Source of the DNA: a virus
Lineage: Duplodnaviria > Caudoviricetes
Reading direction: 5' to 3' (one strand)
DNA: 64,000 nucleotides
IMG/VR virus record: IMGVR_UViG_3300043449_000929
Span: 95 to 64,094 of that record
Below, in pieces: positions 1 to 64,000 of the stretch (positions within the stretch are counted from its first letter, which is position 1; each line of letters opens with the position of its first letter). Made by a program: the position numbers and the translations under genes. The notes below the pieces were generated by a model. The model had not been told where the DNA came from. It did no database searches and worked only from the letters and a program-made list of their open reading frames with translations.

Positions 1-33
1 GGACAGGATGCGACAGGCCGCAGACGAAATAGA
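1..33. repeat. Terminal overlap, identical to 63968-64000
   Basis: ggacaggatgcgacaggccgcagacgaaataga at both ends. Confidence 0.97.
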
Positions 34-325
34 GAAAGAGCGCGCTGCGGTTGATGGCCACATTAGGCTGATTGAAGTTCTGGAAGACGAAGTTGCACGT
101 CTCCGCGCCGAACTCGCCGCCGAGCGGGAGCAAGTCGAGACTTTGAAATACACTGTTGTCGGCCTTGAGATAGACAAGCGGGAGCTGCGCGATGCGCTGG
201 CGATGGCGCGGGACAGTTTAGATGAGCTTACGTCGGGCCTGAGCGGCTTAGACATTGATAGAGGACGCGAAGCCATCGCCGCCATCGACGCCGTGCTGGC
301 AGAGACGAAGGGTGACGCCGAATGA
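1..325 (+). CDS. 3' part of mosaic coiled-coil protein that starts at 63879 across the circular join
   Basis: ATG 63879 (MSDVMLLG...KDR) runs in frame into MRQAADEIE at 8; carries RLRAELAAERE and AIDAVL blocks. Confidence 0.85.
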   Translation, partial: DRMRQAADEIEKERAAVDGHIRLIEVLEDEVARLRAELAAEREQVETLKYTVVGLEIDKRELRDALAMARDSLDELTSGLSGLDIDRGREAIAAIDAVLAETKGDAE

Positions 326-810
326 CCACCATCCCCGATGAAGTCGTGAGAGAGATGATGCGCGCCGAATGGTCCGCATGGAACAACATAATAATGAATG
401 AGTCTTTTTCCGAAGACGATGATTGTAGGAAAAAAGCTTACACAGCAGGGTTGATAGCCGCCGCCGAGGTCGCCGTGAAGCGGCTTGAAACCGAACTCGC
501 CGCCGCCAACGAAGTGATAGAGAGGCTTGTAAAAACCGAGCATAAAGTCGCCCAAGCTATAGGGGATAAGTATTTGCTCGACCCGCCTGACGGCGGCGAC
601 GTTAAGCTGTGGGAAGGCGTCGAGCGTATCAAGGCCGAACTCGCCGCCGAGCGGGAAGCGCACCAACAAAAGCTCGCTATCTGGCGCGAACAGTCAGACG
701 CCGACGAGCGGACAATTTACAAGCTACGCGAGGCGCTGGAGCCGCTTGTCGATTACCCGGACTATGTTGTGCAGCGCCACGCCCGCGCCGTGCTGGAGGA
801 GACTGAGTGA
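322..810 (+). CDS. Mosaic-array hypothetical protein
   Basis: ATGA coupling to upstream gene; AELAAERE, KLREALEP, RHARAVLEE blocks. Confidence 0.85.
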   Translation: MTTIPDEVVREMMRAEWSAWNNIIMNESFSEDDDCRKKAYTAGLIAAAEVAVKRLETELAAANEVIERLVKTEHKVAQAIGDKYLLDPPDGGDVKLWEGVERIKAELAAEREAHQQKLAIWREQSDADERTIYKLREALEPLVDYPDYVVQRHARAVLEETE

Positions 811-1007
811 TGAGCGTCTATGACGAAGTGACCCTTTTCTTCCGCAAGAACTGGAGGAAGAACATTCAAAATGACCCGGCAGGCTTTCCCACGGAAGAAG
901 ATTACGTGGAAAGTGAGTTGCAGCGCATGACGCGCACGGAGTTCCTACAAGCGATAAGCGCCGCCATCGACGCCGTGCTGGAAGAGACGGGAGGCGGTGA
1001 TGAGTGA
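807..1007 (+). CDS. Mosaic-array hypothetical protein
   Basis: Coupled start; ends AIDAVLEETGGGDE. Confidence 0.75.
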   Translation: MMSVYDEVTLFFRKNWRKNIQNDPAGFPTEEDYVESELQRMTRTEFLQAISAAIDAVLEETGGGDE

Positions 1008-1476
1008 CGGGCTTCTAAGGCAATTGCGCGAAGGCTGTATAATCAACTACGACTTCAACCTTGTTGATGTTGATGAAGCAGCTACGGACACATTGTTAGG
1101 TAAAGCCGCCGACGAAATAGAACGTCTCCGCGCCGAACTTGCCGCCGAGCGGGAGCGGGCGGAAGCAGCGACGCATTACGCAACACAGATAACCGTGTGG
1201 ACAGTCGAGACGTTTTTTGAGCCTGATAAAACGGGCTGGGAGCCGCTGACTGGATTGCTCGGTGTATTGAGCCAGCTAGACAACGCGATTGTCGGCGTCA
1301 GAGAGAAGCACAATGCTGCACTAGCCAACGTCGCCAAGCTGCGCGAGGCGCTGGAGCCGATACTGAACAGCTACATTGACGACCCGCGCGACAGTGACGC
1401 CGAGCAGATATTCGTCGCGCTAGGCGACCTACGCCATGCCCGCGCCGTGCTGGAGGAGACGGCCAATGACGCCTGA
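1000..1476 (+). CDS. Mosaic-array hypothetical protein (Ea22-like AADEIERLR motif)
   Basis: GGAGG RBS, ATGAGTGA coupling, shared blocks. Confidence 0.85.
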   Translation: MSDGLLRQLREGCIINYDFNLVDVDEAATDTLLGKAADEIERLRAELAAERERAEAATHYATQITVWTVETFFEPDKTGWEPLTGLLGVLSQLDNAIVGVREKHNAALANVAKLREALEPILNSYIDDPRDSDAEQIFVALGDLRHARAVLEETANDA

Positions 1477-1657
1477 CGAAGCACTGCGCCTCGCCATCGA
1501 GGCCGCGCGCGAAACAGTAGACTCGTTTGCAGAATACGACGACGACGAAGCTGATGTTGAGGAGATGTATCGGACGACGTTGCTGAACACGCTGCGCGCG
1601 AACGGCTTCGTGATCGTCAGATCATCCCCATCCGGCCCGAAAGCATCTCAAGACTGA
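1466..1657 (+). CDS. Hypothetical protein, last gene of the plus-strand array
   Basis: GGAGGAG upstream, MTPDEALR start, converges on late arm. Confidence 0.65.
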   Translation: MTPDEALRLAIEAARETVDSFAEYDDDEADVEEMYRTTLLNTLRANGFVIVRSSPSGPKASQD

Positions 1658-2015
1658 AGCCAGGGTCATACAGGCGCGGAGACAGAGATAGATCCGCGCC
1701 GAACATCCCACCTCCCCTCGTTCTGTAAGGCTGGCCGACATCGAGCGGTGCTGACGCCGACTTGATCGGTGGCGTGTCAGGATTCAGTGCGTTTGGCATA
1801 CCGCGCTTCGCGGCCATAGCAATCGCCTTATCCTGCTGCTTACTGCCGTCAGGCATGAACGTGCCACGCGGCGTTGAGAACGCTCCGTTCTGGTCAGAGA
1901 ACATCCCGTCAGGAACTGAGAACCCGCCGCTGATGGGGCTAGGCCCAGACGATGAGAACCGGGAGGCGTCCATCGACGGCTTGTAGTCTTTTTTTACGTC
2001 GTCGTAGTAGCCCAT
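1617..2015 (-). CDS. Hypothetical protein, end of late arm
   Basis: 132-aa ORF 2 nt downstream of the 613-aa gene. Confidence 0.65.
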   Translation of the reverse strand: MGYYDDVKKDYKPSMDASRFSSSGPSPISGGFSVPDGMFSDQNGAFSTPRGTFMPDGSKQQDKAIAMAAKRGMPNALNPDTPPIKSASAPLDVGQPYRTRGGGMFGADLSLSPRLYDPGFSLEMLSGRMGMI

Positions 2016-2017
2016 GC

Positions 2018-3859
2018 TTACACCGTGCTGCTGAAGTTATGGTCTTCACTGTAGCGGTAGTCGTTCTGCGCGCTGTTCTGGACGCTGTAGTGGGTCTGCC
2101 AGGAGAGAGCATTAAGAGCAGAAGCACCAAGCTGTGAGAACACCGCACCGGACGCCTTGCTGATGTCGGCCACGATGCCGCGCGTCTGAATGTAAAGCTC
2201 GGCGTTCATCTTCGCGACAGAGTTTGCGATCTCCGCAGTCCGCTGGGCCTGCTCGAATGTCGCCGCCCACTGCTTGGTGAGGGCGTCATTGTAAGACGCC
2301 GTGCCTTGGACGGTCGCCTTATACATCTCAGCGACAGCAGAATTGGTTGACGCGATACCCTTGATACGCTCGGCCTCGGCCTCGACGGCCACCTTGTAGC
2401 CTTCGTATTCCTGCATCTTCGCTTCAAGCTTGCCCTTGAACTCAGCGATCTTGGCGTCGATGATCTTGGCCTGCGCGCCGACGCGCGCTGAGTAAGCCTC
2501 GACAGACGTGGCATAGGCTTGTTGCTTCGTGGCCTCACCCTGAATGGAAGCCTTATAACCTTCAACTTGGGCGGTATAGGCGTTGATTTTTGAACCAAAA
2601 CTTTTTACCTGCTCGCCGTAGATTTCGATCTTCAGCTTCTCGATCTCGGCCTTCGTCTGAACCGCAGCAAGCTGAGCCTTGAACAGCTCTATGGCCGAGA
2701 GGGCGGCGTCGGTCTGGACTTTGTAAGACTGAACAAGTGCCGTATTGATCTCAGCTTTTGCGCGTTCAGCCTCTACCTGCGCTTTATATGCCTCTACCTT
2801 GCTCATCTCACCTTGGATCTGAGCTTTGTAGATTTCGATCTTCACAGAGTAAGCTTGAACGTAGGCTTTATATGCCTCAACTTTGGCATTATACGTTTCA
2901 ATGCCAGCCTGCGTTGCATACTTCACGCCCTCAAGAACGCGCTGCTCGATCTGGTTGTATTGGTCGATCAGCTTGCCTTCCAAGTTCACAGCCAAGTCGA
3001 GCGACTGCTTCAGGTTCTCCTGTTCCAGCTCGGCCTGCTTGATCATCACCTCGCGCGAAAAGCCGTAGCTCTGCGCGGCGTATTCAGTCTGAAGCTTTAT
3101 GCGCGCATCAAGCCACGGGCCGGGGGGCAGCGCGTAACCCAGCGACTCCATGCGGTCTACTTCAGCTAGCCCGTCAGCGAGCGTCTTGGCTTCACGCTCC
3201 CTGCCCCTGTCCCAGATCGCCTTCTCAACTGCTGGCGCGAGGCCGGTGCCGCCGTTAAGGCGGCTGGAGATAAGCGACGTAAGCTGGGTAAGCAGCGCCG
3301 AAGTGAATCCTGTTCCCGGCGTATAGGAGAACACCTGCGGATCTACGATGGTCAGAACCGGCGTGTTATCCACGATGCTCGGAATATTGACGCCGCCAAA
3401 AGTGTAAGTCGAGATCGACAGAAGATCAGGCGCCTTCGGGAGCGTGACGGTCGGATCTGTCGGGAAGCTCGGATAGGTGATGCCGGGAGCAGTAGGCGCG
3501 GCGTCAGTAAACGCCACCGGTGCAGTGGCGAACTGGAGGACAGGCGGCGCAGTGTCGAACGTCGCCGGTAGATACGGATCGACATTGAGCGTGGCGCTGA
3601 TCGGGGTCGGAAGCCCAGGCACGTTCCACGAATAGGTGACGAGCGACGGCTGAGTGGTCGTAGAAATCGCAGGCGCAGTCGGCCCACTGGCGAACGTCGG
3701 CGTAACGACCGGGGCAACGAGGGAGTTGGCGAGGTTGCTCAGAACATTCGCCTGCGTGATCGCATTCAGCGTCATTACAGACGCTGTCGCCATGTGGTCT
3801 ACAGGCGTAGCGGGATAGGGGCTACTAAAAGACCACAGACCAGAAGGAGGCGTTGCCAT
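2018..3859 (-). CDS. Putative virion/tail structural protein (Pro/Thr-rich N-terminus, coiled-coil C-terminus)
   Basis: 613-aa ORF in structural arm, AAAGGA RBS. Confidence 0.7.
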   Translation of the reverse strand: MATPPSGLWSFSSPYPATPVDHMATASVMTLNAITQANVLSNLANSLVAPVVTPTFASGPTAPAISTTTQPSLVTYSWNVPGLPTPISATLNVDPYLPATFDTAPPVLQFATAPVAFTDAAPTAPGITYPSFPTDPTVTLPKAPDLLSISTYTFGGVNIPSIVDNTPVLTIVDPQVFSYTPGTGFTSALLTQLTSLISSRLNGGTGLAPAVEKAIWDRGREREAKTLADGLAEVDRMESLGYALPPGPWLDARIKLQTEYAAQSYGFSREVMIKQAELEQENLKQSLDLAVNLEGKLIDQYNQIEQRVLEGVKYATQAGIETYNAKVEAYKAYVQAYSVKIEIYKAQIQGEMSKVEAYKAQVEAERAKAEINTALVQSYKVQTDAALSAIELFKAQLAAVQTKAEIEKLKIEIYGEQVKSFGSKINAYTAQVEGYKASIQGEATKQQAYATSVEAYSARVGAQAKIIDAKIAEFKGKLEAKMQEYEGYKVAVEAEAERIKGIASTNSAVAEMYKATVQGTASYNDALTKQWAATFEQAQRTAEIANSVAKMNAELYIQTRGIVADISKASGAVFSQLGASALNALSWQTHYSVQNSAQNDYRYSEDHNFSSTV

Positions 3860-3915
3860 ACGATATTCCTTTTCTGGGGAGACCCTAACTCATTCCAAAA
3901 GCCCAGAGAAATAAG

Positions 3916-5511
3916 CTACTTCAGCTTGTCGATGTCGGCCTTCTTCACACCCAGAAAGATTGCGTGGACCCAAGCAGTTGTTGCCGCGCCAATTGAACTG
4001 AACAGGGCGGTGGTTATGTCTGTCTTGTCTCGCATGACGATATTCTGATTCACGAAATATAAGTCTGATGGATCAATAACTCTGATAGACGTATTGCCAT
4101 TTGCCGCAAAGATATATGTTCCGACCACTGGGAATAGACCGTCGTATGTCTTCGCTGGCGTATAGACGCGAGAGTCAACATAACCAGCGCCATCAGGTAT
4201 TTGCTGCCCCCACATAACAGATGTGTTCTTGTCGGTTCCGAACTCATACGAACCGTCGGAATAGATATACTGAGGGCCGATCTCAGTGTAGCTCGTCGTC
4301 GTATTCCTCACGCTATCCAGACCGAAAAACGTAGCGTTCGCCAATTGATACGCTGTCTGGTCAAGCGAAATTGAACCACTTGAAATAGAAAGCGTGACAT
4401 TGTCCACGCTTCCGTTATTTGAATACACCATGACGCGCTGATTGAGCGGGATAGTCTGAGGCGCGATGGTCGGATTTTTTACGTAGAAATCCCCAGACTG
4501 ATCCGGCCCAGCAGTGCCGCCATCCCAGCCATTGAGGCCAATATACAAAGCGTCGAGCGCCGCTTGATGAGCATCAGCAAAGAACCTATTCGCGAAACTG
4601 ATGTTATTTATTCTGATACCATTCGCCTGCGTCACGCGCGAAAAGCCCCACAGAACGCCCGTCTTGTCCACCGCAGCGACAGAGTCGGCGCGCGTAATCC
4701 ACGGCCTGACGACAGTGCATGTCGGTGTGCTTTGCGAGAAGTCAGCCTTGTTGCCACAGTTGTCATAGAAGACACGGCCAGTGAAATTTATCAGCGGTCG
4801 GCTGGTGTAGACCGCATTCGTTGGCGACGTTACCGCAGGTCCGAGGATGGTGTTATGGACATTGTAGTAATTCAACCGATCCGTATCTGAGACCGTGCCG
4901 TCTGCGGCGATGGAGATATATGTCGCAGCGACATGCAGGTTGCTTGCCGCCTTGAGTTGCGCCGTTCCGTAATACTGCGATGCGCCGCGGCTCCAGCCTA
5001 TTGTCTTGGTCGTGTAGACCTTCTTGCCGAGAGTGTCCAAGTCCTTCATCGGTATGCCGGCGACCTTGTTCACGCCGCCAGAATTGAAGATGACCAGCAT
5101 GTAGCCGTCGTCTTCTTCGCCAAGAAGCTCCCTGACTGCTTGCGCGGAAACCGTGATAGAAATGGCCTCGTTCCCAAACTGGCTCGCATACTTCATGCCG
5201 ACGCCACTGCCGAGTGGCGTTGTCCGCATGTTGATCTGGTTGTCGCTCAGACCAACTTCCTGCCGGAATGCGTTGAGGTTCTGCTTAACTGCCGAGCCGT
5301 ATCGCCGCATGACGGCGGTTTGAATCTCAACCAGCTTGCGGCTGTCATCAGAGAAGGATGTGTATGGTGGCGTCTGCCCAGGCGCAGGCAATTCCTGATA
5401 TTCACTCGGCAGCTCGATAATAATTCTAGCGACCGGAGGCATTTCTCCGGCATGGTCAAACAGATCGCGCGTAAGCGAAAGATCTACGATACGAGACGGG
5501 AAACTAGACAC
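3916..5511 (-). CDS. Putative virion protein
   Basis: 531-aa ORF overlapping upstream stop; beta-rich composition. Confidence 0.65.
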   Translation of the reverse strand: MSSFPSRIVDLSLTRDLFDHAGEMPPVARIIIELPSEYQELPAPGQTPPYTSFSDDSRKLVEIQTAVMRRYGSAVKQNLNAFRQEVGLSDNQINMRTTPLGSGVGMKYASQFGNEAISITVSAQAVRELLGEEDDGYMLVIFNSGGVNKVAGIPMKDLDTLGKKVYTTKTIGWSRGASQYYGTAQLKAASNLHVAATYISIAADGTVSDTDRLNYYNVHNTILGPAVTSPTNAVYTSRPLINFTGRVFYDNCGNKADFSQSTPTCTVVRPWITRADSVAAVDKTGVLWGFSRVTQANGIRINNISFANRFFADAHQAALDALYIGLNGWDGGTAGPDQSGDFYVKNPTIAPQTIPLNQRVMVYSNNGSVDNVTLSISSGSISLDQTAYQLANATFFGLDSVRNTTTSYTEIGPQYIYSDGSYEFGTDKNTSVMWGQQIPDGAGYVDSRVYTPAKTYDGLFPVVGTYIFAANGNTSIRVIDPSDLYFVNQNIVMRDKTDITTALFSSIGAATTAWVHAIFLGVKKADIDKLK

Positions 5512-6724
5512 GACGCTGCGCCACGAGCGGGATGAACTCTAAACTATCCAGATCGAAATCTTGGCCCGTCGTGATTAGCTCCCACGCAAAGTATCTTGCG
5601 CGCAGTCCTTTACCTACACGAACCTTCGTCGTCTGACGGTTCTGTAGCACAACCTGATATGTGTATGTCTCGCCAGTGCCAGCATCGAGCTTCAGATAGA
5701 CGTTACCGTCTCCGCGCATACCTAGATACGCCGCCTGAAAAGAGGCGTAACGTGAACCCCCAAACTGCGTGTATCCGCTGCGCAGCGAAGCAACAGTCGG
5801 AGTGCCGTCGTCATCGCTCCCTTCAAGGACATATAAGCCCGTGGAAGACGCACCAAGATAGTGATGACCGCTACTCGCAAAAGAGTTGAAAGCATAGTTG
5901 CTATACTCCGTCGTCGCGCCAGTGCGAGTATTCACAGCCCAAGTGGTAAATCCGCCGCCTGGATCAATGATGCCAATGTCGAACGACAACACTTCCGCGA
6001 TTGTCGGCTTAAAGACCATCTGCAAAGTTTGCGCATCAGTGAAGGCAAACGTCTGCGGCACTGTGACAACGGCGATCAGCTTCGGCGTCATCGTCTGCGC
6101 AAGGTTCATCGACTCAGATACGGTAGGCTTGTAAGCGCCAATCGCATTGTATGTCGGAGCGACGTTCAGGTTATCCATAAGAACGCCAGCGAGGAACTTC
6201 TTGAGTAGGTCGTTAAAGGCCAGAACCTCAAGCAGTGTCTGCTTGTAGGTCATGTTGGCGGCATTCGTGCTGACAAGCCCCAACCTGTCAGCGATCAATG
6301 CACCAAGGACAGTTGTAATGGCCGGGGCGACATTCATCGCCTGCGCTATCGTAATCGGGCGACCGACAGTGAAGAGATCAGTCAGGCCGAATTGCTGGGC
6401 GAGGATCTGCTTCAGAACCTGATTAACGCCAAGCGAGCCAGAGACGCCGCACGCCTCAGAGATAGCCGCGCCAGCAACCCACGTTCTAGACAGAGTAGAA
6501 GTGAAATTGAAGCTGCCGCCCCCGCCGCTGACCGTGAGGCCGAGGGCGGGAGCAAGCGCGTTGAATGCCCACGGTAACGACATGGTCTCAGAGAGACTGC
6601 CTGGGAAAGACTTGTTGACTGTAACGGCGCGCGTTGCCGAGATAGACAAGATCTTGCCCGCAGACTTCAACCTAGTGGTTGTCGTCGTGCAGTTCGCAGA
6701 GACTGTGACGTTAAAAACCGTCAT
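5504..6724 (-). CDS. Putative tail structural protein
   Basis: 406 aa; repetitive N-terminus and C-terminal WAVNTRTGATTEY...GKGLRARY region resembling phage tail proteins. Confidence 0.7.
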   Translation of the reverse strand: MTVFNVTVSANCTTTTTRLKSAGKILSISATRAVTVNKSFPGSLSETMSLPWAFNALAPALGLTVSGGGGSFNFTSTLSRTWVAGAAISEACGVSGSLGVNQVLKQILAQQFGLTDLFTVGRPITIAQAMNVAPAITTVLGALIADRLGLVSTNAANMTYKQTLLEVLAFNDLLKKFLAGVLMDNLNVAPTYNAIGAYKPTVSESMNLAQTMTPKLIAVVTVPQTFAFTDAQTLQMVFKPTIAEVLSFDIGIIDPGGGFTTWAVNTRTGATTEYSNYAFNSFASSGHHYLGASSTGLYVLEGSDDDGTPTVASLRSGYTQFGGSRYASFQAAYLGMRGDGNVYLKLDAGTGETYTYQVVLQNRQTTKVRVGKGLRARYFAWELITTGQDFDLDSLEFIPLVAQRRV

Positions 6725-6730
6725 GGGCTA

Positions 6731-7267
6731 TTAGCTCGATGTCAGCGTGAACGAGTAGGTCAGGATAAGCTGGTCGAGATTGACGACCGACTTAGCCGAG
6801 CTGAACAGTGAGGCCGAGAACAGGACGCCGGAAGTCGAGGACTTCGTGCTGACCGACAGAAGGCCCGCGCCGTAGATCGTCTTCGTAGCGTTGAACGTAA
6901 ACGTCGCAGGCGAAGCCGTGTTCGAGATCACGCCACCAGACGCAGAGCCGGGGGTCCACGTAACGCGCGTGCCGGAGGTGTAAGCCGTGGACTCGGTTGC
7001 GTTCGCTGCGAAGTTGCTTGCCGTCCAAGTTGAGCTGGGAGTCGCGTTCGCCTCATATGGCGCAAGGAACCACGACGTAACCTGCGTCGTGCCAGCAAGC
7101 TCAACGCCGAGAATGTGGTTCAGCCCTTCGGTTGGCACAATGTTCTCGTCTTCCCACTCCTCGATGACCTTGCCATCGCGAACATGAAGACCGTGATAAA
7201 CGCCCTTCACGATAACCTTTGACGACGGCACCAGAATGCCCCCGTCAGTCTTCTGGTAGTCCGTCAT
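6731..7267 (-). CDS. Putative tail structural protein
   Basis: AGGAG RBS; NIVPTEGLNHIL...GVLFSAS...LILTYSFT pattern. Confidence 0.7.
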   Translation of the reverse strand: MTDYQKTDGGILVPSSKVIVKGVYHGLHVRDGKVIEEWEDENIVPTEGLNHILGVELAGTTQVTSWFLAPYEANATPSSTWTASNFAANATESTAYTSGTRVTWTPGSASGGVISNTASPATFTFNATKTIYGAGLLSVSTKSSTSGVLFSASLFSSAKSVVNLDQLILTYSFTLTSS

Positions 7268-7268
7268 T

Positions 7269-8324
7269 TTACGCTCCTGTATAACGCACAACCTGCGCGT
7301 CTAAGTGATCGCCAATAGCAGCGGTGCTACTGGGCGTTCCGCCGCTGTTCATAACAGCAACGAAAGAGTTTACGCCGTCCTGCCTGCGGAACATAACAGC
7401 AGCAGACGTTGCGTCAGGAAGGATCACTTCCGACTGTGTGAGATTGTAAAGAACGCCACCGTCGAAGCCCGCGACAACGCCAGACTTCGTAAGGAACATG
7501 ACGGCATTCTTCGCCTGGAATTGCTGAGACTGTTCAATCTGCGGCTTGATAAGTTCAGCAGGAACCTGAACAGAAGAACGCGGCAGGACGCCGTAATTCA
7601 TCAGCGGCGTGCGCGGCATGGGAAACGCATTGCCCTGAAGGAAGTAGACGTTGCTATCAGTCCCGACATAGATCCCGTCAGTGACCGTCTCCAGCATCGT
7701 AATGTCTGACTCGAACTGGACGAATGACTTCGTCTTGTCGATGTAGTTGTATAAGAACGGCTCAGTCGCCCAGAGAGTTGTCCCGTGCGCGAGATAGATC
7801 CTGCCATTGTAGTAGGTCAGGCTCGTCGCCATAGGCGGCTTACCAAGTAGCTTGCCATTAACCTGACCGAGCGTCGATGTTGGGTTAACAACTGGCGATA
7901 GCCATGTTCCATTGCCGCCAGTCTGCCCCCACGCCGAGACAGCCTTCGACGCAACATTATACTTGCCCGAAGTTGTAGCAGACGAAAAGTAAATGTCGTC
8001 AGCCACGCGAACATAATCGAGAGGTTCGCTACCGACGCCAGCAAGAAGCGCGACGATCGTGTAGTTGGGATAAAGTAGTGATAAAGTGCCGTCCTTAACA
8101 ACCAACATAGTATTAGTGGAGTCAGAATAAATTGAGTGATAATTCCCCGATCCAACCTTGTGGAAACCGCGCCGCCGCCTGATTTGGCCAGCGTCGTCAA
8201 TGTCAACATTGATCGCGGTCTCCAACTCTGAAGGCTTCAGTCGCTCGCGCGAGGTCGTATTCTTCAGGCCATCGAATGCCGCGAAGACTACACTCCCCTG
8301 ACTGTTCTGATCCTGGTTACTCAA
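7269..8324 (-). CDS. Putative virion structural protein (beta-propeller-like, tail nozzle type)
   Basis: FDGLKN...NVDIDDAGQIRRRRG N-terminal motif. Confidence 0.65.
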   Translation of the reverse strand: MSNQDQNSQGSVVFAAFDGLKNTTSRERLKPSELETAINVDIDDAGQIRRRRGFHKVGSGNYHSIYSDSTNTMLVVKDGTLSLLYPNYTIVALLAGVGSEPLDYVRVADDIYFSSATTSGKYNVASKAVSAWGQTGGNGTWLSPVVNPTSTLGQVNGKLLGKPPMATSLTYYNGRIYLAHGTTLWATEPFLYNYIDKTKSFVQFESDITMLETVTDGIYVGTDSNVYFLQGNAFPMPRTPLMNYGVLPRSSVQVPAELIKPQIEQSQQFQAKNAVMFLTKSGVVAGFDGGVLYNLTQSEVILPDATSAAVMFRRQDGVNSFVAVMNSGGTPSSTAAIGDHLDAQVVRYTGA

Positions 8325-8421
8325 TTACAAGTCCTGCTCGCCACAGTGACGCACTTGGCTGCATAGCGCGCGACATCGCACCCACTCGATAACAGCGCCA
8401 GACATACGATCAAAATAAGCT

Positions 8422-8664
8422 TCACGGCGTTTCCTCCTCATCCTTGTGGCGGATACCGGCCACACGATCTATGAGCTTGAGAGTGATCTGAAGAACGAGC
8501 CAGACGCAGCCGAGGACAGGCGCCCACTGGGCGGCTATGTCATGCGCGTAAGGAAGCCATATCGGGGAGATGATCGCTCCAGTGGCGATTGCGGCAGTCA
8601 CCTTCTCCGAGGCAGTCTCGAACAGGTATCCGCCCACATCTTGCAGGTTATGCTGCGGTTGCAT
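8422..8664 (-). CDS. Putative holin
   Basis: Small, two hydrophobic segments, charged C-terminus, adjacent to spanins and endolysin. Confidence 0.55.
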   Translation of the reverse strand: MQPQHNLQDVGGYLFETASEKVTAAIATGAIISPIWLPYAHDIAAQWAPVLGCVWLVLQITLKLIDRVAGIRHKDEEETP

Positions 8665-8665
8665 C

Positions 8666-8926
8666 TCATCTGGCCCCATACGCTGCGCGGACTTCCGCAT
8701 AGAATTTCTGGCAGTTGCCCACGGCGAGGGCGTTAAGAATCGACGCCTTCCGGTTCTCCAGAGCGAATACAGGGAGCGGCTTCCCCTGAACGACTGGCGG
8801 CAGAGGATACTTCTTGCAGGACGCGGCAATCGGCGGCAGGAGCGGCCTAGTGTCGTCCAGCCCTATCGAGGCGTTGCACCCTGCGAGCGTAATCGCCATC
8901 AACAACGCAGCCGCCATCCTTCGCAT
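8666..8926 (-). CDS. Putative o-spanin (Rz1-like lipoprotein)
   Basis: Signal peptide with LAGC lipobox, Pro-rich, overlaps i-spanin. Confidence 0.75.
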   Translation of the reverse strand: MRRMAAALLMAITLAGCNASIGLDDTRPLLPPIAASCKKYPLPPVVQGKPLPVFALENRKASILNALAVGNCQKFYAEVRAAYGAR

Positions 8927-9242
8927 GACCATCGCCCCTCTTAACAACACGCATCTTCAGTGACTCAATTTCCTGCTGCATGGCGTCAGCCGCCTGCACA
9001 GCTTCGTCAGCGCGCTTCATGTCAGCGATGGCAATGGCTTCAGCAGCCTTCTGCTGACGCGCCAACTCCGCAGCGTGCGCCTTAACCATCTCGGCTCTGT
9101 AGACAGCCTCCCGCTCGTCGCAGGCGAGCGAAGCCTTGTGGTGTCCGTATCCATAGGAAAGGAGAATGGCGATCATCAGAACGCCCACCTGAGAGGTGGC
9201 GAATGACCAGAGACCTGATATGATTGGAAGAAGAGCAGGCAT
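8847..9242 (-). CDS. Putative i-spanin (Rz-like)
   Basis: N-terminal TM segment, Ala-rich coiled coil, C-terminal Cys, follows endolysin. Confidence 0.75.
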   Translation of the reverse strand: MPALLPIISGLWSFATSQVGVLMIAILLSYGYGHHKASLACDEREAVYRAEMVKAHAAELARQQKAAEAIAIADMKRADEAVQAADAMQQEIESLKMRVVKRGDGHAKDGGCVVDGDYARRVQRLDRAGRH

Positions 9243-9243
9243 C

Positions 9244-10191
9244 CTAGATCCTCTGGTTCATGCCGTCGCGAGCATTCTGGACACGCTCGTTCTCGATCTT
9301 CTGCACGGATCTCCACGCGAAGTAGCAGGCGACGAGGAAGACAGTGATCAGTAATGCGCCGAGGACAAAGCCCCAGTTCTCGGATAGCCAGCCCCACGTA
9401 TCCTGCGCCTGCTGCGCTGTTTGCACGGCCTGAGATACCGGCTCGACGATCTGCTGCGCCGTGTCGAGAATCGCACCGGCTGCTGGGGCGGTGACAGCCG
9501 CTGTGGCGATAGCCTTCTTAGCGGTGTCGGCGTTCGTAACGATCTTGCTGCCAGCGTCTTTCAGATCTTTCGCCGTCAGTTCAGAACGCGGCTTCGATAC
9601 GATGCGAGACCATTTTACGTATTCACGCTGAAGCCAGCCAGCGTATTTATCGACCTGCCCGCTACCGTTGTAGCCCCTGGCAAACGAATGCCAGTTGTGT
9701 TCGCGAAGAAACTTCGACAGTCCACGGTTCTCAATGAAGCGAAGCATCTGGCGAAGCTGCTTGGCTTCGCTCTCCTTTGCCTCTTCAAACATCTCTTTTG
9801 CCGACGAGCAGCCAGCGGCTCTGTAGTTCTCCCCGAGAACCTGCCCCATACCCATCGAGATCGACCGATACGCGGCCTCTTCGTTGATCCTGATCGCCTG
9901 CGCTAGGCGCAGATACTGCGCGTCCGAGCCGGGGGGATACTTCATCTGTCCCCACGACCGATACGCCAGACCGGCGCGAACCGCTTTATCTCGCTGCGCG
10001 CCGCTCAGGTTTCGATAGAAGACGTGCGGCTCAAACAGGATGAGCGGTCGGCGGCGACCGTCGTAGCCAGAGTTGCGAGATTCGACGGCCATGACGGCGC
10101 GGACCTCCGCGAGTCCGAGCTTCGCCACATTAGCAGCGTGCGCAATCTCGTTAGCCGTAATCGGCTTGGCGGCTCCTGCAAAATCCGTCAC
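9244..10191 (-). CDS. Endolysin, N-acetylmuramidase (DUF3380-like) with C-terminal TM helix
   Basis: AVMAVES, ILFEPHVF, SMGMGQVLGENY, FARGYNG motifs. Confidence 0.9.
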   Translation of the reverse strand: MTDFAGAAKPITANEIAHAANVAKLGLAEVRAVMAVESRNSGYDGRRRPLILFEPHVFYRNLSGAQRDKAVRAGLAYRSWGQMKYPPGSDAQYLRLAQAIRINEEAAYRSISMGMGQVLGENYRAAGCSSAKEMFEEAKESEAKQLRQMLRFIENRGLSKFLREHNWHSFARGYNGSGQVDKYAGWLQREYVKWSRIVSKPRSELTAKDLKDAGSKIVTNADTAKKAIATAAVTAPAAGAILDTAQQIVEPVSQAVQTAQQAQDTWGWLSENWGFVLGALLITVFLVACYFAWRSVQKIENERVQNARDGMNQRI

Positions 10192-10499
10192 GGGTCAAGC
10201 GCCTCCACATTCGCGTCGTTCGCTTGCAGGAGGAACTTGCCCTGTTGCGCAGCCTGGAGAGCGCCCTTACCTTGAATGCGCCACTCGACCTCGCCTTCCT
10301 GCGCCAGAAGGCTATCCCAGACCCCTGTCCACACGTTCTCAGCATCAGCCGTCAGCGCAACGGTTGACGAAGTAGCGGCTCCAGTGGTCGCGTCTTTGAA
10401 GGTCAGAACCGCAGAAACAGTGGTCGGCTGCGCCGTCCCACTAACTGGCGTGAACGTCCCAGAGCAAACGATTTTGTTACCCCGAACGAACCTCTGCAT
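10188..10499 (-). CDS. Hypothetical protein (small beta-rich virion-associated)
   Basis: 103-aa ORF coupled to endolysin. Confidence 0.65.
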   Translation of the reverse strand: MQRFVRGNKIVCSGTFTPVSGTAQPTTVSAVLTFKDATTGAATSSTVALTADAENVWTGVWDSLLAQEGEVEWRIQGKGALQAAQQGKFLLQANDANVEALDP

Positions 10500-12558
10500 C
10501 AGTCAGGCCCCACTTGAACTGGCAACAGGCGTCAGTGCTGTTATCGACGCCAAACTCGCCATCTGCATCGGGAGCGAACCTACCATCAACGTCTCCCTCC
10601 TGTGAAATAAGGGCGAGAACTTCAGGGGACATCAGGTCGATGCAGGTGGTGGCCGCGAGCCATACGTTTGCCGCGAGAGACGCTTCCTCAACTAATGAGA
10701 AGTCAACTACAGGCGCTTGCCATTTGAAGTCTGCCTTACCGCCGAACCCGGTTGAGGTGACTACCCTGATCCAGCTAACGACTGTCGAAACAATCGAGCC
10801 AACGAGCTTGGAAATACCCTTCGTGAAGGCGACGCTCGTTGCGGTAGTTACAGCAACGATGCGGTTGAAGATGGCAGAAGGCGCGATATTTACAGCGGCA
10901 ACCAGTGAAATAACGACGTTCTTACCAAGGGATTTGGTTACGAAAATAGCTGTCGCAGCGGAGACCGCCACTCGCACCGCTACAGCCCTCATCATCGAAG
11001 CAGCAAGAACAGATGAAAGTAAGATCGGCTTCCCAACCGCGCGCCTGAATGTCGCCGCTGTGGTCGCCGTCGCAAGAATCGTAACGAGCCTGACCTTGAC
11101 CTGAGTGATGGTGGTCGTTGCCGCGCTGACGACAGAGACAACCTTCGATACCGCGCGGCTGACAGCCGTTGATGAGGTGGCGGTGGCCGTGACGCGCTTG
11201 CCCACCGAGCGGAGGAACGAGACGGTCGTCGCGCCAATTGCTGAGACGCGCTTCCCAGTCTGCCTGACCAGGGTGGTCGCCGTCGTCGCAGCGGGGGCGA
11301 TGACCTTGCCAGCCTGCCGGATGAGGGTGGCCGTCGTCGTGGAGACGACCGAGATCGTCTTCAGGAACGCCTTCTGGGCGAGGACGCTGCTCGTCGATAC
11401 AGCCGTCACCGCAACCGACTTCAGAACCTGCTTCGTGAACGATGTGGCTGTCGTGGCCGACACACCCACAATCTTCCCGGCAGACCTGACGAGCGCTACT
11501 GTCGTCGTGGCCGTGACCGAAACCAGCTTGATGAATGTTTTGAGAGCCGCGACCGTCGTCGTCGAGGTAGCCGTCACGGCTATTGTCTTCCCAGCCCGAT
11601 TGACGAAGGAAGAAGCACTCGCCGCTGTGAGAGATACGGTCTTCGCGGCAGACCTGATGAGTGTCGTGGTTGTAGCCGCCGTGGCGGAAACAGTCCGTAG
11701 GGCCGTCTTGAATGCCGTGAGCGCAGTAGTCGTCGCGGACGACGCGGAGACGCGCTTGCCGACACTCCTGACGAGCGATGTCGCGGAAGCGGCAGACGCC
11801 GAGACAGTCTTCGCCGCGCTCTTGATGACCGCTGTGGTGGACGCCAGAGAGGCGGAGATGTTCTTGCTGACCGCCTTACTGAAGGTCGTGGTGGTAGTCG
11901 CGACGGCGGAGATTGTCTGGTTGAAGTTGTTTACCCCAGACTGGAACGTCGCCTGGATCGTGCTGGCCGTAGTCGAGACGAGAGAGATGATCTTCCCGAC
12001 AGACTTTGTGAAGGACGTAGTTGTCGCTGACGACAGAGAAACGGCCTTGGAGACGGACTTCAGGGATGTCGCATTCGTCGAAGCAGTCGCGGAGATGCGC
12101 TTTTCCGTGGATCTTAGAAGCGTCGTCGTCGATGTCGCCGTAGCCGCGACAACCTTGCCTACGCTTTTGACGATAGTTGTCGTGGTAGCGGCAGACGCGG
12201 ACACTGTCCGTAGGAATGTCTTCACAACGGCGACGGTCGTTGCGCTGGTCGATACGACAGCAATCAGCTTCCCGGCTGATCTGCGAACCGTCGTAGTCGT
12301 AGTGGCGGCGAATGCAATAGTCTTGCCTACCGCCCGCCTCAGAGTCGTCGCCGTTGACGAGCTTGCGGAGACACGCTTGCCCGTTGACCTGAGAGCCGTC
12401 GTCGCGGAAGCCGCTGATGAAGCGATAGCCTTCGCCACGCTCTTGATGACCGAGACAGAAGTCGTGGCTACAGCGGAGACGGTCTTGGCGAACGCGGTCG
12501 CGCCGGAACTCAGCGCCGACGCAACTGGCCTTGATGCGACGGGACCGCCTCCGAACAT
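10477..12558 (-). CDS. Ser/Thr/Ala/Val-rich repetitive fibre-like protein
   Basis: 693 aa with roughly 21-aa periodic units; GAGG upstream. Confidence 0.75.
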   Translation of the reverse strand: MFGGGPVASRPVASALSSGATAFAKTVSAVATTSVSVIKSVAKAIASSAASATTALRSTGKRVSASSSTATTLRRAVGKTIAFAATTTTTVRRSAGKLIAVVSTSATTVAVVKTFLRTVSASAATTTTIVKSVGKVVAATATSTTTLLRSTEKRISATASTNATSLKSVSKAVSLSSATTTSFTKSVGKIISLVSTTASTIQATFQSGVNNFNQTISAVATTTTTFSKAVSKNISASLASTTAVIKSAAKTVSASAASATSLVRSVGKRVSASSATTTALTAFKTALRTVSATAATTTTLIRSAAKTVSLTAASASSFVNRAGKTIAVTATSTTTVAALKTFIKLVSVTATTTVALVRSAGKIVGVSATTATSFTKQVLKSVAVTAVSTSSVLAQKAFLKTISVVSTTTATLIRQAGKVIAPAATTATTLVRQTGKRVSAIGATTVSFLRSVGKRVTATATSSTAVSRAVSKVVSVVSAATTTITQVKVRLVTILATATTAATFRRAVGKPILLSSVLAASMMRAVAVRVAVSAATAIFVTKSLGKNVVISLVAAVNIAPSAIFNRIVAVTTATSVAFTKGISKLVGSIVSTVVSWIRVVTSTGFGGKADFKWQAPVVDFSLVEEASLAANVWLAATTCIDLMSPEVLALISQEGDVDGRFAPDADGEFGVDNSTDACCQFKWGLTDAEVRSG

Positions 12559-12567
12559 CCCCTTACC

Positions 12568-13020
12568 TCACAGTTGATAAGCGGCCACGAAGAAACCGTT
12601 GATCTGTTCGCTCGTCCAGCCCAGCGCAGCGGCGACGGCCTCAGTGAACGGATGGGTGCGCTCGAACACCGTCGCGCCAGAGAGCAGCATCTTGGCGACG
12701 AATTGCTCTGCGGGGTCCGTAATGCCGTCCACAATGGTCTGAAGGACTGCCGGGATTGCTCCAGTGGAGACAGCCGCTAGGGCTTCGTCTTGAGTTATCA
12801 GCCCGTCAACAGCCGCCTGCTGGAAGAACTGTCGGTCACTGATCTGTTGCGGGACAGGTGGTGGCAGGGGAGCATATGGTGTCGGTTCGTTTCCTTCGGA
12901 AAGCCACGCGAGATATTCGCGGTATTCAGTGCTGTCTGAGCCAATCGGAATATATGTGCGGGAATTTTCATCCTCGCGGATAACAATATCACCCGATTTG
13001 TTGAGTGTATAAGTTATCAT
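12568..13020 (-). CDS. Putative tail fibre assembly/chaperone protein
   Basis: YREYLAWLSEGNEP and ISDRQFFQQ motifs; follows fibre gene. Confidence 0.65.
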   Translation of the reverse strand: MITYTLNKSGDIVIREDENSRTYIPIGSDSTEYREYLAWLSEGNEPTPYAPLPPPVPQQISDRQFFQQAAVDGLITQDEALAAVSTGAIPAVLQTIVDGITDPAEQFVAKMLLSGATVFERTHPFTEAVAAALGWTSEQINGFFVAAYQL

Positions 13021-13023
13021 TTC

Positions 13024-14022
13024 TTATAGCTCCGCATTTAGCGTTAAATATGTCGTCGTGTTTTGCGTGTAAACGCTAACTGCGCCTGCGGCCGCGGAGA
13101 CTGCCTGCAATCCGACAGACGTTGGTGAAATATAGAAGTTAAGCGCAGAGGCATTAACATTGCCCCATGTTCCTGCGACTGAGGCTATCGGTTCTTTCCG
13201 CATTTGTGGTATAGCCGTTGTCGAGGCAATGTTAAAGCTTGCGTTAACAGCGTATCCTTGAATAACTATGTCAGCGAGTGTAGTGCCGCCAAGTTTCTGA
13301 AAATAGCGGCTACAGAAACTTACCTCTTGCGCGCAGTTGCGGCGTTCAAATGGGGTAGCAACAGCACCTTCCTCAAGCTGCGGATCGCCAATCGTCCACG
13401 TGCCACTCGTCTGCGAGCCGACACTCAGCACAATCTCGATGCCCGTGGTCGCACCAGCCGGAATGCTGATTTGCGCTGAGTATCGCGTCACCGTCGAATT
13501 GACCGTGAATGTCCCCGTCGCAATCTGCGTTCGCGTCGGGCTGGCGAGTGTCCCGAATGTGTCGGCGGTGTTCGCGTAATAAGCCGTCCATGTTACAGTC
13601 GTCAGCAGCGAGTTCGCTAGATCGACAGAGAGTGTTGCCGTTTTGCCAGCAAGGTCTGCGCTGTTCAGAGCCTCAATACGCTGCGCAAAGCCGATAGCCG
13701 TGACCGACGCCGCGCCTGTGAACTGATAGCGATACGTATTCGCAACAGCACCAGTGACGCGCTGACCCGTGACGTTTGCGCCTGTGCAGTAGGCGTACCA
13801 ACGATCAACAGTATAGGCTAAAGCAGATCCAGCCGTGATTGTCTGAGATGCACCGGCATTACGCTGATCTACTGCAAGTCCACCGTTGATGATCCTATTT
13901 CTCAGAAAGCTCGACGCCATCGCCAGCGTTCCGGCGCATGTCGCGTTGCCCGCCGTATCGAGCGCCAGATTGACCGTTGCGCTGCTGGCGTTCTGGAGGT
14001 TGGTTGCTTTGAGCGTGGACAT
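13024..14022 (-). CDS. Tail fibre / receptor-binding protein
   Basis: RNRIINGG..VDQR, YTVDRW, QLEEGAVATPFERR...CSRYF motifs. Confidence 0.8.
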   Translation of the reverse strand: MSTLKATNLQNASSATVNLALDTAGNATCAGTLAMASSFLRNRIINGGLAVDQRNAGASQTITAGSALAYTVDRWYAYCTGANVTGQRVTGAVANTYRYQFTGAASVTAIGFAQRIEALNSADLAGKTATLSVDLANSLLTTVTWTAYYANTADTFGTLASPTRTQIATGTFTVNSTVTRYSAQISIPAGATTGIEIVLSVGSQTSGTWTIGDPQLEEGAVATPFERRNCAQEVSFCSRYFQKLGGTTLADIVIQGYAVNASFNIASTTAIPQMRKEPIASVAGTWGNVNASALNFYISPTSVGLQAVSAAAGAVSVYTQNTTTYLTLNAEL

Positions 14023-14582
14023 TATGCGGACCTCGCAAGGAAGGCCGAGAAATAAGCGTTCTCGTTATTGGCGGCGATTGTTCCACCGGCAACATTGATC
14101 CCCCACGCCTCGATGTAATCAGTAGATCCGTTGAGATATATCAGCGCAGAGACAACGCACATAAATCCAGTTCCATTTGTTCCGTATTTTGCAATCGCGC
14201 CGTTTTTATAAATGCTGACGCCGACTGTCGCACTAGCCGTGTAGCCGGTCGCCGCTGAAATCTGATAATAGCCCGCAACCGTCGGCGTAAACCGCGAGGT
14301 GCTTGTGTCGTAGTTGCTGTTCGTGTCAAAGTTCTCGACAGTGAATGTCAGCTTTGTCCACGAGTTTGCGCCAAGGGTCTGCGTAGCGTTTTTGTAGGCG
14401 TCGAACGCGGGGCCAAGCCCGGCAATGCCTCCGGTCGGAACCCACGACGAACCGTTATACGTCTCCACAATTCCAAGCGTGGAGTTATACCCCGTCTGTC
14501 CAGCGACAGGAGCCGCCGGGCGACCGGCAGTTGTCCATGACGGGAAGACTTCGCCGGTTGTGCCATTGAGAACAATAGGCAT
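14022..14582 (-). CDS. Tail fibre protein with C1q-like C-terminal domain
   Basis: FDTNSNYDTSTSRFTPTVAGYYQ...LNGSTDYIE. Confidence 0.75.
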   Translation of the reverse strand: MPIVLNGTTGEVFPSWTTAGRPAAPVAGQTGYNSTLGIVETYNGSSWVPTGGIAGLGPAFDAYKNATQTLGANSWTKLTFTVENFDTNSNYDTSTSRFTPTVAGYYQISAATGYTASATVGVSIYKNGAIAKYGTNGTGFMCVVSALIYLNGSTDYIEAWGINVAGGTIAANNENAYFSAFLARSA

Positions 14583-14585
14583 GTC

Positions 14586-14801
14586 TTACGTCCCTGACGT
14601 TGAAGCGAGAAGGTAATAAGTTGTCCCGCCGATATTGATTGCTATCTTGTTCGTCACAGTGTTCGTTGTAGAAGCACTTACTGCGGTTGAAACAACAACA
14701 GTTCCTGTTGCGGCAGGAAAAGTTGCGGTGTTTGTTCCTGCGACAGCGGTAACGTCGAGCGTCACATCGCCGGAAGTCGCGCCTTTGAGTTTTATCGGCA
14801 T
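14586..14801 (-). CDS. Small tail fibre-associated protein
   Basis: LKGATSGDVTL...FPAATGT motif; coupled start. Confidence 0.65.
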   Translation of the reverse strand: MPIKLKGATSGDVTLDVTAVAGTNTATFPAATGTVVVSTAVSASTTNTVTNKIAINIGGTTYYLLASTSGT

Positions 14802-15082
14802 TACACCACCGTCCACGTTTGGCCGCTTGGAATAGTTATCGTGACACCGCTCGCAATCGTAATTGGCCCAAAGCTACCGGCATTGTCGCCCGTGGGGATC
14901 GTGTAGTTGGACGTTACTGTCTGGTCGTTCAGATAGAAGATTGCGTCACTTCCGCCGCCTGTCGGTGCGCCGAGATTGGACGACAGCCACGAAGTCGTCG
15001 CGCTGTTATACGTCCAGATGTAGCCGTTGGCGGAATAGGTCTGCCCGTCTGTGGGGCTTGTCGGGAAGTCGAGAGCGGCCAT
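14801..15082 (-). CDS. Small tail fibre-associated protein
   Basis: LDFPTSPTDGQ and FYLNDQTVTSNYTI...GPITIASG motifs. Confidence 0.7.
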   Translation of the reverse strand: MAALDFPTSPTDGQTYSANGYIWTYNSATTSWLSSNLGAPTGGGSDAIFYLNDQTVTSNYTIPTGDNAGSFGPITIASGVTITIPSGQTWTVV

Positions 15083-15085
15083 GTG

Positions 15086-16591
15086 TTAGCTCCAGTTTCC
15101 GACCGTGATGTTGGTCGCCGCTGCGCTTGTCGAACTTATCGGGAAGATTCGGAAATACGATTGCGCGCCAACGACAGCCGCCGCCGCAACGCCGAGCGAA
15201 ACAGACGGGATCAGCGTGCCGGCTGTGGATATGCGGACGAAGCCACAGATGAAGGCGTGGCCTGTCGTGCTGGTGCTGTTTGGGGTCAGGGCCGTGTTCG
15301 CGGCGGTGCTGAATGTTCCGCTAAGTGTGCTGCCCGTGGCGAGAGCCGCCTTCGCCGCCATCGAGCGCCAGCCCTGCGAGGCGATGACAGCCGTGCCAGC
15401 GACAAGCGAGAAGCCAAAAGTCTGCGTTGTGCCAGACATCGAGGTCAGAGAAAAGCCGCACTCAAACCAGTATGTTCCGACAGCGAGATCGACCCTGCCG
15501 TTTGCCGTCGCATTGAACAGTTTCTGCGCGGCGGTCTGCGATGTCAGCGTGTATGCCGTCCCGAGGACGACAAGCTGTTCGCCGGGGATGACGCCCCTGC
15601 TTGTCCCGAACGGGGTCGCATAAAAGACAGTGCCGTCGTATTCGACCGCGCCAGCGACTGCCGATGTGAGGTTCGTGCCAGACGCAAAATCGAGCGGCGG
15701 GACCGACGCCGTCCCAGCCGCAAGAGCAAGGCCCGTGATCGTTGGCGCGGTATCAAAGACGACGTTCCCGGTGCCTGTCTCGCCCGTGAGAGCCGCCGCA
15801 AAGTTGGTCGCGCTCGGGGTGCCAAGGAATGTCGCCACGTTCGCGCCAAGACCAGACACGCCGCTTGAGATCGGCAAGCCCGTGCAGTTCGTCAAAGTTC
15901 CAGAAGACGGTGTTCCGAGCGCACCGCTTGGCGCGAGGTAGTCCGTCCCCGCCGCAGCATTCGCGAGTGCGCCGCCGCTATTTGCTTTGAGGATCGACGT
16001 TCCAGATGGCGGCGCGAGGTAATCTGTTCCAGACGTGGCCGCAGAGATATTGCTGCCATTGCCCTTCAGAATGCCCGTGAACGTCGTGACAGTCGTGCCG
16101 TCTATGGTGCCTGACGCGCCTGTCGCGCCAGCCGCGCCAGCCGGTCCAGCGGGGCCAACCGTTCCGACAAAAGCGTCAATCCACTGCGAAGAGTTGGCGT
16201 CCGTATAGTAGATTTTCAGCTTGCCGTAGGTGGAATCAAACCACAGGACGCCGTCGCCTGGGTTAGACGGGGGCGTGGTGCTGACAACGACAGCCGCACT
16301 CGTCGAAGCGTTGGGGGAGATGAAAACGGTGGCCGAGCCGGTGAGATTGAGAAGCGAGCCAGTCGAGCTAGACCCGAGAGTGCGGCTGAGAGTGGTGCCG
16401 CTGCTCGTATAGGTGCCGGTACCAATTTCCCAGTTCGTCCCGTCGATGATCACATAGTCGATCACCTTCCCGTCTGGGACGCCAGCCGCAGCAAACGTCT
16501 GGTATCCAGACGTTGCCGAGCCGAGTGTAATCGTGCCGGTTCCCGTTGTGGCAGTTGTCATCCACGCGCGGTTGTAAGTCGCGTTTGCCAT
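15086..16591 (-). CDS. Tail fibre protein with short collagen-like stretch
   Basis: [14 protein letters not shown]-terminus, [16 protein letters not shown], Gly/Thr-rich. Confidence 0.8.
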
Positions 16592-16614
16592 CAGCTACCT
16601 CAACGAGAACATTA

Positions 16615-16800
16615 TCAGGCCGGAAGCGCCATAAGCTCTTCGCGGCTCACGTAGACGATGCGCGGGCTAACGAAGGACGCCATGTCGATCTCGTCGCCGT
16701 TGGGGGCGACGAAGCCGATCACAAGCTCCCCATCGAAATGCTCGAAAGCATCGACGGCGGGGTCTTCCTCGCCGTCATGGATCTTGACCTGCATATACAT
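16615..16800 (-). CDS. Hypothetical protein
   Basis: 61-aa ORF with GAGG RBS filling operon gap. Confidence 0.55.
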   Translation of the reverse strand: MYMQVKIHDGEEDPAVDAFEHFDGELVIGFVAPNGDEIDMASFVSPRIVYVSREELMALPA

Positions 16801-16809
16801 GGTCGCCTC

Positions 16810-17196
16810 TTAGGTGAACTGAACCTTCACGGTGAACGCGATGGAGTCAGACGACGCGAGGTTGATGACCGAGAAGTCACCGTAGACACACATATTACCG
16901 CCCGTCGGAGGCGAGCCGGAACCAGCCGCGTCGAACAGGCCGACCTCAGTGATGGCGCGAGTGCCAGCGGCGGTCACAGTGCCAGTCACCTGCCACGTGT
17001 CGTTCGTCTGCGTGGTCGTAACGCGAGACGAAGAGCCAGTCGTGCGGGACTCGGTCGTGGTCGTGGTCGTAACCACGTTAGCCGAAGCAGCGGCGGCGGA
17101 ACCCGTTCCCCACTGAATGTAGAGAGGGCGAGAAGCGTAGGCATCCCAGCCAGCCGTGATATTGGCGAGGCCGTTATTTTGAACGCGAGCGACCAT
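16810..17196 (-). CDS. Putative virion structural protein
   Basis: YIQWGTG...AITEVGLFDAA...FSVINL..DSIAFT motif. Confidence 0.75.
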   Translation of the reverse strand: MVARVQNNGLANITAGWDAYASRPLYIQWGTGSAAAASANVVTTTTTTESRTTGSSSRVTTTQTNDTWQVTGTVTAAGTRAITEVGLFDAAGSGSPPTGGNMCVYGDFSVINLASSDSIAFTVKVQFT

Positions 17197-17197
17197 G

Positions 17198-17377
17198 TTA
17201 TTTCACCTTTCCGACAAATCGCTTGACCGCTCTCTCCAACCGCCAAGCCCACCTTTTGAGCGGGTTTTTATGCCAGTAGGAGACAACTCCCAAAGGCACC
17301 CTCGTCCCGTCAGCGCGAATAATCACGGCCTCAATCGTCGCTTGCTTCGCGCCTGATAGAACCTTCATGTCACTCAT
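17198..17377 (-). CDS. Small hypothetical protein (59 aa, absent from ORF track)
   Basis: MSDMKVLSGAKQATIEAVIIRADGTRVPLGVVSYWHKNP...; GAGGG upstream; fills gap exactly. Confidence 0.65.
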   Translation of the reverse strand: MSDMKVLSGAKQATIEAVIIRADGTRVPLGVVSYWHKNPLKRWAWRLERAVKRFVGKVK

Positions 17378-17407
17378 ATCATCACCCTCTTTGCTCGCAT
17401 AATAAGG

Positions 17408-20400
17408 CTACTGTTTCGGTAGGCTGTCGATATACGGCTGGATCATCTGTGTGCGCCGTTTATCCTTCGTCCACCGTGTATGCGGGACGCCCGTCTTCAG
17501 AGCCTTATCCCGCTCTTTGAACTCACGCTTGTATGTGTCTTCGACCCTGTCAACTATGGAGTGGCCGGGGTGGTCGCGCTCGAACTTGCGCGCTTCGGGA
17601 AGCATACGATTGTATGAAACCCTATCCCCGTCGCGCTTCGCTTTGAGCATCCGATTGACGAGTATCCCAGACTCATAGTCCATCGTCGTGTCGTAACGAC
17701 GAAGCGCCTGATCAGACTCCTGCTCTCTGGCAAGAGGCTGTGGCTTGAAGCCGATAGCCTGGACCGCAACGCCAGTGGGCGTCACTTTGGCGTTTGGTAT
17801 GACGCGACCACGGTTGTCCCGATACGTGCCAGAAGCCGCTTGCTGACCAGCGAGGATCATGTTGCGGCCACCAGCCGGGAACAGCGAGGCGACGGCCCCG
17901 ATAAGATCGCCGTTGTTGTATTTGTCGTAGCCGCGCGCCAATTCCTCGACGACGCTCTCGCCAGCGCCCATTCGGGACGCCGCCCACTTCTTCATGGCGG
18001 GGGCCATCGGTCCACGATCCAGCAGGAAGGACGGAACAGGCGCGAAATCAGCCTCGGAGGTTCGCCCAGAAACGTCCATGCCAAGTAGGCGCGACGGACC
18101 ATGCGCGAGGGCGTCACCGATGGAGTGTCCGAACGTCACTTCAAGGAAGTTCGCGAAGGACTGCTTCATGTCATACGGGCCAGCTTCAGGCTTAACCTTG
18201 TCGTGAAGCTTGTCGTAGATCGCGGAGAAGACCGCCATGCCGGGGAGGCCAAGAGCGCCAGCCACAGCAGCCGTCGCGGCGGCGTGGCCGAGCATGAAAC
18301 GCCACGCTTCCTTGCGGGCTATAGCAGCCTCTTCTGGCGTAGCCCCCGGCGCATGAGAAACAATCGCGTGCATCTCGCGATACATCTTCTCAGCAGCCAT
18401 CATCCAGTAGGATTGGAAGACGAACGCAAGCTTTGTAGTGTTGCCAAACAGACCCTTTGGCCCGTTCGCCGTCATCAGCGCGCGGTTGTCGTTCCCGTAA
18501 TTAAATAACGCCTCGTCGATTGTATGACCGGCGTAGTCAACCATCTTATCCCAGGCCGGTGTTCCAAACTCAGCCTTGCCGTGGCGCTGCTCGAAAACCT
18601 TCTTTGCAGCTAGCGCCATCTGGACGCGAGTAAACGTCTCGGCGTAGTAACCCATCATTGAAGCTGAGCGAGTGTAGGAGTCTATGCCCCTCTCGAACTT
18701 GCCGCCATCGAGACGCGCATTGGCAATGTGGCCCAAGCTTCTATTGATGCCACCAGTATCAACGTGTCCGCGGTTAATGACGTTGATCGCGAAGCGTGTA
18801 TTCTCGTCGTCCAATCTCGCCCGTCTTAGCGCCTCTGTCGTGATAGGCATGTCTGTAATCGCAAGACCACCTGCATTCCACGCCTCACTCCAGACAGCGC
18901 GCATAACCTTGTATGCGTCTTCAGTAGACGCCGCTACAGCCGTAGCCGCCTTCATATACCCGACCTTTTTGGACAGTTCGGGGATACCGTATGTGGCGAC
19001 CTGAAGCGGCTGAAGAATAGCAGTGGACAGGTTAAAGCCGAGCATCTTTGAGAAGACCATCGACTGGATCATATCCTGCCACGAACCACTAAGGTTCAAC
19101 TGGCGATCTTCCTCACGGCCCATCGCGTGGTTATAAAGCGCAGCAATCGTCTGCTCGTATTCATGCAGCCTGTGATCGACGTTCTTCGACGCCTCCCAAA
19201 CCTTCTTGAAATCGCCAAGCCTGTCGTTGACCTCGTCTGTTCCGAGAAGGTTCGAGAAATGCTGAGCGACTTCAATGGACTGCTTTGCGAGCGCACGGAA
19301 CGGGTCTGCTTCAAAACCGGCGACATACTGCCTATGAAGCTGAGATTTGGCGGCAGAAGCATCCGGCATGAAATGAATCGCCATGTTGCGAAGCATGGTG
19401 ATCTGGTCGTCTTTTTTACGCTTCAACGCCTCGGCCATTCTGGAAGACGCGCCTTCAGGCGGTGTGAACTCGTCGCTCGCCTCTAGCTCCTGAATCATCT
19501 TCTCGACAAGGCGCGAGGCAGAACCGCTCTTGTTGAAAAGATCCATATCGCCGCTTTTGATATTATCTTTCTGGACGGCTCCAGCCTCAGACAATTTGAT
19601 GATCGTGCGTTTCAGATTGGCGATCTGCGCCGTATTGTCTGAGCGAATGAACACATCAGGCTGATGAGACAGCGGATCAATAACGACATTAAAGCCGTCA
19701 GCCTTCACAGCATCCTGAACAGCCTTCAGCGCTTCCGGCAGGATCATACCTTCGCCATCCGTAGCGATAGTGAAGGACAGGCCGTGCTTACCCTGGCGCA
19801 TAAGGTGCGAATAGACTGTGTCTTTCAGCCTACCCTTATTGCTCTCGATGTTATCGACATATTCCTGAAGCTGCGGATCTGCGGAGACTTTTGTCTCTTT
19901 TATGTAGTCATTGCCAAGGCTGTCTTTTGCAATTTCTTTCTTCGTGACTTCAGGCAGGCGAGACAGAAGTTCTTTTGCGATTTGCGTCAAGTCGTTCAGC
20001 GATGAAACCGCGTGCGTCATCGCGCCGTTCGGAGACATATCGGCGTCTGGATTATTCAGCAGTTCATGCGCGGGACTTACGAGACGAGCGAGCAAATCGG
20101 CGTTCGACTCTTCCTTCATGTTCTTATTGCGCTTCAGGTAACGATACAGAACAGCCGCCGCTGGCATACTGAAGTTCGTCTCATACTGAGCGCGCATATT
20201 CTCTAGGACAGACGAAGCTTTCGGATCTTTACTTACCGTCGTGTAAGCTTCGCGCGCCTTGTCGTAGATGTCGCGATAACGACCACCCTCGTTACGAACG
20301 CGCGGCGTCTGCCTTTCCCAAGGAACAGACGGGTCAATGCCAAGCTGGTGTGCGGCCTCAACTTTCAGCGCGGAATCAAAAGCCGCACGCGCCGCTCGAT

Positions 20401-23400
20401 CATTAGCGACAGCCTTCATTTCAGCTTGGGTGTGTAGCGCGTTCGCCTGCATACGCTGGTTCATGGCGTTGCGCTTTTCACGCTCGACATTCACCGCGTG
20501 AAACTCTGGAACGAGCTTCCCATACATAACGTCATGATGATGCTCAGTCGTGACGTATAGCCCCAGCGCACGAAGCGCCTGCCCGACTTTGCCCTCTTTC
20601 ACAGACCGCGCGAACCGCGCATAGGCGCTATTAACGTCATCCACCGAGCGGAGAGGATGGCCGGAATAATCACGGTCAGGAAGCTTTGGAGGTTCAGGCG
20701 GCTCACCACCTCCACCACCCCCGCCACCACGTGGAGGTTTGCCGCGACCGCCACCGCCAGGAGGGGCCGCAATGATTTCATCAGCCGTGCGAGGCGTCGC
20801 AGCTTCAGGCGGCAACGGCGGAACAGCAGGAGCCTCACCCAGCGGCCCACGTATTGCCGGTGCGCCAGCGGGACGGTCTACGGGCTGCTTCACATTCGGC
20901 GGGTCGGGGAGCCTGACAACACCTTTCGGCGTCTCTACAAACTTCGCCTCTGTCCCACCGACTCTACGGACGATGGCATTTTTCTCTGCTTCCTTGACGA
21001 ACTCAGCCTGAACCTGCCGATACGCGGTAGCGCGAGGATCGCCGGAGCGCTCCATGTCGGAGACAACCAGATCGAACGCCTCTGGATCTTCCTTGATAAA
21101 CTTCTGCGCCTTGACGACATCCTGCTTTAGAACGCGCGACGGGACGGGGGCAGGTGCGCCTTCGGCTGGTTCGGAGAACGCCGACTCAGAGAAGCCAGCA
21201 ACTTCCGGCCCGCCACTAATCTCTGCCTTCGCCCCACGAACAGCGTCTTCCGCGCTAAACTCGCTCGGATTATCTGCCCACAGTTTTGCGGCGCGCGAAA
21301 TTACGTTCTGTTTCTCGTCAGGGAACTGTTCACGGATCGCCTTGCGGTTATCCTTCAGTATTTTCTGATGCTCGGCGTCCGCTTGCTGCGCGTAATATTC
21401 GTGAGCCTGATCCTGATCGGCGGAGGAATACGCCCGCTCGCCGCTGTGCAGAAGATCGACTAGCTCATTCGGGCCGGAACCTTCAGGCAGATAACCCAAC
21501 TCAACCCCAAGGCGCGCGGCTTCGTGAATATCAATTCCACCAAGACCAAGCTGCTCGCGTTCAGCCTTATCGGTAATGTCGTGACGCTCAGCGCGGACCT
21601 GCATCTCGATAGGGTCGGCCCTATGAAGAACTGTCTGCACGCCTTTCTTCGTAACGACCTCATCCTTGTCGCCAACCGGAGCAAGCTTCTCCAAATGGCC
21701 GCGCGTGTCTGGTGTTCCAAAGATACCGCCTTTGGCCTGCAACAGTTCATGAAACGGCTGCGGCTCTGATACGCGCGCTGGCTTTTTCTGCTTTTCGTCT
21801 AGCAACCCCTGGAAAGCAGCAGCCTCGTCCGCGCCGCTATCGCTGATGCGGAGAGAACCACGCTCGTCTTTGGCGAGATTGGAGATTGCTTCGCCAATTT
21901 TACCGAGTGCAGAAGGCTTCGGCGCAACTTCAGCAGCACTTACGGGCTTGCTCTCGCGAACCTTGAAACCCTGATTCAGCGCCATGCTGACTTCGTCAGC
22001 CATCCATCGCTGATCGGTTTCACCGTATTCGCGATGACCAATCGGACCTTTCTCGTCGAACGATGTCATGCGATAGGGCTTGCCCTCCAAGCCGGGGCTT
22101 AGAACAAGCGTCTGACCGTCCTTCTCAAGAATAAGCTTGGGCTTCGGCTGCTTCAGCGCCTCTTCAATAAGAGACTGCGCTTTCGCCCCACGCTCTTTAG
22201 ACGCAGCCATCAGCGCCTGTAGATCGGCCTTCGGCTTCGGCGCTTCAGCCAGCATATCCGGCTGGGCCGTATTCGCTTCATCGAACATGCCGCCAGCGGG
22301 AGCCTGCGCGCGATCCTTGCCAAGCGGCCTTTCGGCCATAAGAGCCATACGATCTTTGTCAGTGACAGGATCGACGCCGTCGATCAGAAGCTGCTCCTTG
22401 CCATCAGCTCCAGTTTCGGAACCAATTTTAAGAGAGCCGCTTTCGTCGCCAAGAACGCCCTTGAATAACTGAAACGCACGTGAACGCAGTGTATCGCCAC
22501 CTTGCTCTGCTGCCGCAATACGCTGATCGAGCGTGCCATCTCGCGCAGCACGTTCAGCCTCAACCATGTATTGGCGAGGAACGTCAGGCGGGGCTACTTC
22601 TTGAGGAGCGGGGGTTTCGCCTTCGTCAAGGAAACTGACGCTACCATCTACAGTTTGCGGACGCGCGGCTGGTTGCTGTTCCGGCTCCAGCATCTGCTTC
22701 GTTACAGCATCAAGATCCTGCGTCGGCGTATTGCCAGACAGCCGCTTGATAACGCGGCCAGCAACTTCGCCAGCACCGCCCATTCCAACGCCACCAATAA
22801 ATCCGGTGACGATGCTATCAAACATATCCTTGGTTTTGTCTTCAGGCGTTACGTCAGGACGGAAGCTATGGCCGATAGCGGTCTGCGCGCCAGTCGCCAG
22901 CGCATTATCGACGCCAACCTTTGCAACGTCCTTTGCTGCGTCTAGCATTGTGCGGCTTGCCATCTGCGAAGCCGTATCTGTCGCAGTCTTGGCGACAGCC
23001 CTACCAAATATACCTGTGGCTGCAGACGGAGCGATAGCGTTCAACGCAGCAGCCGGGACACCCCAGGCCGCAGCACTCTGAGCTTGTTCCTGCGTCGGCT
23101 CGCCAAGACCTTGCGCTTGGTTGCCCTGCCTTACCTGCTCATAGTTATAGCCAACCGCTTGAGGAAGCGCCGCCAACCCGAAACCAAGTCCCGTAGCTGC
23201 CGCCTCCGGCAGAACAGGAGACAAAGCAGCGCCAGCCACAAGACCGCCAGCAATAGGCGCAGCACCGCCCACCAACTGTCCAGCTTGGTTGAGAAGCCAC
23301 GGAGCGGCATTAGACCAACCTCCACCACCCTCTCTCCAAGGCGCTGTTTGAACGGACGGGTTTGCATATTGAGCAGCTTCCGCAGCTTGCTCATCAGCGG

Positions 23401-23587
23401 ATTTTTCCCAATCACGGGCTGTGTCCTGAAAGCCAGCAGCGCGCGCGAGACCAGCTACGCCAGCGTCGAACATCGACTGACCTGTATTCCACCCCTGCTT
23501 CACGCCAGAAGTGAAATTATCGAGCGGCCCCATCTGCTCACGCAGGGTCGGCAGCGGCAGGCGATTTTTATCGAGCGGATATGGCAA
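17408..23587 (-). CDS. Large internal virion / DNA ejection protein
   Basis: 2059 aa, helical, position in head-tail arm; YSHLMRQG resembles the PLxRFG motif. Confidence 0.7.
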   Translation of the reverse strand: MPYPLDKNRLPLPTLREQMGPLDNFTSGVKQGWNTGQSMFDAGVAGLARAAGFQDTARDWEKSADEQAAEAAQYANPSVQTAPWREGGGGWSNAAPWLLNQAGQLVGGAAPIAGGLVAGAALSPVLPEAAATGLGFGLAALPQAVGYNYEQVRQGNQAQGLGEPTQEQAQSAAAWGVPAAALNAIAPSAATGIFGRAVAKTATDTASQMASRTMLDAAKDVAKVGVDNALATGAQTAIGHSFRPDVTPEDKTKDMFDSIVTGFIGGVGMGGAGEVAGRVIKRLSGNTPTQDLDAVTKQMLEPEQQPAARPQTVDGSVSFLDEGETPAPQEVAPPDVPRQYMVEAERAARDGTLDQRIAAAEQGGDTLRSRAFQLFKGVLGDESGSLKIGSETGADGKEQLLIDGVDPVTDKDRMALMAERPLGKDRAQAPAGGMFDEANTAQPDMLAEAPKPKADLQALMAASKERGAKAQSLIEEALKQPKPKLILEKDGQTLVLSPGLEGKPYRMTSFDEKGPIGHREYGETDQRWMADEVSMALNQGFKVRESKPVSAAEVAPKPSALGKIGEAISNLAKDERGSLRISDSGADEAAAFQGLLDEKQKKPARVSEPQPFHELLQAKGGIFGTPDTRGHLEKLAPVGDKDEVVTKKGVQTVLHRADPIEMQVRAERHDITDKAEREQLGLGGIDIHEAARLGVELGYLPEGSGPNELVDLLHSGERAYSSADQDQAHEYYAQQADAEHQKILKDNRKAIREQFPDEKQNVISRAAKLWADNPSEFSAEDAVRGAKAEISGGPEVAGFSESAFSEPAEGAPAPVPSRVLKQDVVKAQKFIKEDPEAFDLVVSDMERSGDPRATAYRQVQAEFVKEAEKNAIVRRVGGTEAKFVETPKGVVRLPDPPNVKQPVDRPAGAPAIRGPLGEAPAVPPLPPEAATPRTADEIIAAPPGGGGRGKPPRGGGGGGGGEPPEPPKLPDRDYSGHPLRSVDDVNSAYARFARSVKEGKVGQALRALGLYVTTEHHHDVMYGKLVPEFHAVNVEREKRNAMNQRMQANALHTQAEMKAVANDRAARAAFDSALKVEAAHQLGIDPSVPWERQTPRVRNEGGRYRDIYDKAREAYTTVSKDPKASSVLENMRAQYETNFSMPAAAVLYRYLKRNKNMKEESNADLLARLVSPAHELLNNPDADMSPNGAMTHAVSSLNDLTQIAKELLSRLPEVTKKEIAKDSLGNDYIKETKVSADPQLQEYVDNIESNKGRLKDTVYSHLMRQGKHGLSFTIATDGEGMILPEALKAVQDAVKADGFNVVIDPLSHQPDVFIRSDNTAQIANLKRTIIKLSEAGAVQKDNIKSGDMDLFNKSGSASRLVEKMIQELEASDEFTPPEGASSRMAEALKRKKDDQITMLRNMAIHFMPDASAAKSQLHRQYVAGFEADPFRALAKQSIEVAQHFSNLLGTDEVNDRLGDFKKVWEASKNVDHRLHEYEQTIAALYNHAMGREEDRQLNLSGSWQDMIQSMVFSKMLGFNLSTAILQPLQVATYGIPELSKKVGYMKAATAVAASTEDAYKVMRAVWSEAWNAGGLAITDMPITTEALRRARLDDENTRFAINVINRGHVDTGGINRSLGHIANARLDGGKFERGIDSYTRSASMMGYYAETFTRVQMALAAKKVFEQRHGKAEFGTPAWDKMVDYAGHTIDEALFNYGNDNRALMTANGPKGLFGNTTKLAFVFQSYWMMAAEKMYREMHAIVSHAPGATPEEAAIARKEAWRFMLGHAAATAAVAGALGLPGMAVFSAIYDKLHDKVKPEAGPYDMKQSFANFLEVTFGHSIGDALAHGPSRLLGMDVSGRTSEADFAPVPSFLLDRGPMAPAMKKWAASRMGAGESVVEELARGYDKYNNGDLIGAVASLFPAGGRNMILAGQQAASGTYRDNRGRVIPNAKVTPTGVAVQAIGFKPQPLAREQESDQALRRYDTTMDYESGILVNRMLKAKRDGDRVSYNRMLPEARKFERDHPGHSIVDRVEDTYKREFKERDKALKTGVPHTRWTKDKRRTQMIQPYIDSLPKQ

Positions 23588-23590
23588 CTA

Positions 23591-24937
23591 TCACTGTCCC
23601 GAAGTGAAGTATTTACCGTTGTATGTCATGCCCGTAAGCTTTGAGATGTAGTCCTCAACATCTGCATACGGAGACTGCTTGCCAGAAGCCAGATAGGCGC
23701 TGACGAGGTCAGGATACCGACGCCTTGCGTTGGCGATTTTAATATCGTTAGGTATTCCAGGCGCGGGATCAAATAAGGCTTCCTGAACCGCCTTCTCACG
23801 CTGGCTTATCATGTCGGCCTTGTCTTCAGCCGTGTTGCCTTCTTTCGGATAATGGACATAGCGCGGGTCATATTCCTCGCGGACAATGCCGCGATTAGAG
23901 TCGCCGGGACCGCCGCGAGTCGCCTCAAGAGCGGCCATCGCATTACGGTCATGCAACTGCGTGGCGCGATAGCGATCCACATTCGACAGTTCCCGCGCGC
24001 GGTTCTCTAGCTCCATCGAACGCTGAACCTGCGCGTTGTAGTTCTGCTCAGCCGTAGTCAGCGGCAGCTTGTATGGGTTGTTAGCGCCGCCAGCCACCAC
24101 TTCGCTGAACTTCGGAACTCCCTTGAAGCGTTCAGGGTAAAGTTCCGATAGACGCTGGCCGTTCTGCAGAACAGGAGCGACAACGGGGCGACCAGCAGCA
24201 TTCGCGGCAGGAGGCGTGGCGGCTGGAGTATTGGTAGCAGCCGGAGCCGCTTCATTCGGCCTGACATAAGACGCGAACGCCGTCTTGAATGGCGTGTTGC
24301 CTATGCCAGCACCCTGCTTGAACTCGTTGTAGCCAGCGCCAACCTCATTAGCTACGCCACCGATAGCCGTTAGAGGCGCATCCCAAACAGCCTGCTTAAC
24401 AGCGCCAGCAGCCGAACCTGCTGCTCGTGCGTAGTTGCCTTCCTGCGCATTGGTAATGGCGCTTTGGACATACGGCAGAAACGTCTTGCCCGCGATGTCG
24501 CCAGCGTATCGGGAGAAAGCGCTTGGCGTGGAATCGACCGGCTGCATGACAGCAGGCGGCTGACCGTAGGACACATCCGGCTGCGGAACCGGGAGAGCCG
24601 GAGGAGTGTCGCGGCTGCGAAGAACCGGGAAGCTGGAGGTAATGGCAGGTGGTCGGGTCGGGGTGGGCTGTATGCGTAAATTCCAATAAGAGGGGTCTTC
24701 AAAAGTCTCCCCGTCGAGACTGTCAGCAACAGGCAAACCACGCATCGGATTATTGGGAGAAAGTGGGAGCAGCTTTAGCGGCAAGGCTTTCGGCGCAGGT
24801 TCAGCGTCTGGAACGGCGCGATCCATGCGCATGTTCATAGTCGCGCGGTCTGCTGGCGACATGCGACCGCCGCCAAATGAATTAGGATCTACAAAAGGCT
24901 CGAAGGACGGAAGATTGTTGTAATAACCCATCATCAA
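23591..24937 (-). CDS. Putative internal virion protein
   Basis: 448-aa Pro/Ala-rich ORF directly upstream of the giant virion gene. Confidence 0.6.
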   Translation of the reverse strand: MMMGYYNNLPSFEPFVDPNSFGGGRMSPADRATMNMRMDRAVPDAEPAPKALPLKLLPLSPNNPMRGLPVADSLDGETFEDPSYWNLRIQPTPTRPPAITSSFPVLRSRDTPPALPVPQPDVSYGQPPAVMQPVDSTPSAFSRYAGDIAGKTFLPYVQSAITNAQEGNYARAAGSAAGAVKQAVWDAPLTAIGGVANEVGAGYNEFKQGAGIGNTPFKTAFASYVRPNEAAPAATNTPAATPPAANAAGRPVVAPVLQNGQRLSELYPERFKGVPKFSEVVAGGANNPYKLPLTTAEQNYNAQVQRSMELENRARELSNVDRYRATQLHDRNAMAALEATRGGPGDSNRGIVREEYDPRYVHYPKEGNTAEDKADMISQREKAVQEALFDPAPGIPNDIKIANARRRYPDLVSAYLASGKQSPYADVEDYISKLTGMTYNGKYFTSGQ

Positions 24938-24987
24938 ACCTCACGCGGGATGTTGGTATCGTAATACCACCCCGCTACGAGGCGCGT

Positions 24988-25761
24988 CTAATAAGCGTCC
25001 CTAACCCAAGAGAAGCCGTTCTTGCCGAAACCCCACGGCGACGGGGCAAACATCTTGCGCATGGCGTTGTCGCGCGCGAGCTTCACGTTCTCCTCGAACG
25101 ACGCCTTGAACCGCTCCGCAAGCGCTGGCATTCCGCCATCCACATCCACGATACGCAGCGCGAGGTAAGCGGCCCAGTCTAGCATCTCAAGATGGTGATC
25201 GACTGGGATCTCTGGCACAGCCGCCATATTCGCCGTTGTCAAATCATCGACCGGCATACGGATAACGCGGAGATTAATAAGCTTGGTGTTGTAGTCGGAG
25301 CTAGGCGTCGGATAGACGCGGAGCGTCACGGCAGACACGGAGTCATAGTCGTCCGTGCTGAGATATTCGTCTGTCGCAAACGCCAGCGGCTTGCCATCCG
25401 GCATCGTCGATAGCTGAGACGGGTCGAAGAAATATGTGTCAGGAACACGATACGTATCCAACGCCGCGTGACCGCCTCGCGCCAGATCGGCTTTGTCGTC
25501 CTGGTAGCGGGCCGACATGACAGCCAGAATGCTCGGATCGAGGGCGTATTCGTTGACGCCCGTCTGAAGCGTCACCTTCGTAACGTCAGAAGTTCCATCT
25601 CGGATAATCAGCCCACGGCGCGCGAAACGCCGCTGGGCTTCGTTGATCATTGTCACAAGCGTTTCCGTAGACCACAAATAGTCTGGTGTCCCGGCAACCC
25701 TATCAGACCTGTCGTAAAGAATGTTATTTTTCAAATAATCGACAAGCTGTTGCAGAGTCAT
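24988..25761 (-). CDS. Putative head-tail adaptor / tail tubular protein A-like
   Basis: MTLQQL...YLWS...INEAQ...PEIP..HH..LDWAAY pattern. Confidence 0.7.
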   Translation of the reverse strand: MTLQQLVDYLKNNILYDRSDRVAGTPDYLWSTETLVTMINEAQRRFARRGLIIRDGTSDVTKVTLQTGVNEYALDPSILAVMSARYQDDKADLARGGHAALDTYRVPDTYFFDPSQLSTMPDGKPLAFATDEYLSTDDYDSVSAVTLRVYPTPSSDYNTKLINLRVIRMPVDDLTTANMAAVPEIPVDHHLEMLDWAAYLALRIVDVDGGMPALAERFKASFEENVKLARDNAMRKMFAPSPWGFGKNGFSWVRDAY

Positions 25762-26588
25762 TTCAGCACCCGTTTCGGACGTACCAGCGCATCACCACAT
25801 ACGCCTCGCTTGGTTCTGTCAAATATCAATGCCTTCCCAATTCCATATTTTTCTGACAGTTCGCTCACCGTCAAAAGCTCACCATTAACAAGGTAGCGTT
25901 TAACACTTAAAAGCCTCTTGTTGTCTTTTGACCACGGCTTGCGTTCTTGCCTAAGCTTGGCGTGCAACGGCGCTATTAGTTCTTCACCAATTAATCCGCG
26001 TTCTATGCGTCTATTTATCGTCCACTGCTTGAAACCATATTTCTCGGCAACTTGATGGCGAGTGAGCATTTCACCACGAACTTCATAAAGCTTGCGAGTT
26101 GCCTCGTTCATGCGTTCAATATTCGCCAAGACAGCTTCAGGATTATTCCTGTAGTATTTTTGCTTTCCTTCGCGAAGACTACGCTTATATTCTGGCGTGT
26201 GCCTTATAGACGAAAAAACGTCCCGTCTGCGGCCTAAAGCATATTCCTGCTTCAATCTCTCCGAATGACGCTTCCCAACGTCTGGAGAATGCCTACAGCC
26301 AAGGCAAGATCCAGCAGTCGGGCTTGTATTAAATTCCGGCCTGTAAAGATCAATTACAGACTGCTCGTACATTACGCAATCTTCTGGACGGCAAACGATT
26401 ACAATTTCAAATCTGAAAGCATCTTCACCATATTTATTCCATGCTCGCTGCATGTACTTTGAATGGTGCTTGCTGTTGCGAAGCTGTGATAGATGCGTCC
26501 TGAACCTATGTTTCAGCGACTTAGCAGAACTGCCAACATAACGCTTGCCCGTAGGTAAGCAGGTGATCACATAAACGCCAGCATTCAT
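25758..26588 (-). CDS. Free-standing GIY-YIG homing endonuclease
   Basis: GVYVI...RYVGSS...R..H...H.S..MQRAWNKYG; repeated C-terminal HTH-like modules; more AT-rich than flanks. Confidence 0.9.
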   Translation of the reverse strand: MNAGVYVITCLPTGKRYVGSSAKSLKHRFRTHLSQLRNSKHHSKYMQRAWNKYGEDAFRFEIVIVCRPEDCVMYEQSVIDLYRPEFNTSPTAGSCLGCRHSPDVGKRHSERLKQEYALGRRRDVFSSIRHTPEYKRSLREGKQKYYRNNPEAVLANIERMNEATRKLYEVRGEMLTRHQVAEKYGFKQWTINRRIERGLIGEELIAPLHAKLRQERKPWSKDNKRLLSVKRYLVNGELLTVSELSEKYGIGKALIFDRTKRGVCGDALVRPKRVLK

Positions 26589-26608
26589 GTGACCACCATA
26601 GCACAATC

Positions 26609-26941
26609 TTACTTAACGATCCGGTAGCCGAAACGATGACGCGGACGATAATCAACCGTCTGCTTCGTGGAAGGATCGACAACAGGACGCGACTCTACAG
26701 CGTTATCCAAAATGTCGATAATGCCAATCGGCACTTCCGCTATCTCGCCAGGACGCAGGATGTAGCTCTTGTCATTCAACCCAAAGAACTGACCAGTCGG
26801 AGGAATGTTCTCATTCTCTTCAAGAATGATCTTCACCTTTTCCTCTTGAACCGGCTCAACTGACTTCACCTCTTCCCGGTGAAGCGGCGGGCGACCGCGA
26901 CCGCGCTTGATCTCGTCGCCGCCGTTTTCTAATTCAGTCAT
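26609..26941 (-). CDS. Conserved phage hypothetical protein
   Basis: IILEENENIPPTGQFFGLN...; start approximate. Confidence 0.65.
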   Translation of the reverse strand: MTELENGGDEIKRGRGRPPLHREEVKSVEPVQEEKVKIILEENENIPPTGQFFGLNDKSYILRPGEIAEVPIGIIDILDNAVESRPVVDPSTKQTVDYRPRHRFGYRIVK

Positions 26942-27170
26942 CATCCATCTCTTCGACCGCATCGTCGAACGCTGAGTCATATTCTTCAGCGGGGAGTGCC
27001 TTGTCGAGATTCTTGGTCAGGAAACCCAGAACCTCATCAATCGTCTTGAAGACGTATTCCTTGCGACGATCTACGTAGAGATCGCCCTTCCCTTTGGAGA
27101 TGGCGGGGTCAGAGACTTCCACCTCGTAGCCATTGGCTACACGCTCAATAACTACGCGACAGTCACCCAT
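26934..27170 (-). CDS. Hypothetical protein
   Basis: 78-aa ORF in head operon, RBS present. Confidence 0.65.
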   Translation of the reverse strand: MGDCRVVIERVANGYEVEVSDPAISKGKGDLYVDRRKEYVFKTIDEVLGFLTKNLDKALPAEEYDSAFDDAVEEMDDD

Positions 27171-27186
27171 AACCCCGCCCCCTTAG

Positions 27187-27615
27187 TTAGTTCTTCACGA
27201 CGAGGAACGACACTTTGACAGTGCCATTCAGCGCAACAGACGCATGTCCATTGCGAACCTTAATCACCACAGAACCAGCCGCAGGAGCGACAGTCGTGAT
27301 GTAAGGCATAGCCGTCGTGTTCGTACCGTTCTGAACAGAAGCGAAAACCTGATCAGCAGCGGCGATAGCCGAGTTGGTCAGGGTCAGCGTGTATTCAGCA
27401 CCAGAAGCCGTTGTGAGCGACTCCGAGGTGATGACGCCAGCGTTCTTGTTCAGAGTGGCAGCGCCAGCCGTAGCTGTCGCCGTCTTAGTGCCGGTGTCCA
27501 CGGCAATGCTCGTCGGATTAGCAGCGCCATACTGTTCAGCCAGCATGGCGGCAACTTTCGAGAGCGTAACGTGTTCCGGTTCGTTGCCAGTAAGATCGAG
27601 CGGCTGAAAAGCCAT
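27187..27615 (-). CDS. Putative capsid decoration / head fibre protein
   Basis: Ala/Thr-rich beta protein downstream of capsid gene; GGAGGG RBS. Confidence 0.6.
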   Translation of the reverse strand: MAFQPLDLTGNEPEHVTLSKVAAMLAEQYGAANPTSIAVDTGTKTATATAGAATLNKNAGVITSESLTTASGAEYTLTLTNSAIAAADQVFASVQNGTNTTAMPYITTVAPAAGSVVIKVRNGHASVALNGTVKVSFLVVKN

Positions 27616-27631
27616 CTTCGCACCCTCCCTA

Positions 27632-27949
27632 TTAAACGGTGGCGAAGAAGGTGATCACCTTCGAGTTACCGACAAGAGTGGCCGACAGGGTCACAGTGCC
27701 ATCAGAGTTGATGACAATGGCCGAGCCGGTATCAACGGTGACTGCCGGAACGCCGGTCGTCTTCAGAGTCTTCGTGGACGAAGAAACGCTGAAGGCTTCC
27801 CAGACAATCGTGTCAGTCTCGTTGATGACCTTGACGTAGTTCGGCTTGAAGCCGAGCGTCAGGGTCTGCGCGTTGTTGTCCGAAGTGAACGAGCCAACAA
27901 CCGAGTTCAGAACACCGCCAGAACGGGCGGAATAAGTAACGGTAGCCAT
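27632..27949 (-). CDS. Putative minor capsid / cement protein
   Basis: Directly follows capsid gene; LGFKPNYVKVIN motif. Confidence 0.6.
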   Translation of the reverse strand: MATVTYSARSGGVLNSVVGSFTSDNNAQTLTLGFKPNYVKVINETDTIVWEAFSVSSSTKTLKTTGVPAVTVDTGSAIVINSDGTVTLSATLVGNSKVITFFATV

Positions 27950-27965
27950 TAGTTACCCCTCCCTA

Positions 27966-29293
27966 TTAAGCGGTGGCGAGAACTTCCAAACGAGCCATCC
28001 AGGCATCGTTCAGAATGACGGTCGTGGTGTAGAGCTTCCAACCAACGGTGCCGCGCTGAGCCAGCGGATCGCCAGCAGCAGGCTTCGGATTCACAACCAT
28101 CGGCGTCATGCTCGACTTGCCCTTCAGCGGGACAATGCCAAAGGCATCGCGACCGAAGACAAGGATCGGGTAAACGTCTGGATAGCTGGAAGCCGTCGAA
28201 CGGTAGGTCGTGGTAGACGCGCCACCCGAAGTCGCCGCGTCCGTAAACGGAGCGATGATCGTCGAAGTGAGGAAGCGGATCTGTTCGACCGAACCGATCT
28301 CACCGGGAAGCGGCGATGTATGCGGGCCGTAATCCGCAACCGCCTTGAAGCCCGCGAGCGAACGAATGTCCGTTTCGAGGTCAGGGTGGCAAACCGCAAA
28401 GTAAGCACGCTCGACAGACTTCGTGTTGTAGTCAGCGGAAGAACCGATGACCTGCGAAATCTTCTGCGCGTTCTGACGGTTCAGGCCAGTCGCAACACGG
28501 CGAAGGTCAGCAAGCGACAGAGCAGAAGCAAGCAACTGACGGTTTGCAACCTTGTTCGCGTAGAAGACGTTGGTACCCGCCTTCAGCACATTATATCTGA
28601 GCGTCTCTACTGTAGACGCAGCGGATTCACCGAGAACATCAGTGGCCTGCTCAAGCACCGAGTCGGTGTGAGTGTCCATGATGACATCAGTGATGGTGAT
28701 GTAGTCACCATACTGAGCGACAGTCGCCGTGTAGTCCTGATTGGCGAGCTTGTTGCCAACAGGGGTCACGCCTTCAACCAGCGGGGTCGTCGCCAGCGGG
28801 ATGAAGAACGGGTTAGACGCCGAGCCGGAACCAGCAGAGCCGGTCGCGCCGCTAAGGAAATAGCGACGGAACTTGGCAGTCTGAGTGCTGTTGGTCGGGA
28901 GCGGATACGCCTGACCGAATTGCTCAAGCTGAAGGAGGGGCAAACCGCGCTTCAGCATTTTCACAACGGACCCTTACATCTTCACCATTGGTCGCTAATC
29001 AATGATCGCTTCTGTTATGAAGCTGCTGCGTGTTTCCACGCAGAAGAGACTATATCTTCACCCTCTTTCGAGGGGCTGGGAGCTTCGGACCGCTTGGCCC
29101 TACGAGTCGCTACACTCTAGTCGTTACACCTTACTGCATACGCAGTCTTGGCTCGGTATTGCCCTCGTCATTACACGTTAGGGTGTTCACCGACTTCACC
29201 CAGTCACACTACGCGATTGCTCGCGCACGGCCCCAGTCAGATTAAGGCAGCAACCGCAGGCGAAATATCGCCGTAAGCGGTAATCTGAGCCAT
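27966..29293 (-). CDS. Major capsid protein, N4-gp56 family; spliced join(29293..29245, 28972..27966)
   Basis: Exon 1 MAQITAYGDISPAVAA with GGAG RBS; exon 2 has KFRRY, PLVEGVTP, QYGD, GEIGSVE, DPLAQRGTVGWK, ILNDAWMARLEV. Confidence 0.92.
28973..29244 (-). ncRNA. Group I intron (272 nt, no ORF, IA-like)
   Basis: Exon ends in U, intron ends in G; P7 GACUA/UAGUC with GAAGAUAUAGUC; P2, P8, P9 GNRA-capped hairpins; removal restores capsid frame. Confidence 0.92.
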
Positions 29294-29398
29294 GATGGCT
29301 ATCTCCAAGCAAGGTTGATTGAGGCAGCTCTCAATTCAGATCCCGCTTGCTTGGGCGATTGGCTGCGTGCGGTATCTATATACCACAACAATTAGCTG

Positions 29399-30253
29399 TC
29401 AAATAGGCTTGTGCGAGAACCTAATATCTACAGGCGCGATGAGATCTTCGCCGCGCTTGCCCGCGCGATAGCGGTTTTTAACTAGGTGATAAGATAGGCC
29501 GTATTTATCTGCGATTTGGTGGCGATTAATAAACTCGCCTCTGATCTCAATCCTCTCGGCGTGCTGCTCGAAATAAGCCTTCTTACCCCGGCTAATCCCG
29601 ACTGACCGCTTAGCCATAACGTCTGGCCGCTTAGCCAACTCTGCGCTAATGATCCGGCGCTTCTCCCTGAGAGCGGGGTCGCGCATGGCCCGCGCGTGGT
29701 TATTCCTGCGCCGTGCTTCAATCTCCTTGTCGGCGCGCATTGCGTCTAATTGCTCAATGCGCTTTGCATAGACTTCAGGCTCACTTAGCTTCGCCTTCAA
29801 CGCCTCACTGTGGCGACGCTTTGAAGCACCAACTAACGGCGCGACGCAGTAACCGCCAAGATTAAGATTCGCAAGAGTGCCACCCTCATCAGTTATTCCG
29901 TAATGCTCAATCAGATGCTTCTCTAACGACAGGGCCTCGTCATTAGTCAGGCTCTCAATGATCTTGAATATCGGAAGATTGCCGTGCTTTTCGTAATCGG
30001 CGGCAAGAATGAAATTGGTATGTTTTCCGCCAGCAGCAGAATGCTTTCGAATACGTCTCCCGCTTCCCTTCCCTACGTATCTGGGTGTGCCGTCAGGCAA
30101 TAGGATTAGGTAGACGTAGCATCTACGCTCGGACTCAGTGCTTAATGAAACACAACGCAAAAACCGCTCGGCCTCGAACTTAGCAGTTCGCAGCGTTTCA
30201 GCGATCTTGTCTTCGGGGGATTGTGAGTCTAAGTAGTCTTCAGCCATCTTCAT
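29399..30253 (-). CDS. Free-standing GIY-YIG-family endonuclease
   Basis: YVYLI...PRYVGKGSGRR...H...EA..LE..LI...LAN; C-terminal IRGE...QIADKYG...G..GEDLIAP module like that of 25758-26588. Confidence 0.85.
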   Translation of the reverse strand: MKMAEDYLDSQSPEDKIAETLRTAKFEAERFLRCVSLSTESERRCYVYLILLPDGTPRYVGKGSGRRIRKHSAAGGKHTNFILAADYEKHGNLPIFKIIESLTNDEALSLEKHLIEHYGITDEGGTLANLNLGGYCVAPLVGASKRRHSEALKAKLSEPEVYAKRIEQLDAMRADKEIEARRRNNHARAMRDPALREKRRIISAELAKRPDVMAKRSVGISRGKKAYFEQHAERIEIRGEFINRHQIADKYGLSYHLVKNRYRAGKRGEDLIAPVDIRFSHKPI

Positions 30254-30415
30254 GCTCCTACATGATCTTGGTCAGAAGCAGGTGCAGGCGTTGGCGCGCC
30301 TCCCTGCTTCGTCTTTTATAGCGCTGTTTCTTCGTTACAGCAACACATACGCCAGCAGCACGAACACAGCCTGCATCGCAACAAACATACACATTATCCG
30401 CGCCACAGAAGCCAT

Positions 30416-30607
30416 CTAACGCATGGTGCAGCGAATACGCGCATATTCCTGCTCGCCAACGCCATTGACGCTGACGAGCGGGCCTGCCATCGACGGCCCG
30501 GCGCATCCGATCTGCTCGACATGGGTCTTGATGACCGCGCGGGCCGTCTGGTCATTGCATTCGCGAAGATCGAGGTTGGCCGCGCAGATCAGGATGACGA
30601 TGAGCAT
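30416..30607 (-). CDS. Small Cys-containing hypothetical protein
   Basis: 63-aa ORF in run of coupled minus-strand genes. Confidence 0.5.
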   Translation of the reverse strand: MLIVILICAANLDLRECNDQTARAVIKTHVEQIGCAGPSMAGPLVSVNGVGEQEYARIRCTMR

Positions 30608-30843
30608 TCTGTCTTGCCCCCGGCTATGGCGACCACATCAGCCGTCGTGGTTGTCTTGAACGAGCGGCGCAGAGAGGAGAGCATCATCATGCCCTCCTTT
30701 CTCATCGCCTTGTCTCGCTCCTTGGAGACGATTGCAAAGACTCGCTCGTAAGCGAAGGCGCGCGCCGCGATGGCGTCCTGCATATCTGGATCAATATATT
30801 CCAGTTCGAGACCGTCATCGTCGTCAACCATCTCAGCCTCCAC
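30589..30843 (-). CDS. Hypothetical protein
   Basis: Start lies within the 28-bp repeat (GGAGG then ATG at 30831 is the likelier start). Confidence 0.55.
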   Translation of the reverse strand: MEAEMVDDDDGLELEYIDPDMQDAIAARAFAYERVFAIVSKERDKAMRKEGMMMLSSLRRSFKTTTTADVVAIAGGKTECSSSS

Positions 30844-30852
30844 TCGGCTTGC
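30825..30852. repeat. 28-bp direct repeat, copy 1
   Basis: caaccatctcagcctccactcggcttgc identical at 32186-32213. Confidence 0.95.
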
Positions 30853-31114
30853 CCTCGTTCGTAAACCAGCATTGCCAGTCCTTTTGAAACTCGCTCAACC
30901 GTCCCTTGTCCGTTTTGACTTCCATTGCGCAAACCCTGCCTTGGCCAACGATGAGCAGGTCAGGAAATCCGCGAGCCAGACCAAAGCAGAAGTTGCCCGC
31001 CCTACCGCCAGCCGTGCGTATGCTTGCGTTCGGAACGGCTATGCAGCGCCAGCCATCATCAAGGATGATGTCGCATAACTGGACTATGGCACGCTGGATT
31101 TGGGCTTCGGTCAC
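30833..31114 (-). CDS. VRR-NUC domain nuclease, probably C-terminally truncated
   Basis: TEAQIQ..I, AVPN, GFPDL, MEVKT.KGRLS..Q motifs; ends inside the 28-bp repeat. Confidence 0.85.
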   Translation of the reverse strand: MTEAQIQRAIVQLCDIILDDGWRCIAVPNASIRTAGGRAGNFCFGLARGFPDLLIVGQGRVCAMEVKTDKGRLSEFQKDWQCWFTNEGKPSGG

Positions 31115-32175
31115 GCCGATGCCTCCTCAGAAAATGAAAAAAGGTCATGCGACTTCGCCGGCTTGGCGCATGACGGCGAAAACCAGATACACTCAGAATC
31201 GGTTGTTTTTGACCCGCCGTAAGTATGCTTTCCACGATCCCACTGGACAGCTTCCCATCCCGGCAAATCGTAGTCGTCACTGTGGCCGCAAATAGCTATT
31301 TTCAGGTGCGAGTTTTCGCGTGCCCATGTTTCAACGTGGCGGGCAACAGGCTCAGCAACGCCGTAAAGTTGCTCATAAGCAACGTATGGTGGGTCAAGAA
31401 ATACTGCGGTTTCGTTCCCACCGTAATGGCTGTTCAAGCACCTATCCCAAGAGCCGTGAACCACTCGGACTCGCTCTAATCGGTCCGCTAATTCATGAAG
31501 CCATCGCCAAGCGGTGCGGCCTCCAGAAGTAATTAATCCCCTGCCGGCGTCACTGGCGTGCGGAACCTGTCCGACTGCCTGTATCCCCATGCCGGCGTCA
31601 CTGGCGTGCGGAACCTGTCCGACTGCCTGTATCCCCATGCCGGCGTCACTGGCGTGCGGAACCTTCCCGACTGCCTGTATCCCCATGCCGGCAGAAGTGG
31701 CGTCATGACCTTCCCGACTGCCTGTATCCCCCTGCCGGCGTTTCCCGCGTGCGGAACCTGTCCGACTCCAATCGCACCATCCAGAGCCAATCCAGCAACA
31801 TTGCCCCCACAACCACCATCCGGCGACTTTCGCGTCTCCCGGCCAATCGCAATCAAGCAATCCGGCACCAATCGACTCCCGCTGGTCCATTAGCCATTGA
31901 TGGCGTGCGCCGAGGTCAATGTGAGAAACCGGATAATCAGCCCACTCTGCGACCTTGCTGGGCTGGTGCTTTGTTGCTCTCCAGAAATTTGCAATGAAGC
32001 CGTTTGCGTCGTTTACAACCTCAAGAGACGCAGGCGCGGGAGCAGCCAGCAACATTGCAGCGCTACCACAAAACGGCTCTATGTATTGCTTCGGACGCCC
32101 GAACCGTTCCCATACCATCTGGGAAACGGTCCGCTTGCCGCCGAAATATGGAAATGGCGCTTTAAGCTCGCTCAC
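31111..32175 (-). CDS. DNA adenine methyltransferase (Dam/D12 class) with internal tandem repeats
   Basis: PFPYFGGK, YIEPFCGS, EVVND, FLDPPY motifs. Confidence 0.92.
   Translation of the reverse strand: MSELKAPFPYFGGKRTVSQMVWERFGRPKQYIEPFCGSAAMLLAAPAPASLEVVNDANGFIANFWRATKHQPSKVAEWADYPVSHIDLGARHQWLMDQRESIGAGLLDCDWPGDAKVAGWWLWGQCCWIGSGWCDWSRTGSARGKRRQGDTGSREGHDATSAGMGIQAVGKVPHASDAGMGIQAVGQVPHASDAGMGIQAVGQVPHASDAGRGLITSGGRTAWRWLHELADRLERVRVVHGSWDRCLNSHYGGNETAVFLDPPYVAYEQLYGVAEPVARHVETWARENSHLKIAICGHSDDYDLPGWEAVQWDRGKHTYGGSKTTDSECIWFSPSCAKPAKSHDLFSFSEEASA
31536..31767. repeat. 48-bp tandem repeat (about 5 copies) in methyltransferase
   Basis: Unit encodes GIQAVG(Q/K)VPHASDAGM. Confidence 0.92.
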
Positions 32176-32185
32176 GCCGCCCTCA

Positions 32186-32213
32186 CAACCATCTCAGCCT
32201 CCACTCGGCTTGC
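32186..32213. repeat. 28-bp direct repeat, copy 2
   Basis: Identical to 30825-30852. Confidence 0.95.
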
Positions 32214-32391
32214 GCCTCACATATCCAGCAGGTATCGCGTTTTCCGCCTTGCGCAGTTGCGCGTTGATCTCAAGTAGCCATAGGCCCGCATCATAGAGTG
32301 CCGCCACTGGGTTCTGGTTATTCGCCTGGAGAAGCTGCTCAACGATTTCCTCCGCTTCGCTTCTCTCTTTTTGCACCACGTTCAGCATCAT
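32194..32391 (-). CDS. Hypothetical protein
   Basis: 65 aa, ends AGYVRRKPSGG. Confidence 0.6.
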   Translation of the reverse strand: MMLNVVQKERSEAEEIVEQLLQANNQNPVAALYDAGLWLLEINAQLRKAENAIPAGYVRRKPSGG

Positions 32392-33424
32392 AATCCGCCC
32401 TCAACGCATCTAGAAATTTCACTCCATGCTCAACGGTAGGCGCGCACCATACTCTTGCCCGCGAAGTCTCCGGCTCGCGCGGGTCAATGATGACAAGTGC
32501 AGAAGGGTGTATCGGAACCTTCTTCAGACCTAACTGGTGGGCATAATGGTCTACTACCTTGAAGCCCGACACACGGACTAACTGAGAGCAGACACCATCA
32601 GGCATAACCATGCCCTCATCCCCGCCTACGTGCAAATGCCCAGCAACGATCAGATGGTCACGATGACCGAAGAACACTTCACGCTTGGGACCATGCAAAA
32701 CATGGTAGATTGAGCGTCCCGCCATGTCGTGTCTGGCGTGTATGCGCGTCTTTGCTCCGCATGGATGGACAAGTTGCATACGAACGCCATGAGGTTCGTA
32801 AATGCTGTCAGCTTGGCGTGCGATCCAATCCAACGGATCACCATGCCCACTCCAAAGGTCATGGTTGCCAGCGATTATAAACAGCCATTGAATAGGGCTG
32901 ATAAGCCACTCGACAAGCTTCCACGACTCGCGCGCCGTGACATTCTGCTCGCCATAGAGACGACCTAGCCTTCCGATCCAGTTGTTGGAAACGTCACCGA
33001 TATTCCCGGCCAGAATATATGGGTGATCCATTGCAATCTGACGGTGCTTTGCAAGCGTGTCAAAATCGCACCCGTCAGCGTCAACGTGCGGATCACCGAA
33101 GATTAGTAACCCGAACGGGCCGTCTATATTGACAGGTATCTGGATAAGATCACGCGCGTCGTCAGCCTCTTTTGCCCTGCGCGAGATGTCGATCTTTTCT
33201 CTTACAAGTTCGTCAATCGTCCTCGATGACGATGGCAGTTCTGGTTTTACGAACTTTGCAGTCACGCTTGGATGACTGTTCATTCGAGACTGTAGGGTGC
33301 TGCGCGGGATACCTAGCTCCCGCGCCGCCTTCGATTGATTTATGCTGCCGTCTGGATTCCTAGTCCGGTTGATCGCTTGTCGCGTTGCAACAACATCTGT
33401 TTCTTTAAGGACGGGACCAGACAT
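32339..33424 (-). CDS. Calcineurin-like metallophosphoesterase with N-terminal HTH
   Basis: GDPH, GD, GNHD, GHLH motifs; NQSKAARELGIPRSTL. Confidence 0.85.
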   Translation of the reverse strand: MSGPVLKETDVVATRQAINRTRNPDGSINQSKAARELGIPRSTLQSRMNSHPSVTAKFVKPELPSSSRTIDELVREKIDISRRAKEADDARDLIQIPVNIDGPFGLLIFGDPHVDADGCDFDTLAKHRQIAMDHPYILAGNIGDVSNNWIGRLGRLYGEQNVTARESWKLVEWLISPIQWLFIIAGNHDLWSGHGDPLDWIARQADSIYEPHGVRMQLVHPCGAKTRIHARHDMAGRSIYHVLHGPKREVFFGHRDHLIVAGHLHVGGDEGMVMPDGVCSQLVRVSGFKVVDHYAHQLGLKKVPIHPSALVIIDPREPETSRARVWCAPTVEHGVKFLDALRADYDAERGAKREKRSGGNR

Positions 33425-33452
33425 ATCGCTCTCTCTTCTATTCGGAGTGCGT

Positions 33453-34364
33453 TCAGTTCATTCCGGCGAACCGCTCGAACGCGCCTTCAAAATCACCAGG
33501 ATCATCAGTCCGCACGACGTTGCTGCGCTTGGACGCGACCGGAGCTAACGCGGCAGCAGCCTTCTTCACGGCAGGAGACAGAGCTTTAGGCTGCGTCGGC
33601 GCAGCCGGGGCGACCGGCGCGGGCGGCGGCGCACTCTCCGCACGATAGCGGTTAATCAGATCAGCAACCTGCTGCGGCGTGCCGCGCTGGATCACCTGCT
33701 GATACGCGCCACGCAGATAGTCAGGCTGGTTGTTTGCCCACTCGACAACCTTGTCTCGAATGTCGTCGTAGTCAGTCACCTGTTCATGTAGTTTTGCTAC
33801 GTGCATCTCCTGCCGCATCTGCATGACTTGCTGAGCGACGGGGCGAAACTCCTGGGCAAACTCTTTGAAGATGTGATTGACGATAGCGTGTGCCTGTTCC
33901 TTGGCGCGCAGATCCATCGCCTTCGCAACGTCAGGCCACTCCTTCTCAAACGCCTGAAGCGTCTGAACGTCTTCCTGCGTCAGGACGGGCTGCGGCTCGT
34001 AAGCCTGCGGCTGCGGCTCATACTGAGGCTGCTGCGGGGGCTGAACCTTCTCTTTTACCGCCTGCGCAAGACGGTCGATAATGTCCTGCTCGGAAGGCTT
34101 TTCAGGCTCTTTTTGCGCAGGGGTTTCGGCTTCCTTAGCAACATCCTCATCGACCGCATCCACTGACTCAGAAGCGGCGCCTGAAACATCCGGCTCAGAT
34201 GGTTCATCGGCAGTATCTCCCCCAGCGGGAGGCGCAACCTCTTCAGCAACAGGCTGCGCCGTATCTGCCGCGAGGGGCGGCGGCGCTTCACCAGTCTCTG
34301 CCAATCTGTCGAACGCTGCGGTAAAGGACTCATCACTCTCAATCTTCTCTTCTTCGACGCTCAT
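33453..34364 (-). CDS. Putative capsid scaffolding protein
   Basis: Acidic Pro/Ala-rich N-terminus, helical core, ends DFEGAFERFA; between portal and capsid. Confidence 0.7.
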   Translation of the reverse strand: MSVEEEKIESDESFTAAFDRLAETGEAPPPLAADTAQPVAEEVAPPAGGDTADEPSEPDVSGAASESVDAVDEDVAKEAETPAQKEPEKPSEQDIIDRLAQAVKEKVQPPQQPQYEPQPQAYEPQPVLTQEDVQTLQAFEKEWPDVAKAMDLRAKEQAHAIVNHIFKEFAQEFRPVAQQVMQMRQEMHVAKLHEQVTDYDDIRDKVVEWANNQPDYLRGAYQQVIQRGTPQQVADLINRYRAESAPPPAPVAPAAPTQPKALSPAVKKAAAALAPVASKRSNVVRTDDPGDFEGAFERFAGMN

Positions 34365-34657
34365 CAGCTACCCCTGATAGGCGGGCGTGTGATCATGCGT
34401 TCGAGATCATCGAACGCCCTCACGCGGCCCTGATATTCCTTGAATCGGCTCTCTTCACAAGACGCTAAGTCTTCAAGGCAATTAGCGCGCAGGTTCCTGA
34501 TCAAGTCCAATAAGGTCTGGACTTCATACGAACCCATCGCTTCGTGGAGCTTCTTGCATTGCTCCTGCTGTTCCACTCTCTTGCTTTGCTGGCTCAAGTC
34601 CTGCCTCCAGTATGTCGAGTGCAGCTTTAGTTTTCGTGGCATCGGCGTTCGCATCAT
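34364..34657 (-). CDS. Small conserved protein downstream of portal (true start probably further 3')
   Basis: YQGRVRAFDDL motif typical of this position. Confidence 0.55.
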   Translation of the reverse strand: MMRTPMPRKLKLHSTYWRQDLSQQSKRVEQQEQCKKLHEAMGSYEVQTLLDLIRNLRANCLEDLASCEESRFKEYQGRVRAFDDLERMITRPPIRGS

Positions 34658-36671
34658 TCTTCTGGGCTTGCGCGATGTTCTTCACGGCGTCAGACAGAAG
34701 CTTGCGGACATTCGCCTCAACCATCTTCGCGTTCTGCTCAGCCTGCATCTGCTGCGCCTGATCGCTCGCAGCCTTGCGACGGCTCGCCTCATCAGGAGAC
34801 ACAAGAAGGTTCTGAAGATCACGCACAGCAAAGCGCTGCTCGACGAACTTACGCTCATCAACGTGCGTCATCTCTTCTGGACGCAGGCTCATCGCCAATT
34901 GGTCGATCTGCATCCCGCGCACTTCCTTCGCGATGAGCGAAGTCGCTCCGCGAGCAATCACGTTGTAGTCGCCAGCCGGAGCAAGGTCTGGATTGAACAG
35001 ACGGTTGAAGTGGACAAGGCTCTGAATGATCGACTGCGTGAAGCTGTCGAAGTTCCTGATAATGTCCTTGAACGGCAGAGCAGCGTCACCACGCAGCATT
35101 GAAGCCCCAGCCGCTGTCCTCATCGGCTCGGATGGCATCGAGCCACGCTCCATGTCGCCGCCAGTCGCGGGACCAACAAACGTCTCCGCGTCAGCGAACC
35201 GCATGAACAGTTCGATGATCTGGAGAAGTTCGGGGAGATGGCTGTCGATCTGGACATTGCGAACGGCAGGCTGAGAGGCGTCAGCGCCTGAACCTTCGCG
35301 ATACCAAATCTTGTAGGCGCTTGTGGACGCCAAGTCTTGGTCTGGTCGTAACAGATCTGTGTTCAGCTCCAGATTAGGGCCGCAAACCACAGACGCATTA
35401 TCAAGGAGCATCCGTGACGCAGCGCAGATAGACATCTGAGAATCGCGGATAACATTGGGGAGACCATTTCCGATTGGAGCCGTATCGTCTTCGTCAAAGA
35501 TAAACGTGTGCAGTGTCTTCACATCAACGCCCAAAGACCGCCACGGGTTCATGTCGGCGCGAATGACGTTGCCGTCGATCATCCAGACTTCAGCGTCAAT
35601 GTCGTCGGCCTCGGAGCCTTCTTCAATCTCAACGCCAGCCTGCTTCAGCAGCGCGCCAGACACGGGGCCATTCCACACGATGACTTCGTATTTCGTCCCG
35701 TCAGACTTCATCTCATTGACGTTGACCTTCACGCCCAACGCGCGGATCTCTGTCTCAAACGGCTGCGGCTTATAATTCCCGTTGGCGTTGCGTTTCAGAT
35801 ATTCGGTGATCTGGTCAGCGAAAAAGCCGGGGCGTTCACGCAGCTTCTTCACCTGCGGACGCGACATGACGTAGCGGCGGAAGTAGCCGTCCATCTGCGG
35901 AATCGTCTTCGCAGACAGGTCGAGATACAGATCCCACACCGGGACGAACTCAAACTGCGGCTTGTAAATCTCCCTCGTCTGCGGCATCGGCATACCGCTA
36001 TACGGGTCCATCTCCCACGACGTAGACTGCTCGACGCGCGCAAACGGGCCAATCAAAGCGCCAAGGCCGTAGAGAATGCCAGACTTCAGCGCAGACCTGT
36101 TTAGCGCGATGTAGTCGTAGGTCTGGTCGCCGCCTAGCTCCTGAAGCTGATCGTCGATGACGACAGACATCTGGTCGGCGCGTTCCTGGGCAAGCTTATC
36201 GACAGCCTGCTTGATCAGTTCCGGCGTGATCGGCATCTGGACGCCGGTCTGCTGGTTCTGCATCATAATCTGCTGGATCGCCGCCATGACATCCTGCGGA
36301 TCAATGTCAGGAGACGGAGACGCTTCTAGCGACCAGTTCCTTTCATTGCCGGGGAACATCAGCGCCATGATTCTTGAAAGAACCGAGATCGTTTTGATGC
36401 GCGTGATACGCGGATAAGCGCGCGAACGGTTGGCGCTCATCTCGCGGTCAATGTCAGGATCGTAAATACCGAGATACTGGCGCAGGTTGCGCAGCCACTT
36501 CAGTTCTTGAATACGCCTGTCGCTGACGTAGGACTTGAACGTGCTGTTCAACTTGTCGCCTAGCTGGCGAAGATCCTCTGAACGGACAACCGGCGTAGGA
36601 GCAGTCTCAGGCGCATTCACCATTACGTCGGGCGGTGACAGTTCCGCTTGAGCTTGCGCAGGCATAACCAT
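34524..36671 (-). CDS. Portal protein
   Basis: 715 aa immediately after terminase; WLRNLRQY.G.Y, GILYGLG, GNGLP..IRD.Q, RTAAGASML. Confidence 0.88.
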   Translation of the reverse strand: MVMPAQAQAELSPPDVMVNAPETAPTPVVRSEDLRQLGDKLNSTFKSYVSDRRIQELKWLRNLRQYLGIYDPDIDREMSANRSRAYPRITRIKTISVLSRIMALMFPGNERNWSLEASPSPDIDPQDVMAAIQQIMMQNQQTGVQMPITPELIKQAVDKLAQERADQMSVVIDDQLQELGGDQTYDYIALNRSALKSGILYGLGALIGPFARVEQSTSWEMDPYSGMPMPQTREIYKPQFEFVPVWDLYLDLSAKTIPQMDGYFRRYVMSRPQVKKLRERPGFFADQITEYLKRNANGNYKPQPFETEIRALGVKVNVNEMKSDGTKYEVIVWNGPVSGALLKQAGVEIEEGSEADDIDAEVWMIDGNVIRADMNPWRSLGVDVKTLHTFIFDEDDTAPIGNGLPNVIRDSQMSICAASRMLLDNASVVCGPNLELNTDLLRPDQDLASTSAYKIWYREGSGADASQPAVRNVQIDSHLPELLQIIELFMRFADAETFVGPATGGDMERGSMPSEPMRTAAGASMLRGDAALPFKDIIRNFDSFTQSIIQSLVHFNRLFNPDLAPAGDYNVIARGATSLIAKEVRGMQIDQLAMSLRPEEMTHVDERKFVEQRFAVRDLQNLLVSPDEASRRKAASDQAQQMQAEQNAKMVEANVRKLLSDAVKNIAQAQKNDANADATKTKAALDILEAGLEPAKQESGTAGAMQEAPRSDGFV

Positions 36672-36744
36672 CCACTACCCCTGGTATCTGGACATATCAC
36701 AGACACCATTAGTGGTAATTCCGCCCCCCTGTAAAATAAGGACG

Positions 36745-38163
36745 TTAGCGGAAATGGTAGCCGTTGTTCGTGAAGCGCGGCGGCTGGAATGACTTCCGCC
36801 CTACAGCGCCATACCGCATCTCCCGCTCGGACTGCTTGTGGAAGTAGCGGGCGAGATAGCCGAACGCATCGGCGGGATGAGAGTAGGCGTTCTTCTCAGG
36901 AACCGGCCCCTTGAACTCGTCGTTCTTGGTGTTGATGGCGAAGCGCCAACCTCCCCTCAACGCGCGAACGAGAACCGGACATTCCTTCTCGTCAATCAGC
37001 AGAGCCGCGCCGCCTTCGACAAGGCGCGTCGTGAAGTGGTCGATGGCGTCTAGGCGCAGAGGCAATCTGTTGTTCGACTCTGGCTTGGCGGTGAAGTAGC
37101 GCCGAATGACATCGACGACCGCCTTCTCATCAGTCTGCGTCCTGTTCGCGGACGCCGGATCTGGCGCGCAGATAATGTCGTGGGCTTCTGGGAAACGACG
37201 CCGGATATATGGCTTCAGCAATTCCTCGATGAAGCGCTGCGTTCCAACGCCCTCCGTAATCACCTCGCCAAGCACGATCAACCTGCCACGCAAATCCTGC
37301 TGACCAAAGATCGCCGCCGTCCCGCCGAGGCCGGGGTCGAAGCCAAACACCAGCGGCAGGTTTGGATTAAACAGCAGAGATTTCTTTGAGATGTGCAGAT
37401 CAGGCTTGAACGACGAGACGACTGGCTTACCGGCAGCGGAGAAACCCCAGACGCACTCGACGTATTGCTTGATCCACTCGTCCTTCTTGCCCTGTATCGC
37501 GCTGTCGTAATAGCTGGGCGGAAGGTTCTCAAGGTTCTCAGCTTCAGGAGATAAACCGGACGGCTGAACAAAGTATCGCGCGTTGTCTGGCAGTTCGTTG
37601 TGTAGATACGTAAACCACCAATTATCTTCTGTCGATGGGTTGCTTGATCCAAAGATACCGAAGTTTGTTGCGCCGCCATCTTTCTTGGAAGGATAACGAC
37701 CAACACGTGCAGACAGGGCGTCAATGATTGCGCGGGGAATCTCGACGAACTCGTCGATGATCGCGAACGTCACTTCCAACGAAAGAACGCGCGCAACGTC
37801 GTCTGCCGTGTCTAAGGGCCGGAAGAGAACCTCACACTCAACATCGTCGTAGCGGAGCGTGAACTTATTCTCGGACGCGCGCCACGAACCAGCCTCGCCG
37901 TCCTTGAACCAGTAGTTCCATGAGGTGATCGTCGTATCGCGCAACTGAGGCAGCGTATTACGAACGATAACGGCGCGCGTTCTACGTATGCCATCCGGCC
38001 CTGGCGCTTGCAGCTTCGCCATGTAGACAAGCTTGAAGAAGTCGCCCGTCGTCTTGCCGGAGCCGACAGGGCCAACGATCCACGAATAGAACAGCTTGTT
38101 CGGGATGAAGTGCGTAATAAATTCCCGCACTGTCGGCGGCGGCTTGTAGTCTATTGCAGCCAT
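36745..38163 (-). CDS. terL: Terminase large subunit
   Basis: Walker A GPVGSGKT, Walker B IIDE, SSNP, nuclease GFDPG, SHPADA. Confidence 0.93.
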   Translation of the reverse strand: MAAIDYKPPPTVREFITHFIPNKLFYSWIVGPVGSGKTTGDFFKLVYMAKLQAPGPDGIRRTRAVIVRNTLPQLRDTTITSWNYWFKDGEAGSWRASENKFTLRYDDVECEVLFRPLDTADDVARVLSLEVTFAIIDEFVEIPRAIIDALSARVGRYPSKKDGGATNFGIFGSSNPSTEDNWWFTYLHNELPDNARYFVQPSGLSPEAENLENLPPSYYDSAIQGKKDEWIKQYVECVWGFSAAGKPVVSSFKPDLHISKKSLLFNPNLPLVFGFDPGLGGTAAIFGQQDLRGRLIVLGEVITEGVGTQRFIEELLKPYIRRRFPEAHDIICAPDPASANRTQTDEKAVVDVIRRYFTAKPESNNRLPLRLDAIDHFTTRLVEGGAALLIDEKECPVLVRALRGGWRFAINTKNDEFKGPVPEKNAYSHPADAFGYLARYFHKQSEREMRYGAVGRKSFQPPRFTNNGYHFR

Positions 38164-38511
38164 AGCACTCTCTCTGTGCAAAACACGCTCACGACGGCCA
38201 GGAAGAGAGAGAGAGAGAACCAGCCGCCGCGAGCGTGCCGCCCGTGGGCAATTCACAGTAATCTTTTGTAGAATTGAACGTCAAATAGTGTGGTATGCCT
38301 ATTCAAGGAGATTGCGCCATGACCATAGAGTTTCGGGAAACAGCCGCTACTTACCCATCGGTAGATTCCGCCACCACGGGCCGTAAGCCGGGAACAGTTC
38401 GTCAAACTTTGGCTGACCTGGACTCGATTCTAGTGTTTCGACCGGAGACACATAATTTCGTAACGACGGGCCAACATTCCGACGCATCTCGCCAAGTCGA
38501 GCATTTGCATC

Positions 38512-38877
38512 TTAGCTAAACGTGCCAACCGCAATCACGCTGACGTTCGCGCCAGTCGTCACCTTCCACGGGCCTGTCACAGCCTTCAGGCCAAGCGGAA
38601 TCCAGAACGGCGTCAGGTTCGACACAGAAGTCGCGCCGCCCGTAAACACCGTGATCGACGTTGCGCCGTCCAGCAGCAACACGTTGCCTGGAGAAGTCGT
38701 CGCCGGGATAACCAGAAGGCCAGTGATCCTGTCGCCAGCGCCGCCCGTAACGCCAATCACCTGCGCCGTCTGAGACGCCGCGACAGTCTCATACATGCCC
38801 TGATCAGGAGCGGCAGGCATCGGGTTAAACCCGTCAGCAAGAACAGAGGCGCGGCCCCACGCTACGGCTTCAGGCAT
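38512..38877 (-). CDS. Hypothetical protein
   Basis: GGAG upstream; beta-rich ORF. Confidence 0.65.
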   Translation of the reverse strand: MPEAVAWGRASVLADGFNPMPAAPDQGMYETVAASQTAQVIGVTGGAGDRITGLLVIPATTSPGNVLLLDGATSITVFTGGATSVSNLTPFWIPLGLKAVTGPWKVTTGANVSVIAVGTFS

Positions 38878-39035
38878 CAGTCTTCTCCACAATAATCAGC
38901 TTCAACTGACTACCATTCATCGAAGATGCGGAAAAATAAGACTGCCGATATTTTTTACGCCTCGGACACGGGCGGACGTTTCGAGCGTGACTGCTGAACC
39001 TACTGTCAGACGGCTAGTTCACGTTACGCTCGAAC

Positions 39036-39263
39036 TCAGGCACCCCAGTAACACCCGCCTTCGTTGGCGTAAAATGCGGCAACCCGCTCAAAACGCCAAA
39101 CAATCTGGCGAACACGATCTGGGCTTTTCAGGCCGTGACTATTAGCAATTGAACGGTAAGTTTCTCCGTTCATACGCTGCTCCCACATGCGCTTGTTACG
39201 GTCATACAAAAGAGCAATCTTCTCTTCAGTCCAACCACCAGCAGGGTTAGGCGCAAACTTCAT
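39036..39263 (-). CDS. Small HTH protein (sigma region 4-like)
   Basis: RN..MW..RMNGETYRSIA..HG..S..RVRQIV; GGAGAGAGAG RBS. Confidence 0.65.
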   Translation of the reverse strand: MKFAPNPAGGWTEEKIALLYDRNKRMWEQRMNGETYRSIANSHGLKSPDRVRQIVWRFERVAAFYANEGGCYWGA

Positions 39264-39272
39264 CTCTCTCTC

Positions 39273-39806
39273 CTACTTATCCCCCAAGATCAGGTTGATG
39301 CTCAGCCCAACAGCAGCCCCTACAGCCGCACCCTCGTTCTTGTTGTCATACCCAGCCATCCTGAAGATCGTCTTCATCAGGTCAGCCTTCTGAGGAGCCG
39401 GCGTGTCAGGGTCGTGGATCATCCGATGCGCCGTCTTCAGGTTGTCGTCGGCCAGCAACTGAGCCTTCATCTTGAACTCATCAGCAGGCGTCTTGATCAT
39501 CTCACGCCACTGCTCGCACACTTCCTGAAACTCAGGATTGCGCTGTAGCCAGCGCCACTCCTCCGGCGTCAGCCCATACGCCTTGCACACCTTCTCATCC
39601 GTCGTCGCGTGACCTAACGCCACTTCGACAGGAAGCTTCGACGGCCAGCGTTCAATCGACGCGGGGTTGTGCGGGTTAAGTTCGGAGACAACAGGCAGAG
39701 GAGCCGTGCTAATCGCAGGGGGAAGAATGTCGGTCAGCGCAGGCTCGATGGGCTTGACCGTCTTTGGCGGTCGGCCACGACCTCTCTTCGGTGCAGTCGT
39801 CGTCAT
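39273..39806 (-). CDS. Putative terminase small subunit
   Basis: Upstream of terL; HTH-like core; C-terminal LSINLIL strand. Confidence 0.65.
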   Translation of the reverse strand: MTTTAPKRGRGRPPKTVKPIEPALTDILPPAISTAPLPVVSELNPHNPASIERWPSKLPVEVALGHATTDEKVCKAYGLTPEEWRWLQRNPEFQEVCEQWREMIKTPADEFKMKAQLLADDNLKTAHRMIHDPDTPAPQKADLMKTIFRMAGYDNKNEGAAVGAAVGLSINLILGDK

Positions 39807-40318
39807 GCGCAGAGTAAGGGCGTTGATGGCTGGGGCGTCAAATAAGGGGTAGTGAACGCGCAGGAATAATTCCCTGAAAATTCACTAAAAAATTTTTTGG
39901 CAATGCGGTCAGTGGGTTAGGTGTATTTTTGAGGGTTAATTGGAAAAATACCCTGGGGAATTTCTTTGCTCGCTTGAGCTTTGCTATTGCGTAAAAATGG
40001 GAAAAGTTATGGGATGGACCATTAAATAGTATATACAACCACTTATAACCCCCTCGGCCCCTCTGCTCCGGCAAAAGAATTACTTGCCACATACGCGGGC
40101 GGGGCGGCGTTCGGGTCGGGTCGTGGCGCGGCTGGGGGCGTGCGTGACGCCCCACAACTCGGCGCATATGTTTGTTTTTGCTCTCGATCCTGCCGGTTTG
40201 CAGAACCGCCGTAGCGCCTGGGCGGGGCGTTTGTTCGCCTCCCAACCTTGGCTGATGATAATTTATTGTGCAGCCAAGCCAATGCGCTGCCATTAACGCA
40301 CCACCGCGAGAGGACGGA

Positions 40319-40765
40319 ATGTCAATTATCGGCACCGAGTTGGATGACTTGGACCCCGCCACCGACCGCCCGGCCCCGGCAGATGACACACTCACGCCGC
40401 TCGACGTCAGGCTTCGCACCGTTCTTGACGCCATCCCGCTGGCAACGAGGCGCGAGGGATTGACCTTGGAGGCGCTACAGGCCCGGCTGAAGGGGCGACG
40501 CAAGGCGCGTTGTCATCCCGGCGAGCTAGGAGCGGCGCTTGTGAAACTCGGATATGAGCGAAAGAGAGATTGGCGAGTCGGCGCTAGTTATCTCGCGCGC
40601 TGGTATCCGCCCGGCTATGGACCGCAAGGCCGGGAAATGTCGCACCGTGTCATCCGGCGACTGAGATACGAACGCCCCGATTTATTCCCGACCTACGGCG
40701 AGCGATCCAAGCAGGACATGAGAGAGGCGCGCAGACAGGCCGCGCGCGAGCTAGGTCTGATCTAG
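40319..40765 (+). CDS. Hypothetical DNA-binding protein (winged-helix-like)
   Basis: GAGG RBS; LGAALVKLGYERKR. Confidence 0.55.
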   Translation: MSIIGTELDDLDPATDRPAPADDTLTPLDVRLRTVLDAIPLATRREGLTLEALQARLKGRRKARCHPGELGAALVKLGYERKRDWRVGASYLARWYPPGYGPQGREMSHRVIRRLRYERPDLFPTYGERSKQDMREARRQAARELGLI

Positions 40766-41112
40766 CCCGCTTCATTCCACCGCGCCCCGATCTCATCGAG
40801 CGCCCGGCGCACGGCGCACAGTTCGCCCAGCGTCCGAGGATAGCGACCCTGGCCCTCTATCACGGCGCGCTCAAGCGGCCCGAGATACGGAGCTAGGAGA
40901 CGATAGCGCCGGATCACCACCCGCTCAAAGGCGTCCAGCCGGGCCGTGGAGAGGCGACGCGCGTTCCCGGCGTCATTATCCCACCCGTCCGCATAAGAGC
41001 CACTGACGAGCCGTCTATAGGCTCCCGAGAGCGCCGCCCACTTTCGCGCCGTGGCGAACTGCTCGACCGTGATTCGACCGCCCGCCGCCAGCTTTGACAA
41101 TACGCACCGCAT
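40762..41112 (-). CDS. Hypothetical protein
   Basis: GGAGG upstream; L...GRIT..QF..A..W motif. Confidence 0.55.
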   Translation of the reverse strand: MRCVLSKLAAGGRITVEQFATARKWAALSGAYRRLVSGSYADGWDNDAGNARRLSTARLDAFERVVIRRYRLLAPYLGPLERAVIEGQGRYPRTLGELCAVRRALDEIGARWNEAG

Positions 41113-41200
41113 GACAGAAGACCCTCCCGAGACGCCGCGCAGATAGCGTCCAACCAGCTAGGGCTTCGCGTCAAATACGGCTGACCGTGGAGAGCCGTCT

Positions 41201-41515
41201 AATTCTTTCCATTCTTTCCAGCACCCCTACATACATCGAAAAAGATATGGTTAAGCTCAAGTGTATTTTGGAGCTAAACACTTTTGTGCGGAAAGAATGG
41301 AAAGAATGATTTTGAGAGAGAGAGAAAGAATAATAAAAAAATATATATATATAAATACAACTACTTACTACGCCTTACCCCTGTCTATAACGCTTAAGGT
41401 CAAGCGCCATTCTTTCCATTGGAAAGAATTTGGAAAGAAGGAAAGAATTAACCGCAAGCTTTGCATTTATGCGTTCTTTCCCACGGAAAGAATGTCTCCG
41501 GGAAGGAAAGAATAG
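41201..41515. repeat. Iteron-like GGAAAGAA cluster around AT-rich core; candidate replication origin
   Basis: About 11 copies in both orientations flanking taataaaaaaatatatatatataaata. Confidence 0.65.
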
Positions 41516-41626
41516 AGGCGTTGGCGCACTAGACCGCCCGCACAATCTCCCGCCCACATAGCACCCACCCTGCCACGCCTCGCACCGCCCGCGACACTTT
41601 GTCGCACATAAATCTAACTAGCTATA

Positions 41627-41655
41627 TTGACTAGTGAGAAAGGCGGGACTATAAC
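41627..41655 (+). promoter_or_regulatory. sigma70-type early promoter
   Basis: TTGACT-N17-TATAAC directly upstream of the small-gene operon. Confidence 0.8.
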
Positions 41656-41702
41656 TAGTTTTGTTGGACGTTACAGCGTCCCGCACAAAGGAGAGAGAGA
41701 CA

Positions 41703-41981
41703 ATGCGTGACGCTTTCCACTTTTACGCTGATCCCGGCCATGGCTGGCTTCGCGTGACTGAAGACGACCTGGCAGACGTTGGCCTGACCGCCGACAGCTT
41801 CAGCCGTTACAGCTACGTGAACGGCCCGCGCTTCTACCTTGAAGAAGACTGCGACGCCGGTGTGTTCCTCGACGCTTACACCGCCAAGCGTGGCGCGGCC
41901 CCCGTCATTTTTGAACACCACTCAAATGGCGACAGCCTGATCCCCACCTATACGCGCCTTCCTGGCGCAAACCGCACCTAA
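41703..41981 (+). CDS. Early hypothetical protein
   Basis: AGGAGAGAGA RBS; DPGHGWL...YLEEDCDA motif. Confidence 0.8.
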   Translation: MRDAFHFYADPGHGWLRVTEDDLADVGLTADSFSRYSYVNGPRFYLEEDCDAGVFLDAYTAKRGAAPVIFEHHSNGDSLIPTYTRLPGANRT

Positions 41982-41982
41982 A

Positions 41983-42036
41983 GGCCGAAACGGGGGTCCG
42001 CCCCCGTCTTCCCGTGACGCGGGAACTGACGAGGCC
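41983..42036 (+). ncRNA. Hammerhead ribozyme, type II
   Basis: GGCC-GAAA-stem III(CGGGGG/CCCCCG)-UC-stem I(UUCCCG/CGGGAA)-CUGACGA-GGCC; GUC cleavage triplet 42006-42008. Confidence 0.92.
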
Positions 42037-42081
42037 AGCCGTTACAGCGGCGCACCGAGCAGAAAACAGGAGAGAGAGACC

Positions 42082-42975
42082 ATGGCAAAGAGAGACCTAC
42101 ACGCCGAAATCACCGCCCGTATTGTGGCGTTGCTCGACGCTGGCACGATCCCGTGGCGCAAGCCCTGGAGCGAGACCAACACCGGCTTTGGCGCCATGCC
42201 GCGCAACGCCGTGACGCGCCGCGCCTACTCCGGCGCGAATGTCGTTCTGTTGTGGGCTACGGCCCAGGAACGCGGCTATGAACAGCCCCGGTGGGCGACG
42301 TTCAAGCAGATCGCAGAAGCGGGCGGCAACGTCCGCAAGGGCGAGAAGTCAACGCCGGTTATCTATACGAGCAGCATCGAGAAGACCGACGAGGAGACCG
42401 GCAAGCTTCGCCGCATCGCCTTTCTCAAATCCTTCAACGTCTTCAACATCGCGCAGTGTGACAACGTGGACGCTCTACAGGAAGAACGCGCGCCGCGCAT
42501 TATCAACCCCGGCCAGCGCGACGAGATCGCGGAAGGCTTCATCGCCTCGACCGGCGCGGAAGTCAGGCACGGCGAGGCGCGCGCCTACTACACGACAGCG
42601 GGAGACTATATCAACCTCCCGATGTTCGAGAGCTTCACCAGCGCGCCGGAATACTACAGCACCGCCTTTCACGAGCTGACCCACTGGACCGGCGCATCGC
42701 ACCGGCTCAACCGGGAATTTGGCAAGCGCTTTGGCGATCATTCCTACGCCGCCGAGGAACTTGTCGCGGAACTTGGCTCAGCGTTCGTTTGCGCCGAGTT
42801 CGGTCTGGACAACCACACCTTGGACAATTCCGCAGCCTACATTGCGTCATGGAAAAAGCGCCTCACGGAGAACGATAAGTTGTTTGTCGCCGCCGCCTCC
42901 CACGCATCCAAGGCCGTTGACTTCATGCGCGGCCTCGCTCTTGAGGCCGACACAGAGGAGCCAATCGCAGCATGA
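42082..42975 (+). CDS. ardC: ArdC-family antirestriction / ssDNA-binding protein with zincin-like domain
   Basis: PWRKPW, YSGAN, WATFKQ, VRKGEK, FNVFNIAQ, HELTHWTG, YAAEELVAE. Confidence 0.92.
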   Translation: MAKRDLHAEITARIVALLDAGTIPWRKPWSETNTGFGAMPRNAVTRRAYSGANVVLLWATAQERGYEQPRWATFKQIAEAGGNVRKGEKSTPVIYTSSIEKTDEETGKLRRIAFLKSFNVFNIAQCDNVDALQEERAPRIINPGQRDEIAEGFIASTGAEVRHGEARAYYTTAGDYINLPMFESFTSAPEYYSTAFHELTHWTGASHRLNREFGKRFGDHSYAAEELVAELGSAFVCAEFGLDNHTLDNSAAYIASWKKRLTENDKLFVAAASHASKAVDFMRGLALEADTEEPIAA

Positions 42976-43059
42976 CGTTTGCCTTTTGGGGGCGGGACCG
43001 AACATCCCGCCGCCCAATGGGGAACCGTTACAGCGGGACCACAGAAGGAGAGAGAGACC

Positions 43060-43482
43060 ATGGGACTCGATATGTATCTAAACGGAAGGCTTTCTATCAT
43101 TCCGAAACGGGACGACAGCGAGCAAAAAATCGACGGGAAGCGAGTCAAGGAAATAACCGTTGAGTTAGGATACTGGCACAAACATCCCGATTTGCATGGA
43201 TATATCGTCAACACTTTCGCGGGCGGGGATGACAATTGCCAAGCAATCCGCCTCGACCGGGAAGACGTTGAAAAGATCATATCCGCCATCGAGAACGACG
43301 ACTTAGCCCACGGGACGGAAGGATTTTTTTTCGGGAAATCCTACCAACCCGGCGAAACAAACGAATACGGATCATACGAAGATCAGAAAAAGGACGATCT
43401 AGAAATCTTCAAATCAGCCATCGAATGGTTGAAAAATGAAGACGATAAAAACTGGCGCGATATTGAATACGAAGCCAGTTAG
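43060..43482 (+). CDS. Early hypothetical protein (MGLDMYL family)
   Basis: MGLDMYL...ELGYWHKHPDLHG...GFFFG; strong RBS. Confidence 0.85.
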   Translation: MGLDMYLNGRLSIIPKRDDSEQKIDGKRVKEITVELGYWHKHPDLHGYIVNTFAGGDDNCQAIRLDREDVEKIISAIENDDLAHGTEGFFFGKSYQPGETNEYGSYEDQKKDDLEIFKSAIEWLKNEDDKNWRDIEYEAS

Positions 43483-43574
43483 TGAGCCTCACACCCTGCC
43501 CATCAGCAACGGTGGGCAGACTGGGAAGCTTACAGGCAACCCCCGCTTTACAGAGCGGAGACAGGAGAGAGAAC

Positions 43575-43670
43575 ATGCAATCGACCTTGCTTATCATGGA
43601 AGCGACCGCCGCCGCCATCCTGACGACCGTTTACGCGCAGCCGGTGGTTGCGTGGCTTATCGCGAAGTAA
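43575..43670 (+). CDS. Small hydrophobic peptide (31 aa)
   Basis: Preceded by TTACAG hairpin and AGGAGAGAG. Confidence 0.55.
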   Translation: MQSTLLIMEATAAAILTTVYAQPVVAWLIAK

Positions 43671-43680
43671 GGGGCCGACG

Positions 43681-43863
43681 ATGTATTACACCTACAGCAG
43701 GCACCGCAGCAGGGACGCCGCCGAGTCCGCACTGGAGGAGTATTTCGCGACCGGAGAAGTCAGCGACGGAGAATGGCCGCGCATTAAATATGAGCGAAGC
43801 CGTGGTTGGTTAGTCCAGTTCTACGACTGGACATATCCGACCTTTGAAGCGCCGACACGCTGA
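43681..43863 (+). CDS. Early hypothetical protein
   Basis: AAGGGG upstream; 60 aa. Confidence 0.6.
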   Translation: MYYTYSRHRSRDAAESALEEYFATGEVSDGEWPRIKYERSRGWLVQFYDWTYPTFEAPTR

Positions 43864-43951
43864 GCCTCACGCCGGGGGCGGGTGACGCCGCCCCCCACGG
43901 GAAGCTTAGGCGACCTGCCGTCTTACAGGACGGTCACACAGGAGAGAGAAC

Positions 43952-44134
43952 ATGCGCAAACAGAAGAACACGACCCGCAAGGCCAAGAACGCCGCCAATA
44001 TGGAATCGACCCATTGGGACTTTTTCCTATACAGCGGCGAATGGTTTGCCCGCCTTTCATTCCCCGACGCTAAGACAGTCCGCAAGCTGTTTCCTGGCGC
44101 CAAGGTGGAAGGGCAAAGTGTTTATTTAGCCTGA
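43952..44134 (+). CDS. Early hypothetical protein
   Basis: Hairpin + AGGAGAGAG RBS. Confidence 0.7.
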   Translation: MRKQKNTTRKAKNAANMESTHWDFFLYSGEWFARLSFPDAKTVRKLFPGAKVEGQSVYLA

Positions 44135-44218
44135 CCCTTTCGGCATAGGGACGGACGCCCGCCCCTATCGCGAAGCGGTCAGCTTCCCGCGTTACAGCGC
44201 GGAATATAGGAGAGAGAG

Positions 44219-44563
44219 ATGATAAACTGCAAGGTTCAAGCAAACGGCGATTTGCTAGTCACAGCCGACAACGAGGCGCGCAACTATATCCGCGAGCATA
44301 TCGAACGCGGCTATTGGACGACGTTTTATGAATTGTTCGAGCCATTCTTTACGAATGGTTCCTATGAGCCGTTCGACGCCGGGAACGCTGATCCTTTTGT
44401 CGGGCTTACAAGCGCACCGTGCATCGCTGAGGCTATCTGTCATCCAGACGAAGGCCCCCGCAAAGTGGATGGCCGTCTATGGTGGTTTCCGAACTACATG
44501 GTTTGCGACCCGCTGGACGAGCTAAAGAATAAGGGCCGCACCGTCTTTGCGCTTGCGGAATAA
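44219..44563 (+). CDS. Early hypothetical protein
   Basis: Hairpin + AGGAGAGAGAG RBS. Confidence 0.8.
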   Translation: MINCKVQANGDLLVTADNEARNYIREHIERGYWTTFYELFEPFFTNGSYEPFDAGNADPFVGLTSAPCIAEAICHPDEGPRKVDGRLWWFPNYMVCDPLDELKNKGRTVFALAE

Positions 44564-44611
44564 CCCCAGCCTATTCCCGCGTTACAGCGCGGAATAAAGG
44601 AGAGAGAAGCC

Positions 44612-44893
44612 ATGAGCGAGCAAATAAACTTTAAGCGCTTCCACAATTTCGAGGCGCGCTACCATCGCAACGGCATTTGCGGCGTTGGGTTCTACGCTTG
44701 CAAATTCCTGTATGTTGACGAGCGAGGACGCGCCATCGACGAAATCATAGCCGCCTACTTTCCCAAAGATGGAGAGACAGCAGAATATTATGCGGTAATG
44801 TCCGATGATATTGGATGCAGATGGCGCGGCGATCATTTCGTTGACGACCTACGCGACGCAATAGAAACCTACGGCGCTTTGGCCCACGCCTGA
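44612..44893 (+). CDS. Early hypothetical protein
   Basis: Hairpin + RBS; YHRNGICGVGF...WRGDHF motif. Confidence 0.8.
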   Translation: MSEQINFKRFHNFEARYHRNGICGVGFYACKFLYVDERGRAIDEIIAAYFPKDGETAEYYAVMSDDIGCRWRGDHFVDDLRDAIETYGALAHA

Positions 44894-44974
44894 CCCCAGC
44901 CTATAGAGCGTCAGTCCCGGCTGGCGCTTTATGGGAAGCGGTTACAGCCGTTTCGTTAGAAGGAGTAGAGAGCA

Positions 44975-45259
44975 ATGAGAAAGATCAGAATAACGGCCAA
45001 GTTCGAGAACAGCCCGCAAACGCTTGGATGGATTGCATGGGTTACGGGGGATGAATACGGGCCGCACTATCTAGGCAACACGCACACTTCTTTTTGTGAA
45101 GCTATAGAAACAGCGGCACGAGTCATTATGTCGCAGAACCCAATGGCACGAATTTCGAGCTATGATCCAACGCCCGCGCAAATGAAAAAAGCAGCGCGCG
45201 CCGTCGCATGGCAAAACGATCAATCGTTTTTTACCCATGACTGGGTGAAAATTCAGTAA
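44975..45259 (+). CDS. Early hypothetical protein
   Basis: Hairpin + AAGGAG RBS. Confidence 0.75.
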   Translation: MRKIRITAKFENSPQTLGWIAWVTGDEYGPHYLGNTHTSFCEAIETAARVIMSQNPMARISSYDPTPAQMKKAARAVAWQNDQSFFTHDWVKIQ

Positions 45260-45271
45260 GGAGCCACGCCA

Positions 45272-45487
45272 ATGCGTAAACTTATAACCGCCGCCGCCTT
45301 CCTGGCCGCGACCGCTGCTAACGCCGGTTACTTATATGAGCCGCCGCAGATCAGCCCATACGAGCGGAACCAGCGCCAAATGCAGCAACAGCTCGACGAC
45401 ATACAAAGGATGCAGCAGCTCCAAATCATGCGGCAGCAGGAACAGCTAGAGCAGCAGCGCCGGGATATGATGCTTTTTGGACGCTAA
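45272..45487 (+). CDS. Small secreted Gln-rich protein
   Basis: Signal peptide MRKLITAAAFLAATAANA; AAGGAG RBS. Confidence 0.7.
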   Translation: MRKLITAAAFLAATAANAGYLYEPPQISPYERNQRQMQQQLDDIQRMQQLQIMRQQEQLEQQRRDMMLFGR

Positions 45488-45494
45488 ACAAACC

Positions 45495-45527
45495 GCCCCC
45501 GGCAGTTACAGCTACCGGGGGCTTTTT
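45495..45527 (+). terminator. Rho-independent terminator whose loop is TTACAG
   Basis: GCCCCCGGCAG-TTACAG-CTACCGGGGGC-TTTTT. Confidence 0.8.
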
Positions 45528-45583
45528 CAGCGCACGCAGACGGAGAGAGAGACTCGAAATCCGCGCGGCCAGGATGCTATATC

Positions 45584-45784
45584 ATGACAATGAGCCTAGA
45601 AGCCAAGGAATATATGCGGCGCAGCCGGGACAAACGCCAAGCCCAAGGCGGGAAGCAAGTCGCCGTTATGCTTACACCGGAAGAAAACGCCGCCCTTGAA
45701 AAACTCAAGTCAAAGCTAGGGTTAAACGCCCGCGACTCTATCGGCAAGGCGCTACTGGACGCCGCCCGTCGCGTTAAAATCTGA
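45584..45784 (+). CDS. Small basic DNA-binding protein (ribbon-helix-helix-like)
   Basis: GGKQVAVMLTPEE..AL..LK pattern. Confidence 0.65.
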   Translation: MTMSLEAKEYMRRSRDKRQAQGGKQVAVMLTPEENAALEKLKSKLGLNARDSIGKALLDAARRVKI

Positions 45785-45830
45785 ACAAGCCCAGGCCCAG
45801 CTCGTTTCGTCCCGGCCAGCCAAAAAACAG

Positions 45831-45874
45831 ACCGCCCCGTGTTCGCCCTCACATGCGCGCGGGGCGGTTTTTTT
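45831..45874. terminator. Probable bidirectional terminator between convergent units
   Basis: ACCGCCCCG...CGGGGCGGT followed by T run, A run upstream. Confidence 0.7.
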
Positions 45875-46058
45875 ATTCCGCGCGTTTTCCAATCACCGCA
45901 TAAAGATGGTCTATCTCGGAATAGTATTCCTCAATAACCTCCTCTGCCCGCGCCAAATTGATCTGCGCGTCCCTCGCGCGCCGCGCCTGTTCTACGTGAT
46001 CGTAGCGGTTATCGTGCAGCTTCTTCCAGATCGCAGTCTCGACTTCAACAGTTCCCAT
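45873..46058 (-). CDS. Hypothetical protein
   Basis: 61-aa helical ORF at end of replication operon. Confidence 0.5.
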   Translation of the reverse strand: MGTVEVETAIWKKLHDNRYDHVEQARRARDAQINLARAEEVIEEYYSEIDHLYAVIGKRAE

Positions 46059-46247
46059 CGCAGCCCCCTACCGCACTCTCGACAAATCTTCTCGGACGCA
46101 CGCCACGCGAACGCCATCAAAGATGGCTATTATCAATCCGCTGCAAATTGACTCGACAAAGCCGCAATCGCCATTGCGGAACCGACCGAATATCGTGCAG
46201 CGTTTCAATCTCACCCTATCCCCAACATTTAGCCTCACGCCAAACTC

Positions 46248-48620
46248 CTATTTTAGAAACGTGTAAGACACAGCCTTGCGGCCAACGTGCTTGCTGTCTT
46301 CGCCTACCAGCTCCTCTATCCGCTCGGATTCTTTCAGCGCAGACAAAACCTCTTCAAGTCTCCGAGACGGGAGACGAACACTCCGAATAAGACTCGCGCG
46401 CGTGGCTCGTTTATTCCGCTTCAAAAACCCGAGAACCTTATTGACCTCGCCCTCCCAGGACGAATCCGAAATCTTATCCTCTGAACTGACGACCATGCTA
46501 TCGACGCAGGAAAAGACAAACTCTTCCGCCCAAGCGAGATCCGTTACGGTCACGGCTGGCTTGCGCCAATCAATCCCGATGGCACGAATGGTTGCAACCT
46601 TAATCGTATTCTCGGCGGCGCGGGCGTAGAGCGGACTTATGTCGTCCCGCATTTTGTCAGCACGATCTTCTATGTCTATCCAAGCCAGCTTCGCTTCGTC
46701 GTCTGCAAATGGGACAAACTCAGGCGGCGCTGTTACCGGCGTGACGCCATCACCATGAAACGGAGCGGAGGTAAGACCGTCTCGGTGATAAACACCCCGG
46801 CAAGCTTCAATCAGGTCAGCAGGAACATCACTCGCAAAGCTTTCTGGTTGCAGCTTTGCTGGTTTGTCGTCGCTTTTGATAATGATGAAGCGATTAAGAA
46901 GACCATTTGTTATCTCCGACGCAGACAGCCGTGAATATAGTTCGTCCTCTGTTGCTACGCCGAAAATAATTAGGTGCGGCCAATAAATTCGCGCAGCCTG
47001 CCGTGCGGCGGATTCTGAAGAAGTGAATATCCTGAACGACGCCGACCACAGTGAGCGATTGGTTGACGACAGCCCGGTTTCGTAAGAAGCCGCGTTCCGG
47101 CTTGACCCCTTACCCATGAAGTTAGCGATCTCATCCATGCAGCAAATGAGATTAGGCTGGCGGGATAAGGCGCTGGTTATTGATACGTCAGACTTAAATT
47201 CTGACGGGCCAAGATGGTTCTCTAGACCGCAAGCGCGAACGACTTCGGCAATGCAGTCAAGAGGGTGCTGCTTCCCGTATCCGGTTGGGCAGCAGCAAAT
47301 CATATAAAGAGCAGTTGATGATCCAGTTGGGCCGCGATACTGGCGTCCCGCGAGCAACCCTACCGTAGCGATGGCCGCAGCCATAGCAAACATTGGCTGT
47401 TGACGGCGCGCAGTATGGTTGCCATGCGCGGCAAGCATACCGAGCAGCCCAGGCGCCTGAGTTATATCCATGAGTGACTTATTCGGGCGAGGCGCGATCT
47501 CCGCTTTGACGGGCGGCAGTTCGATAGGCGCGGCAGGCGCAGGCTCGGCTTCGACCGAATCTTGCTCAAGGCGATTAAGCTGCGACAGATCGACCTTCAC
47601 GTAGCCTTGCAAAATATCGGACAGGTATCGGAAGGCTTCGCCAGAGGTGAGACGACGCGCGCGGGCGACGAGATCAATCGGGCTATATCCCTTATCACCG
47701 TCTCCGAAATCGACGATGGTATGGCGATGGACGTTGATCTTCAGATTGCGTTCACGGTCAGCGTCGGCCTTCCCGGTTCCAGACTGCGACCAGACACCAA
47801 CAGCCTCAAAACCAGACGAGGTTCTGCGCAGCTTGAACAGGTTCAGCGCCAGAATCCATTTCTCAGGCTGAGACCATGCTTCTTCGTTGAGCTGGCGGTA
47901 AGGGTGACTGTCATCGAAGTTCTGAAAACGCGGGTCGCCAGCTTTTGCTGCTTTGTCCAAAGCATAAGAGTGCGGCATCGCGTCAGGGTTATAGCCGTGT
48001 TCGCGCAGGACGTTGGACAGAATCTCGAACGTGTTCTCCGGCAGCTCAGGAAGATCGCTCGGCTCTATCTCATCGAGGGCGTAGTTCCCGGTCCAGACAT
48101 AAGGAACGCCAGTCTTAGGATGTATCGACGGCGGCAAAACAGTCTGCTTTCCTTCACCGAGAACATCGACCAGACGCACGATCCGACCGTCAGGCTTTGT
48201 CCCGTTGAAGAAAGATGAAACGACTGTCTTTGAGCGGAAAAAGAATGTCGCGCCTTTCTGGCCGCGCTTGACGACATCAGTGTAAGGCAGCGCGCGACGA
48301 ACATCATCAACGGCGTCGTCATCGTCAACGTCTATTGCGACGACATACTGAGACGCGCGACCAAGGACGAGACAGATACCGCCGTCTGGTTTCTCCGACC
48401 AAGAATTAACCTGCCATGTTGACGGCATGTTAGTGGCGTAGCGTGAAGTCCAGCTTGTCATGGGCCTCCATTCACCGGAGTGATAGTCGGCTGGTATCTT
48501 GTCTCCAGGCATACACGGAATAACGCAGAAGCCATGCTCGATTAGCTTCTTGCCATAAACACCATAGGGGGAAGTCAAGGCGCATCTCTCCCGCACGAAC
48601 AAATCCAAATCATCAGGCAA
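46248..48620 (-). CDS. Bifunctional primase/polymerase fused to DUF3987-type helicase
   Basis: VIP..PGDK.P, AIDVD, TVLPPSIHP; Walker A PTGYGKQ, DE, GLLNRF; start approximate. Confidence 0.85.
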   Translation of the reverse strand: MPDDLDLFVRERCALTSPYGVYGKKLIEHGFCVIPCMPGDKIPADYHSGEWRPMTSWTSRYATNMPSTWQVNSWSEKPDGGICLVLGRASQYVVAIDVDDDDAVDDVRRALPYTDVVKRGQKGATFFFRSKTVVSSFFNGTKPDGRIVRLVDVLGEGKQTVLPPSIHPKTGVPYVWTGNYALDEIEPSDLPELPENTFEILSNVLREHGYNPDAMPHSYALDKAAKAGDPRFQNFDDSHPYRQLNEEAWSQPEKWILALNLFKLRRTSSGFEAVGVWSQSGTGKADADRERNLKINVHRHTIVDFGDGDKGYSPIDLVARARRLTSGEAFRYLSDILQGYVKVDLSQLNRLEQDSVEAEPAPAAPIELPPVKAEIAPRPNKSLMDITQAPGLLGMLAAHGNHTARRQQPMFAMAAAIATVGLLAGRQYRGPTGSSTALYMICCCPTGYGKQHPLDCIAEVVRACGLENHLGPSEFKSDVSITSALSRQPNLICCMDEIANFMGKGSSRNAASYETGLSSTNRSLWSASFRIFTSSESAARQAARIYWPHLIIFGVATEDELYSRLSASEITNGLLNRFIIIKSDDKPAKLQPESFASDVPADLIEACRGVYHRDGLTSAPFHGDGVTPVTAPPEFVPFADDEAKLAWIDIEDRADKMRDDISPLYARAAENTIKVATIRAIGIDWRKPAVTVTDLAWAEEFVFSCVDSMVVSSEDKISDSSWEGEVNKVLGFLKRNKRATRASLIRSVRLPSRRLEEVLSALKESERIEELVGEDSKHVGRKAVSYTFLK

Positions 48621-48720
48621 GAATAAGCGTTGTGCGGTGGTCCCAAGTCAGTATCGAGGGCATAGCCCTGCATCATACGATGCTTGACATCAGGATAAGG
48701 CACATAGCGATAGGCTACGC

Positions 48721-49041
48721 TTAGTCCACCAGTTCCGGTTTCTTTGTTTTTGTTTTGATCGGCTGTTCGGTGAGCAGTTCGGTCAGGCTGTTCGGTAATT
48801 CCAGGCGTCGAAATCTGCATAGGAGATACCCAAGGTTCAAGACGCCAAGAGCCATATTGTAAGTCACGCCGGGAGGAACCTCGTGCAACGTCGCGACGAA
48901 ATCCCCATCGACCCCCATCTCGATAGACCGCAGCGTATAGACTTCGCCCAAGGTCAACCGGGATGGGCCGTAAGCACCGTCGCTGTCGTCTATGCAGACA
49001 ATCTCAGTGCCGGGAGGCGTGTCGGGGGAAATCATTTCCAC
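48721..49041 (-). CDS. Hypothetical protein
   Basis: VCIDD...L..GEVYT...RFR motif. Confidence 0.6.
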   Translation of the reverse strand: MEMISPDTPPGTEIVCIDDSDGAYGPSRLTLGEVYTLRSIEMGVDGDFVATLHEVPPGVTYNMALGVLNLGYLLCRFRRLELPNSLTELLTEQPIKTKTKKPELVD

Positions 49042-49564
49042 CTCTTTGGATCATCATCGCCGCAGAACAGCAGGTTGACGACGAAACCGCAGAACGCCCC
49101 GACCGTGACACAAATCACGGCTTGCATGATCTGGTCTTCAGTCATTTCGCCGCCTCCTCGCTCATGACAGAGACGTCGCGCCACTCTTCAGTGTATTCGA
49201 TGCGGCCAAGGCCGCCGCGTGTGATCTTCCACTGCTGCTGTAGAATGTAACGCCCATCGCGAATGACGAAGCGCAGATACATCGTCGGCTTCTCTTCAGT
49301 CCACTGCCCCATGCTCTCTCTCCTCAGTCGTCAAGCGACATAATCAATGCAGCCATCGACATGAACACCAAGGTCGCTGCAACGCCCAGATGCACTAGAT
49401 CCTTTTCGAGCAGCTTCTGCCCGAAGTTAAATAACGAGACGGCGACGAAGACATAGATCGACCAGCGGATCATTGACCTGCTCCCCTTGCGTAAAGCACC
49501 ACCGCTTTACCGGCGAACTTCAGAATGAGCGTAATGCCGTAGATCGCCGTGATGACGCGCAGGA

Positions 49565-49768
49565 TTAGAAACATTTGTCCGTATGGGTGCATGACTCGTC
49601 GCCTTCTTTGACTGGCCTCCCATACAGGACGCCCCGAATTATTTTGTAGTCGTAGTCATCCATCGTCGGGCCGGGACAACTACACTCACCGAAATCCTCA
49701 CCGCATACAGGACAGTTGCCGTCTTCATCGCACTCTGCCGAGAAGACGACGCGCTTCCACTCACTCAA
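49565..49768 (-). CDS. Small Cys-rich hypothetical protein
   Basis: CPVC...CSC; coupled start. Confidence 0.55.
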   Translation of the reverse strand: MSEWKRVVFSAECDEDGNCPVCGEDFGECSCPGPTMDDYDYKIIRGVLYGRPVKEGDESCTHTDKCF

Positions 49769-50190
49769 AACGGCGGCTCCTCGCCATTCAGAACCTTGTC
49801 AAGATACGCAGCGTATTGCTGCAAGAACTTCTCGAACGCAGCTTGAACGCCGCGATCCATACGCGCGATCTTCTCCAGACCGGCGAACGTAGGGCCGTCA
49901 ATCTCGTCCAGGCTCTTAATCCCACGCTCCCACATCAGGCTGAGAATGGATTCCATCAACGCCTTCACGGCGTCTTCCTTGGCGCGCGTGACGGCGGCGT
50001 TCTCGTATTGCGTCAGTTGAGGAAGCTTCATGTCGTAAACCTTCTTCCCAAGGCTGACATGCCTGGAGCATGTCCACAAAATTAAAGAGGCTTCGTTCTT
50101 GCCAATCCTGACGAGGTATCCGCTGGCTCCAGCCTGACGACCACACACGCCGCAGACGACAGGAGCGAGCGAGCGAGCGGCAAGGATCAC
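49765..50190 (-). CDS. Hypothetical protein
   Basis: CGVC...C; ends PPF; coupled. Confidence 0.6.
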   Translation of the reverse strand: MILAARSLAPVVCGVCGRQAGASGYLVRIGKNEASLILWTCSRHVSLGKKVYDMKLPQLTQYENAAVTRAKEDAVKALMESILSLMWERGIKSLDEIDGPTFAGLEKIARMDRGVQAAFEKFLQQYAAYLDKVLNGEEPPF

Positions 50191-50411
50191 TTCGACTGGA
50201 TCGCCTTGACGTTGGCTCGCGTAGCAAGCACCGCCTCGCCAAACATCTTGATCGCCTCGTTCGTCTCGGCGTCAGGAAGCGAGTCGCACAGGGCGGCGAA
50301 TGTCGTTGAACATGCCGCCATACCAACGCGCAGAGGCTTGCCATCGACAGCCACGCGCATCTTGTTGATCGCCTTCTGAACATCCTTCTGGAATTGCTTG
50401 TCCGCGTCCAT
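50187..50411 (-). CDS. Hypothetical protein
   Basis: AGGAGAGAGAG RBS. Confidence 0.65.
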   Translation of the reverse strand: MDADKQFQKDVQKAINKMRVAVDGKPLRVGMAACSTTFAALCDSLPDAETNEAIKMFGEAVLATRANVKAIQSK

Positions 50412-50421
50412 TCTCTCTCTC

Positions 50422-50664
50422 CTAGTTGTAGGTGCGTTCGTCTTTTAAGGCTTTGTAGCCTTCGCAGACTTGGCTTACGAAGCTGACCATTACGTCTTCA
50501 GCGTCCTTGTCATCGAGCAGGTTCGCCGCAAGCAGATAGGCGAAGCTCGTAATCATGTAGCTGCGCATCTTCCCCTTCACGACATCGTTTATGTCGTCGA
50601 TCATGTCGTCGATTGCAGCCAGATCAGCTTCGTCGGCTTCTGTGGATTCTGTTTCTTCAGTCAC
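50422..50664 (-). CDS. Acidic hypothetical protein
   Basis: Coupled to helicase stop. Confidence 0.6.
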   Translation of the reverse strand: MTEETESTEADEADLAAIDDMIDDINDVVKGKMRSYMITSFAYLLAANLLDDKDAEDVMVSFVSQVCEGYKALKDERTYN

Positions 50665-52283
50665 GACGCCATCTCCATCTCATCCTGCCTGCGCTTCCAG
50701 TTTTTCACTTCCCAATACTCACCCTTCTTGCGGACTTGGATTGCGTCGATGGGCTTGGTGGAGTTGTAGATCGCGATTGCATCAATCAGGTAGAACTCTG
50801 CCGCCAACGGAGCGACATGCTGACGCCACCACGACTGCGCCTTCGCTCCGACAATCCCACTGTGAACCACGCAAACCCATTGCTTGTAGACGCGACGCCC
50901 AACGCGATACTCGATCCGTATAGAAGGCTGCGATCCGGCTTTATGATGCAAATAAGCTTGCTGTTCGGTGACGGTCAGCCACACCTCTTCGCGCTGCTTC
51001 TTGAACAGCACGGCGTCTTCGTCCGGTCGAATATCGTGCTTCGCCTCGTCGGGCCTTTCCCACAGATGGCCGCAGTCTGGACACTCGTAGACACGTAGAG
51101 ACACCAGTGTTGCGCAGTTCGGACATTCCTTGGCGCGAACCGTTTCCTCTTTCACCTTCCCGGCGTCCACCTTGCCTGGGCGAACAGAGACATCATCGAC
51201 GGGGCCGTGACGCCGGATGTTCCCGGCGAAATCGAGAACGAGACAGTCATCCTTGTCTGGCGCGAGACGAGTGCCGCGACCCAACATCTGAACGTAGAGG
51301 CTTGTGCTGAGCGTTGGGCGTAGCATCGCTATCAAATCGACGCGCGGCACATTGAATCCGGTCGTCAGGACGTTGACGTTGACGAGTGCTGTGATTGAAC
51401 CGAAAGCGAAACGAGCGACAATCTTGTCGCGTTCTCCGTTCGGAGTTTCGCCTGTCACCATTTCGCATGACACACCGCGCTGGCGCAGGGCGTCTCGCAC
51501 GGAGATGGCGTGCTTTATGCCGCAGCAGAAAACGAGCCATGACTGGCTGTCGCCTGCCCTTTCCACGATCTCGGAACAGGCGGCTTGCGTCACCTCTTCC
51601 TGGTTAACAGCGTCTTCCAACGCGCCAGCTATGAACTCACCACCCCGCTTTGCCACGCCGGAAACATCCAGCTTGCGCGTCGTGCTTTTGGCGACGAGCG
51701 GGGAAAGGTATCCATCCTCGACGCCTTGGGAGATCGAGTAGGTGTAGACAACCTGATCGAATATCTTGCCGTCGCCTTCGTCCAACCTCCCGCTGTCTAA
51801 ACGGTATGGCGTGGCGGTCATGCCGAGAACACGCATGTCAGGATTAACGCGCCGCAGCCCCTCGATCAGCGTGTGATAGCGTCCAATACCCGACTTCGGG
51901 AGCAGATGTGCTTCGTCGATAATGAGTAAGTCGCGCGATCCAAGTTGGTTCGATAGATGCGATACCGACTGGACACCAGCAAACAACACTTGTTGGTGCC
52001 GGTCGCGCTGATTGAGGCCAGCAGAGTTGATCCCACACGATATGTGAGGCGCGTGACGGCGTAACTCTTCTGCGTTTCCACGGACTAGCTCCTTTACGTG
52101 GACAAGGGACAGGACGCGGATAGCCGGATATTCTGCGACCAGGCGCCGGATAACCTCTGCGATGACCAGCGACTTGCCTGTGCCGGTAGCGAGATCCACC
52201 AAAGGGTTCCCGCCCCCCGACTTCCAGTAGTCGAAGACGGCGTCCACGGCCTCAACTTGGTATGGTCGGAGGGCGAGAGGCAT
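50661..52283 (-). CDS. SF2 DEAH helicase (RadD/YejH-like) with Zn finger
   Basis: LRPYQ, TGTGKS, DEAH, TATP, TTGFN, QMLGRG.R, CPNC/CPDC. Confidence 0.93.
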   Translation of the reverse strand: MPLALRPYQVEAVDAVFDYWKSGGGNPLVDLATGTGKSLVIAEVIRRLVAEYPAIRVLSLVHVKELVRGNAEELRRHAPHISCGINSAGLNQRDRHQQVLFAGVQSVSHLSNQLGSRDLLIIDEAHLLPKSGIGRYHTLIEGLRRVNPDMRVLGMTATPYRLDSGRLDEGDGKIFDQVVYTYSISQGVEDGYLSPLVAKSTTRKLDVSGVAKRGGEFIAGALEDAVNQEEVTQAACSEIVERAGDSQSWLVFCCGIKHAISVRDALRQRGVSCEMVTGETPNGERDKIVARFAFGSITALVNVNVLTTGFNVPRVDLIAMLRPTLSTSLYVQMLGRGTRLAPDKDDCLVLDFAGNIRRHGPVDDVSVRPGKVDAGKVKEETVRAKECPNCATLVSLRVYECPDCGHLWERPDEAKHDIRPDEDAVLFKKQREEVWLTVTEQQAYLHHKAGSQPSIRIEYRVGRRVYKQWVCVVHSGIVGAKAQSWWRQHVAPLAAEFYLIDAIAIYNSTKPIDAIQVRKKGEYWEVKNWKRRQDEMEMAS

Positions 52284-52543
52284 TAGGCGATTGCTCCAGC
52301 GCGGCGCAGTTCCGTGACACGATCTTCGTCAACCGTGTAAGGAAGTTCGTAAGCGTAGACACTCTTAGGAACCTGATTAACTTTCTCAGCCTTCAACTCA
52401 CCAACGCGCTTGGCGAGGTATTCAGTCGTCTCCTTCTGATTCCCGGCGAAGACGAGGTTCATGTCAGTGGTGCCGCCGTTGTCGCTATAGACGACAAGAC
52501 CACCATCGTTTGCTGCTTCGACTGTGAATGTGATGCGATTCAT
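52283..52543 (-). CDS. Hypothetical protein
   Basis: GAGAGAG upstream; coupled to helicase. Confidence 0.6.
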   Translation of the reverse strand: MNRITFTVEAANDGGLVVYSDNGGTTDMNLVFAGNQKETTEYLAKRVGELKAEKVNQVPKSVYAYELPYTVDEDRVTELRRAGAIA

Positions 52544-52673
52544 TACTTCTCTCTCTTTCCCACTGTTGGAATCATCGCAACGACGACGGCCAGTGGCACC
52601 ATCGTGAAGATGTAAAGGATGATGAACACCCAGAAGAACAGGAGCTGCATTGCTACATAGAAGAAGTGCTTCA

Positions 52674-52949
52674 TCATTCCGCCTCGATCAGTTCTGCGGC
52701 GAATGCGAGATAGGCAATCGCGTCGATGTATGAGTCACGCTTGCGCGGAGACTGTCTGATGCGAGCCAGCTTCAAGCAGACCATGATTAGCGCGACCTCG
52801 TAGCCGCTAATGTTCATCCCAGTAGCGATGCAGGCGAGCCGCGAGATACGATCAAAGTTCTGCTCAAAGCTTCCTATCGCGTCGTAGTCTTCCCCACGCT
52901 CGGAGATGATCGCCTTGGCTTCATCAAGGACTGACTTCGGATTCATCAT
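52674..52949 (-). CDS. DUF6378-like protein
   Basis: RGEDY...NF.RI...VAL.M..LKLAR...DSYID...Y. Confidence 0.8.
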   Translation of the reverse strand: MMNPKSVLDEAKAIISERGEDYDAIGSFEQNFDRISRLACIATGMNISGYEVALIMVCLKLARIRQSPRKRDSYIDAIAYLAFAAELIEAE

Positions 52950-53902
52950 TCGACCTCCGGCGCAGCAGTCTTCAGATCCCGCCCGTCAACGAACGTGGAG
53001 CCGTCTGCGAATTGATATGAAACAGTCCTCGCGACCTCGTCGGCGGTAACAACCTGACCGCCAGGAATAAGATCGGGGATGGAGATATGCCGCGAGCATC
53101 CCTTGCGCTGGGCGTCAAGCGATAGGTCATGCTGATGCAGATCGCAGAACCAAGTGCCGTCGCTCTTGAAGCGGAAATCAATGCAGGTTCGGCAGTTCGC
53201 GCGCGGCCAAGCGCCATCGAGACAGACCGGCTTGTGACGGCACCAGCGGCACTGAAAAGACTCGACACGTTCAGGCGGTGTTTCGGCAGTCAGGATCAGT
53301 GCGGCTTTGTTGAGGAGATAGTCCGACTTTTCACGATCATGCTCGACAACTTCAGTCTCAACGCGGTCGTCGTCCTTGCAGTGTGCCATATATAGCCCAC
53401 GCTTCAGACCCATGCCCCGCATGTAAATCTGCATCTGATCGTAGTGGACCGGCTTCGACCACTGGACGCCATGCTTACGCCAATCGTCGAACGACTTCTT
53501 GTTGTGTGTCTTGAACTCAAGGAGAATGTCTTCGTCCCGGTCGAACCCTGGCACGTTGGACGCCTTGCCGTCAGACGATCCTTTGAAGTGGCCGTTGAGG
53601 AACGATACTGTCCACTGCTTGTCGGTATCAGGATCACGTTCGAGAACATCGCATCCAATGGCGCGGAGATCCGTCACCATGCGCGCCTCTTCCCGGTGGC
53701 CGGTCTGAAACAGCCGCTCAAGACGCCCATCGTGATACTTCAGCGTCGAGACCCAATGCAGGTCATACCAAAGTTCGCGGGTGCATTCCTTGCCGATAGA
53801 GGAACAGCGAATGACAGGATGATCTTTCCGCTCCTGCACGCTCTGATAATGCTGCTGTATCGCCAGCGCGACGGGAGATACTGTTTTGAATAGCTCAGCC
53901 AT
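52946..53902 (-). CDS. Cas4/AddB-like PD-(D/E)XK exonuclease
   Basis: C.RELWY, G...E, DG, EFKT, QMQIYM, CRWC.....C. Confidence 0.88.
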   Translation of the reverse strand: MAELFKTVSPVALAIQQHYQSVQERKDHPVIRCSSIGKECTRELWYDLHWVSTLKYHDGRLERLFQTGHREEARMVTDLRAIGCDVLERDPDTDKQWTVSFLNGHFKGSSDGKASNVPGFDRDEDILLEFKTHNKKSFDDWRKHGVQWSKPVHYDQMQIYMRGMGLKRGLYMAHCKDDDRVETEVVEHDREKSDYLLNKAALILTAETPPERVESFQCRWCRHKPVCLDGAWPRANCRTCIDFRFKSDGTWFCDLHQHDLSLDAQRKGCSRHISIPDLIPGGQVVTADEVARTVSYQFADGSTFVDGRDLKTAAPEVE

Positions 53903-53962
53903 CAGACATAACTTTCCCGTTCACGCCGAAGCGTGTTAATCCCACCAGTTCTGTTTGCTAGT

Positions 53963-54187
53963 TCAGTTCACCTTATGGACAGGCATTCCGTTTATGCTGT
54001 CCGACACAATCTCTTCGTGGACATAACTGTATGTCTTGCCGTCAGCCGTTGTATGGATCACGGCCTTCTGCTCGATCCGCGCCTGCATGAGATAACCTTT
54101 CTTCATCCAGTAGTCGTTGATGGCGCGGACGCATTCGCGGCTATTGGAGGAGAACCGTCCGGTTCTTGCAGGCGCGGAGTCAAACAT
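53963..54187 (-). CDS. Hypothetical protein
   Basis: I..YW...GY...VSD.INGMP motif. Confidence 0.6.
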   Translation of the reverse strand: MFDSAPARTGRFSSNSRECVRAINDYWMKKGYLMQARIEQKAVIHTTADGKTYSYVHEEIVSDSINGMPVHKVN

Positions 54188-54188
54188 C

Positions 54189-54398
54189 TTAGGAAGCCTT
54201 CTTCTGCTTGGCGCGACGGTTCAGGCGAGCCTGCGACTTGAGAATCTGACCAACGCGCTGGGCGGTGATCTTGTATTTGTCGGCCAGTTCAGCCTGCTTC
54301 CAACCCTTCAGGCTGTAAGCGTAAATCTGCTCGTTACGCTTATTGCAGTAGGCAATCTGACCGGCGCGCGTGGCGCGGATAGTGTGAACGTAAGCCAT
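54189..54398 (-). CDS. Small HTH protein
   Basis: RN.QI...G.KQAELADKY.IT.QRVGQIL. Confidence 0.65.
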   Translation of the reverse strand: MAYVHTIRATRAGQIAYCNKRNEQIYAYSLKGWKQAELADKYKITAQRVGQILKSQARLNRRAKQKKAS

Positions 54399-54414
54399 CT
54401 CTCTCTTCTCCCTC

Positions 54415-54894
54415 TCAGCGCTTCCAGGGGGCGGCATTGGCGGGCTTCGCAGCGGCTACACTCGGAGCAGCAGCGACGGGAGCCGGGGCGTTAGCCGCAG
54501 ACTTGAACGCACGGACATTGTTGCGGGCCGGATAACCATTCTTCTCCCGCTCGATCTTCAACGTCGCGCGAACCGGGATGCTGTGCAGGTCAGCAGTATC
54601 CTCAAGGGCGTGCGGCAACCCGACAGCAGAGCAAAGCTGAGCAAGCAGCTTCTCACCAATCGCTTGCGTATCAGCCTTCGGGCTGACCGTGTTGATGTTG
54701 GTGTAAACGCGACGGTTCTCATACTGACCATCGACGACGCGAAGCTGGAGAGAAATATACTCACCGTCGCCAGCGCGGGTCTGTTTTATAGCGGAATCGA
54801 CTACCTCAACGATGTAATCGCCAGCCGGAAGCAGTTCAAAGTTGTCGGTGGTATCGACAGCAGAGAAGTCAAAAGCTTTACCGAGTTGTGCCAT
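54415..54894 (-). CDS. DUF669-family ssDNA-binding protein
   Basis: LPAGDY, NRRV, N.V..F, C-terminal APWKR; next to Sak4. Confidence 0.85.
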   Translation of the reverse strand: MAQLGKAFDFSAVDTTDNFELLPAGDYIVEVVDSAIKQTRAGDGEYISLQLRVVDGQYENRRVYTNINTVSPKADTQAIGEKLLAQLCSAVGLPHALEDTADLHSIPVRATLKIEREKNGYPARNNVRAFKSAANAPAPVAAAPSVAAAKPANAAPWKR

Positions 54895-54907
54895 TTGTTA
54901 GCTCCTT

Positions 54908-55672
54908 TTACTTGCCAGTTTTCGGGAAATAAGACGTGACTTCAGCGTATCCAACCGCTTCTTTCGGCAGGCGAATTTTTGCAGGCATTGAATACCTGTT
55001 CTTCGCAACGTAAGAGGGCCGAGACTCGGTGTGAATGAAGATTGTTCCACCACCTTCCGCAATGACCCTCTCCTTGTTGAAGCCCAGATCCTGGGACTTG
55101 ATCGTCACCTGCTTCTTCAGCAGGAAGATCGCATCCATCTCACGCTCGATTGCAGGCGACAGTTTCGCGTGCATGTCGATGCAATAGTGCGAGTAGCTTG
55201 CGACTTCTGGATCGTCGAAACGATCAACCTTCGCGTGAGCGATCAGGACGCTCGCCATGTTGCGTTCGTCGCGCAGGACATTGATCGCCTCAAGAAGTTC
55301 AGCGACTGGCTTCTGCGCCTCGACGTATCCCTTGCCGTAAGCGAACTCCTCAATCGACTTCTTCCCGTGAGCCGCGCAGACATGAGCGAAGATCATCGGC
55401 TGAAGCGCAGAGATGCTGTCGAGAACCAGCGTCTGGTAATCGTGTTCGCCTTCGTATAAAGCGTAGATCGCCTCCATCGTCTCGCTGAACGACTTCACAC
55501 GGAAGGCGTCGAACTCAACGCCAGCAGGCGTTCCATCCTCAGTCTGAATGAAGATCGGATTAGGGAACGACGAAGCGAACGTCGTCTTACCGTCTCCCGG
55601 CGAACCGTAGACAAGGACACGCGGCGGCTTTGATGCGTGTGCTTTTCTTATAGACTTAAGGTCAAGCGCCAT
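54908..55672 (-). CDS. Sak4-like AAA ATPase (ssDNA annealing)
   Basis: YGSPGDGKTT, TEDG, LVLDS, YGKGY, LIAH, AKNR. Confidence 0.88.
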   Translation of the reverse strand: MALDLKSIRKAHASKPPRVLVYGSPGDGKTTFASSFPNPIFIQTEDGTPAGVEFDAFRVKSFSETMEAIYALYEGEHDYQTLVLDSISALQPMIFAHVCAAHGKKSIEEFAYGKGYVEAQKPVAELLEAINVLRDERNMASVLIAHAKVDRFDDPEVASYSHYCIDMHAKLSPAIEREMDAIFLLKKQVTIKSQDLGFNKERVIAEGGGTIFIHTESRPSYVAKNRYSMPAKIRLPKEAVGYAEVTSYFPKTGK

Positions 55673-55840
55673 AGGTGGATACCTCTCTCTTCGTAAGCTG
55701 CGATAAGCTGGCGTTCGGTGTAAGCGACGTAATTCGGGTAGGCACGGATCAGATCCAGAAGATGGAGAAGATGAGCGAGATTTAGATCGCCATCTGGATT
55801 GTCAGCGTTAGCTGCTCCTTGATAAGGTTTTGTCTTGGAT

Positions 55841-56329
55841 TCATTCGGCGCGCGGCACAGCATGGTTCTGACTCCACACGACCTCGCTGCCGTATGCCGC
55901 GAGTAAACACGCCTCTGCGCGTCCGTGATGTTTCTTCAGCGAGAACGAGTCGGCGCATAGCGGCCAACGCTCAATCGCTGCACGGCGCGACTCTTCCTTG
56001 TCCTTGCCAAGGCTGAAGTAACGCTTCCATTTCGTAGGGGTGACAAAGTGGACAGGGACTTTGTGTGCAGCCAAAACTCCAATCGCAACGCCGAACGCGC
56101 GACCAAAGTTGAACATGCTCGTCACACCCTGCCCAGGCATTGCGCCAACCATCTCGATAACTGCGCAATCTGGATTGAACTGCTCGATTAATTGAGAGAT
56201 GCCAGACGCATTCACTCGGCCATCGACAAGCGGCATGTCATATACGGCGACACGCTCAGCGTGTTCTGGATAGAAGAACGCGATGGCTCCGCTCAGACCT
56301 GGATCAATTCCACAGATGCACTTTGCCAT
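55841..56329 (-). CDS. RuvC-like Holliday junction resolvase
   Basis: GIDPGLSGA, IE.V, SMFNFG, P..WK, GRAEA.L. Confidence 0.9.
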   Translation of the reverse strand: MAKCICGIDPGLSGAIAFFYPEHAERVAVYDMPLVDGRVNASGISQLIEQFNPDCAVIEMVGAMPGQGVTSMFNFGRAFGVAIGVLAAHKVPVHFVTPTKWKRYFSLGKDKEESRRAAIERWPLCADSFSLKKHHGRAEACLLAAYGSEVVWSQNHAVPRAE

Positions 56330-56584
56330 CGTCTCTCTTCCTAATGGTGGGGCGTTACTGCCCGCCGCCCCTCGCGGCTTCCCACGGCGACCCACAACTG
56401 CCGAATGCGGTCACGGCAGGAGGCCAGCAGGTTCACGAAACTGAATGGCGGCGGCGTCATGCTTCACCAAAGTGCAGCCCCCAACTGACGCCGCCGCCGC
56501 GTAACCCCGACGAACTCGTTACCTCTCGTCGAGTTTTCCGAGGCGTCAGACACCGAGCCGCCGCCCCGAAACTTGCTCTCCCAA

Positions 56585-57076
56585 CTAATTCGCCGCCGCA
56601 AATAGCTTCGTCGCGGCAGGTGCGAACCGTTGGTGATGAATCTCAGATGCTATCTGGTAGGCGAAGCTTGCTGCGGCTGGACAATCAAAGCTGCCTAAAT
56701 GCGTCGTCTGTCCATTTGAGGTAATCGACGACCAGAAAACGCGGCGCGTGCCACGGGTTTCTTGGTAAACGCCTTTAAGGCCGCTGCGCGCATGTCCGTT
56801 TTTGTTCCGCGCGTTCGCTGAGTGAGTTGCTTCTCTCAGGTTTGAAACGGCATTATTTTTTCGATCACCGTCTACGTGATCAATTATTCCGGCAGGCCAA
56901 ACACCATATTTTATTGCCCACGCAATCCTGTGCGCGCGATAACTACGGCCACGAACCTTTATTCTGCTGTAGCCGTGAGAATCATCTGAACCCGCCGCCT
57001 CCCGCCAAAACAATTTGCCCGTGGCTTCGTCGTAGATAAAAATCTTCCGAAGTTCTTCTGGAGTGAGTTCAGACAT
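56585..57076 (-). CDS. HNH endonuclease with AP2-like C-terminus
   Basis: AHRIAW, IDHVDGDRKNN..SNLR, SGLKGV, HLGSF. Confidence 0.9.
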   Translation of the reverse strand: MSELTPEELRKIFIYDEATGKLFWREAAGSDDSHGYSRIKVRGRSYRAHRIAWAIKYGVWPAGIIDHVDGDRKNNAVSNLREATHSANARNKNGHARSGLKGVYQETRGTRRVFWSSITSNGQTTHLGSFDCPAAASFAYQIASEIHHQRFAPAATKLFAAAN

Positions 57077-57272
57077 TTTGTTGCCCGCGACAGCCTTGGA
57101 AAGAACCGCCGCCCGTAGGCGACGGAGTTGAGGGAGGACCGGGCTAACGCCCCCGGCAGGCGAACCTTTCTACGTAGTTCTACTTACGTTCCCTTGAAAA
57201 CTACGAACGTTCGTTCTATATGCAGCCTGTCGGGTGAGCGGTACGATCCGTTAACCAGCACAGGAGTAACCG

Positions 57273-57500
57273 TTATGCGTTTTGCTTTTTTCCAACTGGC
57301 TTAGGCCAAAGATCGGGACGAGAAACCCAAAGCGGGATTACGCCGCCAGAAGCTTTCTCTAACAAAACTGCCATCTCTGCTGGGATTCCAGACTTCCGCC
57401 AATAGCTGACGGTTGACTGACGCTTGCCCAGAATGCGTGCCAGTTCGGCTTGACTGCCGAGTGTCTCGACTACTGCGTTGTAGGAAGTTTCATAGTTCAT
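57273..57500 (-). CDS. cro: Cro-like repressor (YdaS family)
   Basis: GSQAELARILG..QSTVSYW...IP...RPDLW; divergent from cI. Confidence 0.85.
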   Translation of the reverse strand: MNYETSYNAVVETLGSQAELARILGKRQSTVSYWRKSGIPAEMAVLLEKASGGVIPLWVSRPDLWPKPVGKKQNA

Positions 57501-57588
57501 GAACGTCAAGCTATACGAAGTTTCAGAGGCGTCAATCGTATTTTCTAAAATTTAACGACACGCCAAATTTGATGGGGTATAGTTAGCT
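57481..57588. promoter_or_regulatory. Divergent cro/cI promoter-operator region
   Basis: Minus-strand TTGACG(57535)-N16-TAGCTT with TACGAAGTTTCA in the spacer; plus-strand TATAGT 57578-57583. Confidence 0.65.
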
Positions 57589-58158
57589 ATGTCCGAGCTT
57601 GGGAAAAGAGTCGCACAAGTAAGGAAAGAACACGGTTGGACGCAGAGGGAACTTGCGCGCCGTGTTCGTAGTGTGAATCCAGAACTCGAAACGACATTCA
57701 CAACCATCTCATCAATAGAGATCGGCAAAAGCGAAGCCCCGACGATCCTGACTGAGTTAGCTATAGCTCTTGGGGTAAGCGCGACTTGGCTAAGGACGGG
57801 ATCTGATACCCCCTCTAAGCTAGATCGGATTTTTCAGTCGAAGCCATCGAAGCGACCGCACTATATTGCAGAGTGGATGGAGCGTCGTAATCTAACCAAG
57901 GCTGACCTCGCTCGCGACATTGGCGCAGGGAAAGCCGAGATCATGCGCTGGCTTGAAGATGACGCCGCGCCTGACGCAGAATACGCCGACAGGTTGAAAG
58001 CATATTTTGGGGCTGGGGTTGAGGGCATATTCAGCCACCCCGACGCCGATTGGCTCACTCGATTCTTTGAGGGGAGAAGACGGGATGAGATTGAGCGGAT
58101 TAAAGCTACGCTAGAGACAGCGTTCCCCCAAAAGAAGAAAACTTCAAACGGAGATTAG
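57589..58158 (+). CDS. CI-like repressor with two XRE HTH domains
   Basis: WTQRELA...ISSIE.G and LTKADLARDIG...I.RW; no S24 peptidase visible. Confidence 0.8.
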   Translation: MSELGKRVAQVRKEHGWTQRELARRVRSVNPELETTFTTISSIEIGKSEAPTILTELAIALGVSATWLRTGSDTPSKLDRIFQSKPSKRPHYIAEWMERRNLTKADLARDIGAGKAEIMRWLEDDAAPDAEYADRLKAYFGAGVEGIFSHPDADWLTRFFEGRRRDEIERIKATLETAFPQKKKTSNGD

Positions 58159-58161
58159 ACA

Positions 58162-58434
58162 GTGCCACTTAGATTGGCGTTTCAAAATATCGACGACTTT
58201 ATGGCTACGCTAAAGTTGACTGAAGAAAAAGCGATGCCATTGATCGCATGGCTGGACTCGTTCGAGGGCGATACCCACGAGAAAGTCTCATCAGCTATAT
58301 TCTTCCTGATCGCCAGGCGGCGCATGGTAAAGAACGACATATCGAAGGAAGAACTATTACAGCTCATCGCAGCAATTTATGACGTTGTGGCGCATGATGA
58401 TTTCTCCAGCATCCATTGGGCGAACGATGATTGA
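58162..58434 (+). CDS. Hypothetical protein
   Basis: GGAG upstream, follows cI. Confidence 0.55.
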   Translation: MPLRLAFQNIDDFMATLKLTEEKAMPLIAWLDSFEGDTHEKVSSAIFFLIARRRMVKNDISKEELLQLIAAIYDVVAHDDFSSIHWANDD

Positions 58435-58468
58435 TACGACGCGCTAGGACGCATCGTATTTTTTTCGC

Positions 58469-58496
58469 TTGACATTACGAAGTTTCATACCATTCT
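58469..58496 (+). promoter_or_regulatory. Promoter with operator in spacer, upstream of xis/int unit
   Basis: TTGACA-TTACGAAGTTTCATAC-CATTCT. Confidence 0.65.
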
Positions 58497-58532
58497 TGGC
58501 GTCAGGTTCGTAGAGAGAGAGAGAGACGCGCC

Positions 58533-58838
58533 ATGACCACCAACAACCACCCTGAATTTCTAGCCGACCAGCTAGGCGACAAGGACGCAGAGATTAAAAA
58601 GCTTGAGGCTGAGAAGCAGGCAATTCGCGAGCAACTACTTCCATACATGGGCGACGTCCCGGTTGTCGGGCAGCGCTGGACAGTCAGCAAAACAGAAGCC
58701 ACTTCCCGCAGACTGGATAACGACCTTGTTCGCTTAGCTTTAGGTGATCGCATTGGTCAGTTTGAGCGGCCAGTCACAACCACAACCCTTCGCGTGAAAC
58801 AGACAAAGGTTCTTGGCCGCACAGCGGAGGGCGTGTGA
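58533..58838 (+). CDS. Hypothetical protein
   Basis: LADQLG...IK.L.AE...IRE coiled coil; GAGAGAG upstream. Confidence 0.7.
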   Translation: MTTNNHPEFLADQLGDKDAEIKKLEAEKQAIREQLLPYMGDVPVVGQRWTVSKTEATSRRLDNDLVRLALGDRIGQFERPVTTTTLRVKQTKVLGRTAEGV

Positions 58839-58940
58839 TGATTCTCAAGTTCATGCTTATCATGCTCGCGACGTTCATGACCTGCTGGATTTACTTCCTG
58901 GCGGCGATGGCGGCAGTCGCGGCAATTACTGTGAAGGTGC

Positions 58941-59264
58941 GTGATGATCGGCGGCGTTGACAGGATCAAGGCCAACGATGCGGCGCGCATGTTAGGCGTA
59001 TCACCGCGACACGTTAAAGACTTAGCAGCTTCCGGCGAATTGCCGGGAGCAGCAAAGATAGGAGCGATCTGGACCTTCAACCCCGAAAAACTCAGAACTT
59101 ACATCGAAGAGAGAGAAAGAGAATGTCAGACAACCCCAACAAAAACCTCTTCAAGAGGGGCGAAATCTGGTGGCTGGAGGTCAGAATCCAAGGCCACAAG
59201 ATCAAAGAAAGCCTTGCAACGAATGAAGTCTCTGTTGCTAGAAAGCGCCGCGACAAACGCATAG
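58941..59264 (+). CDS. Excisionase-like HTH protein
   Basis: AARMLGVS...LA..GELPGA.KIG..W.F; overlaps integrase start. Confidence 0.8.
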   Translation: MMIGGVDRIKANDAARMLGVSPRHVKDLAASGELPGAAKIGAIWTFNPEKLRTYIEERERECQTTPTKTSSRGAKSGGWRSESKATRSKKALQRMKSLLLESAATNA

Positions 59265-60208
59265 AAGAATTGCAGCAGTCGGGCGGCGAGAAGTTGGCGT
59301 GGGGCGACGTTACTGACAAGTGGTTCGCTTCTTTCATTACGAAGAAGGGTCGCTCGCAGGCAACGGCTTCCCGCTATTACGTCAGTCTGAAACAGGTTGA
59401 GCCGATACTGGCGAAATACAACGTCGATAAGATCGACGGGCGTGTCATCCTCGCCATGATCGAGGCGCGGAAGAAAGCTGGCGTCAGTGAGTCAACAATT
59501 CGGCGCGACCTGACAGCCGTTTCCGCCGTCCTTAAATTCGCGGAAGATCGGAACTGGCGCGAAGGTAATCCAGCCGTATCGAAGCGCCGTCTACTCGATG
59601 AGAACAACGAGCCGATTGTCCTGCCCACCGAGGAGGAGATCCAATCTGTTCTTGTGGCATGTCCCTCGCGCTTTGGAGCGATGGTTCGCGCAGCACGCTA
59701 TACAGGGTGCCGACAGGGAGAACTTGTCACCGCTCGCTGGGATCAGTTCAACGAGGTTCGCCGCACCCTGACCGTGATCGGCAAGCGCAACAAGCGCCGC
59801 ACGATTGATCTGAGCAAAGAAGCTTTGGCTCTTATCCGCTCCCACCCCCGCGTCCCAAACTCGCCGCTGATCTTCTGTCGTGACGATGGCGGTTCGTTCA
59901 TGCAGGCGGCGTCAGACTTCACGCATTTCCGCCGTGAGGCGAACAAGGGTCGTAAGCACAAGATCGTCTTCCGCTTCCACGACCTGCGCCACCTCTATGC
60001 GGTCGAGTCTCTGCATTCTGGCATGTCGATCTACGTCCTTCAGAAGCATCTGGGACACACGACGATCCGCATGACTGAAAGATACCTGGAGCATCTTTCG
60101 CCGGAAGAGCAGGACAACGCCCGTCGCGGAACGATCATGGACGCATTTGGCGCTATCGGCGCAGACGCCGCCCCACAATCTTCCCAACACACGATAGGAA
60201 GTAATTGA
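59123..60208 (+). CDS. int: Tyrosine integrase
   Basis: TGCRQGE, K, FHDLRH, LGH, ERY catalytic residues. Confidence 0.95.
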   Translation: MSDNPNKNLFKRGEIWWLEVRIQGHKIKESLATNEVSVARKRRDKRIEELQQSGGEKLAWGDVTDKWFASFITKKGRSQATASRYYVSLKQVEPILAKYNVDKIDGRVILAMIEARKKAGVSESTIRRDLTAVSAVLKFAEDRNWREGNPAVSKRRLLDENNEPIVLPTEEEIQSVLVACPSRFGAMVRAARYTGCRQGELVTARWDQFNEVRRTLTVIGKRNKRRTIDLSKEALALIRSHPRVPNSPLIFCRDDGGSFMQAASDFTHFRREANKGRKHKIVFRFHDLRHLYAVESLHSGMSIYVLQKHLGHTTIRMTERYLEHLSPEEQDNARRGTIMDAFGAIGADAAPQSSQHTIGSN

Positions 60209-60209
60209 T

Positions 60210-60824
60210 ATGATTGTAGAAATCGACGATTGGCTGGGTCTTGAAAACCGCCAGGGCGGTAGCCCCGCTCTCGAGGGTTCGACTCCCTCCCCTTCCTCCA
60301 AGTGTCTGAAATCAAACGCTTTTTTTGCTTGTAAAGCAGACAAAAAACGTCTTGATGTAGAAGGCACAACTGGCACAAAAGGCGCACAAAACGCCCCACA
60401 CGCCCCACAAAAACGCCCCACAGTAAGGCGGGAAAAAACACGTGCGTTTCGCCGTTTGTTCAGCCGCGAAACGACACGCGCGTTACCTATACCTGAACTG
60501 TCTCCAGAGTTTTCCACAAAATTTTGGGAGCGTGTTTCTGCCGGATCAAACAGCGACTGTTGGAACTGGACGGGAGCAACGTCTTCCTTCGGCTACGGCA
60601 GGGTCAAAATTGGGGGGCGTCTCTACTCCACCCACAGGATTGCCTACACCTTCTCCAACGGCACCATCCTGAATCTTTCCGAGTATCACGGCGCTGTCGT
60701 TAGGCATTCCTGTGACAATCCGGCTTGCTGCAACCCAGCACACCTTTGCATTGGCGACCAGCGGGCAAATGTTCACGACATGGTTGCTCGCGGTCGCCAC
60801 TCGAATGGTGGAGGCGCGGTATGA
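60210..60824 (+). CDS. HNH endonuclease (true start probably downstream of attP)
   Basis: FWERV, CWNWTG, GYG, HRIAY, VRHSCDNPACCNPAHL. Confidence 0.8.
   Translation: MIVEIDDWLGLENRQGGSPALEGSTPSPSSKCLKSNAFFACKADKKRLDVEGTTGTKGAQNAPHAPQKRPTVRREKTRAFRRLFSRETTRALPIPELSPEFSTKFWERVSAGSNSDCWNWTGATSSFGYGRVKIGGRLYSTHRIAYTFSNGTILNLSEYHGAVVRHSCDNPACCNPAHLCIGDQRANVHDMVARGRHSNGGGAV
60237..60300 (+). other. attP: 3' half of tRNA-Ser(UGA)
   Basis: GGTCTTGAAAACC anticodon arm, long variable arm, GAGGG-TTCGACT-CCCTC T arm, CCA end; no D arm or 5' acceptor strand; about 30 nt after int. Confidence 0.85.
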
Positions 60825-61078
60825 ATCAGACCCCCATAACCCTCATCCTCGCCGCCACTCTCGGCGCAGGGGCGATGTTCGCCATACAGCCTCCGCTCCC
60901 ACCGGTATGCGAGCCGGTCGAACTGCTACGCTTCGTAGGACGAGAGCCTGAGATCCATGTCGTGTCCGAGACCACATACGGTCGCAGCACAGCAGACTGG
61001 CTCCAGCAGTTTGAAGACACGCCCCCAGTAGCCGAGGAGCAGCCGGTTCGTAGGAGGCGTCGTCATGGCAGGTGGTAA
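60821..61078 (+). CDS. Small membrane-anchored hypothetical protein
   Basis: GGAGG RBS, ATGA coupling, N-terminal hydrophobic segment. Confidence 0.6.
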   Translation: MNQTPITLILAATLGAGAMFAIQPPLPPVCEPVELLRFVGREPEIHVVSETTYGRSTADWLQQFEDTPPVAEEQPVRRRRRHGRW

Positions 61079-61496
61079 GCCTCCCGTCCTTCCGATCTTC
61101 CGTGAAGAAGCAGCTCGTCACGGCCTGTCGCTTGAGCAGCTTATCAACGACCGTAGCCGCAAGAAGTTCTTTGTTCGCGTCAGGCAATACGCCATGTGGC
61201 GCGCGAGAACAGAGACGGGGCGGTCGCTGAATGAGATCGCTCGGTTCCTCGACATGGATCACACAACAGTTCTTCACGGCTGCAACGTAATGGAAGCGAT
61301 CCCGCCAGAGCAGCGCGGCGTCATCGAGCTTCCCAAGTCGATGAAGAAGCGACCGCCGACAGAAACTTATCTCGGTAAGCCGTGTGTCCACGGACACAGC
61401 GGCCTTCGCTACGTCTCAAATGGGGGATGCGTCACATGCAACAAAATCAAGCGTCGAAAACAATATTATCAACGCAAGCTGATGGTTGCAGAATGA
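61065..61496 (+). CDS. DnaA C-terminal-like HTH protein with Cys/His tail
   Basis: RQYAMW.AR...SLNEIARFL.MDHTTVLHG; GKPC.HGH...CVTC. Confidence 0.8.
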   Translation: MAGGKPPVLPIFREEAARHGLSLEQLINDRSRKKFFVRVRQYAMWRARTETGRSLNEIARFLDMDHTTVLHGCNVMEAIPPEQRGVIELPKSMKKRPPTETYLGKPCVHGHSGLRYVSNGGCVTCNKIKRRKQYYQRKLMVAE

Positions 61497-61705
61497 GAAC
61501 GATTAAAACCATTCACCCGACGATTGTCAGGCTGCGCCAACTCAGGAAATCGCAGAACATCCAGCAACAAGAGTTAGCCATACGGATCGGTGTGAGCAAG
61601 ACACAGGTATGTTGCTGGGAGCGTGGATTCAGAGTCCCGAATTTCTTCAATCTCGTTTGCTGGGCCGAAGCGCTTGGCGTCGAAATCAAGGTGATGGAGA
61701 AGTGA
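61493..61705 (+). CDS. XRE-family HTH protein
   Basis: LRQLRK...QQELA.RIGVS...WERG.R.P. Confidence 0.8.
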   Translation: MRTIKTIHPTIVRLRQLRKSQNIQQQELAIRIGVSKTQVCCWERGFRVPNFFNLVCWAEALGVEIKVMEK

Positions 61706-61933
61706 ATGACACGCTACGCTAAACCGGAAAAGCTTCCGACCGTCATCGTTCGCCTAGCTTGGAAGCGTAAACTTGCTGGCCTGTCACGCGCCGCCCTGTC
61801 TCGTAAGCTTGGGTATCACCAAGAAACCCTAGCCCAATGGGAAAGAGGAATTGCCCGCCCTTCGTTTAAGTCTCTTCAAGATTGGTGCAGTTCACTTGGA
61901 ATGGATCTAGACGCGCGGGAGATTCGGGAATGA
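61706..61933 (+). CDS. XRE-family HTH protein
   Basis: GLSRAAL..KLG......QWERG...P. Confidence 0.8.
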   Translation: MTRYAKPEKLPTVIVRLAWKRKLAGLSRAALSRKLGYHQETLAQWERGIARPSFKSLQDWCSSLGMDLDAREIRE

Positions 61934-62172
61934 CCTGGACGCCAGAGCGAGACAACATCCTGCGCAAACGATGGGCCGAAAAAAAGCAATCGTGGGAAAT
62001 CGCGGACGAGCTAGGTGTTTCGCAGAAGTCTGTGCAAGGCCGCGCGCAACGCCTCGGTATGAGGTTCGAGAGATTAAAGACGAGGCGTAAGCGGCCCCTG
62101 TTCACAGGCGGTCATCGTCCGTTTACGCCTCGCTGCGCAGAGCTTTTGAGAGAGGCTGGGGTAAAGATATGA
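61930..62172 (+). CDS. GcrA-like N-terminal domain protein
   Basis: MTWTPER...LRK.W......EIA.ELGVS..SV.GRA.RLG. Confidence 0.8.
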   Translation: MTWTPERDNILRKRWAEKKQSWEIADELGVSQKSVQGRAQRLGMRFERLKTRRKRPLFTGGHRPFTPRCAELLREAGVKI

Positions 62173-62441
62173 GCGACGTTTTCTACCGCGAATACCTAGC
62201 CGCGTGTGCGGAGCGTGACGCACTCCGCGCCGAACTCGCCGCCGAGCGTGAGCGCAAGATAGTTCCGCAAGCATCGCTCGACATGCTGTGCAAGGAAGTG
62301 GACGAAGCTGAAGCGCGCATTGCCAAGCTGCGCGAGGCGCTGGTGAAGGCGCGGGCGTGGATTGTCGAAGGCAAGGTAGATTTTGACGACAGCCTTGCTG
62401 ACGCCATCGACGCCGTGCTGAAGGAGACGGGACATGAGTGA
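62169..62441 (+). CDS. Mosaic-array hypothetical protein
   Basis: LRAELAAERE, KLREAL, AIDAVLKET blocks. Confidence 0.8.
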   Translation: MSDVFYREYLAACAERDALRAELAAERERKIVPQASLDMLCKEVDEAEARIAKLREALVKARAWIVEGKVDFDDSLADAIDAVLKETGHE

Positions 62442-62793
62442 CGACATCGTGAAGCGGCTACGGGAAGGCACATTCGGTTCAGACGAGACGAAGACGGATT
62501 GTGTGATTAACGCACACATGCACCGCGCCGCCGACGAAATAGAACGTCTCCGCGCCGACCTCGCCGCCGAGCGGGGGTTCCGCGCTGAAACAGAGCGCCA
62601 ACTTCAAGATGCGTTCAATAAGATGGGCGCGCTACTTGAAGACCGCGACAAGCTACGCGAGGCGCTGGAGCCGTTCGCCATCCGCAATATATCGGACAAG
62701 GCTCCAGACTTAGACACTGTGCCGGTCTTCGTGGCGCACCTACGCCGCGCCCGCGCCGTGCTGGAGGAGACGAAGGGAGGCGGGGATGAGTGA
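62434..62793 (+). CDS. Mosaic-array hypothetical protein
   Basis: MSDDIVKRLRE, AADEIERLR, KLREALEPF, ARAVLEET blocks. Confidence 0.85.
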   Translation: MSDDIVKRLREGTFGSDETKTDCVINAHMHRAADEIERLRADLAAERGFRAETERQLQDAFNKMGALLEDRDKLREALEPFAIRNISDKAPDLDTVPVFVAHLRRARAVLEETKGGGDE

Positions 62794-63070
62794 TTGGGAC
62801 GAACTTAGTCCGCTAGAGATCGACAACGCCCGCCTTCGCGCCGACCTCGCCGCCGAGCGGGAGAAGGCGTTCACCGCCATGCGAGTGTTTGAGCGCTACA
62901 GAGAACTTGAAGCGACTATAGACAAGCTGCGCGAGGCGCTGGAGCCGTTCGCAAAGGGCGTGCAGTCGTTCAGTATGACGGTGCCAGACGCCATCGACGT
63001 TGAAGTGACAGCGGAAGACATACGCCACGCCCGCGCTGTGCTGAAGGAGACAGGAGGCGGGGATGAGTGA
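62786..63070 (+). CDS. Mosaic-array hypothetical protein
   Basis: RLRADLAAERE, KLREALEPF, RHARAVL blocks. Confidence 0.85.
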   Translation: MSDWDELSPLEIDNARLRADLAAEREKAFTAMRVFERYRELEATIDKLREALEPFAKGVQSFSMTVPDAIDVEVTAEDIRHARAVLKETGGGDE

Positions 63071-63404
63071 CATCGCCAAACTCCACTTATACGGCGAGTG
63101 CTTCATCAACGACGCAGGACCGTTTCGTATTAAACACGCAACGCTGACCACTGACTCTTGGGAATATGAAAACGGTGTCAAGACGAAGCATCAACCGGCC
63201 AGACTTGTGGTCAACTTTAATGACGACGTTTGCCTCGATGTCATTCGAGCAAAGATTCGTATTGTGACAGAGAACCACGAATACACTTTTTATGTCTGCG
63301 ATTTCATCGGCCAAGAGGAGCTTGGTGAACACACGTTCGCGGTGAAGAAGGTTTTCGGAACATATGGAAAGGCTGTTCTGAACATGGGCTATAGTTATGA
63401 ATGA
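63063..63404 (+). CDS. Hypothetical protein inside array, lacking shared blocks
   Basis: ATGAGTGA coupling; more AT-rich. Confidence 0.7.
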   Translation: MSDIAKLHLYGECFINDAGPFRIKHATLTTDSWEYENGVKTKHQPARLVVNFNDDVCLDVIRAKIRIVTENHEYTFYVCDFIGQEELGEHTFAVKKVFGTYGKAVLNMGYSYE

Positions 63405-63624
63405 CCTTATCGAACGCGCCGCAAAGCATGTTGCAGCGTTGAACGGCCATTCTGACGAATGGGAACGCTTTATCGACGAAGCGCGCGACTATGTGAACTT
63501 CGCCGTCGAGGAATGCGCCAAGGTCGCAGAAGGCTTTCCGCATAACCGCGAATGGGTGCCGGGAAGCCTTTACGACACGTTACGGCGCGAGACGTCGGCG
63601 GCTATTCGGAAGCTGGGAGGCTAG
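63397..63624 (+). CDS. Hypothetical protein
   Basis: EECAKVAE...AAIRKL motif; coupled start. Confidence 0.7.
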   Translation: MNDLIERAAKHVAALNGHSDEWERFIDEARDYVNFAVEECAKVAEGFPHNREWVPGSLYDTLRRETSAAIRKLGG

Positions 63625-63625
63625 G

Positions 63626-63886
63626 ATGAGTGACGACATCGTGAAGCGGCTGCGAGAAGAGCCGTGGGTGGCAGCGACGCACTATGAAGCCGCCGAGGAA
63701 ATCGAGCGGCTCCGCGCCGAACTTGCCGCCTGTAAGGAGCAACTACACCTAACGAACATTGATTGGTTTCAAGCCGAAGCCGAGCGTGACGCCCTGCTCG
63801 CGTTGCTGCGCTCTGCGGTGATGCAGTTGCCGGAACATAGACGCGCACGATTTGAAGACGCGCTGAAAGGAGACGGGGATGAGTGA
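63626..63886 (+). CDS. Mosaic-array hypothetical protein
   Basis: MSDDIVKRLRE, AAEEIERLRAELAA. Confidence 0.8.
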   Translation: MSDDIVKRLREEPWVAATHYEAAEEIERLRAELAACKEQLHLTNIDWFQAEAERDALLALLRSAVMQLPEHRRARFEDALKGDGDE

Positions 63887-64000
63887 CGTGATGCTACTCG
63901 GCGTCCTGCGGATGCCTATGCCTGACAACCCTGCCGATATGGGGGGGTTGGAGTGGGCGCAAGTCAAGGACAGGATGCGACAGGCCGCAGACGAAATAGA
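63879..64000 (+). CDS. 5' part of gene continuing at window start (to 325)
   Basis: GGAG RBS, ATGAGTGA coupling, open into the terminal overlap. Confidence 0.85.
   Translation, partial: MSDVMLLGVLRMPMPDNPADMGGLEWAQVKDRMRQAADEI
63968..64000. repeat. Terminal overlap, identical to 1-33
   Basis: Exact 33-nt match. Confidence 0.97.

Follow-up and report, generated by a model that had tools for sequence, protein, structure and literature searches.

The ArdC operon and its flanking features

The window, that is, the whole 64-kb stretch of DNA analyzed, is the complete genome of a temperate phage. Its plus strand carries an ArdC (anti-restriction) operon with ten genes in 41703-45487, among them ardC itself (42082-42975), which was called from its ArdC domains. 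The operon and its flanks contain the following features, with stem length given as the number of contiguous pairs (G.U allowed).

41202-41513, no strand assigned: 12 GGAAAGAAT repeats (9 exact) in both orientations, in the divergent control region that precedes the operon promoter
41627-41655, plus: sigma-70-like operon promoter, assigned by eye (-35 TTGACT, 41627-41632; 17-nt spacer; -10 TATAAC, 41650-41655)
41666-41681, plus: hairpin 1, GGACG/TTACAG/CGTCC, stem 5 (loop 41671)
41688-44974, plus: eight extended Shine-Dalgarno (SD) blocks, each then followed by ATG; seven are GGAGAGAGA and one is a variant
41983-42036, plus: type II hammerhead ribozyme in the intergenic spacer preceding ardC (Rfam RF02276; regular expression and stem check)
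42038-42051, plus: hairpin 2, GCCG/TTACAG/CGGC, stem 4 (loop 42042), preceding ardC
43025-43036, plus: hairpin 3, CCG/TTACAG/CGG, stem 3 (loop 43028)
43523-43542, plus: hairpin 4a, extra and degenerate, GGGAAGC/TTACAG/GCAACCC, 5 pairs interrupted by an AA/AA internal loop
43543-43558, plus: hairpin 4b, CCGCT/TTACAG/AGCGG, stem 5 (loop 43548)
43917-43934, plus: hairpin 5, (G)CCGTC/TTACAG/GACGG(T), stem 6, 5 of them Watson-Crick (loop 43923)
44187-44202, plus: hairpin 6, CCGCG/TTACAG/CGCGG, stem 5 (loop 44192)
44577-44592, plus: hairpin 7, stem identical to that of hairpin 6, stem 5 (loop 44582)
44935-44954, plus: hairpin 8, GAAGCGG/TTACAG/CCGTTTC, stem 7 with one G.U (loop 44942)
45495-45527, plus: hairpin 9, stem of 11 positions, one of them a C.A mismatch, TTACAG loop, then T5 (loop 45506)
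45584-45784, plus: 66-aa gene directly after the putative terminator hairpin; candidate ribbon-helix-helix (RHH; CopG/RepB-like) DNA-binding regulator, a lead only

In the control region, GGAAAGAAT is strongly concentrated: 12 of its 25 matches in the window (11.8 expected) fall within 41202-41513. ACTAG(T/C) occurs three times around the operon promoter. The late-operon leader on the minus strand would contain a (UC)6 run (41313-41325) that complements the GGAGAGAGA block. The first hairpin had been predicted to lie at the start of the transcript from the 41627 promoter. It does lie ∼5 nt from the inferred start and ends 21 nt before the ATG at 41703, but a promoter scan, which found only one promoter-like site in 40500-46500, gave a different pair of boxes; this consensus scan demands T at the last -10 position, and TATAAC was therefore unlisted. 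Hairpin 9 is probably the operon terminator, as had also been proposed. It has a T5 tail on the plus strand, but its stem contains the C.A mismatch, and a terminator scan listed 45495-45522 on the minus strand only.

TTACAG hairpins are confined to one strand of one operon

The original prediction of nine stem-flanked TTACAG hairpins with co-varying stems on the plus strand (41666-45522) was borne out by stem counts; a tenth, degenerate copy at 43530 (plus strand; hairpin 4a) had been absent from that list. Both strands of the window together contain 26 TTACAG copies versus 16.1 expected, a number reached in 0 of 100 shuffles. Eleven copies lie on the plus strand at 41671-45511, including one inside gene 1 (41807) that is flanked by 1 pair only. 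None of the 15 copies outside the operon stretch in the 64-kb window has a stem of at least 3 pairs. Eight copies with such a stem were observed, versus a mean of 0.67 (maximum of 4) in 300 dinucleotide shuffles of the window.

In an alignment of the 10 copies (A1), 81% of the stem cells were paired versus 40% in 500 shuffles, none of which was as high, and paired cells amounted to 28 to 41% when the partners were slid. Changes on both sides were found at all seven stem pairs, and the loop was invariant in all 10 copies. When these copies were used to train a covariance model, 9 of the 10 were recovered (19.9 to 26 bits); the 43530 copy was not recovered at E ≤ 10, and the best other match in the rest of the 64 kb had 14.7 bits (E = 0.15). 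An Rfam search with this set of same-loop, free-stem hairpins matched no known family, and the set is uncatalogued. The view of the TTACAG hairpin as a selected structure with an invariant loop, restricted to one operon and one strand and tied to ribosome sites, was thus upheld, and the hairpins are a real signal, which something probably reads through the loop.

Hairpins precede the ribosome sites of independently translated genes

Eight hairpins had been described as lying just 5' of a ribosome site, and these indeed end 4 to 16 nt before AGGAG and 16 to 30 nt before the start codon. The wider statement that nearly every gene of the operon is preceded by a hairpin holds for 8 of the 10 genes, but not for those starting at 43681 and 45272, which have 10- to 12-nt spacers and are translationally coupled. 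The GGAGAGAGA blocks are located at 41690, 42069, 43047, 43564, 43941, 44209, and 44599, and hairpin 8 precedes the variant AGGAGTAGAGAG near 44962. The same GGAGAGAGA block serves three minus-strand genes (39265, 49315, and 50414), all without a TTACAG hairpin.

The assignment to the plus strand rests on orientation and on the spacing between hairpin and ribosome site; in six lineages, every one of the 27 hairpins inspected has gene-sense orientation. A G-U pair had been put forward as a further argument for the plus strand and for RNA. This argument had to be dropped, since interior mismatches in the same 27 hairpins comprise 3 G.T versus 5 A.C, and wobble statistics do not favor RNA over DNA. 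The loop complement adjoins no hairpin and is rarer in the operon (0.75 per kb) than genome-wide (1.58 per kb), which leaves the loop free for a partner acting in trans.

The same design with different loops in other phage lineages

Five further lineages of uncultured phages with ArdC operons have the same hairpin design with different, lineage-specific loops: CGACAA in L135/G001 (5 copies, all inside the ArdC operon of a 55-kb record), CGCCAG/CCGCCA in L127, L130, and L133, and TTCACAG in L296. Loop type and ArdC phylogeny disagree: L135 and L296 have different loops, although their ArdC proteins share 69% identity. The phage studied here has a hairpin and its flank in common with L296 (ttcccgcg...cgcgg), despite an ArdC identity of only about 48%. 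The outer TTCC..GGAA scaffold of hairpin 6 is common to this phage, L133, and L296, and the scaffold GAAGCGnTCAGCTTCC...GGAA is common to its spacer 6 and the L133 spacer, on which the hairpin tops differ. Lineage-specific loops and a swapped top on a homologous scaffold match the prediction of a loop-reading trans factor.

In G002 and G003, a CGCCAG hairpin holding the SD within its 3' arm precedes int, which points to translational control. In this phage, L135, L133, and L296, the last copy seen has a long stem and keeps the loop motif of the other copies; in this phage, L135, and L296, a small candidate DNA-binding gene follows (two are weak matches). In L297, L299, L300, and L161, the words TTACAG, TCACAG, CCGCCAG, and CGACAA stand just 5' of the SD with no stem, and the word may therefore act as a linear element.

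The product of the 45584-45784 gene is probably an RHH DNA-binding regulator, as suggested by an Atlas feature score of 0.94 to RHH_1/RepB-RCR_reg clusters and a structural TM of 0.53 to 0.63 to CopG-type models; it had no significant Pfam or PDB sequence match. Its earlier nomination as a loop binder was not sustained. The hairpins of this phage and L296 are nearly identical, but the candidate regulators in that slot differ (RHH lead versus weak helix-turn-helix candidate), so the operon-end regulator gene is probably not the loop reader. No candidate reader was found across the lineages' operons, in which only ArdC is common to all.

Possible functions of the hairpins

We tentatively favor, at slightly short of an even chance, an mRNA "address label" that is read via its loop by a trans factor coordinating translation or stability of the operon. 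If the hairpin acts as RNA, it would be a cis-acting element in the leader of each independently translated cistron, displaying a fixed six-letter loop on a short, sequence-free stem within the region covered by the 30S subunit. One trans-acting reader, probably a phage or host protein, would recognize the TTACAG loop and tune translation initiation and/or mRNA stability of all cistrons jointly; anti-defense genes might, for example, be silenced once the first minutes of infection have passed. At the operon end, the long-stem copy would also serve as the terminator, gating read-through into the small RHH regulator gene.

It is unlikely, but conceivable, that nothing reads the hairpins and that they are passive structural modules. 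In that case, the operon mRNA would be cleaved in the intergenic spacers, with the hammerhead acting upstream of ardC and host RNases acting in the other spacers. Each downstream message would then have its 5' end capped by the small hairpin, which would also shield the SD from upstream pyrimidine tracts, and long hairpins anchored at stop codons would cap the 3' ends. The hammerhead (36.1 bits, gathering score 37; E = 4e-6 on a short stretch) lies directly 5' of hairpin 2, with its 3' tail running into the 5' arm of the latter, and one relative, L135, likewise has a type II hammerhead just 5' of its pre-ardC hairpin. Clustered hammerheads flanking prophage genes, including the ardA neighborhood, are described in the available part of Perreault et al. 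2011 (PMC3088659). In fold predictions, each long spacer forms a large hairpin that takes in the stop codon of the preceding gene, with the small hairpin next to it on the 3' side. Hairpin 3 is extendable via an AA/GA internal loop to GG/CC; in the minimum-energy fold of its region, UGACG of the stop region pairs with CGUUA instead, and the centroid fold retains the hairpin. Hairpin 4a competes with the base of a long hairpin anchored at the stop codon. Capping is also consistent with the position of hairpin 1 close to the inferred transcript start and with the first hairpin of L128/L130, which starts right after the -10. However, a cap or insulator needs no specific loop, whereas the loop is invariant within the operon and replaced as a set between lineages. 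Moreover, stems comprise just 3 to 7 bp, only one of the eight spacers contains a ribozyme, and predicted ensembles leave the SD only partly accessible (probability of being unpaired, 0.39 to 0.70 on average).

Distinctly improbable is the idea that the spacers are junctions of mobile gene cassettes that mainly enable recombinational shuffling of small accessory genes, similar to the PeSL modules of T4-type phages (available parts of PMC2839356 and PMC4122927). Operon gene content is almost wholly different between lineages, L127 (5308-5580) and L130 (6542-6817) share an 87.7%-identical block that extends from the SD block to exactly the next start codon, and the hairpin and flank shared with L296 accompany divergent ArdC proteins. 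Yet the mapped L127/L130 junction lies in the SD-ATG block, outside the hairpin, and six conserved letters would be insufficient for homology-driven exchange. Recombination leaves compensatory stems and strict sense orientation unexplained, and with one promoter-like site in 40500-46500 the cassettes are not promoter-bearing.

We regard boxB-like antitermination, which the original prediction had also considered, as very improbable. A small basic phage protein would bind the loops on nascent RNA, and polymerase would read through the hairpin-rich spacers. The conserved loop on a variable stem, the GC-rich hairpin in every spacer, and the basic N-terminal stretches in three proteins (43681, 43952, and 45584) are consistent with this, and the L135 loop ends in the five letters of the P22 boxB loop. 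The loop, however, has six letters and not a GNRA-like five, and nine or ten sites are found per operon rather than one at its head. BoxA-like words are not enriched (36 matches versus 44 expected), and the two on the plus strand in the operon do not lie beside a TTACAG hairpin as boxA would. The GC-rich spacer hairpins are without T-runs, and protein searches gave no N-like family match.

There is an even slimmer chance that a trans-acting phage small RNA, in the style of c4-type immunity RNA, forms kissing pairs with the TTACAG loops through a complementary loop of its own. The (UC)6 run in the late leader would suit such an antisense RNA, but of the CTGTAA copies (7 on the plus strand) and the TTACAG copies on the plus strand outside the operon (8), none is in a hairpin loop or beside an anti-SD run, and the loop complement is absent from the 41113-41660 control region. 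Least probable of all is a DNA-level signal, in which hairpins would be extruded from single-stranded or supercoiled DNA for priming, nicking, or replication: the wobble statistics, CTG (the trinucleotide preferred by DnaG-type primases) in the loop of the complementary strand for four of five loop types, and an ArdC N-terminal domain that, by its Pfam name, binds single-stranded DNA speak for it, but there is no DNA-level reason for the fixed short SD distance or the absence before translationally coupled genes, all copies lie within one operon of the 64-kb genome, and the L135 loop yields TTG instead of CTG.

Comparison with known systems

The proposed reading of the loop in trans has parallels in RNA phages and T4. 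The coat proteins of MS2 and PP7 recognize letters of a loop whose stem is free to vary in sequence, and T4 RegA is a single repressor that silences many early mRNAs by acting at the ribosome site. The TTACAG hairpins would resemble the former in loop letters read on a free stem and the latter in many early ribosome sites served by one regulator. They differ from the MS2-type operator, which is single copy and contains the SD or AUG, and from RegA sites, which are unstructured; no homologue of MS2/PP7 coat protein or RegA was seen in protein family searches of the phage. The nut boxB of lambda and P22 is a short hairpin with a conserved loop and a phage-variable stem, read on nascent early RNA by N proteins. 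Its five-letter GNRA-like loop, single site at the operon head, boxA partner, and downstream N gene were all not found here.

According to the available part of PMC13551039, Aca1 and Aca2 bind RNA hairpins just past the transcript start that end ∼20 nt before the start codon of anti-defense operons. These operators in acr-aca 5' UTRs are like the TTACAG hairpins in operon type and covarying pairs and, for hairpin 1 (21 nt before ATG), in placement. Aca operons likewise end in a small DNA-binding regulator gene. The source also covers an RHH regulator, Aca14, for which this part reports no RNA motif. They differ in having one hairpin per operon, versus nine or ten here, one per cistron, and in a conserved lower stem that resembles the promoter operator and is recognized in the manner of a DNA duplex, whereas here the stem sequence varies freely and the loop is constant. 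The Aca operators are a published precedent for the favored reading, but Aca1 and Aca2 recognize conserved stems rather than loops, which counts against a loop reader.

Hammerhead clusters, as far as described in the available part of PMC3088659, are alike in placing a type II hammerhead in the spacer before an anti-restriction gene, and the hairpins occupy the adjoining slot; they differ in that the TTACAG hairpin lies outside the catalytic fold and that a ribozyme is missing from 7 of 8 spacers. In the accessible portions of PMC2839356 and PMC4122927, PeSL (promoter-stem-loop cassettes) resemble the hairpin spacers in being modules that recur around small early ORFan genes of a hyperplastic region, and mosaic junctions at modules are paralleled by the L127/L130 block; each PeSL, however, has an early promoter and a terminator-like stem, whereas here there is one operon promoter and the invariant part is the loop. 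Finally, the start-associated sequence (SAS) of cluster K mycobacteriophages is, in the part of PMC3203893 available, a conserved asymmetric SD-containing block in one orientation before a subset of nonstructural genes. An inverted repeat (extended SAS [ESAS]) lies just upstream of about half of the SAS, and the consensus varies by subcluster, similar to the lineage-specific loops. Hosts and phage groups are different, and ESAS combines conserved 17-bp arms with a variable spacer, whereas the hairpins of the ArdC operon combine variable arms with an invariant 6-nt center.

The ArdC operon

The record is a complete 64,094-bp virus with direct terminal repeats, of which the window lacks 94 bases. 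Since the window encodes a terminase-like protein, PrimPol, a helicase, an integrase, an excisionase, and CI- and Cro-like regulators (57589-58158 and 57273-57509, respectively), it was assigned to a temperate tailed phage. The plus-strand small-gene operon at 41.6-45.8 kb diverges from minus-strand packaging and head genes and converges on minus-strand replication genes. ArdC was its sole product with an assignable family (Pfam: ArdcN, 5.7e-40; zincin peptidase domain, 1.7e-44). The other nine products had no significant match in Pfam or PHROGs, the single weak PHROG being of unknown function (E 0.006), and gene 44219-44563 retrieved zero matches from viral contigs. Features of the region were as follows.

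41202-41513: twelve GGAAAGAAT repeats, nine of them exact and both orientations represented, in the control region separating the late and ArdC operons
41313-41325: (AG)n run
41627-41655 (+): putative promoter recognized by eye (TTGACT, 17 nt, TATAAC)
41666-41681 (+): hairpin 1
41807 (+): TTACAG within gene 1, without a stem
42082-42975 (+): ardC
43530 (+): tenth, degenerate hairpin (GGGAAGC/GCAACCC around an AA/AA internal loop)
45542: exact copy of the extended Shine-Dalgarno (SD) block GGAGAGAGA
45584-45784 (+): gene for a 66-aa protein, directly after the terminator-like hairpin 9

An invariant loop on covarying stems

The window contains 26 copies of TTACAG (16 expected), 11 of them on the plus strand within 41671-45511. 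Nine were flanked by the stems originally listed; the tenth is the degenerate copy at 43530 and the eleventh the stemless word in gene 1. None of the remaining 15 copies in the window had three flanking pairs. In 300 dinucleotide shuffles, TTACAG with at least three pairs occurred 0.67 times on average and at most 4 times, versus 8 times in the actual sequence.

In an ungapped alignment of the ten copies, the six loop columns were the only invariant ones, and no stem column was invariant. Stem cells were paired in 81% of cases, compared to 40% in 500 shuffles (none of which was as high) and 28-41% with the 3' partners slid, and all seven stem pairs contained double changes, which bears out a fixed loop on compensatory stems. 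A covariance model built from the copies recovered 9 of its 10 training sequences at 19.9-26 bits and missed 43530 at E<=10; as training copies match by construction, the informative part is the gap to the best other match in the genome (14.7 bits, E 0.15). RNAfold pairs U with G inside the six-letter UUACAG loop, leaving UACA, and within the operon neither a pseudoknot nor another cis partner of the loop was found. Rfam assigned the hairpins to no family: a scan of 40000-47000 at E<=10 yielded Hammerhead_II (41983-42044) and otherwise only chance-level matches. We conclude that the TTACAG hairpin is a real, selected, and uncatalogued element.

At gathering scores, Rfam matched only two motifs in the window and nine of the loci: a group I intron in the window (29026-29254, minus strand; RF00028, 62.1 bits, gathering score 50) and a DUF3800-IX motif in locus L133 (438-507, minus strand; RF02968, 61.3 bits, gathering score 36.8).

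Hairpins precede independently initiated cistrons

Eight hairpins end 4-16 nt upstream of AGGAG and 16-30 nt upstream of the start codon. Exact copies of the extended SD block GGAGAGAGA stand before 7 operon genes and 3 minus-strand genes, the latter without a hairpin; the additional copy at 45542 lies ∼40 nt before the 45584 start. Because the block also serves hairpin-free minus-strand genes, it is phage-wide, whereas the hairpin is private to the ArdC operon. A hairpin had been proposed ahead of nearly every gene. This holds for the eight preceding SD sequences, but not for the genes starting at 43681 and 45272, which follow spacers of 10-12 nt and lack one. The rule is thus one hairpin per independently initiated cistron.

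The two outermost hairpins had been placed at the transcript start and at the terminator. Hairpin 1 ends 21 nt from ATG 41703 and lies ∼5 nt past a start deduced from the by-eye promoter, whose -10 ends at 41655; a consensus scan of 40500-46500 returned one other promoter-like site, but did not list this pair. The stem of hairpin 9 comprises 11 positions, one of them a C.A mismatch, and leads into a T5 tail; the hairpin is present in the minimum-energy structure. The terminator scan listed it on the minus strand only, where the mismatch reads as G.T. Sequestration of the SD was set aside, as its predicted unpaired probability of 0.39-0.70 is neither clearly open nor clearly closed.

Accompanied by the (AG)n run and by an (AT)n stretch, the GGAAAGAAT repeats of the divergent control region probably serve some regulator as an operator array; a comparable array of TTTGCGG-type repeats lies upstream of the L133 operon. 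If the minus-strand late-operon leader is transcribed, 41313-41325 reads (UC)6, complementary to the GGAGAGAGA block of the early genes. This run is a possible anti-SD leader, but may, as low-complexity sequence, reflect chance.

Equivalent hairpins with other loop words

ArdC was used as query to retrieve 80 viral, 80 genomic, and 80 metagenomic loci (L-numbers), and the L135 protein to retrieve 17 further viral loci. A scan of these relatives for loop words repeated on stems of differing sequence revealed an equivalent design in uncultured phages of five additional lineages.

Recurrent loop words in the five lineages (locus; loop; copies)
L135/L136; CGACAA; five
L127; CGCCAG, three; CCGCCA, one
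L128-L132; CCGCCA, three; CGCCAG, one
L133; CCGCCA, three, and one terminal copy
L296; TTCACAG; three

Each copy precedes a lineage-specific extended SD block and then a start codon. In the 55-kb record of L135, all five CGACAA hairpins with at least five pairs lie within 4 kb on the operon strand. In the window, L135, L133, and L296, the final copy observed has a long stem and carries the loop motif of the others. The words TTACAG, TTCACAG, CGCCAG, CGACAA, and CCGCCA (then G) all end in C-A-purine. The original argument for the plus strand, a G-U pair, failed on this larger set: among 27 hairpins of six lineages, interior mismatches comprised 3 G.T versus 5 A.C. Three other features point to the transcript: all 27 hairpins are in gene orientation, their spacing from the SD stays within a short range, and none occurs at coupled genes.

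ArdC is the only gene common to the operons of all lineages. No recurrent-loop hairpins were found at the 80 genomic loci, where recurrent loops were coding sequence, or at the 80 metagenomic loci. The scan of the metagenomic and the 17 viral loci returned only viral contigs: L294/L295 (L135 lineage), L296, and L305, the last with a promoter repeat. The window shares integrase, excisionase, and CI- and Cro-like genes with the L127/L130-type phages (37-49% identity). In the latter, a CGCCAG hairpin also precedes int, away from the ArdC operon; its stem has 7 pairs (three of them G.U), and the SD lies in its 3' arm (∼9957, minus strand, and 17567, plus strand, in records G002 and G003, respectively).

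The window spacer carrying hairpin 6 aligned with the L133 spacer at 6211 over GAAGCGnTCAGCTTCC ... GGAA, while inner stems and loops differed, which indicates that the hairpin top (inner stem and loop) is exchanged as a whole while its scaffold is conserved. L296 has the window's stem and flank with one additional loop letter. Loop words do not follow the ArdC tree: L135 and L296 ArdC are 69% identical and their loops differ, whereas window and L296 ArdC are ∼48% identical and their hairpins differ only slightly. The same words also occurred directly 5' of the SD without a stem in L297, L299, L300, and L161, where an unstructured TTACAG lies just ahead of the ArdC ribosome site. WWACAG was present within 40 nt upstream of ArdC starts in 15 of 191 distinct leaders (background, 2.1%); as many of these loci are related, the enrichment is not used as evidence.

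Other ArdC loci differed in arrangement. Bradyrhizobium/Nitrobacter-type genomes (L207-L227, L314-L323) have a long conserved leader upstream of ArdC, with a GC-rich hairpin around CCTGTCCATG followed by TAACAGCGAGGC before the start; the word ACAGCGAGG in these leaders resembles the phage TTACAG-CG. In L305, the palindrome AGGACTTGACGTCCT with a -35-like TTGAC and, 17 nt on, a -10-like hexamer precedes three genes (3943, 5314, and 8543). These repeats look like operator-promoters, another way of coordinating an ArdC-containing gene set. Palindromes of the TGGCCATTGTGGCCA type around ArdC and its neighbors in L125 (∼4440-6020, both orientations) are likely double-stranded DNA operators and not RNA hairpins.

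Searches for further copies in viral contigs gave little beyond chance matches. A TTACAG plus SD-block pattern gave at least 117 matches, all single; among the loci fetched, more than one stem-flanked TTACAG was present only at the window's own. Exact 16- and 17-mers from the window and L296 hairpins matched twelve and nine contigs, about the chance level for their length, as single copies not before ribosome sites except on the L296 contig itself. An 18-mer of the L127 module found its known relatives and L416, a chance match in coding sequence without ArdC.

Hammerhead ribozymes and large hairpins in the spacers

Spacer 2, which precedes ardC, contains a type II hammerhead with a complete core (36.1 bits; gathering score, 37). 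The Rfam alignment extends through CAGCCGUUA and so overlaps hairpin 2 in its 5' arm and loop. Here CGUUAC (42040-42045), spanning 5' arm and loop 3 nt past stem II, is complementary to loop I, (G)UGACG (42014-42019), over 6 bp with one G.U. In type II hammerheads, the pseudoknot is usually located shortly after stem II. Judged by this complementarity, hairpin 2, and only this copy, is a possible hammerhead accessory. L135 also has a type II hammerhead directly 5' of its pre-ardC hairpin (29.7 bits), with the loop I letters of the window, yet no CGUUAC-like partner for them. Seven window spacers carry the hairpin without a ribozyme, and hammerheads flank ArdC in four other viral contigs without same-loop hairpins.

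Type II hammerhead cores with intact stems in these four loci (regular expression and stem check)
L161, 4508-4554
L161, 6220-6268
L164, 3714-3759
L169, 5600-5645
L202, 2098-2150

Predicted folds of the other long spacers place a large hairpin, with the upstream stop codon in its base, ahead of the TTACAG hairpin; for spacers 3 and 4 they also show a TTACAG hairpin in competition with the base of the large one.

Readings of the hairpin

We consider it a serious possibility, if somewhat short of probable, that the hairpins are an "address label" read by a trans factor. This fits the invariant loop on free stems, the single copy per ribosome site, the lineage-private word, and the lack of a cis partner. 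Such a factor would recognize the cis hairpin through its loop. Translation initiation would be the most likely target, as the hairpin lies within the 30S footprint, with message stability second.

The 66-aa protein, originally singled out for an RNA pull-down, grouped with CopG/RepB-type ribbon-helix-helix (RHH) proteins in the protein Atlas only (score, 0.94; TM, 0.53-0.63) and had no significant match in Pfam and PDB sequence searches. Regulators at the operon end of relatives gave weak HTH matches in L296 (E 0.16) and L135 (E 0.036), and none was found in L127, L130, and L133. Since the window and L296 share near-identical hairpins and their candidate regulators differ, the gene at the operon end is unlikely to be the reader. 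When the operon proteins were compared with all loci by tblastn, no conserved candidate emerged; the only matches were gene 1 to L212 and a 60-aa protein to L127. More tentatively, the hairpin top may be a swappable specificity module by which each lineage labels its anti-defense cistrons, and in some cases int, with its own loop word, the reader coevolving. On this tentative view the reader could be a conserved host component, such as a ribosome part or an RNase; the hairpins would then be a kind of phage translation-initiation signal that is widespread but has not yet been described.

Passive capping and insulation after message processing would account for the hammerhead and for the paired large and small hairpins, but it does not explain the fixed loop, and we regard it as rather unlikely. 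That the hairpins mark cassette junctions of mobile genes appears improbable. One mapped boundary speaks for it: an 87.7%-identical cassette in L127 (5308-5580) and L130 (6542-6817), consisting of one 63-aa gene and its downstream spacer between unrelated flanking genes. The cassette begins at an SD block and ends exactly at the next ATG, a sharply defined mosaic junction; this boundary, however, falls in the SD-ATG block. BoxB-like antitermination, also suggested originally, is very improbable. Lambda-type nut boxB has a five-letter GNRA-like loop, in contrast to six letters here, and nut is a single site at the operon head with an N gene, in contrast to nine or ten sites; none of the 10 operon proteins resembled N in Pfam or PHROGs. 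BoxA lies 5' of the nut hairpin, whereas a boxA-like 8-mer, with one mismatch allowed, occurred 36 times in the window (44 expected), with none positioned 5' of a hairpin in the manner of a boxA. An antisense RNA partner of the loops and, last of all, a DNA-level signal each fail at least one direct check and are scarcely credible, the DNA-level signal least so. CRISPR-repeat mimicry, CsrA, MazF-type sites, T-loop, and RNase P mimicry were dropped as candidates on account of the variable stems, the lack of GGA in the loops, or a word that not all lineages share.

Anti-defense genes are needed at once on infection and are later turned down. Apart from promoter repression and the recently described Aca RNA operators, little is known of how phages coordinate many unrelated small genes in an operon. 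If true, a loop-read label on each cistron would be a simple, portable control for any newly captured gene and would explain the free shuffling of operon content. The loop swap between lineages on a conserved scaffold offers a ready-made test of orthogonality, and the parts would be usable in synthetic operon design if the reader were found.

Comparison with known systems

No per-cistron invariant-loop hairpins in ArdC operons were found in the literature searched. In PeSL cassettes, as far as the available part of their description goes, each module carries an early promoter, whereas the ArdC operon has one promoter-like site plus the by-eye promoter. The likeness lies in modules at mosaic junctions, seen here in one pair (L127/L130) whose block ends at the next ATG. 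In the accessible portion of the account of cluster K mycobacteriophages (PMC3203893), SAS is a conserved, asymmetric ∼13-bp block including the SD at the starts of some genes, and ESAS consists of conserved arms with a variable spacer. On that portion, the extended SD block of the window matches these start-associated sequences, whereas its inverted repeat is the mirror image of ESAS, with varying arms and an invariant spacer, the loop.

Among published systems, the Aca family comes closest (PMC13551039). According to the sections of that study that were available, Aca2 and Aca1 bind hairpins just past the transcript start that end ∼20 nt before the start codon of anti-defense operons, and Aca14, an RHH protein, represses such operons at the DNA level. 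Aca operator stem letters mimic promoter DNA, whereas the ACTAGT and GGAAAGAAT repeats near the window promoter are unlike the hairpin. Within the same limits of the source, the ArdC operon resembles these systems in the geometry of hairpin 1, given its presumed transcript start, in its anti-restriction cargo, and possibly in its last gene, an RHH candidate; it differs in that recognition would be by the loop and not the stem, with one site per cistron.

Follow-up and report, generated by a model that had tools for sequence, protein, structure and literature searches.

The operon and the spacer upstream of ardC

The DNA under analysis (the window; 64,000 nt) is nearly the whole of a complete 64,094-bp phage record of IMG/VR with direct terminal repeats. 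The phage is uncultured and of freshwater origin. A search of sequencing runs for the region listed no RNA run and a single DNA run, possibly the source sample, which carries the label of a freshwater metagenome. No close relatives of this phage were found among 50,697 deposited phages; only pieces of ardC, which are 60–80% identical, match.

The region of interest is a plus-strand operon of eight genes, about 3.9 kb in length. An array of 12 GGAAAGAAT repeats lies upstream of two overlapping promoter candidates, both of which are weak. One, of the sigma-70 type (TTGACT, 17 nt, TATAAC; 41627–41655, plus strand), was read by eye, and the other (TTGTCG-18-TATATT; 41599–41628) is the sole match of a promoter scan, in which one site against 3.2 expected in shuffled sequences is weak evidence either way. 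Eight hairpins with UUACAG loops are distributed along the operon, one before each gene, each with a GGAGAGAGA Shine-Dalgarno (SD) region. The first of these (GGACG-UUACAG-CGUCC; 41666–41681, plus strand) is located at the 5' terminus of the operon transcript or close to it.

Gene 1 (41703–41981, plus strand) is an SD-preceded open reading frame (ORF) of 92 aa that ends with the stop codon TAA at 41979–41981. No family was found for it in Pfam or PHROG. It has 25 relatives in IMG/VR, and its ESM Atlas clusters consist of viral hypothetical proteins; judged by these relatives, gene 1 represents a widespread phage protein family.

The second gene (42082–42975, plus strand) starts with the ATG at 42082, encodes 297 aa and is preceded by the SD region AGGAGAGAGAGA at 42068–42079. 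Its product contains the ArdC N-terminal (ArdcN) domain (PF08401; E 5.7e-40, 136.8 bits against a cut-off of 22.6) and the zincin-like metallopeptidase domain MPTase-PolyVal (PF18818; E 1.7e-44, 151.4 bits against a cut-off of 27.5), and it matches the anti-restriction protein of PHROG 7245 (E 1.4e-90). By these matches the gene is clearly a true ardC, and an anti-restriction role is predicted for its product.

About six further small genes follow on the plus strand (43060–45259), with starts at 43060, 43575, 43952, 44219, 44612 and 44975, of which 43575 opens a 31-aa ORF that is an uncertain gene. No families were found for the five of these genes that were scanned (starts at 43060, 43952, 44219, 44612 and 44975). 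The end of the operon is likely marked by a terminator-like hairpin (45495–45522, plus strand), which has eight G-C-rich pairs and a UUACAG loop and is followed by a run of T.

The hammerhead discussed below sits in the 100-nt spacer between gene 1 and ardC, on the same (plus) strand as both. It is followed, 3' of A42037, by the UUACAG hairpin that precedes ardC (GCCG-UUACAG-CGGC; 42038–42051, plus strand), which is evident both from the sequence and from folding. The first-pass annotation had placed a hammerhead immediately upstream of ardC, and the two domains above their Pfam cut-offs, together with the same-strand spacer, bear this out. A 13-nt exact repeat flanks the 3' part of gene 1 and the hammerhead.

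The hammerhead motif and the UGACG-loop subfamily

A complete type II hammerhead, with every core nucleotide and three helices, can be read directly at 41982–42036 on the plus strand. The assignments below follow the sequence itself, the Rfam model RF02276 (Hammerhead_II) and a second model, R1, which was built from alignment A1 (91 independent IMG/VR phage hammerheads with the loop I sequence UGACG, window excluded). The parts are arranged in the order stem II 5' strand, GAAA, stem III hairpin, C17, stem I hairpin, CUGANGA and stem II 3' strand. The topology is that of type II: loops close stems I and III, and the flanks join the open stem II.

Directly after the stop codon of gene 1 there is an unpaired A (41982), and then the 5' strand of stem II (GGCC, 41983–41986; its partner is 42033–42036), which is supported by both alignments and by folding. 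The core nucleotides G12 A13 A14 (41987–41989; both alignments) lead into stem III (41990–42007; folding and R1), in which A15.1–U16.1 and six G-C pairs are formed between A-CGGGGG (41990–41996) and CCCCCG-U (42001–42007) around the loop UCCG (41997–42000). C17 (42008) separates stem III from stem I (42009–42025; folding and R1), whose strands UUCCCG (42009–42014) and CGGGAA (42020–42025) enclose the loop UGACG (42015–42019), closed by a G-C pair. The remaining core, C3 to A9 (CUGACGA, 42026–42032; both alignments), is followed by the 3' strand of stem II (GGCC, 42033–42036; R1), and the next base, A42037, cannot lengthen this helix. Stems II, I and III thus have 4, 6 and 7 pairs, respectively, with zero mismatches. 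A complete type II core at 41983–42036 had been claimed in the first-pass annotation, and direct reading finds that description base-accurate, with core and all three helices intact. A small correction concerns the beginning: in the family alignment the motif starts one base earlier, at A41982.

The chemistry is well established for hammerheads as a class: the strand is broken 3' of C17, and the new ends are a 2',3'-cyclic phosphate and a 5'-OH. The alignments to RF02276 and R1 both put C17 at C42008, which completes the triplet GUC and is followed by U42009. Self-cleavage is therefore predicted 3' of 42008, the same site as had been proposed earlier. The core elements CUGACGA (42026–42032), GAA (41987–41989), A41990–U42007 and C42008 correspond to C3 U4 G5 A6 N7 G8 A9, G12 A13 A14, A15.1–U16.1 and H17. 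The pairs adjacent to the core are all standard (G42033–C41986 at 10.1–11.1, U42009–A42025 at 1.1–2.1 and A41990–U42007 at 15.1–16.1); standard pairs at these places are the subject of a rejection rule used by Perreault et al. 2011 (PMC3088659).

RF02276 matches 41983–42044 at 36.1 bits, 0.9 bit short of its gathering score of 37, which is an operational threshold of the database and not a property of the RNA. Searched locally, the stretch gives an E value of 4.1e-6; with the whole window and all 4227 families the value is 0.0012. The default Rfam scan of the window lists only a group I intron elsewhere, and the hammerhead goes unlisted at the default cut-off. However, among 12 loci with clear members of the subfamily described below, only three pass the RF02276 cut-off, so the near miss is typical of the subfamily and is no sign of decay. 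R1 scores the hammerhead of the window at 72.7 bits (E 1.3e-19 for the 64-kb window, both strands). No second hammerhead was found in the 64-kb window with R1, the next best match (47080–47123, minus strand; 16.4 bits) having a broken core, and no other Rfam ribozyme class matches the window at E ≤ 1.

The minimum-energy fold of the 86-nt stretch is exactly the three-way junction. In a 231-nt context the minimum-energy fold retains stems I and III and replaces the 4-bp stem II. The folding energy relative to base composition is unremarkable (z of -1.46 for the 86-nt stretch, and -1.51) and is uninformative in this G+C-rich context.

Relatives of the motif were collected from IMG/VR with a pattern that fixed only the core, the GUC, the 6+5+6 spacing of stem I and its loop, and the loop sequence UGACG, leaving the pairing of the stems unspecified. 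At least 119 stretches match. Among the matches listed, 102 are distinct, and 91 of these have perfect stems I (6/6) and II (4/4), although neither stem was specified. A three-stem filter is passed by 92 of the 102 distinct matches listed, and the other ten or so look like chance. In A1, 97.9% of the cells pair, as compared with 33–48% with slid partners and 64.6% after shuffling; the rows of A1 were pre-filtered for pairing, which inflates this percentage but not the covariation. The latter is seen in 11 of 15 pairs, with 422 double-change cells against 136.5 in shuffles. On the contigs of GTDB species genomes, 12 of the 80 pattern matches examined pass a check of stems I and II and 68 fail; two of the 12 (L255 and L299) look like chance, and about ten are convincing, mostly in Polyangiaceae-type MAGs.

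Several features that the pattern did not impose recur among these sequences. An unpaired A directly before stem II and a G-C pair closing loop I are each present in all 91 sequences of A1, and both are found in the window. Only two of the 92 relatives that pass the filter have U as the base after stem II (it is A42037 in the window), and stem II is held at 4 bp because this base is almost never U. A stop codon lies -1 to +3 nt from stem II in 75 of the 92 relatives (+1 in the window), and a start codon lies within 40 nt downstream in 80 of the 92; at 45 nt, the window is towards the upper limit of the distances seen in the family. The hammerhead of the window hence shares with the subfamily the 6-bp stem I, the UGACG loop and its G-C closing pair, the 4-bp stem II with an unpaired A on its 5' side and a base other than U on its 3' side, the stop codon directly 5' of the motif, and the SD and start codon 3' of it. 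Its tail is without GUCA, as in 65 of the 92 members. Unlike the other members, it is followed by the UUACAG hairpin of this phage. The UGACG-loop subfamily is, as its occurrence in these databases indicates, large and mainly viral, being mostly phage-borne, with at least 92 clear copies in the IMG/VR scan, and it is detected poorly by the Rfam model (3 of 12 loci).

With the type II hammerheads at large (RF02276; PMC3088659), the motif shares the catalytic core and the intergenic, gene-strand position in phage DNA, and its 3' tail CAGCC matches the consensus tail of RF02276. In contrast, its loop I has 5 nt (UGACG) where the RF02276 model has 10 positions.

It is extremely unlikely that the motif is no ribozyme and resembles the hammerhead consensus by chance in G+C-rich intergenic DNA. 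The hammerhead is a simple motif, and a large database will contain matches to its consensus that are coincidental (Perreault et al. 2011, PMC3088659); the IMG/VR scan gave ten or so chance matches, and 68 genome-contig matches failed their check. The RF02276 score under the gathering cut-off would fit such an origin as well. However, the R1 E value already takes in both strands of the window, all three stems form, unlike those of the chance matches, the features not imposed by the pattern are present, and orientation and intergenic position fit the family. The stretch 41982–42036 is thus regarded as encoding a genuine type II hammerhead by its sequence, and its cleavage is predicted.

Many type II motifs also form a contact between loop I and the tail. 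A pseudoknot of this kind is reported for the majority of type II motifs by Perreault et al. 2011 (PMC3088659), according to whom it was critical for fast cleavage in the ribozymes tested and is used by only about 40% of all hammerheads. The window, unlike that majority, has no such pseudoknot directly after stem II: the usual partner of loop I, GU[CU][AG] at 1–5 nt after stem II, is absent, while it is present in 27 of the 92 relatives. The only stretch of the window complementary to loop I is GUUA (42041–42044) at offset 8, inside the loop of the next hairpin, where, by sequence reading, GUGAC of loop I (42014–42018) can pair with GUUAC (42041–42045). A partner at offsets 6–13, offset 8 included, is found in none of the 92 relatives. 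Because the usual partner is missing, fast cleavage at cellular Mg2+ is not assured for this hammerhead.

Hammerheads next to ardC in other phages

Type II hammerheads are found by RF02276 (E ≤ 0.01) in four of 50 related records. In two of these, L012 and L013 (ArdC 48% identical), the hammerhead lies upstream of ardC and ends about 50 nt before the gene; its loop I is that of the window, whereas all three stems differ in sequence, and the syntenic L012 copy thereby adds to the compensatory changes that support the helices. In the other two, L101 and L102, the hammerhead follows a small gene, and this gene in turn comes after one that encodes a gene-1-like domain. Apart from these four records, hammerheads upstream of ardC also occur in L149 and L200 (ArdC 33% identical). 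With R1, ten matches were obtained in 80 ArdC loci and 20 gene-1 loci; seven of the 80 ArdC loci have matches, and six of the nine matches there adjoin ardC. One locus (L038) has a hammerhead directly upstream of ardC and two more after the next genes, and in three others (L041, L046 and L079) the hammerhead is directly downstream of ardC. Across the three lineages with an upstream hammerhead that were compared, ArdC identity is only 33–48%.

In the nine closest ArdC loci (L002–L010; 57–61% identical), inspection by eye of the 260 nt before the gene revealed no core of a hammerhead, and neither RF02276 (E ≤ 0.01) nor R1 gave a match. The ribozyme is therefore dispensable for ardC expression in general. 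Among 81 distinct ORFs downstream of subfamily hammerheads, three encode ArdC and one ArdA, and since 72 of the 81 have no Pfam family, the link of the hammerheads to anti-restriction genes is only a tendency. On these small denominators, the association of hammerheads with ardC is suggestive of a link that is recurrent and non-obligatory.

Type II hammerheads flank prophage genes that include ardA; in three strains of Legionella this gene comes immediately after a hammerhead (Perreault et al. 2011, PMC3088659). The Legionella arrangement and the triple arrangement around ardA in an Agrobacterium tumefaciens prophage, as far as they are described there, resemble the window in that an anti-restriction gene, within a block of phage genes on one strand, is immediately preceded by a hammerhead. 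The gene in the window, however, is ardC, whose product has an ssDNA-binding domain and a metallopeptidase and is unrelated to the DNA mimic ArdA.

The distribution of the hammerheads bears on a further explanation, namely that the hammerhead travels with small phage gene cassettes as a boundary element or a relic of recombination, and has no adaptive role or is too slow for one. Its occurrence is indeed sporadic (only 4 of 50 related records with RF02276 and 7 of 80 ArdC loci with R1), its side of ardC, upstream or downstream, differs between lineages, it is lacking in the closest ArdC relatives, and in the window the canonical pseudoknot is absent and the 13-nt repeat surrounds the 3' part of gene 1 and the hammerhead. 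On the other hand, the core and all subfamily-specific positions are intact, whereas a decaying relic would lose them. Moreover, the gene 1 protein is homologous to its relatives on both sides of the upstream copy of the repeat, so that no insertion junction is visible. We therefore regard a mere passenger as quite unlikely.

Proposed processing of the operon transcript

The best explanation, and probably the correct one, is that a genuine type II hammerhead of the UGACG-loop subfamily cuts itself after C42008 and thereby splits the RNA of gene 1 from that of ardC and the rest of the operon. Upon transcription of the spacer, the RNA would fold into the three-way junction and cut itself after C42008. 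The upstream RNA, composed of the leader and gene 1, would then terminate in a 2',3'-cyclic phosphate one base past the G-C-rich hairpin of stem III. The downstream RNA would open with stem I, whose first nucleotide would bear the 5'-OH, and the UUACAG hairpin, the SD, ardC and the other genes would come after it. The short 4-bp stem II would let the two pieces separate. The two halves of the operon would become separate molecules with a terminal hairpin on each, and their decay and translation would be uncoupled. As both products are hairpin-ended by virtue of the type II topology, the design suits the cutting of a polycistronic mRNA without exposing the halves to exonucleases. Cleavage itself, its rate in the cell, its effects on stability and on ardC expression, and the 'early' timing of the transcript are all matters that we infer from this analysis.

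The RNA released would be larger than had been supposed. The first-pass annotation had the hammerhead release a separate ardC mRNA, but R1 places a hammerhead at only one junction of the operon, that between gene 1 and ardC, and, since this hammerhead is the sole one in the phage and the next stop is the terminator at 45495–45522, the 3' product would contain ardC and about six further genes. Excision of a single-gene ardC mRNA, or its circularisation, was considered and rejected, as there is no second hammerhead in the window. The A. tumefaciens prophage has three ribozymes around ardA where the window has one, with which no single-gene mRNA can be excised.

Activity of comparable motifs is documented and gives support by analogy. 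For the A. tumefaciens ribozymes around ardA, cleavage was observed in vitro as well as in E. coli; of 18 consensus hammerheads that were assayed, 14 proved active, and processing of polycistronic phage transcripts was proposed for such arrangements (Perreault et al. 2011, PMC3088659). In vivo cleavage has also been reported for three type II hammerheads of D. vulgaris that are located in phage-derived regions. The hammerhead of the window most likely cuts the shared mRNA in two.

The early polycistronic mRNA of phage T7 is processed by RNase III, and an operon with an anti-restriction gene is cut there between cistrons, with hairpins at the ends of the products. T7 differs from the window in that a protein enzyme acts on long double-stranded sites, while the ribozyme of the window lies at one junction of eight.

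The synthetic insulator RiboJ uses a type III satellite-RNA ribozyme. The likeness between RiboJ and the window concerns how each works, not family membership. The order of parts is the same in both, a hammerhead and a hairpin (of 23 nt in RiboJ) before the SD and the gene, and the cleaved transcript has a 5'-OH and a start that is defined and structured (predicted for the window), although RiboJ is engineered and removes a short leader, whereas the ribozyme of the window would remove an upstream gene (PMC7536230). In E. coli circuits, uncleaved RiboJ transcripts were modelled with twice the decay of cleaved ones (PMC7536230).

This layout, being that of an insulator, may also be read as a sign that the ribozyme is real but that its cleavage is gated, or serves a purpose other than constitutive stabilisation. 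Ribosomes terminating at the abutting stop codon could control folding, a factor binding the UUACAG hairpin could do so, the ribozyme could be an insulator that defines the 5' UTR of ardC, or it could lower the expression of one half of the operon. A terminating ribosome would cover the 5' strand of stem II, given that the stop codon is 1 nt from it (and -1 to +3 nt in most relatives), and loop I can pair with the neighbouring hairpin as described above. Regulated cleavage of phage hammerheads was raised by Perreault et al. 2011 (PMC3088659). Such readings are considered unlikely, because genome compaction alone would also pack a hammerhead tightly after a stop codon, because the partner of loop I at offsets 6–13 is without parallel among the 92 relatives, and because a UUACAG hairpin that is specific to the phage cannot be a general part of the ribozyme.

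The phage specificity of this hairpin was assessed directly. As a general partner of the ribozyme it was rejected: TTACAG follows the hammerhead in only three of 92 relatives, which form one lineage and are hairpin-less, and in L038. A search of IMG/VR with the UUACAG motif plus SD gave six single matches, about as many as expected by chance on a rough estimate, and none of them forms hairpins. To judge from these searches, the UUACAG hairpin is specific to the phage of the window.

One form of gating would be a switch in place of a constitutive cutter, in which GUGAC of loop I kisses GUUAC of the UUACAG hairpin, one copy of an operator-like element, and a phage or host factor that binds these hairpins, or a ribosome stalled at the stop codon, decides whether the RNA is cut. 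This form is very unlikely to be correct; if it were, release of the anti-restriction mRNA would be tied to the state of the infection. The preferred reading remains the splitting of the shared transcript by a self-cutting ribozyme.

The class itself, its abundance in phages, its habit of flanking genes, its association with ardA and the idea of mRNA processing were all published in 2011 (PMC3088659) and are already known, and a literature search found no paper linking hammerheads with ArdC. Knowledge of the class is unchanged; what the present case contributes is a clean example that lends itself to testing, and a better search model. The hammerhead of the window is predicted to be a true ribozyme, and it escapes the default Rfam threshold by 0.9 bit. 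With the loci described here, ardC joins ardA as an anti-restriction gene that recurrently adjoins hammerheads, and this recurrence fits the idea that phages may set the fate of their first mRNAs in a new host through self-cleavage.

UUACAG-loop hairpins and the direct repeat

The operon carries a set of UUACAG-loop hairpins on the plus strand (window 41666-45522), in which the TTACAG sequence is located at 41671, 42042, 43028, 43548, 43923, 44192, 44582, 44942, and 45506. The eight operon hairpins share the same 6-nt loop, UUACAG, while their stems differ and range from 3 to 7 pairs; the loop is also found in the terminator hairpin of the operon. Each of the eight is followed on its 3' side, at a distance of 6-20 nt, by AGGAGAGAGA and then by a start codon, and every gene of the operon is preceded in this way. 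The hairpins do not match any known family, and no copies of the UUACAG motif as hairpins were found in other IMG/VR phages. They look like a repeated RNA operator, a stabiliser, or a processing signal.

One of these hairpins also overlaps an exact 13-nt direct repeat, CAGCCGTTACAGC, on the plus strand. The copy at 41801-41813 falls within the coding region of gene 1 (the 92-aa ORF upstream of the hammerhead), and that at 42036-42048 reaches from the last base of the hammerhead into the UUACAG hairpin. When up to two mismatches are allowed, 11 matches to CAGCCGTTACAGC are obtained versus 1.46 expected, and these two are the only exact ones. The repeat is no obvious scar of an insertion, because the protein sequence on either side is homologous to that of relatives.

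Repeat array and other features of the phage genome

Upstream of the operon, in a divergent intergenic region, lies an array of twelve copies of GGAAAGAAT on both strands (window 41202-41513). The copies occur in both orientations and flank an AT-rich stretch (approximately 41330-41360); nine of them are exact, and these are all of the exact copies in the window. The array is iteron-like, and it perhaps represents an origin, or an early promoter region under repressor control.

The minus strand carries, at 29026-29254, a group I intron that scores 62.1 bits, which exceeds the gathering score. On one side of it is an ORF resembling a GIY-YIG endonuclease (29399-30253) and on the other one that encodes a phage capsid domain (27966-28964); together the three span 27966-30253. 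The intron may interrupt the capsid gene, with a homing endonuclease adjoining. The largest gene of the phage, a 2059-aa ORF among the structural genes (17408-23587, minus strand), has no match in a Pfam search at E ≤ 0.01.

Distribution and clustering of type II hammerheads

The UGACG-loop subfamily, to which the window hammerhead belongs, is common in IMG/VR, where a pattern scan yielded at least 92 clear copies (among loci L111-L229). It is rare in the GTDB bacterial species genomes, with about 10 convincing copies among the matches examined (L236-L315), mostly in Polyangiaceae-type MAGs. The Rfam Hammerhead_II model, RF02276, detects the subfamily poorly: of 12 UGACG-loop loci, three score over the cut-off, one under it, and eight are unlisted at E ≤ 0.01.

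Type II hammerheads are also found in clusters. In the IMG/VR locus L161, the UGACG-loop copy is accompanied by a second one (416-476, plus strand; 34.0 bits with Rfam) about 1.1 kb further upstream on the same contig, and this pair is a further case of such clustering. In L038, an IMG/VR ArdC locus, three are arranged in series (2897-2964, 4098-4169, and 4608-4678), one directly 5' of ardC, where it is followed by TTTACAGACAG and then the Shine-Dalgarno region, and the other two 3' of the next small genes. This series is an ardC counterpart to the triple arrangement around ardA in an A. tumefaciens prophage, which was described by Perreault et al. 2011 (PMC3088659).

What the first reader, a model, noticed from the sequence alone, without database searches (positions are those of the whole stretch)
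42973..44947. Long hairpins anchored on the upstream stop codon occupy the slot held by the hammerhead in other spacers
Seen: five spacers begin with TGA plus 2 nt that pair with a distal segment ending TYA and enclose a long imperfect stem: TGACG..CGTTA (42973-43030), TGAGC..GCTTA (43483-43532 and 43861-43908), TGACC..GGTCA (44132-44181), TGACC..GGTTA (44891-44944). Four have GAAGC and one GAAC just before the closing strand. Two share TGAGCCTCAC...GGGAAGCTTA, and 44561 (TAACCCCAGCCTAT) looks like a deleted copy of 44891. In two cases the closing strand overlaps the TTACAG hairpin, so the folds are mutually exclusive. Spacer grammar: [stop]-[structured element]-[TTACAG hairpin]-[RBS]. Inference, two options: (a) processing sites (RNase III-like as in the T7 early region, or an unrecognised ribozyme) interchangeable with the hammerhead, giving each gene its own mRNA; (b) attC-like ssDNA recombination sites bounding exchangeable cassettes, although GTTACAG does not fit the integron GTTRRRY core and no IntI is present.
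Basis: partly seen in the sequence, partly recalled or inferred. Interest (0 to 1): 0.75.

Follow-up and report, generated by a model that had tools for sequence, protein, structure and literature searches.

The report
Stop-anchored hairpins between phage early genes
Five long RNA hairpins that each start on the stop codon of a small early phage gene are real and conserved, sit where a hammerhead ribozyme sits in one neighbouring spacer, and most likely mark points where one long phage transcript is cut or insulated into single-gene messages.

Summary
All five stretches fold into single long imperfect hairpins (dG -23.8 to -32.6 kcal/mol, z -2.7 to -5.1). The first paired bases are the TGA.

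The window is a complete 64-kb phage. The hairpins lie only in a promoter-led array of small + strand genes that includes ArdC.

A syntenic relative (L290/L207/L308) has six homologous hairpins between unrelated genes. The 11 align with strong covariation: 91.6% of cells paired against 72.8% when shuffled, and 12 of 14 pairs with double changes. At least 11 more occur in ArdC-related phage contigs.

The TGA always pairs with the 5' part of a downstream short hairpin whose loop is lineage-specific: TTACAG, GTCCAG or GCCAG. Loop I of the single type II hammerhead can pair with that same segment.

Upstream of ArdC, two phages carry a hammerhead and a third carries a stop-anchored hairpin.

No Rfam family, IntI, attC core, promoter or U-tract fits.

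Best reading (0.45): RNase III-type processing and insulator hairpins, whose cleavage releases a standard 5' hairpin-plus-SD leader. As repeats they also serve as recombination joints for gene cassettes. No RNA data exist, so cleavage is inferred.

The parts
41627..41655 (+). sigma70-like promoter candidate TTGACT-17 nt-TATAAC. The first TTACAG hairpin starts 11 nt after the -10 hexamer, so it would sit at the 5' end of the primary transcript.
   Evidence: Read. One search did not flag it because its rule needs T at -10 position 6; it flags an overlapping candidate at 41599-41628 instead. One search found no promoter-like site inside any spacer.
41666..41681 (+). short hairpin 1, GGACG-TTACAG-CGTCC, 8 nt before the SD of gene 41703-41981
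41983..42044 (+). Type II hammerhead filling the slot between the TAA (41979-41981) and short hairpin 2. Predicted cleavage is after C42008. Loop I UGACG (42015-42019) can pair with CGUUA (42040-42044).
   Evidence: Rfam Hammerhead_II 36.1 bits (gathering 37), E 9e-5 in 5 kb and 2.8e-7. Core letters and pseudoknot were read. The pseudoknot rule is from PMC3088659.
42038..42051 (+). short hairpin 2, GCCG-TTACAG-CGGC
42082..42975 (+). ArdC-like anti-restriction gene, the cassette between the hammerhead and long hairpin W1
   Evidence: Pfam ArdcN 5.7e-40 and MPTase-PolyVal 1.7e-44; phrog_7245 1.4e-90
42973..43030 (+). Long hairpin W1. UGACG pairs with CGUUA, which belongs to short hairpin 3.
   Evidence: model R1 45.7 bits
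43025..43036 (+). short hairpin 3, CCG-TTACAG-CGG, mutually exclusive with the base of W1
43483..43532 (+). Long hairpin W2. Its TGA is a second in-frame stop after TAG 43480-43482.
   Evidence: R1 36.5 bits
43543..43558 (+). short hairpin 4, CCGCT-TTACAG-AGCGG, free of W2
43861..43908 (+). Long hairpin W3; 92% identical over 39 nt to element R4 of L290
   Evidence: R1 51.4 bits
43917..43934 (+). short hairpin 5, GCCGTC-TTACAG-GACGGT
44132..44181 (+). Long hairpin W4. Its 3' strand is also the 5' arm of a degenerate short hairpin GAAGC-GGTCA-GCTTC.
   Evidence: R1 49.6 bits; homologous 3' part in L135
44187..44202 (+). short hairpin 6, CCGCG-TTACAG-CGCGG
44561..44611 (+). Spacer without a long hairpin. 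It is a chimera of the first 14 nt of W5 and the short-hairpin/SD part of the 44184-44217 spacer; it includes short hairpin 7 at 44577-44592.
44891..44944 (+). Long hairpin W5, with 5 G-U pairs. Only the + strand folds significantly.
   Evidence: + strand z -5.09, - strand z -0.66; R1 43.3 bits
44935..44954 (+). Short hairpin 8, GAAGCGG-TTACAG-CCGTTTC. It competes with the base of W5 and wins in the full-spacer minimum-energy fold.
45495..45527 (+). Terminator-like hairpin with a TTACAG loop followed by a T run, at the end of the array
   Evidence: Read. One search lists the same stem only on the - strand.

Best explanation
The five elements belong to a family of cis-acting RNA hairpins. They mark the 3' boundary of each cistron in a host-transcribed polycistronic early operon.

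Each is about 50 nt long. It has a lower stem of roughly 10 bp that begins on the UGA, a 2x2 or 3x3 internal loop, and a GC-rich upper stem of roughly 9 bp. That is the size and layout I recall for phage T7 RNase III processing signals.

Proposed mechanism (inferred). Host RNase III cuts the hairpin, or in one spacer the type II hammerhead cuts itself. The upstream message keeps a protective 3' hairpin. The 3' strand of the lower stem is released and refolds into the short conserved-loop hairpin. Every downstream message therefore starts with the same leader as the primary transcript: short hairpin, 8-21 nt, strong SD. The effect is context-independent expression of whatever small gene sits in the cassette.

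Because the spacers are repeated and conserved, they also act as homology for recombination that swaps, deletes and duplicates cassettes.

Shown: the fold, its conservation and covariation, stop-codon anchoring, pairing with the short hairpin, restriction to the early array, the shared slot with hammerheads, and cassette turnover at the spacers.

Inferred: that the RNA is cut, by which enzyme, and the effect on stability or translation.
For: 1. Significant folds for 5 of 5 elements.
2. Eleven elements from two syntenic phages align. 91.6% of cells are paired against 72.8% in shuffles (0 of 500 shuffles reach it), 12 of 14 pairs show double changes, and slid controls give 43-51%.
3. Model R1 finds only these 11 in 82,332 bases of window plus L308. 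The next best hit outside these loci scores 13.8 bits.
4. Sixteen elements folded singly are one hairpin of 46-59 nt with 15-22 bp whose base starts on the U or G of the UGA, or in one case (R4) on its A. Further members are in L129, L128 and L321.
5. TGA accompanies the long hairpin in 11 of 11 cases, against 1 of 8 spacers without one in window plus L290. Fisher p = 1.6e-4, or 1.2e-3 if the 43483 case is counted against (sequences).
6. Slot equivalence. The hammerhead fills stop-to-short-hairpin exactly. L137 has a Hammerhead_II match of 29.7 bits just upstream of its ArdC. L129 has a TGA-anchored hairpin there.
7. Hammerhead loop I and the base of W1 use the same pentamer pairing, UGACG:CGUUA, with the short hairpin. 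Type II hammerheads need such a pseudoknot (PMC3088659).
8. The first short hairpin follows a sigma70-like promoter in the window and in both L290 operons. One search found no promoter-like site in any spacer.
9. PMC3088659 reports multiple hammerheads flanking single genes, including the anti-restriction gene ardA, in prophage operons, and proposes processing into single-gene mRNAs.
Against: - No RNA evidence of any kind; no RNA run was listed.
- RNase III cleavage cannot be predicted from sequence.
- Three of five elements fold at least as well on the - strand. Strand specificity therefore rests on W5, on the G-U pair in the UGA:UUA closure, and on the absence of - strand genes.
- The slot can be empty (spacers at 43668, 44561 and 45257). 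More distant relatives (L238, L240) have short hairpins but no long ones. The hairpin is therefore not required by every gene.
- In about half of the elements a free short hairpin follows, so release by cleavage is not always needed.
- The conserved loop of the short hairpin is not explained by this model.
- The phage encodes no RNase III, so a host enzyme must be assumed and the host is unknown.
Confidence: 0.45

Rival explanations
1. Passive structural insulator. The hairpin is not cut. It blocks 3' exonucleases after decay from downstream, keeps the roughly 90-nt untranslated spacer folded so that Rho cannot load, and stops the spacer from pairing with neighbouring coding sequence.
For: The hairpins are stable and GC-rich and lie immediately after the stop. 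There is no conserved unpaired nucleotide that would suggest a specific enzyme. Hairpins of varied register follow ArdC in 8 of 9 ArdC loci inspected.
Against: It does not explain why a self-cleaving hammerhead occupies the same slot. It does not explain why the base always includes the stop codon and the 5' part of the short hairpin.
Confidence: 0.2
2. Translation-sensing switch. The stop codon is paired with the loop and 5' arm of the short hairpin. A ribosome terminating on UGA melts the lower stem, and the short hairpin can then form. That hairpin would be a recognition site for an unknown factor or for the ribosome. Expression of the next gene would thus be coupled to translation of the previous one.
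For: The stop pairs with loop nucleotides in every lineage although the loop differs: UGA:UUA in the window, GAC:GUC in L290, UG:CA in L129/L132. There is a TGA bias. The folds are mutually exclusive where the only short hairpin overlaps: W1, W5, R3, Lf1, Lf2, L132c and the L129 copies. The 5' strand of the lower stem, counted from the U of the UGA to the upper stem, is 13 nt in W1-W4, Lf1, Lf2 and L132a and 9-15 nt overall (my count on the folds). I recall that this is about what a terminating ribosome covers.
Against: In W2, W3, W4, R1, R2, R4, L132a, L132b and L129-4866 a free short hairpin follows, so nothing is masked. The SD itself is never sequestered. It does not explain the hammerhead.
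Confidence: 0.15
3. Primarily DNA-level recombination sites (attC-like or PeSL-like) that bound exchangeable cassettes.
For: Window and L290 are syntenic on both flanks, but array genes differ while spacers are homologous. The 44561 spacer is a chimera of two others. In contigs of run X1, 11 of 14 joint ends lie in spacers or at their edges, and 4 of 5 boundaries between the listed high-depth pieces lie in spacers (the run may be the source sample, and the tool warns that joints at 85% likeness come from other organisms or repeats). PeSLs of T4-type phages show the same logic (PMC2839356).
Against: There is no integron integrase and no GTTRRRY/RYYYAAC cores. There is no promoter in the spacers, unlike PeSLs. 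G-U pairs (26 in the 16 folds) and the + strand-only fold of W5 point to RNA. Any repeated regulatory spacer would give the same mosaic pattern by homologous recombination, without being selected for it.
Confidence: 0.08
4. Transcription attenuators or pause hairpins that grade expression along the array.
For: They are GC-rich stem-loops with G runs followed by C runs directly after stop codons, as described for the terminator part of PeSLs.
Against: None of the five is followed by a T run, whereas the hairpin that ends the array is. There is no promoter to restart transcription.
Confidence: 0.06
5. An undescribed self-cleaving ribozyme class that replaces the hammerhead.
For: It shares the slot with a hammerhead. 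Ribozyme classes are known to share gene neighbourhoods (recalled; PMC6765202 passages state only that the function of such ribozymes is open).
Against: No Rfam ribozyme family matches at E <= 10 in 5 kb. Internal loops and apical loops vary freely. Across 16 aligned elements only the A of TGA and one C are invariant. The fold is a plain hairpin with no junction or pseudoknot.
Confidence: 0.04

Closest known systems
RNase III processing signals of the phage T7 early region (recalled from Dunn and Studier 1983 and later work; no paper read here)
   Same: Hairpins of about two helical turns with an internal loop, placed between the cistrons of one host-made early transcript. They would yield single-gene mRNAs that keep a 3' hairpin.
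   Different: Cleavage is untested here. The stems are anchored on the stop codon and on a downstream conserved-loop hairpin. The elements are repeated, homologous and move with cassettes. One slot holds a hammerhead.
Hammerhead ribozymes flanking single genes in prophage operons (Perreault et al. 2011, PMC3088659; passages seen)
   Same: Same slot and same kind of cargo: small phage genes and an anti-restriction gene. The window's own spacer 1 is such a type II hammerhead with the loop I / 3' tail pseudoknot.
   Different: The five elements are plain hairpins with none of the catalytic core. They cannot be members.
PeSL promoter-early stem-loop cassettes of T4-type phages (PMC2839356, abstract and section 14 read; PMC4122927, listing only)
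   Same: Repeated intergenic modules that run from the stop codon through a G-run/C-run stem-loop to the SD and start codon. They flank small ORFan genes in a hypervariable region and mediate modular shuffling.
   Different: PeSLs contain a strong sigma70 promoter in every module and their stem-loop terminates transcription. Here no spacer has a promoter-like site and no T run follows the stems.
Integron attC sites (features recalled)
   Same: Imperfect hairpins with conserved ends and a variable centre at the 3' end of promoterless cassettes in one orientation.
   Different: No IntI and no R''/R' core sequences. Each spacer carries its own SD leader. The pairing pattern favours RNA.
SAS/ESAS motifs of Cluster K mycobacteriophages (PMC3203893; passages)
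   Same: A conserved start-associated sequence that includes the SD, preceded in about half the cases by an imperfect inverted repeat with a variable spacer. It occurs upstream of a subset of genes, and its function is unknown.
   Different: Different sequence and hosts. ESAS repeats are conserved in sequence rather than covarying, and no link to the upstream stop codon or to ribozymes was described in the passages seen.
RiboJ-type synthetic insulators (recalled: hammerhead plus a hairpin upstream of the SD)
   Same: The order ribozyme, hairpin, SD in spacer 1 is the same design. The proposed effect, a standard 5' leader independent of context, is the same.
   Different: RiboJ is a synthetic part. 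The natural array mostly uses hairpins in place of the ribozyme.

Membership tests
Hammerhead ribozyme, type II (applies to 41983-42044 only) | Catalytic core CUGANGA ... GAAA with A15.1-U16.1 and an H17 cleavage nucleotide; three stems with stem II open | tested here: met
   Core and stems are aligned over model positions 1-66. Letters were checked: CUGACGA 42026-42032, GAAA 41987-41990, C17 = 42008.
Hammerhead ribozyme, type II (applies to 41983-42044 only) | Rfam gathering score | tested here: not met
   36.1 bits against a gathering score of 37. It is just below, with E 2.8e-7 for the genome.
Hammerhead ribozyme, type II (applies to 41983-42044 only) | Pseudoknot of four or more pairs between loop I and the nucleotides just 3' of stem II (PMC3088659) | tested here: met
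   UGACG 42015-42019 pairs with CGUUA 42040-42044, giving 5 pairs including one G-U. Read; the rule is.
Hammerhead ribozyme, type II (applies to 41983-42044 only) | Self-cleavage | not testable with these tools
   Needs in vitro transcription.
Any described self-cleaving ribozyme or other Rfam family (the five long hairpins) | Match to the covariance model | tested here: not met
   No family overlaps the five elements at E <= 10 in a 5-kb search, at the gathering score, or at E <= 1 over 64 kb.
RNase III processing signal (T7 type) | About 20 bp of mostly double-stranded RNA in two segments separated by an internal loop | tested here: met
   15-22 bp in 46-59 nt. The lower stem is about 10 bp with 1x1 mismatches, followed by a 2x2 or 3x3 loop and an upper stem of 8-12 bp. 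The criterion itself is recalled.
RNase III processing signal (T7 type) | Position between cistrons of one transcript | tested here: met
   There is one promoter-like region upstream and none in the spacers. A terminator-like hairpin sits at the end of the array. That this is one transcript is inferred.
RNase III processing signal (T7 type) | Cleavage by RNase III | not testable with these tools
   No RNA data. No phage-encoded RNase III.
Integron attC | Integron integrase IntI in the element | tested here: not met
   The only tyrosine recombinase (59123-60208) scores 35.6 bits on TIGR02249, whose cut-off is 265.
Integron attC | Core sites RYYYAAC ... GTTRRRY at the two ends | tested here: not met
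   The ends are TGASS ... SSTYA. GTTACAG misses two of the four RRRY positions, and no inverse core is present at the 5' end. The consensus is recalled.
Integron attC | Imperfect hairpin after each promoterless cassette, same orientation | tested here: met
PeSL | sigma70-type promoter inside each intergenic module | tested here: not met
   Only 1 promoter-like site was found in 41000-46300, upstream of the array, and none in the spacers.
PeSL | Repeated stem-loop modules at which gene content differs between close relatives | tested here: met
   Window against L290: 4 of 5 short DNA matches lie in spacers while the genes between them are unrelated.
Intrinsic terminator | T run directly after the stem | tested here: not met
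   None of the five was flagged. The letters after the stems were read.
Bacterial SECIS / UGA recoding signal | Reading frame stays open beyond the UGA | tested here: not met
   The frame is open only after 42973, where it runs in frame into gene 43060 (ORF 42979-43482). At 44132 and 44891 an in-frame TAG follows, and at 43861 the next gene is out of frame.

The most novel reading that the evidence does not exclude
The stop-anchored hairpin and the conserved-loop hairpin together form a two-state RNA device that is specific to the phage lineage. In one form, a terminating ribosome flips it. In another form, a dedicated nuclease or RNA-binding protein reads the NCAG loop. Either way it is functionally interchangeable with a type II hammerhead, whose own pseudoknot has been adapted to the same loop. 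That would make it a new kind of cistron-boundary element. It would also give the first natural system in which the job of a bacterial or phage hammerhead can be defined by swapping it for a non-catalytic equivalent.
Probability: 0.15. Interest if true: 0.8.

Novelty: new variant of a known kind. Interest (0 to 1): 0.55.

Why it matters
What hammerhead and other small self-cleaving ribozymes do in bacteria and phages is still open. The 2019 review PMC6765202 says that further work is needed to define their purpose.

Here the slot in front of homologous ArdC genes holds a hammerhead in two phages and a plain conserved hairpin in a third. Within one operon, five hairpins and one hammerhead hold equivalent positions. 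That gives a direct swap experiment: if hairpin and hammerhead can replace each other, the ribozyme's role is cistron separation or insulation.

The array also shows how phages may keep newly acquired small genes, including anti-defence genes, expressible. A portable boundary module supplies the stop context, a 3' hairpin, a standard 5' leader and a strong SD, and its repeats double as recombination joints.

If the hairpins turn out to be ordinary stabilisers, the result is a well-documented but ordinary phage operon feature.

Tried and rejected
Searches for relatives that gave little.
- The primase as a single protein gave nothing in IMG/VR.
- The conserved 116-aa neighbour gene found only the same relative contig in IMG/VR and nothing in genome contigs.
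- The 18-letter pattern of the W1-type 5' arm gave 20 stretches, of which only the L290 contig was real.
Only 5 hits in 3 loci of already known contig groups had the hairpin upstream.
- Model R1 found nothing convincing in 79 terminase-related loci. The best hit was 20.8 bits, E 0.063.
- Two of my scripts that looked for recurrent loop words were too noisy to use as statistics. One search did point to the lineage-specific palindromes examined.

Alignment. The 16-sequence MAFFT alignment (A4) lost the register of the 3' ends, so RNAalifold dropped the basal helix. The covariation figures therefore rest on the 11-sequence alignment A3. A3 comes from only two phages, so related copies may inflate them.

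RNA evidence. No RNA holder was listed for the array. The single DNA run may be the source sample and is kept as contigs, so neither excised circles nor RNA ends could be looked for.

Ideas considered and dropped.
- N4-like hairpin promoters. The 2059-aa protein has no PDB or Pfam match, the hairpin follows a sigma70-like promoter, and the loops are 6 nt.
- lambda-type nut sites, because there is one hairpin per gene rather than one per operon.
- SECIS-like recoding (see the membership table).
- IS200/IS605-type TTAC cleavage, because the motif is absent from the L290 loop.

Literature. None listed a stop-anchored hairpin family or a hairpin replacing a hammerhead. These word searches are narrow, and the subscription literature is not covered. 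Figures S1-S5 of PMC3088659 (tandem hammerhead arrangements, pseudoknot statistics) and Fig. S4 of PMC3203893 may bear on the comparisons and were not seen.

Full report
Setting. The window is nearly all of a 64,094-base virus record with direct terminal repeats, rated complete. It encodes a large terminase, a head-tail adaptor, a primase and a helicase, and a tyrosine integrase. The closest cultured relative by terminase is only 47% identical.

Between two blocks of - strand genes lies a + strand island, 41.6-45.8 kb. It holds ten small genes. Only one of them has a recognisable function, an ArdC-like anti-restriction protein at 42082-42975.

A sigma70-like promoter candidate, TTGACT-17-TATAAC at 41627-41655, precedes the island. 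The consensus scan flags an overlapping candidate at 41599-41628 and finds no promoter-like site in any spacer. The island ends in a hairpin followed by a T run.

Observation. The outermost helix is always TGA plus two bases paired with NNTYA.

In whole-spacer folds the closure is kept in four of five. At 44891 the competing TTACAG hairpin wins.

Eight short hairpins with loop TTACAG and six different, fully compensated stems occur only at 41666-44954 on the + strand. Each lies 8-21 nt before a GGAGAGAGA-type SD.

Stop-anchored hairpins of dG <= -20 are rare elsewhere in the genome: 5 of 89 crude ORFs of >= 70 aa, 3 of them in the array. The enrichment has p = 9e-5.

Small corrections:
- There is one hammerhead, not several.
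- The TGA at 43483 is a second in-frame stop after TAG.
- The 44561 spacer is a chimera of two other spacers.

A conserved family. A contig with an 83% identical terminase (L207, also fetched as L290 and L308) is syntenic with the window on both sides of the array, but carries different array genes. It has two divergent operons with the same spacer grammar. Six long hairpins there are homologous to the window's.

The 11 elements align. RNAalifold predicts the hairpin, with 11 of 13 pairs showing compensatory changes.

For a 14-pair structure, 91.6% of cells are paired against 72.8% in column shuffles (0 of 500 reach it). Twelve pairs have double changes. Sliding the partner by 1-3 columns drops pairing to 43-51%. 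The 11 sequences come from two phages, so relatedness inflates these figures somewhat.

A covariance model built on them finds the 11 and nothing else in 82 kb of window plus L308, and nothing convincing in 79 terminase-related loci.

In 80 ArdC-related loci it finds further copies in L140, L135, L137 and L130-L134. Inspection added L129 (five copies), L132 (three), L128 and L321. That makes at least 22 elements in seven contig groups.

Sixteen folded individually are single hairpins of 46-59 nt with 15-22 bp. The lower stem is about 10 bp with 1x1 mismatches, followed by a 2x2 or 3x3 internal loop and a GC-rich upper stem. In the L129/L132 subfamily the base is nearly constant, while the apical stem differs in every copy yet always pairs.

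The stop codon is part of the structure. Every long hairpin starts on TGA. In window plus L290 this is 11 of 11, against 1 TGA among 8 spacers without a long hairpin (p = 1.6e-4, or 1.2e-3 on a conservative count).

The partner of the stop codon is always the 5' part of the short hairpin motif, although that motif differs by lineage:
- UGA:UUA of UUACAG in the window.
- GAC:GUC of GUCCAG in L290.
- UG:CA of GCCAG in L129 and L132.

Where only one short hairpin is present, the two folds exclude each other. In roughly half of the spacers a second, free short hairpin follows and the overlapped copy looks degenerate.

The first short hairpin of each operon follows a sigma70-like promoter by a few bases, in the window and in both L290 operons. 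The primary transcript would therefore begin with it.

The hammerhead. Spacer 1 holds a type II hammerhead at 41983-42036 with a complete core. It scores 36.1 bits, one bit under Rfam's threshold, and fills the space from one base after the TAA to one base before short hairpin 2.

Its loop I, UGACG, can form five pairs with CGUUA in the 5' arm and loop of that short hairpin. This is the loop I / 3' tail pseudoknot that Perreault et al. found necessary for fast cleavage in type II hammerheads (PMC3088659). It is the very pentamer pair that closes long hairpin W1.

So the hammerhead and the hairpins engage the same downstream segment.

A second contig, L137, has a Hammerhead_II match directly upstream of its ArdC gene (29.7 bits, below threshold, core present). 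L129 has a TGA-anchored long hairpin in that position. The TGA there closes only a 31-codon ORF of uncertain reality.

This is comparative support for interchangeability. It rests on three lineages.

Cassette turnover. Sensitive DNA comparison of the two arrays gives five short matches. Four are in spacers and one 17-nt match lies inside ArdC. The three self-matches within the window's array are all spacer to spacer.

Contigs of the one DNA run that holds the window were also laid. That run may be its source sample, and the contigs were laid at 85% likeness, where the tool warns that joints come from other organisms or repeats. They show seven joints. Eleven of their 14 ends lie in spacers or at their edges. 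Four of five boundaries between the listed high-depth pieces lie in spacers. One loose end reads exactly like the L290 relative.

I take this as weak support that related phages in that sample share spacers but not genes.

Known families tested. No Rfam family matches the long hairpins, and relatives show no ribozyme at the gathering score. There is no T run after the stems and no promoter in the spacers. There is no integron integrase and no phage RNase III. The frame beyond the UGA is open only at 42973.

Mechanism. The best-supported reading is an RNA-level cistron boundary. The size and layout match what I recall of T7 RNase III signals. A self-cleaving RNA holds the same slot. Cutting would free the 3' strand of the lower stem to form the short hairpin, so each downstream message would carry the same leader as the primary transcript. 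This design parallels the synthetic ribozyme-plus-hairpin insulators.

I put this at 0.45 because nothing shows that the RNA is cut.

The main rivals are:
- an uncut stabiliser or insulator (0.20);
- a translation-sensing switch that unmasks the short hairpin when a ribosome terminates (0.15);
- DNA-level recombination sites (0.08);
- attenuators (0.06);
- a new ribozyme (0.04).

The conserved, lineage-specific loop of the short hairpin is explained by none of them. It suggests an unidentified factor.

More distant terminase relatives carry their own conserved hairpins or palindromes before early-gene SDs, but no long hairpins. The short hairpin is therefore the older and more general part of the grammar.

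Novelty and verdict. Hairpins and hammerheads between phage genes are known kinds. PeSLs show that repeated intergenic modules shuffle genes.

Three things are new as far as my five word searches reach:
- a covarying hairpin family locked onto the stop codon and onto a downstream conserved-loop hairpin;
- its alternation with type II hammerheads in equivalent slots;
- the hammerhead's pseudoknot using the same segment.

I file it as a new variant of a known kind, with interest 0.55.

Noticed in passing
window 29026-29254 (-), with ORFs 29399-30253 (-) and 27966-28964 (-): A group I intron match (62.1 bits, E 2.3e-13) lies between a GIY-YIG endonuclease ORF and an ORF matching a phage capsid family. 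This may be an intron with a homing endonuclease in or next to the major capsid gene.
   Followed up: partly
window 42973-43062: ArdC and the next gene (43060-43482) are in the same frame, with no stop between them other than the hairpin-anchored TGA (ORF 42979-43482). Read-through would fuse them. The other four spacers do not allow this.
   Followed up: partly
L286, L238, L240, L262/L263 (- strand of the loci): Terminase-related phage contigs each carry their own conserved hairpin or palindrome 10-25 nt before early-gene SDs. L286 has 9 copies with a GTTAAC centre, L238 has 7 copies of a 9-bp palindrome, L240 has 10 copies and L262 has 7. Some follow sigma70-like promoters.
   Followed up: partly
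window 41202-41307: 18-nt inverted repeat arms about 70 nt apart, seen as spurious microRNA matches. They lie between the divergent 116-aa gene (40762-41112) and the array promoter. ACTAG-containing repeats also surround the promoter at 41615-41662. They may be operators.
   Followed up: no
window 45495-45552: The array ends in a TTACAG-loop hairpin with a T run. It is followed by an orphan GGAGAGAGAGA with no start codon at the usual distance, possibly a decayed cassette leader.
   Followed up: no
window 59123-60208 and 60243-60314: A tyrosine integrase is followed by a weak tRNA-like match (Tymo_tRNA-like, 25.7 bits, below threshold). This may be an attachment site with a tRNA fragment, which would make the phage temperate.
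   Followed up: no
window 17408-23587 (-): A 2059-aa ORF whose C-terminal 630 residues match the ends of two roughly 2,900-3,400-position PHROG profiles of unknown function. It has no Pfam or PDB sequence match.
   Followed up: partly
L308 14744-14840 (-): SAM-I/IV riboswitch aptamer match above the gathering score (46.6 against 41.1 bits) in the related phage contig.
   Followed up: no
L135 1438-1507 (-): DUF3800-IX RNA match (61.3 bits, gathering 36.8) in an ArdC-related phage contig.
   Followed up: no
L137 5947-6000 and repeats at 4965-9194: A conserved SD context (CGAAAGGTA, 7-8 copies). In front of ArdC it can pair with an upstream CCUUUG and so sequester the SD. This is a different leader design next to a hammerhead.
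   Followed up: no
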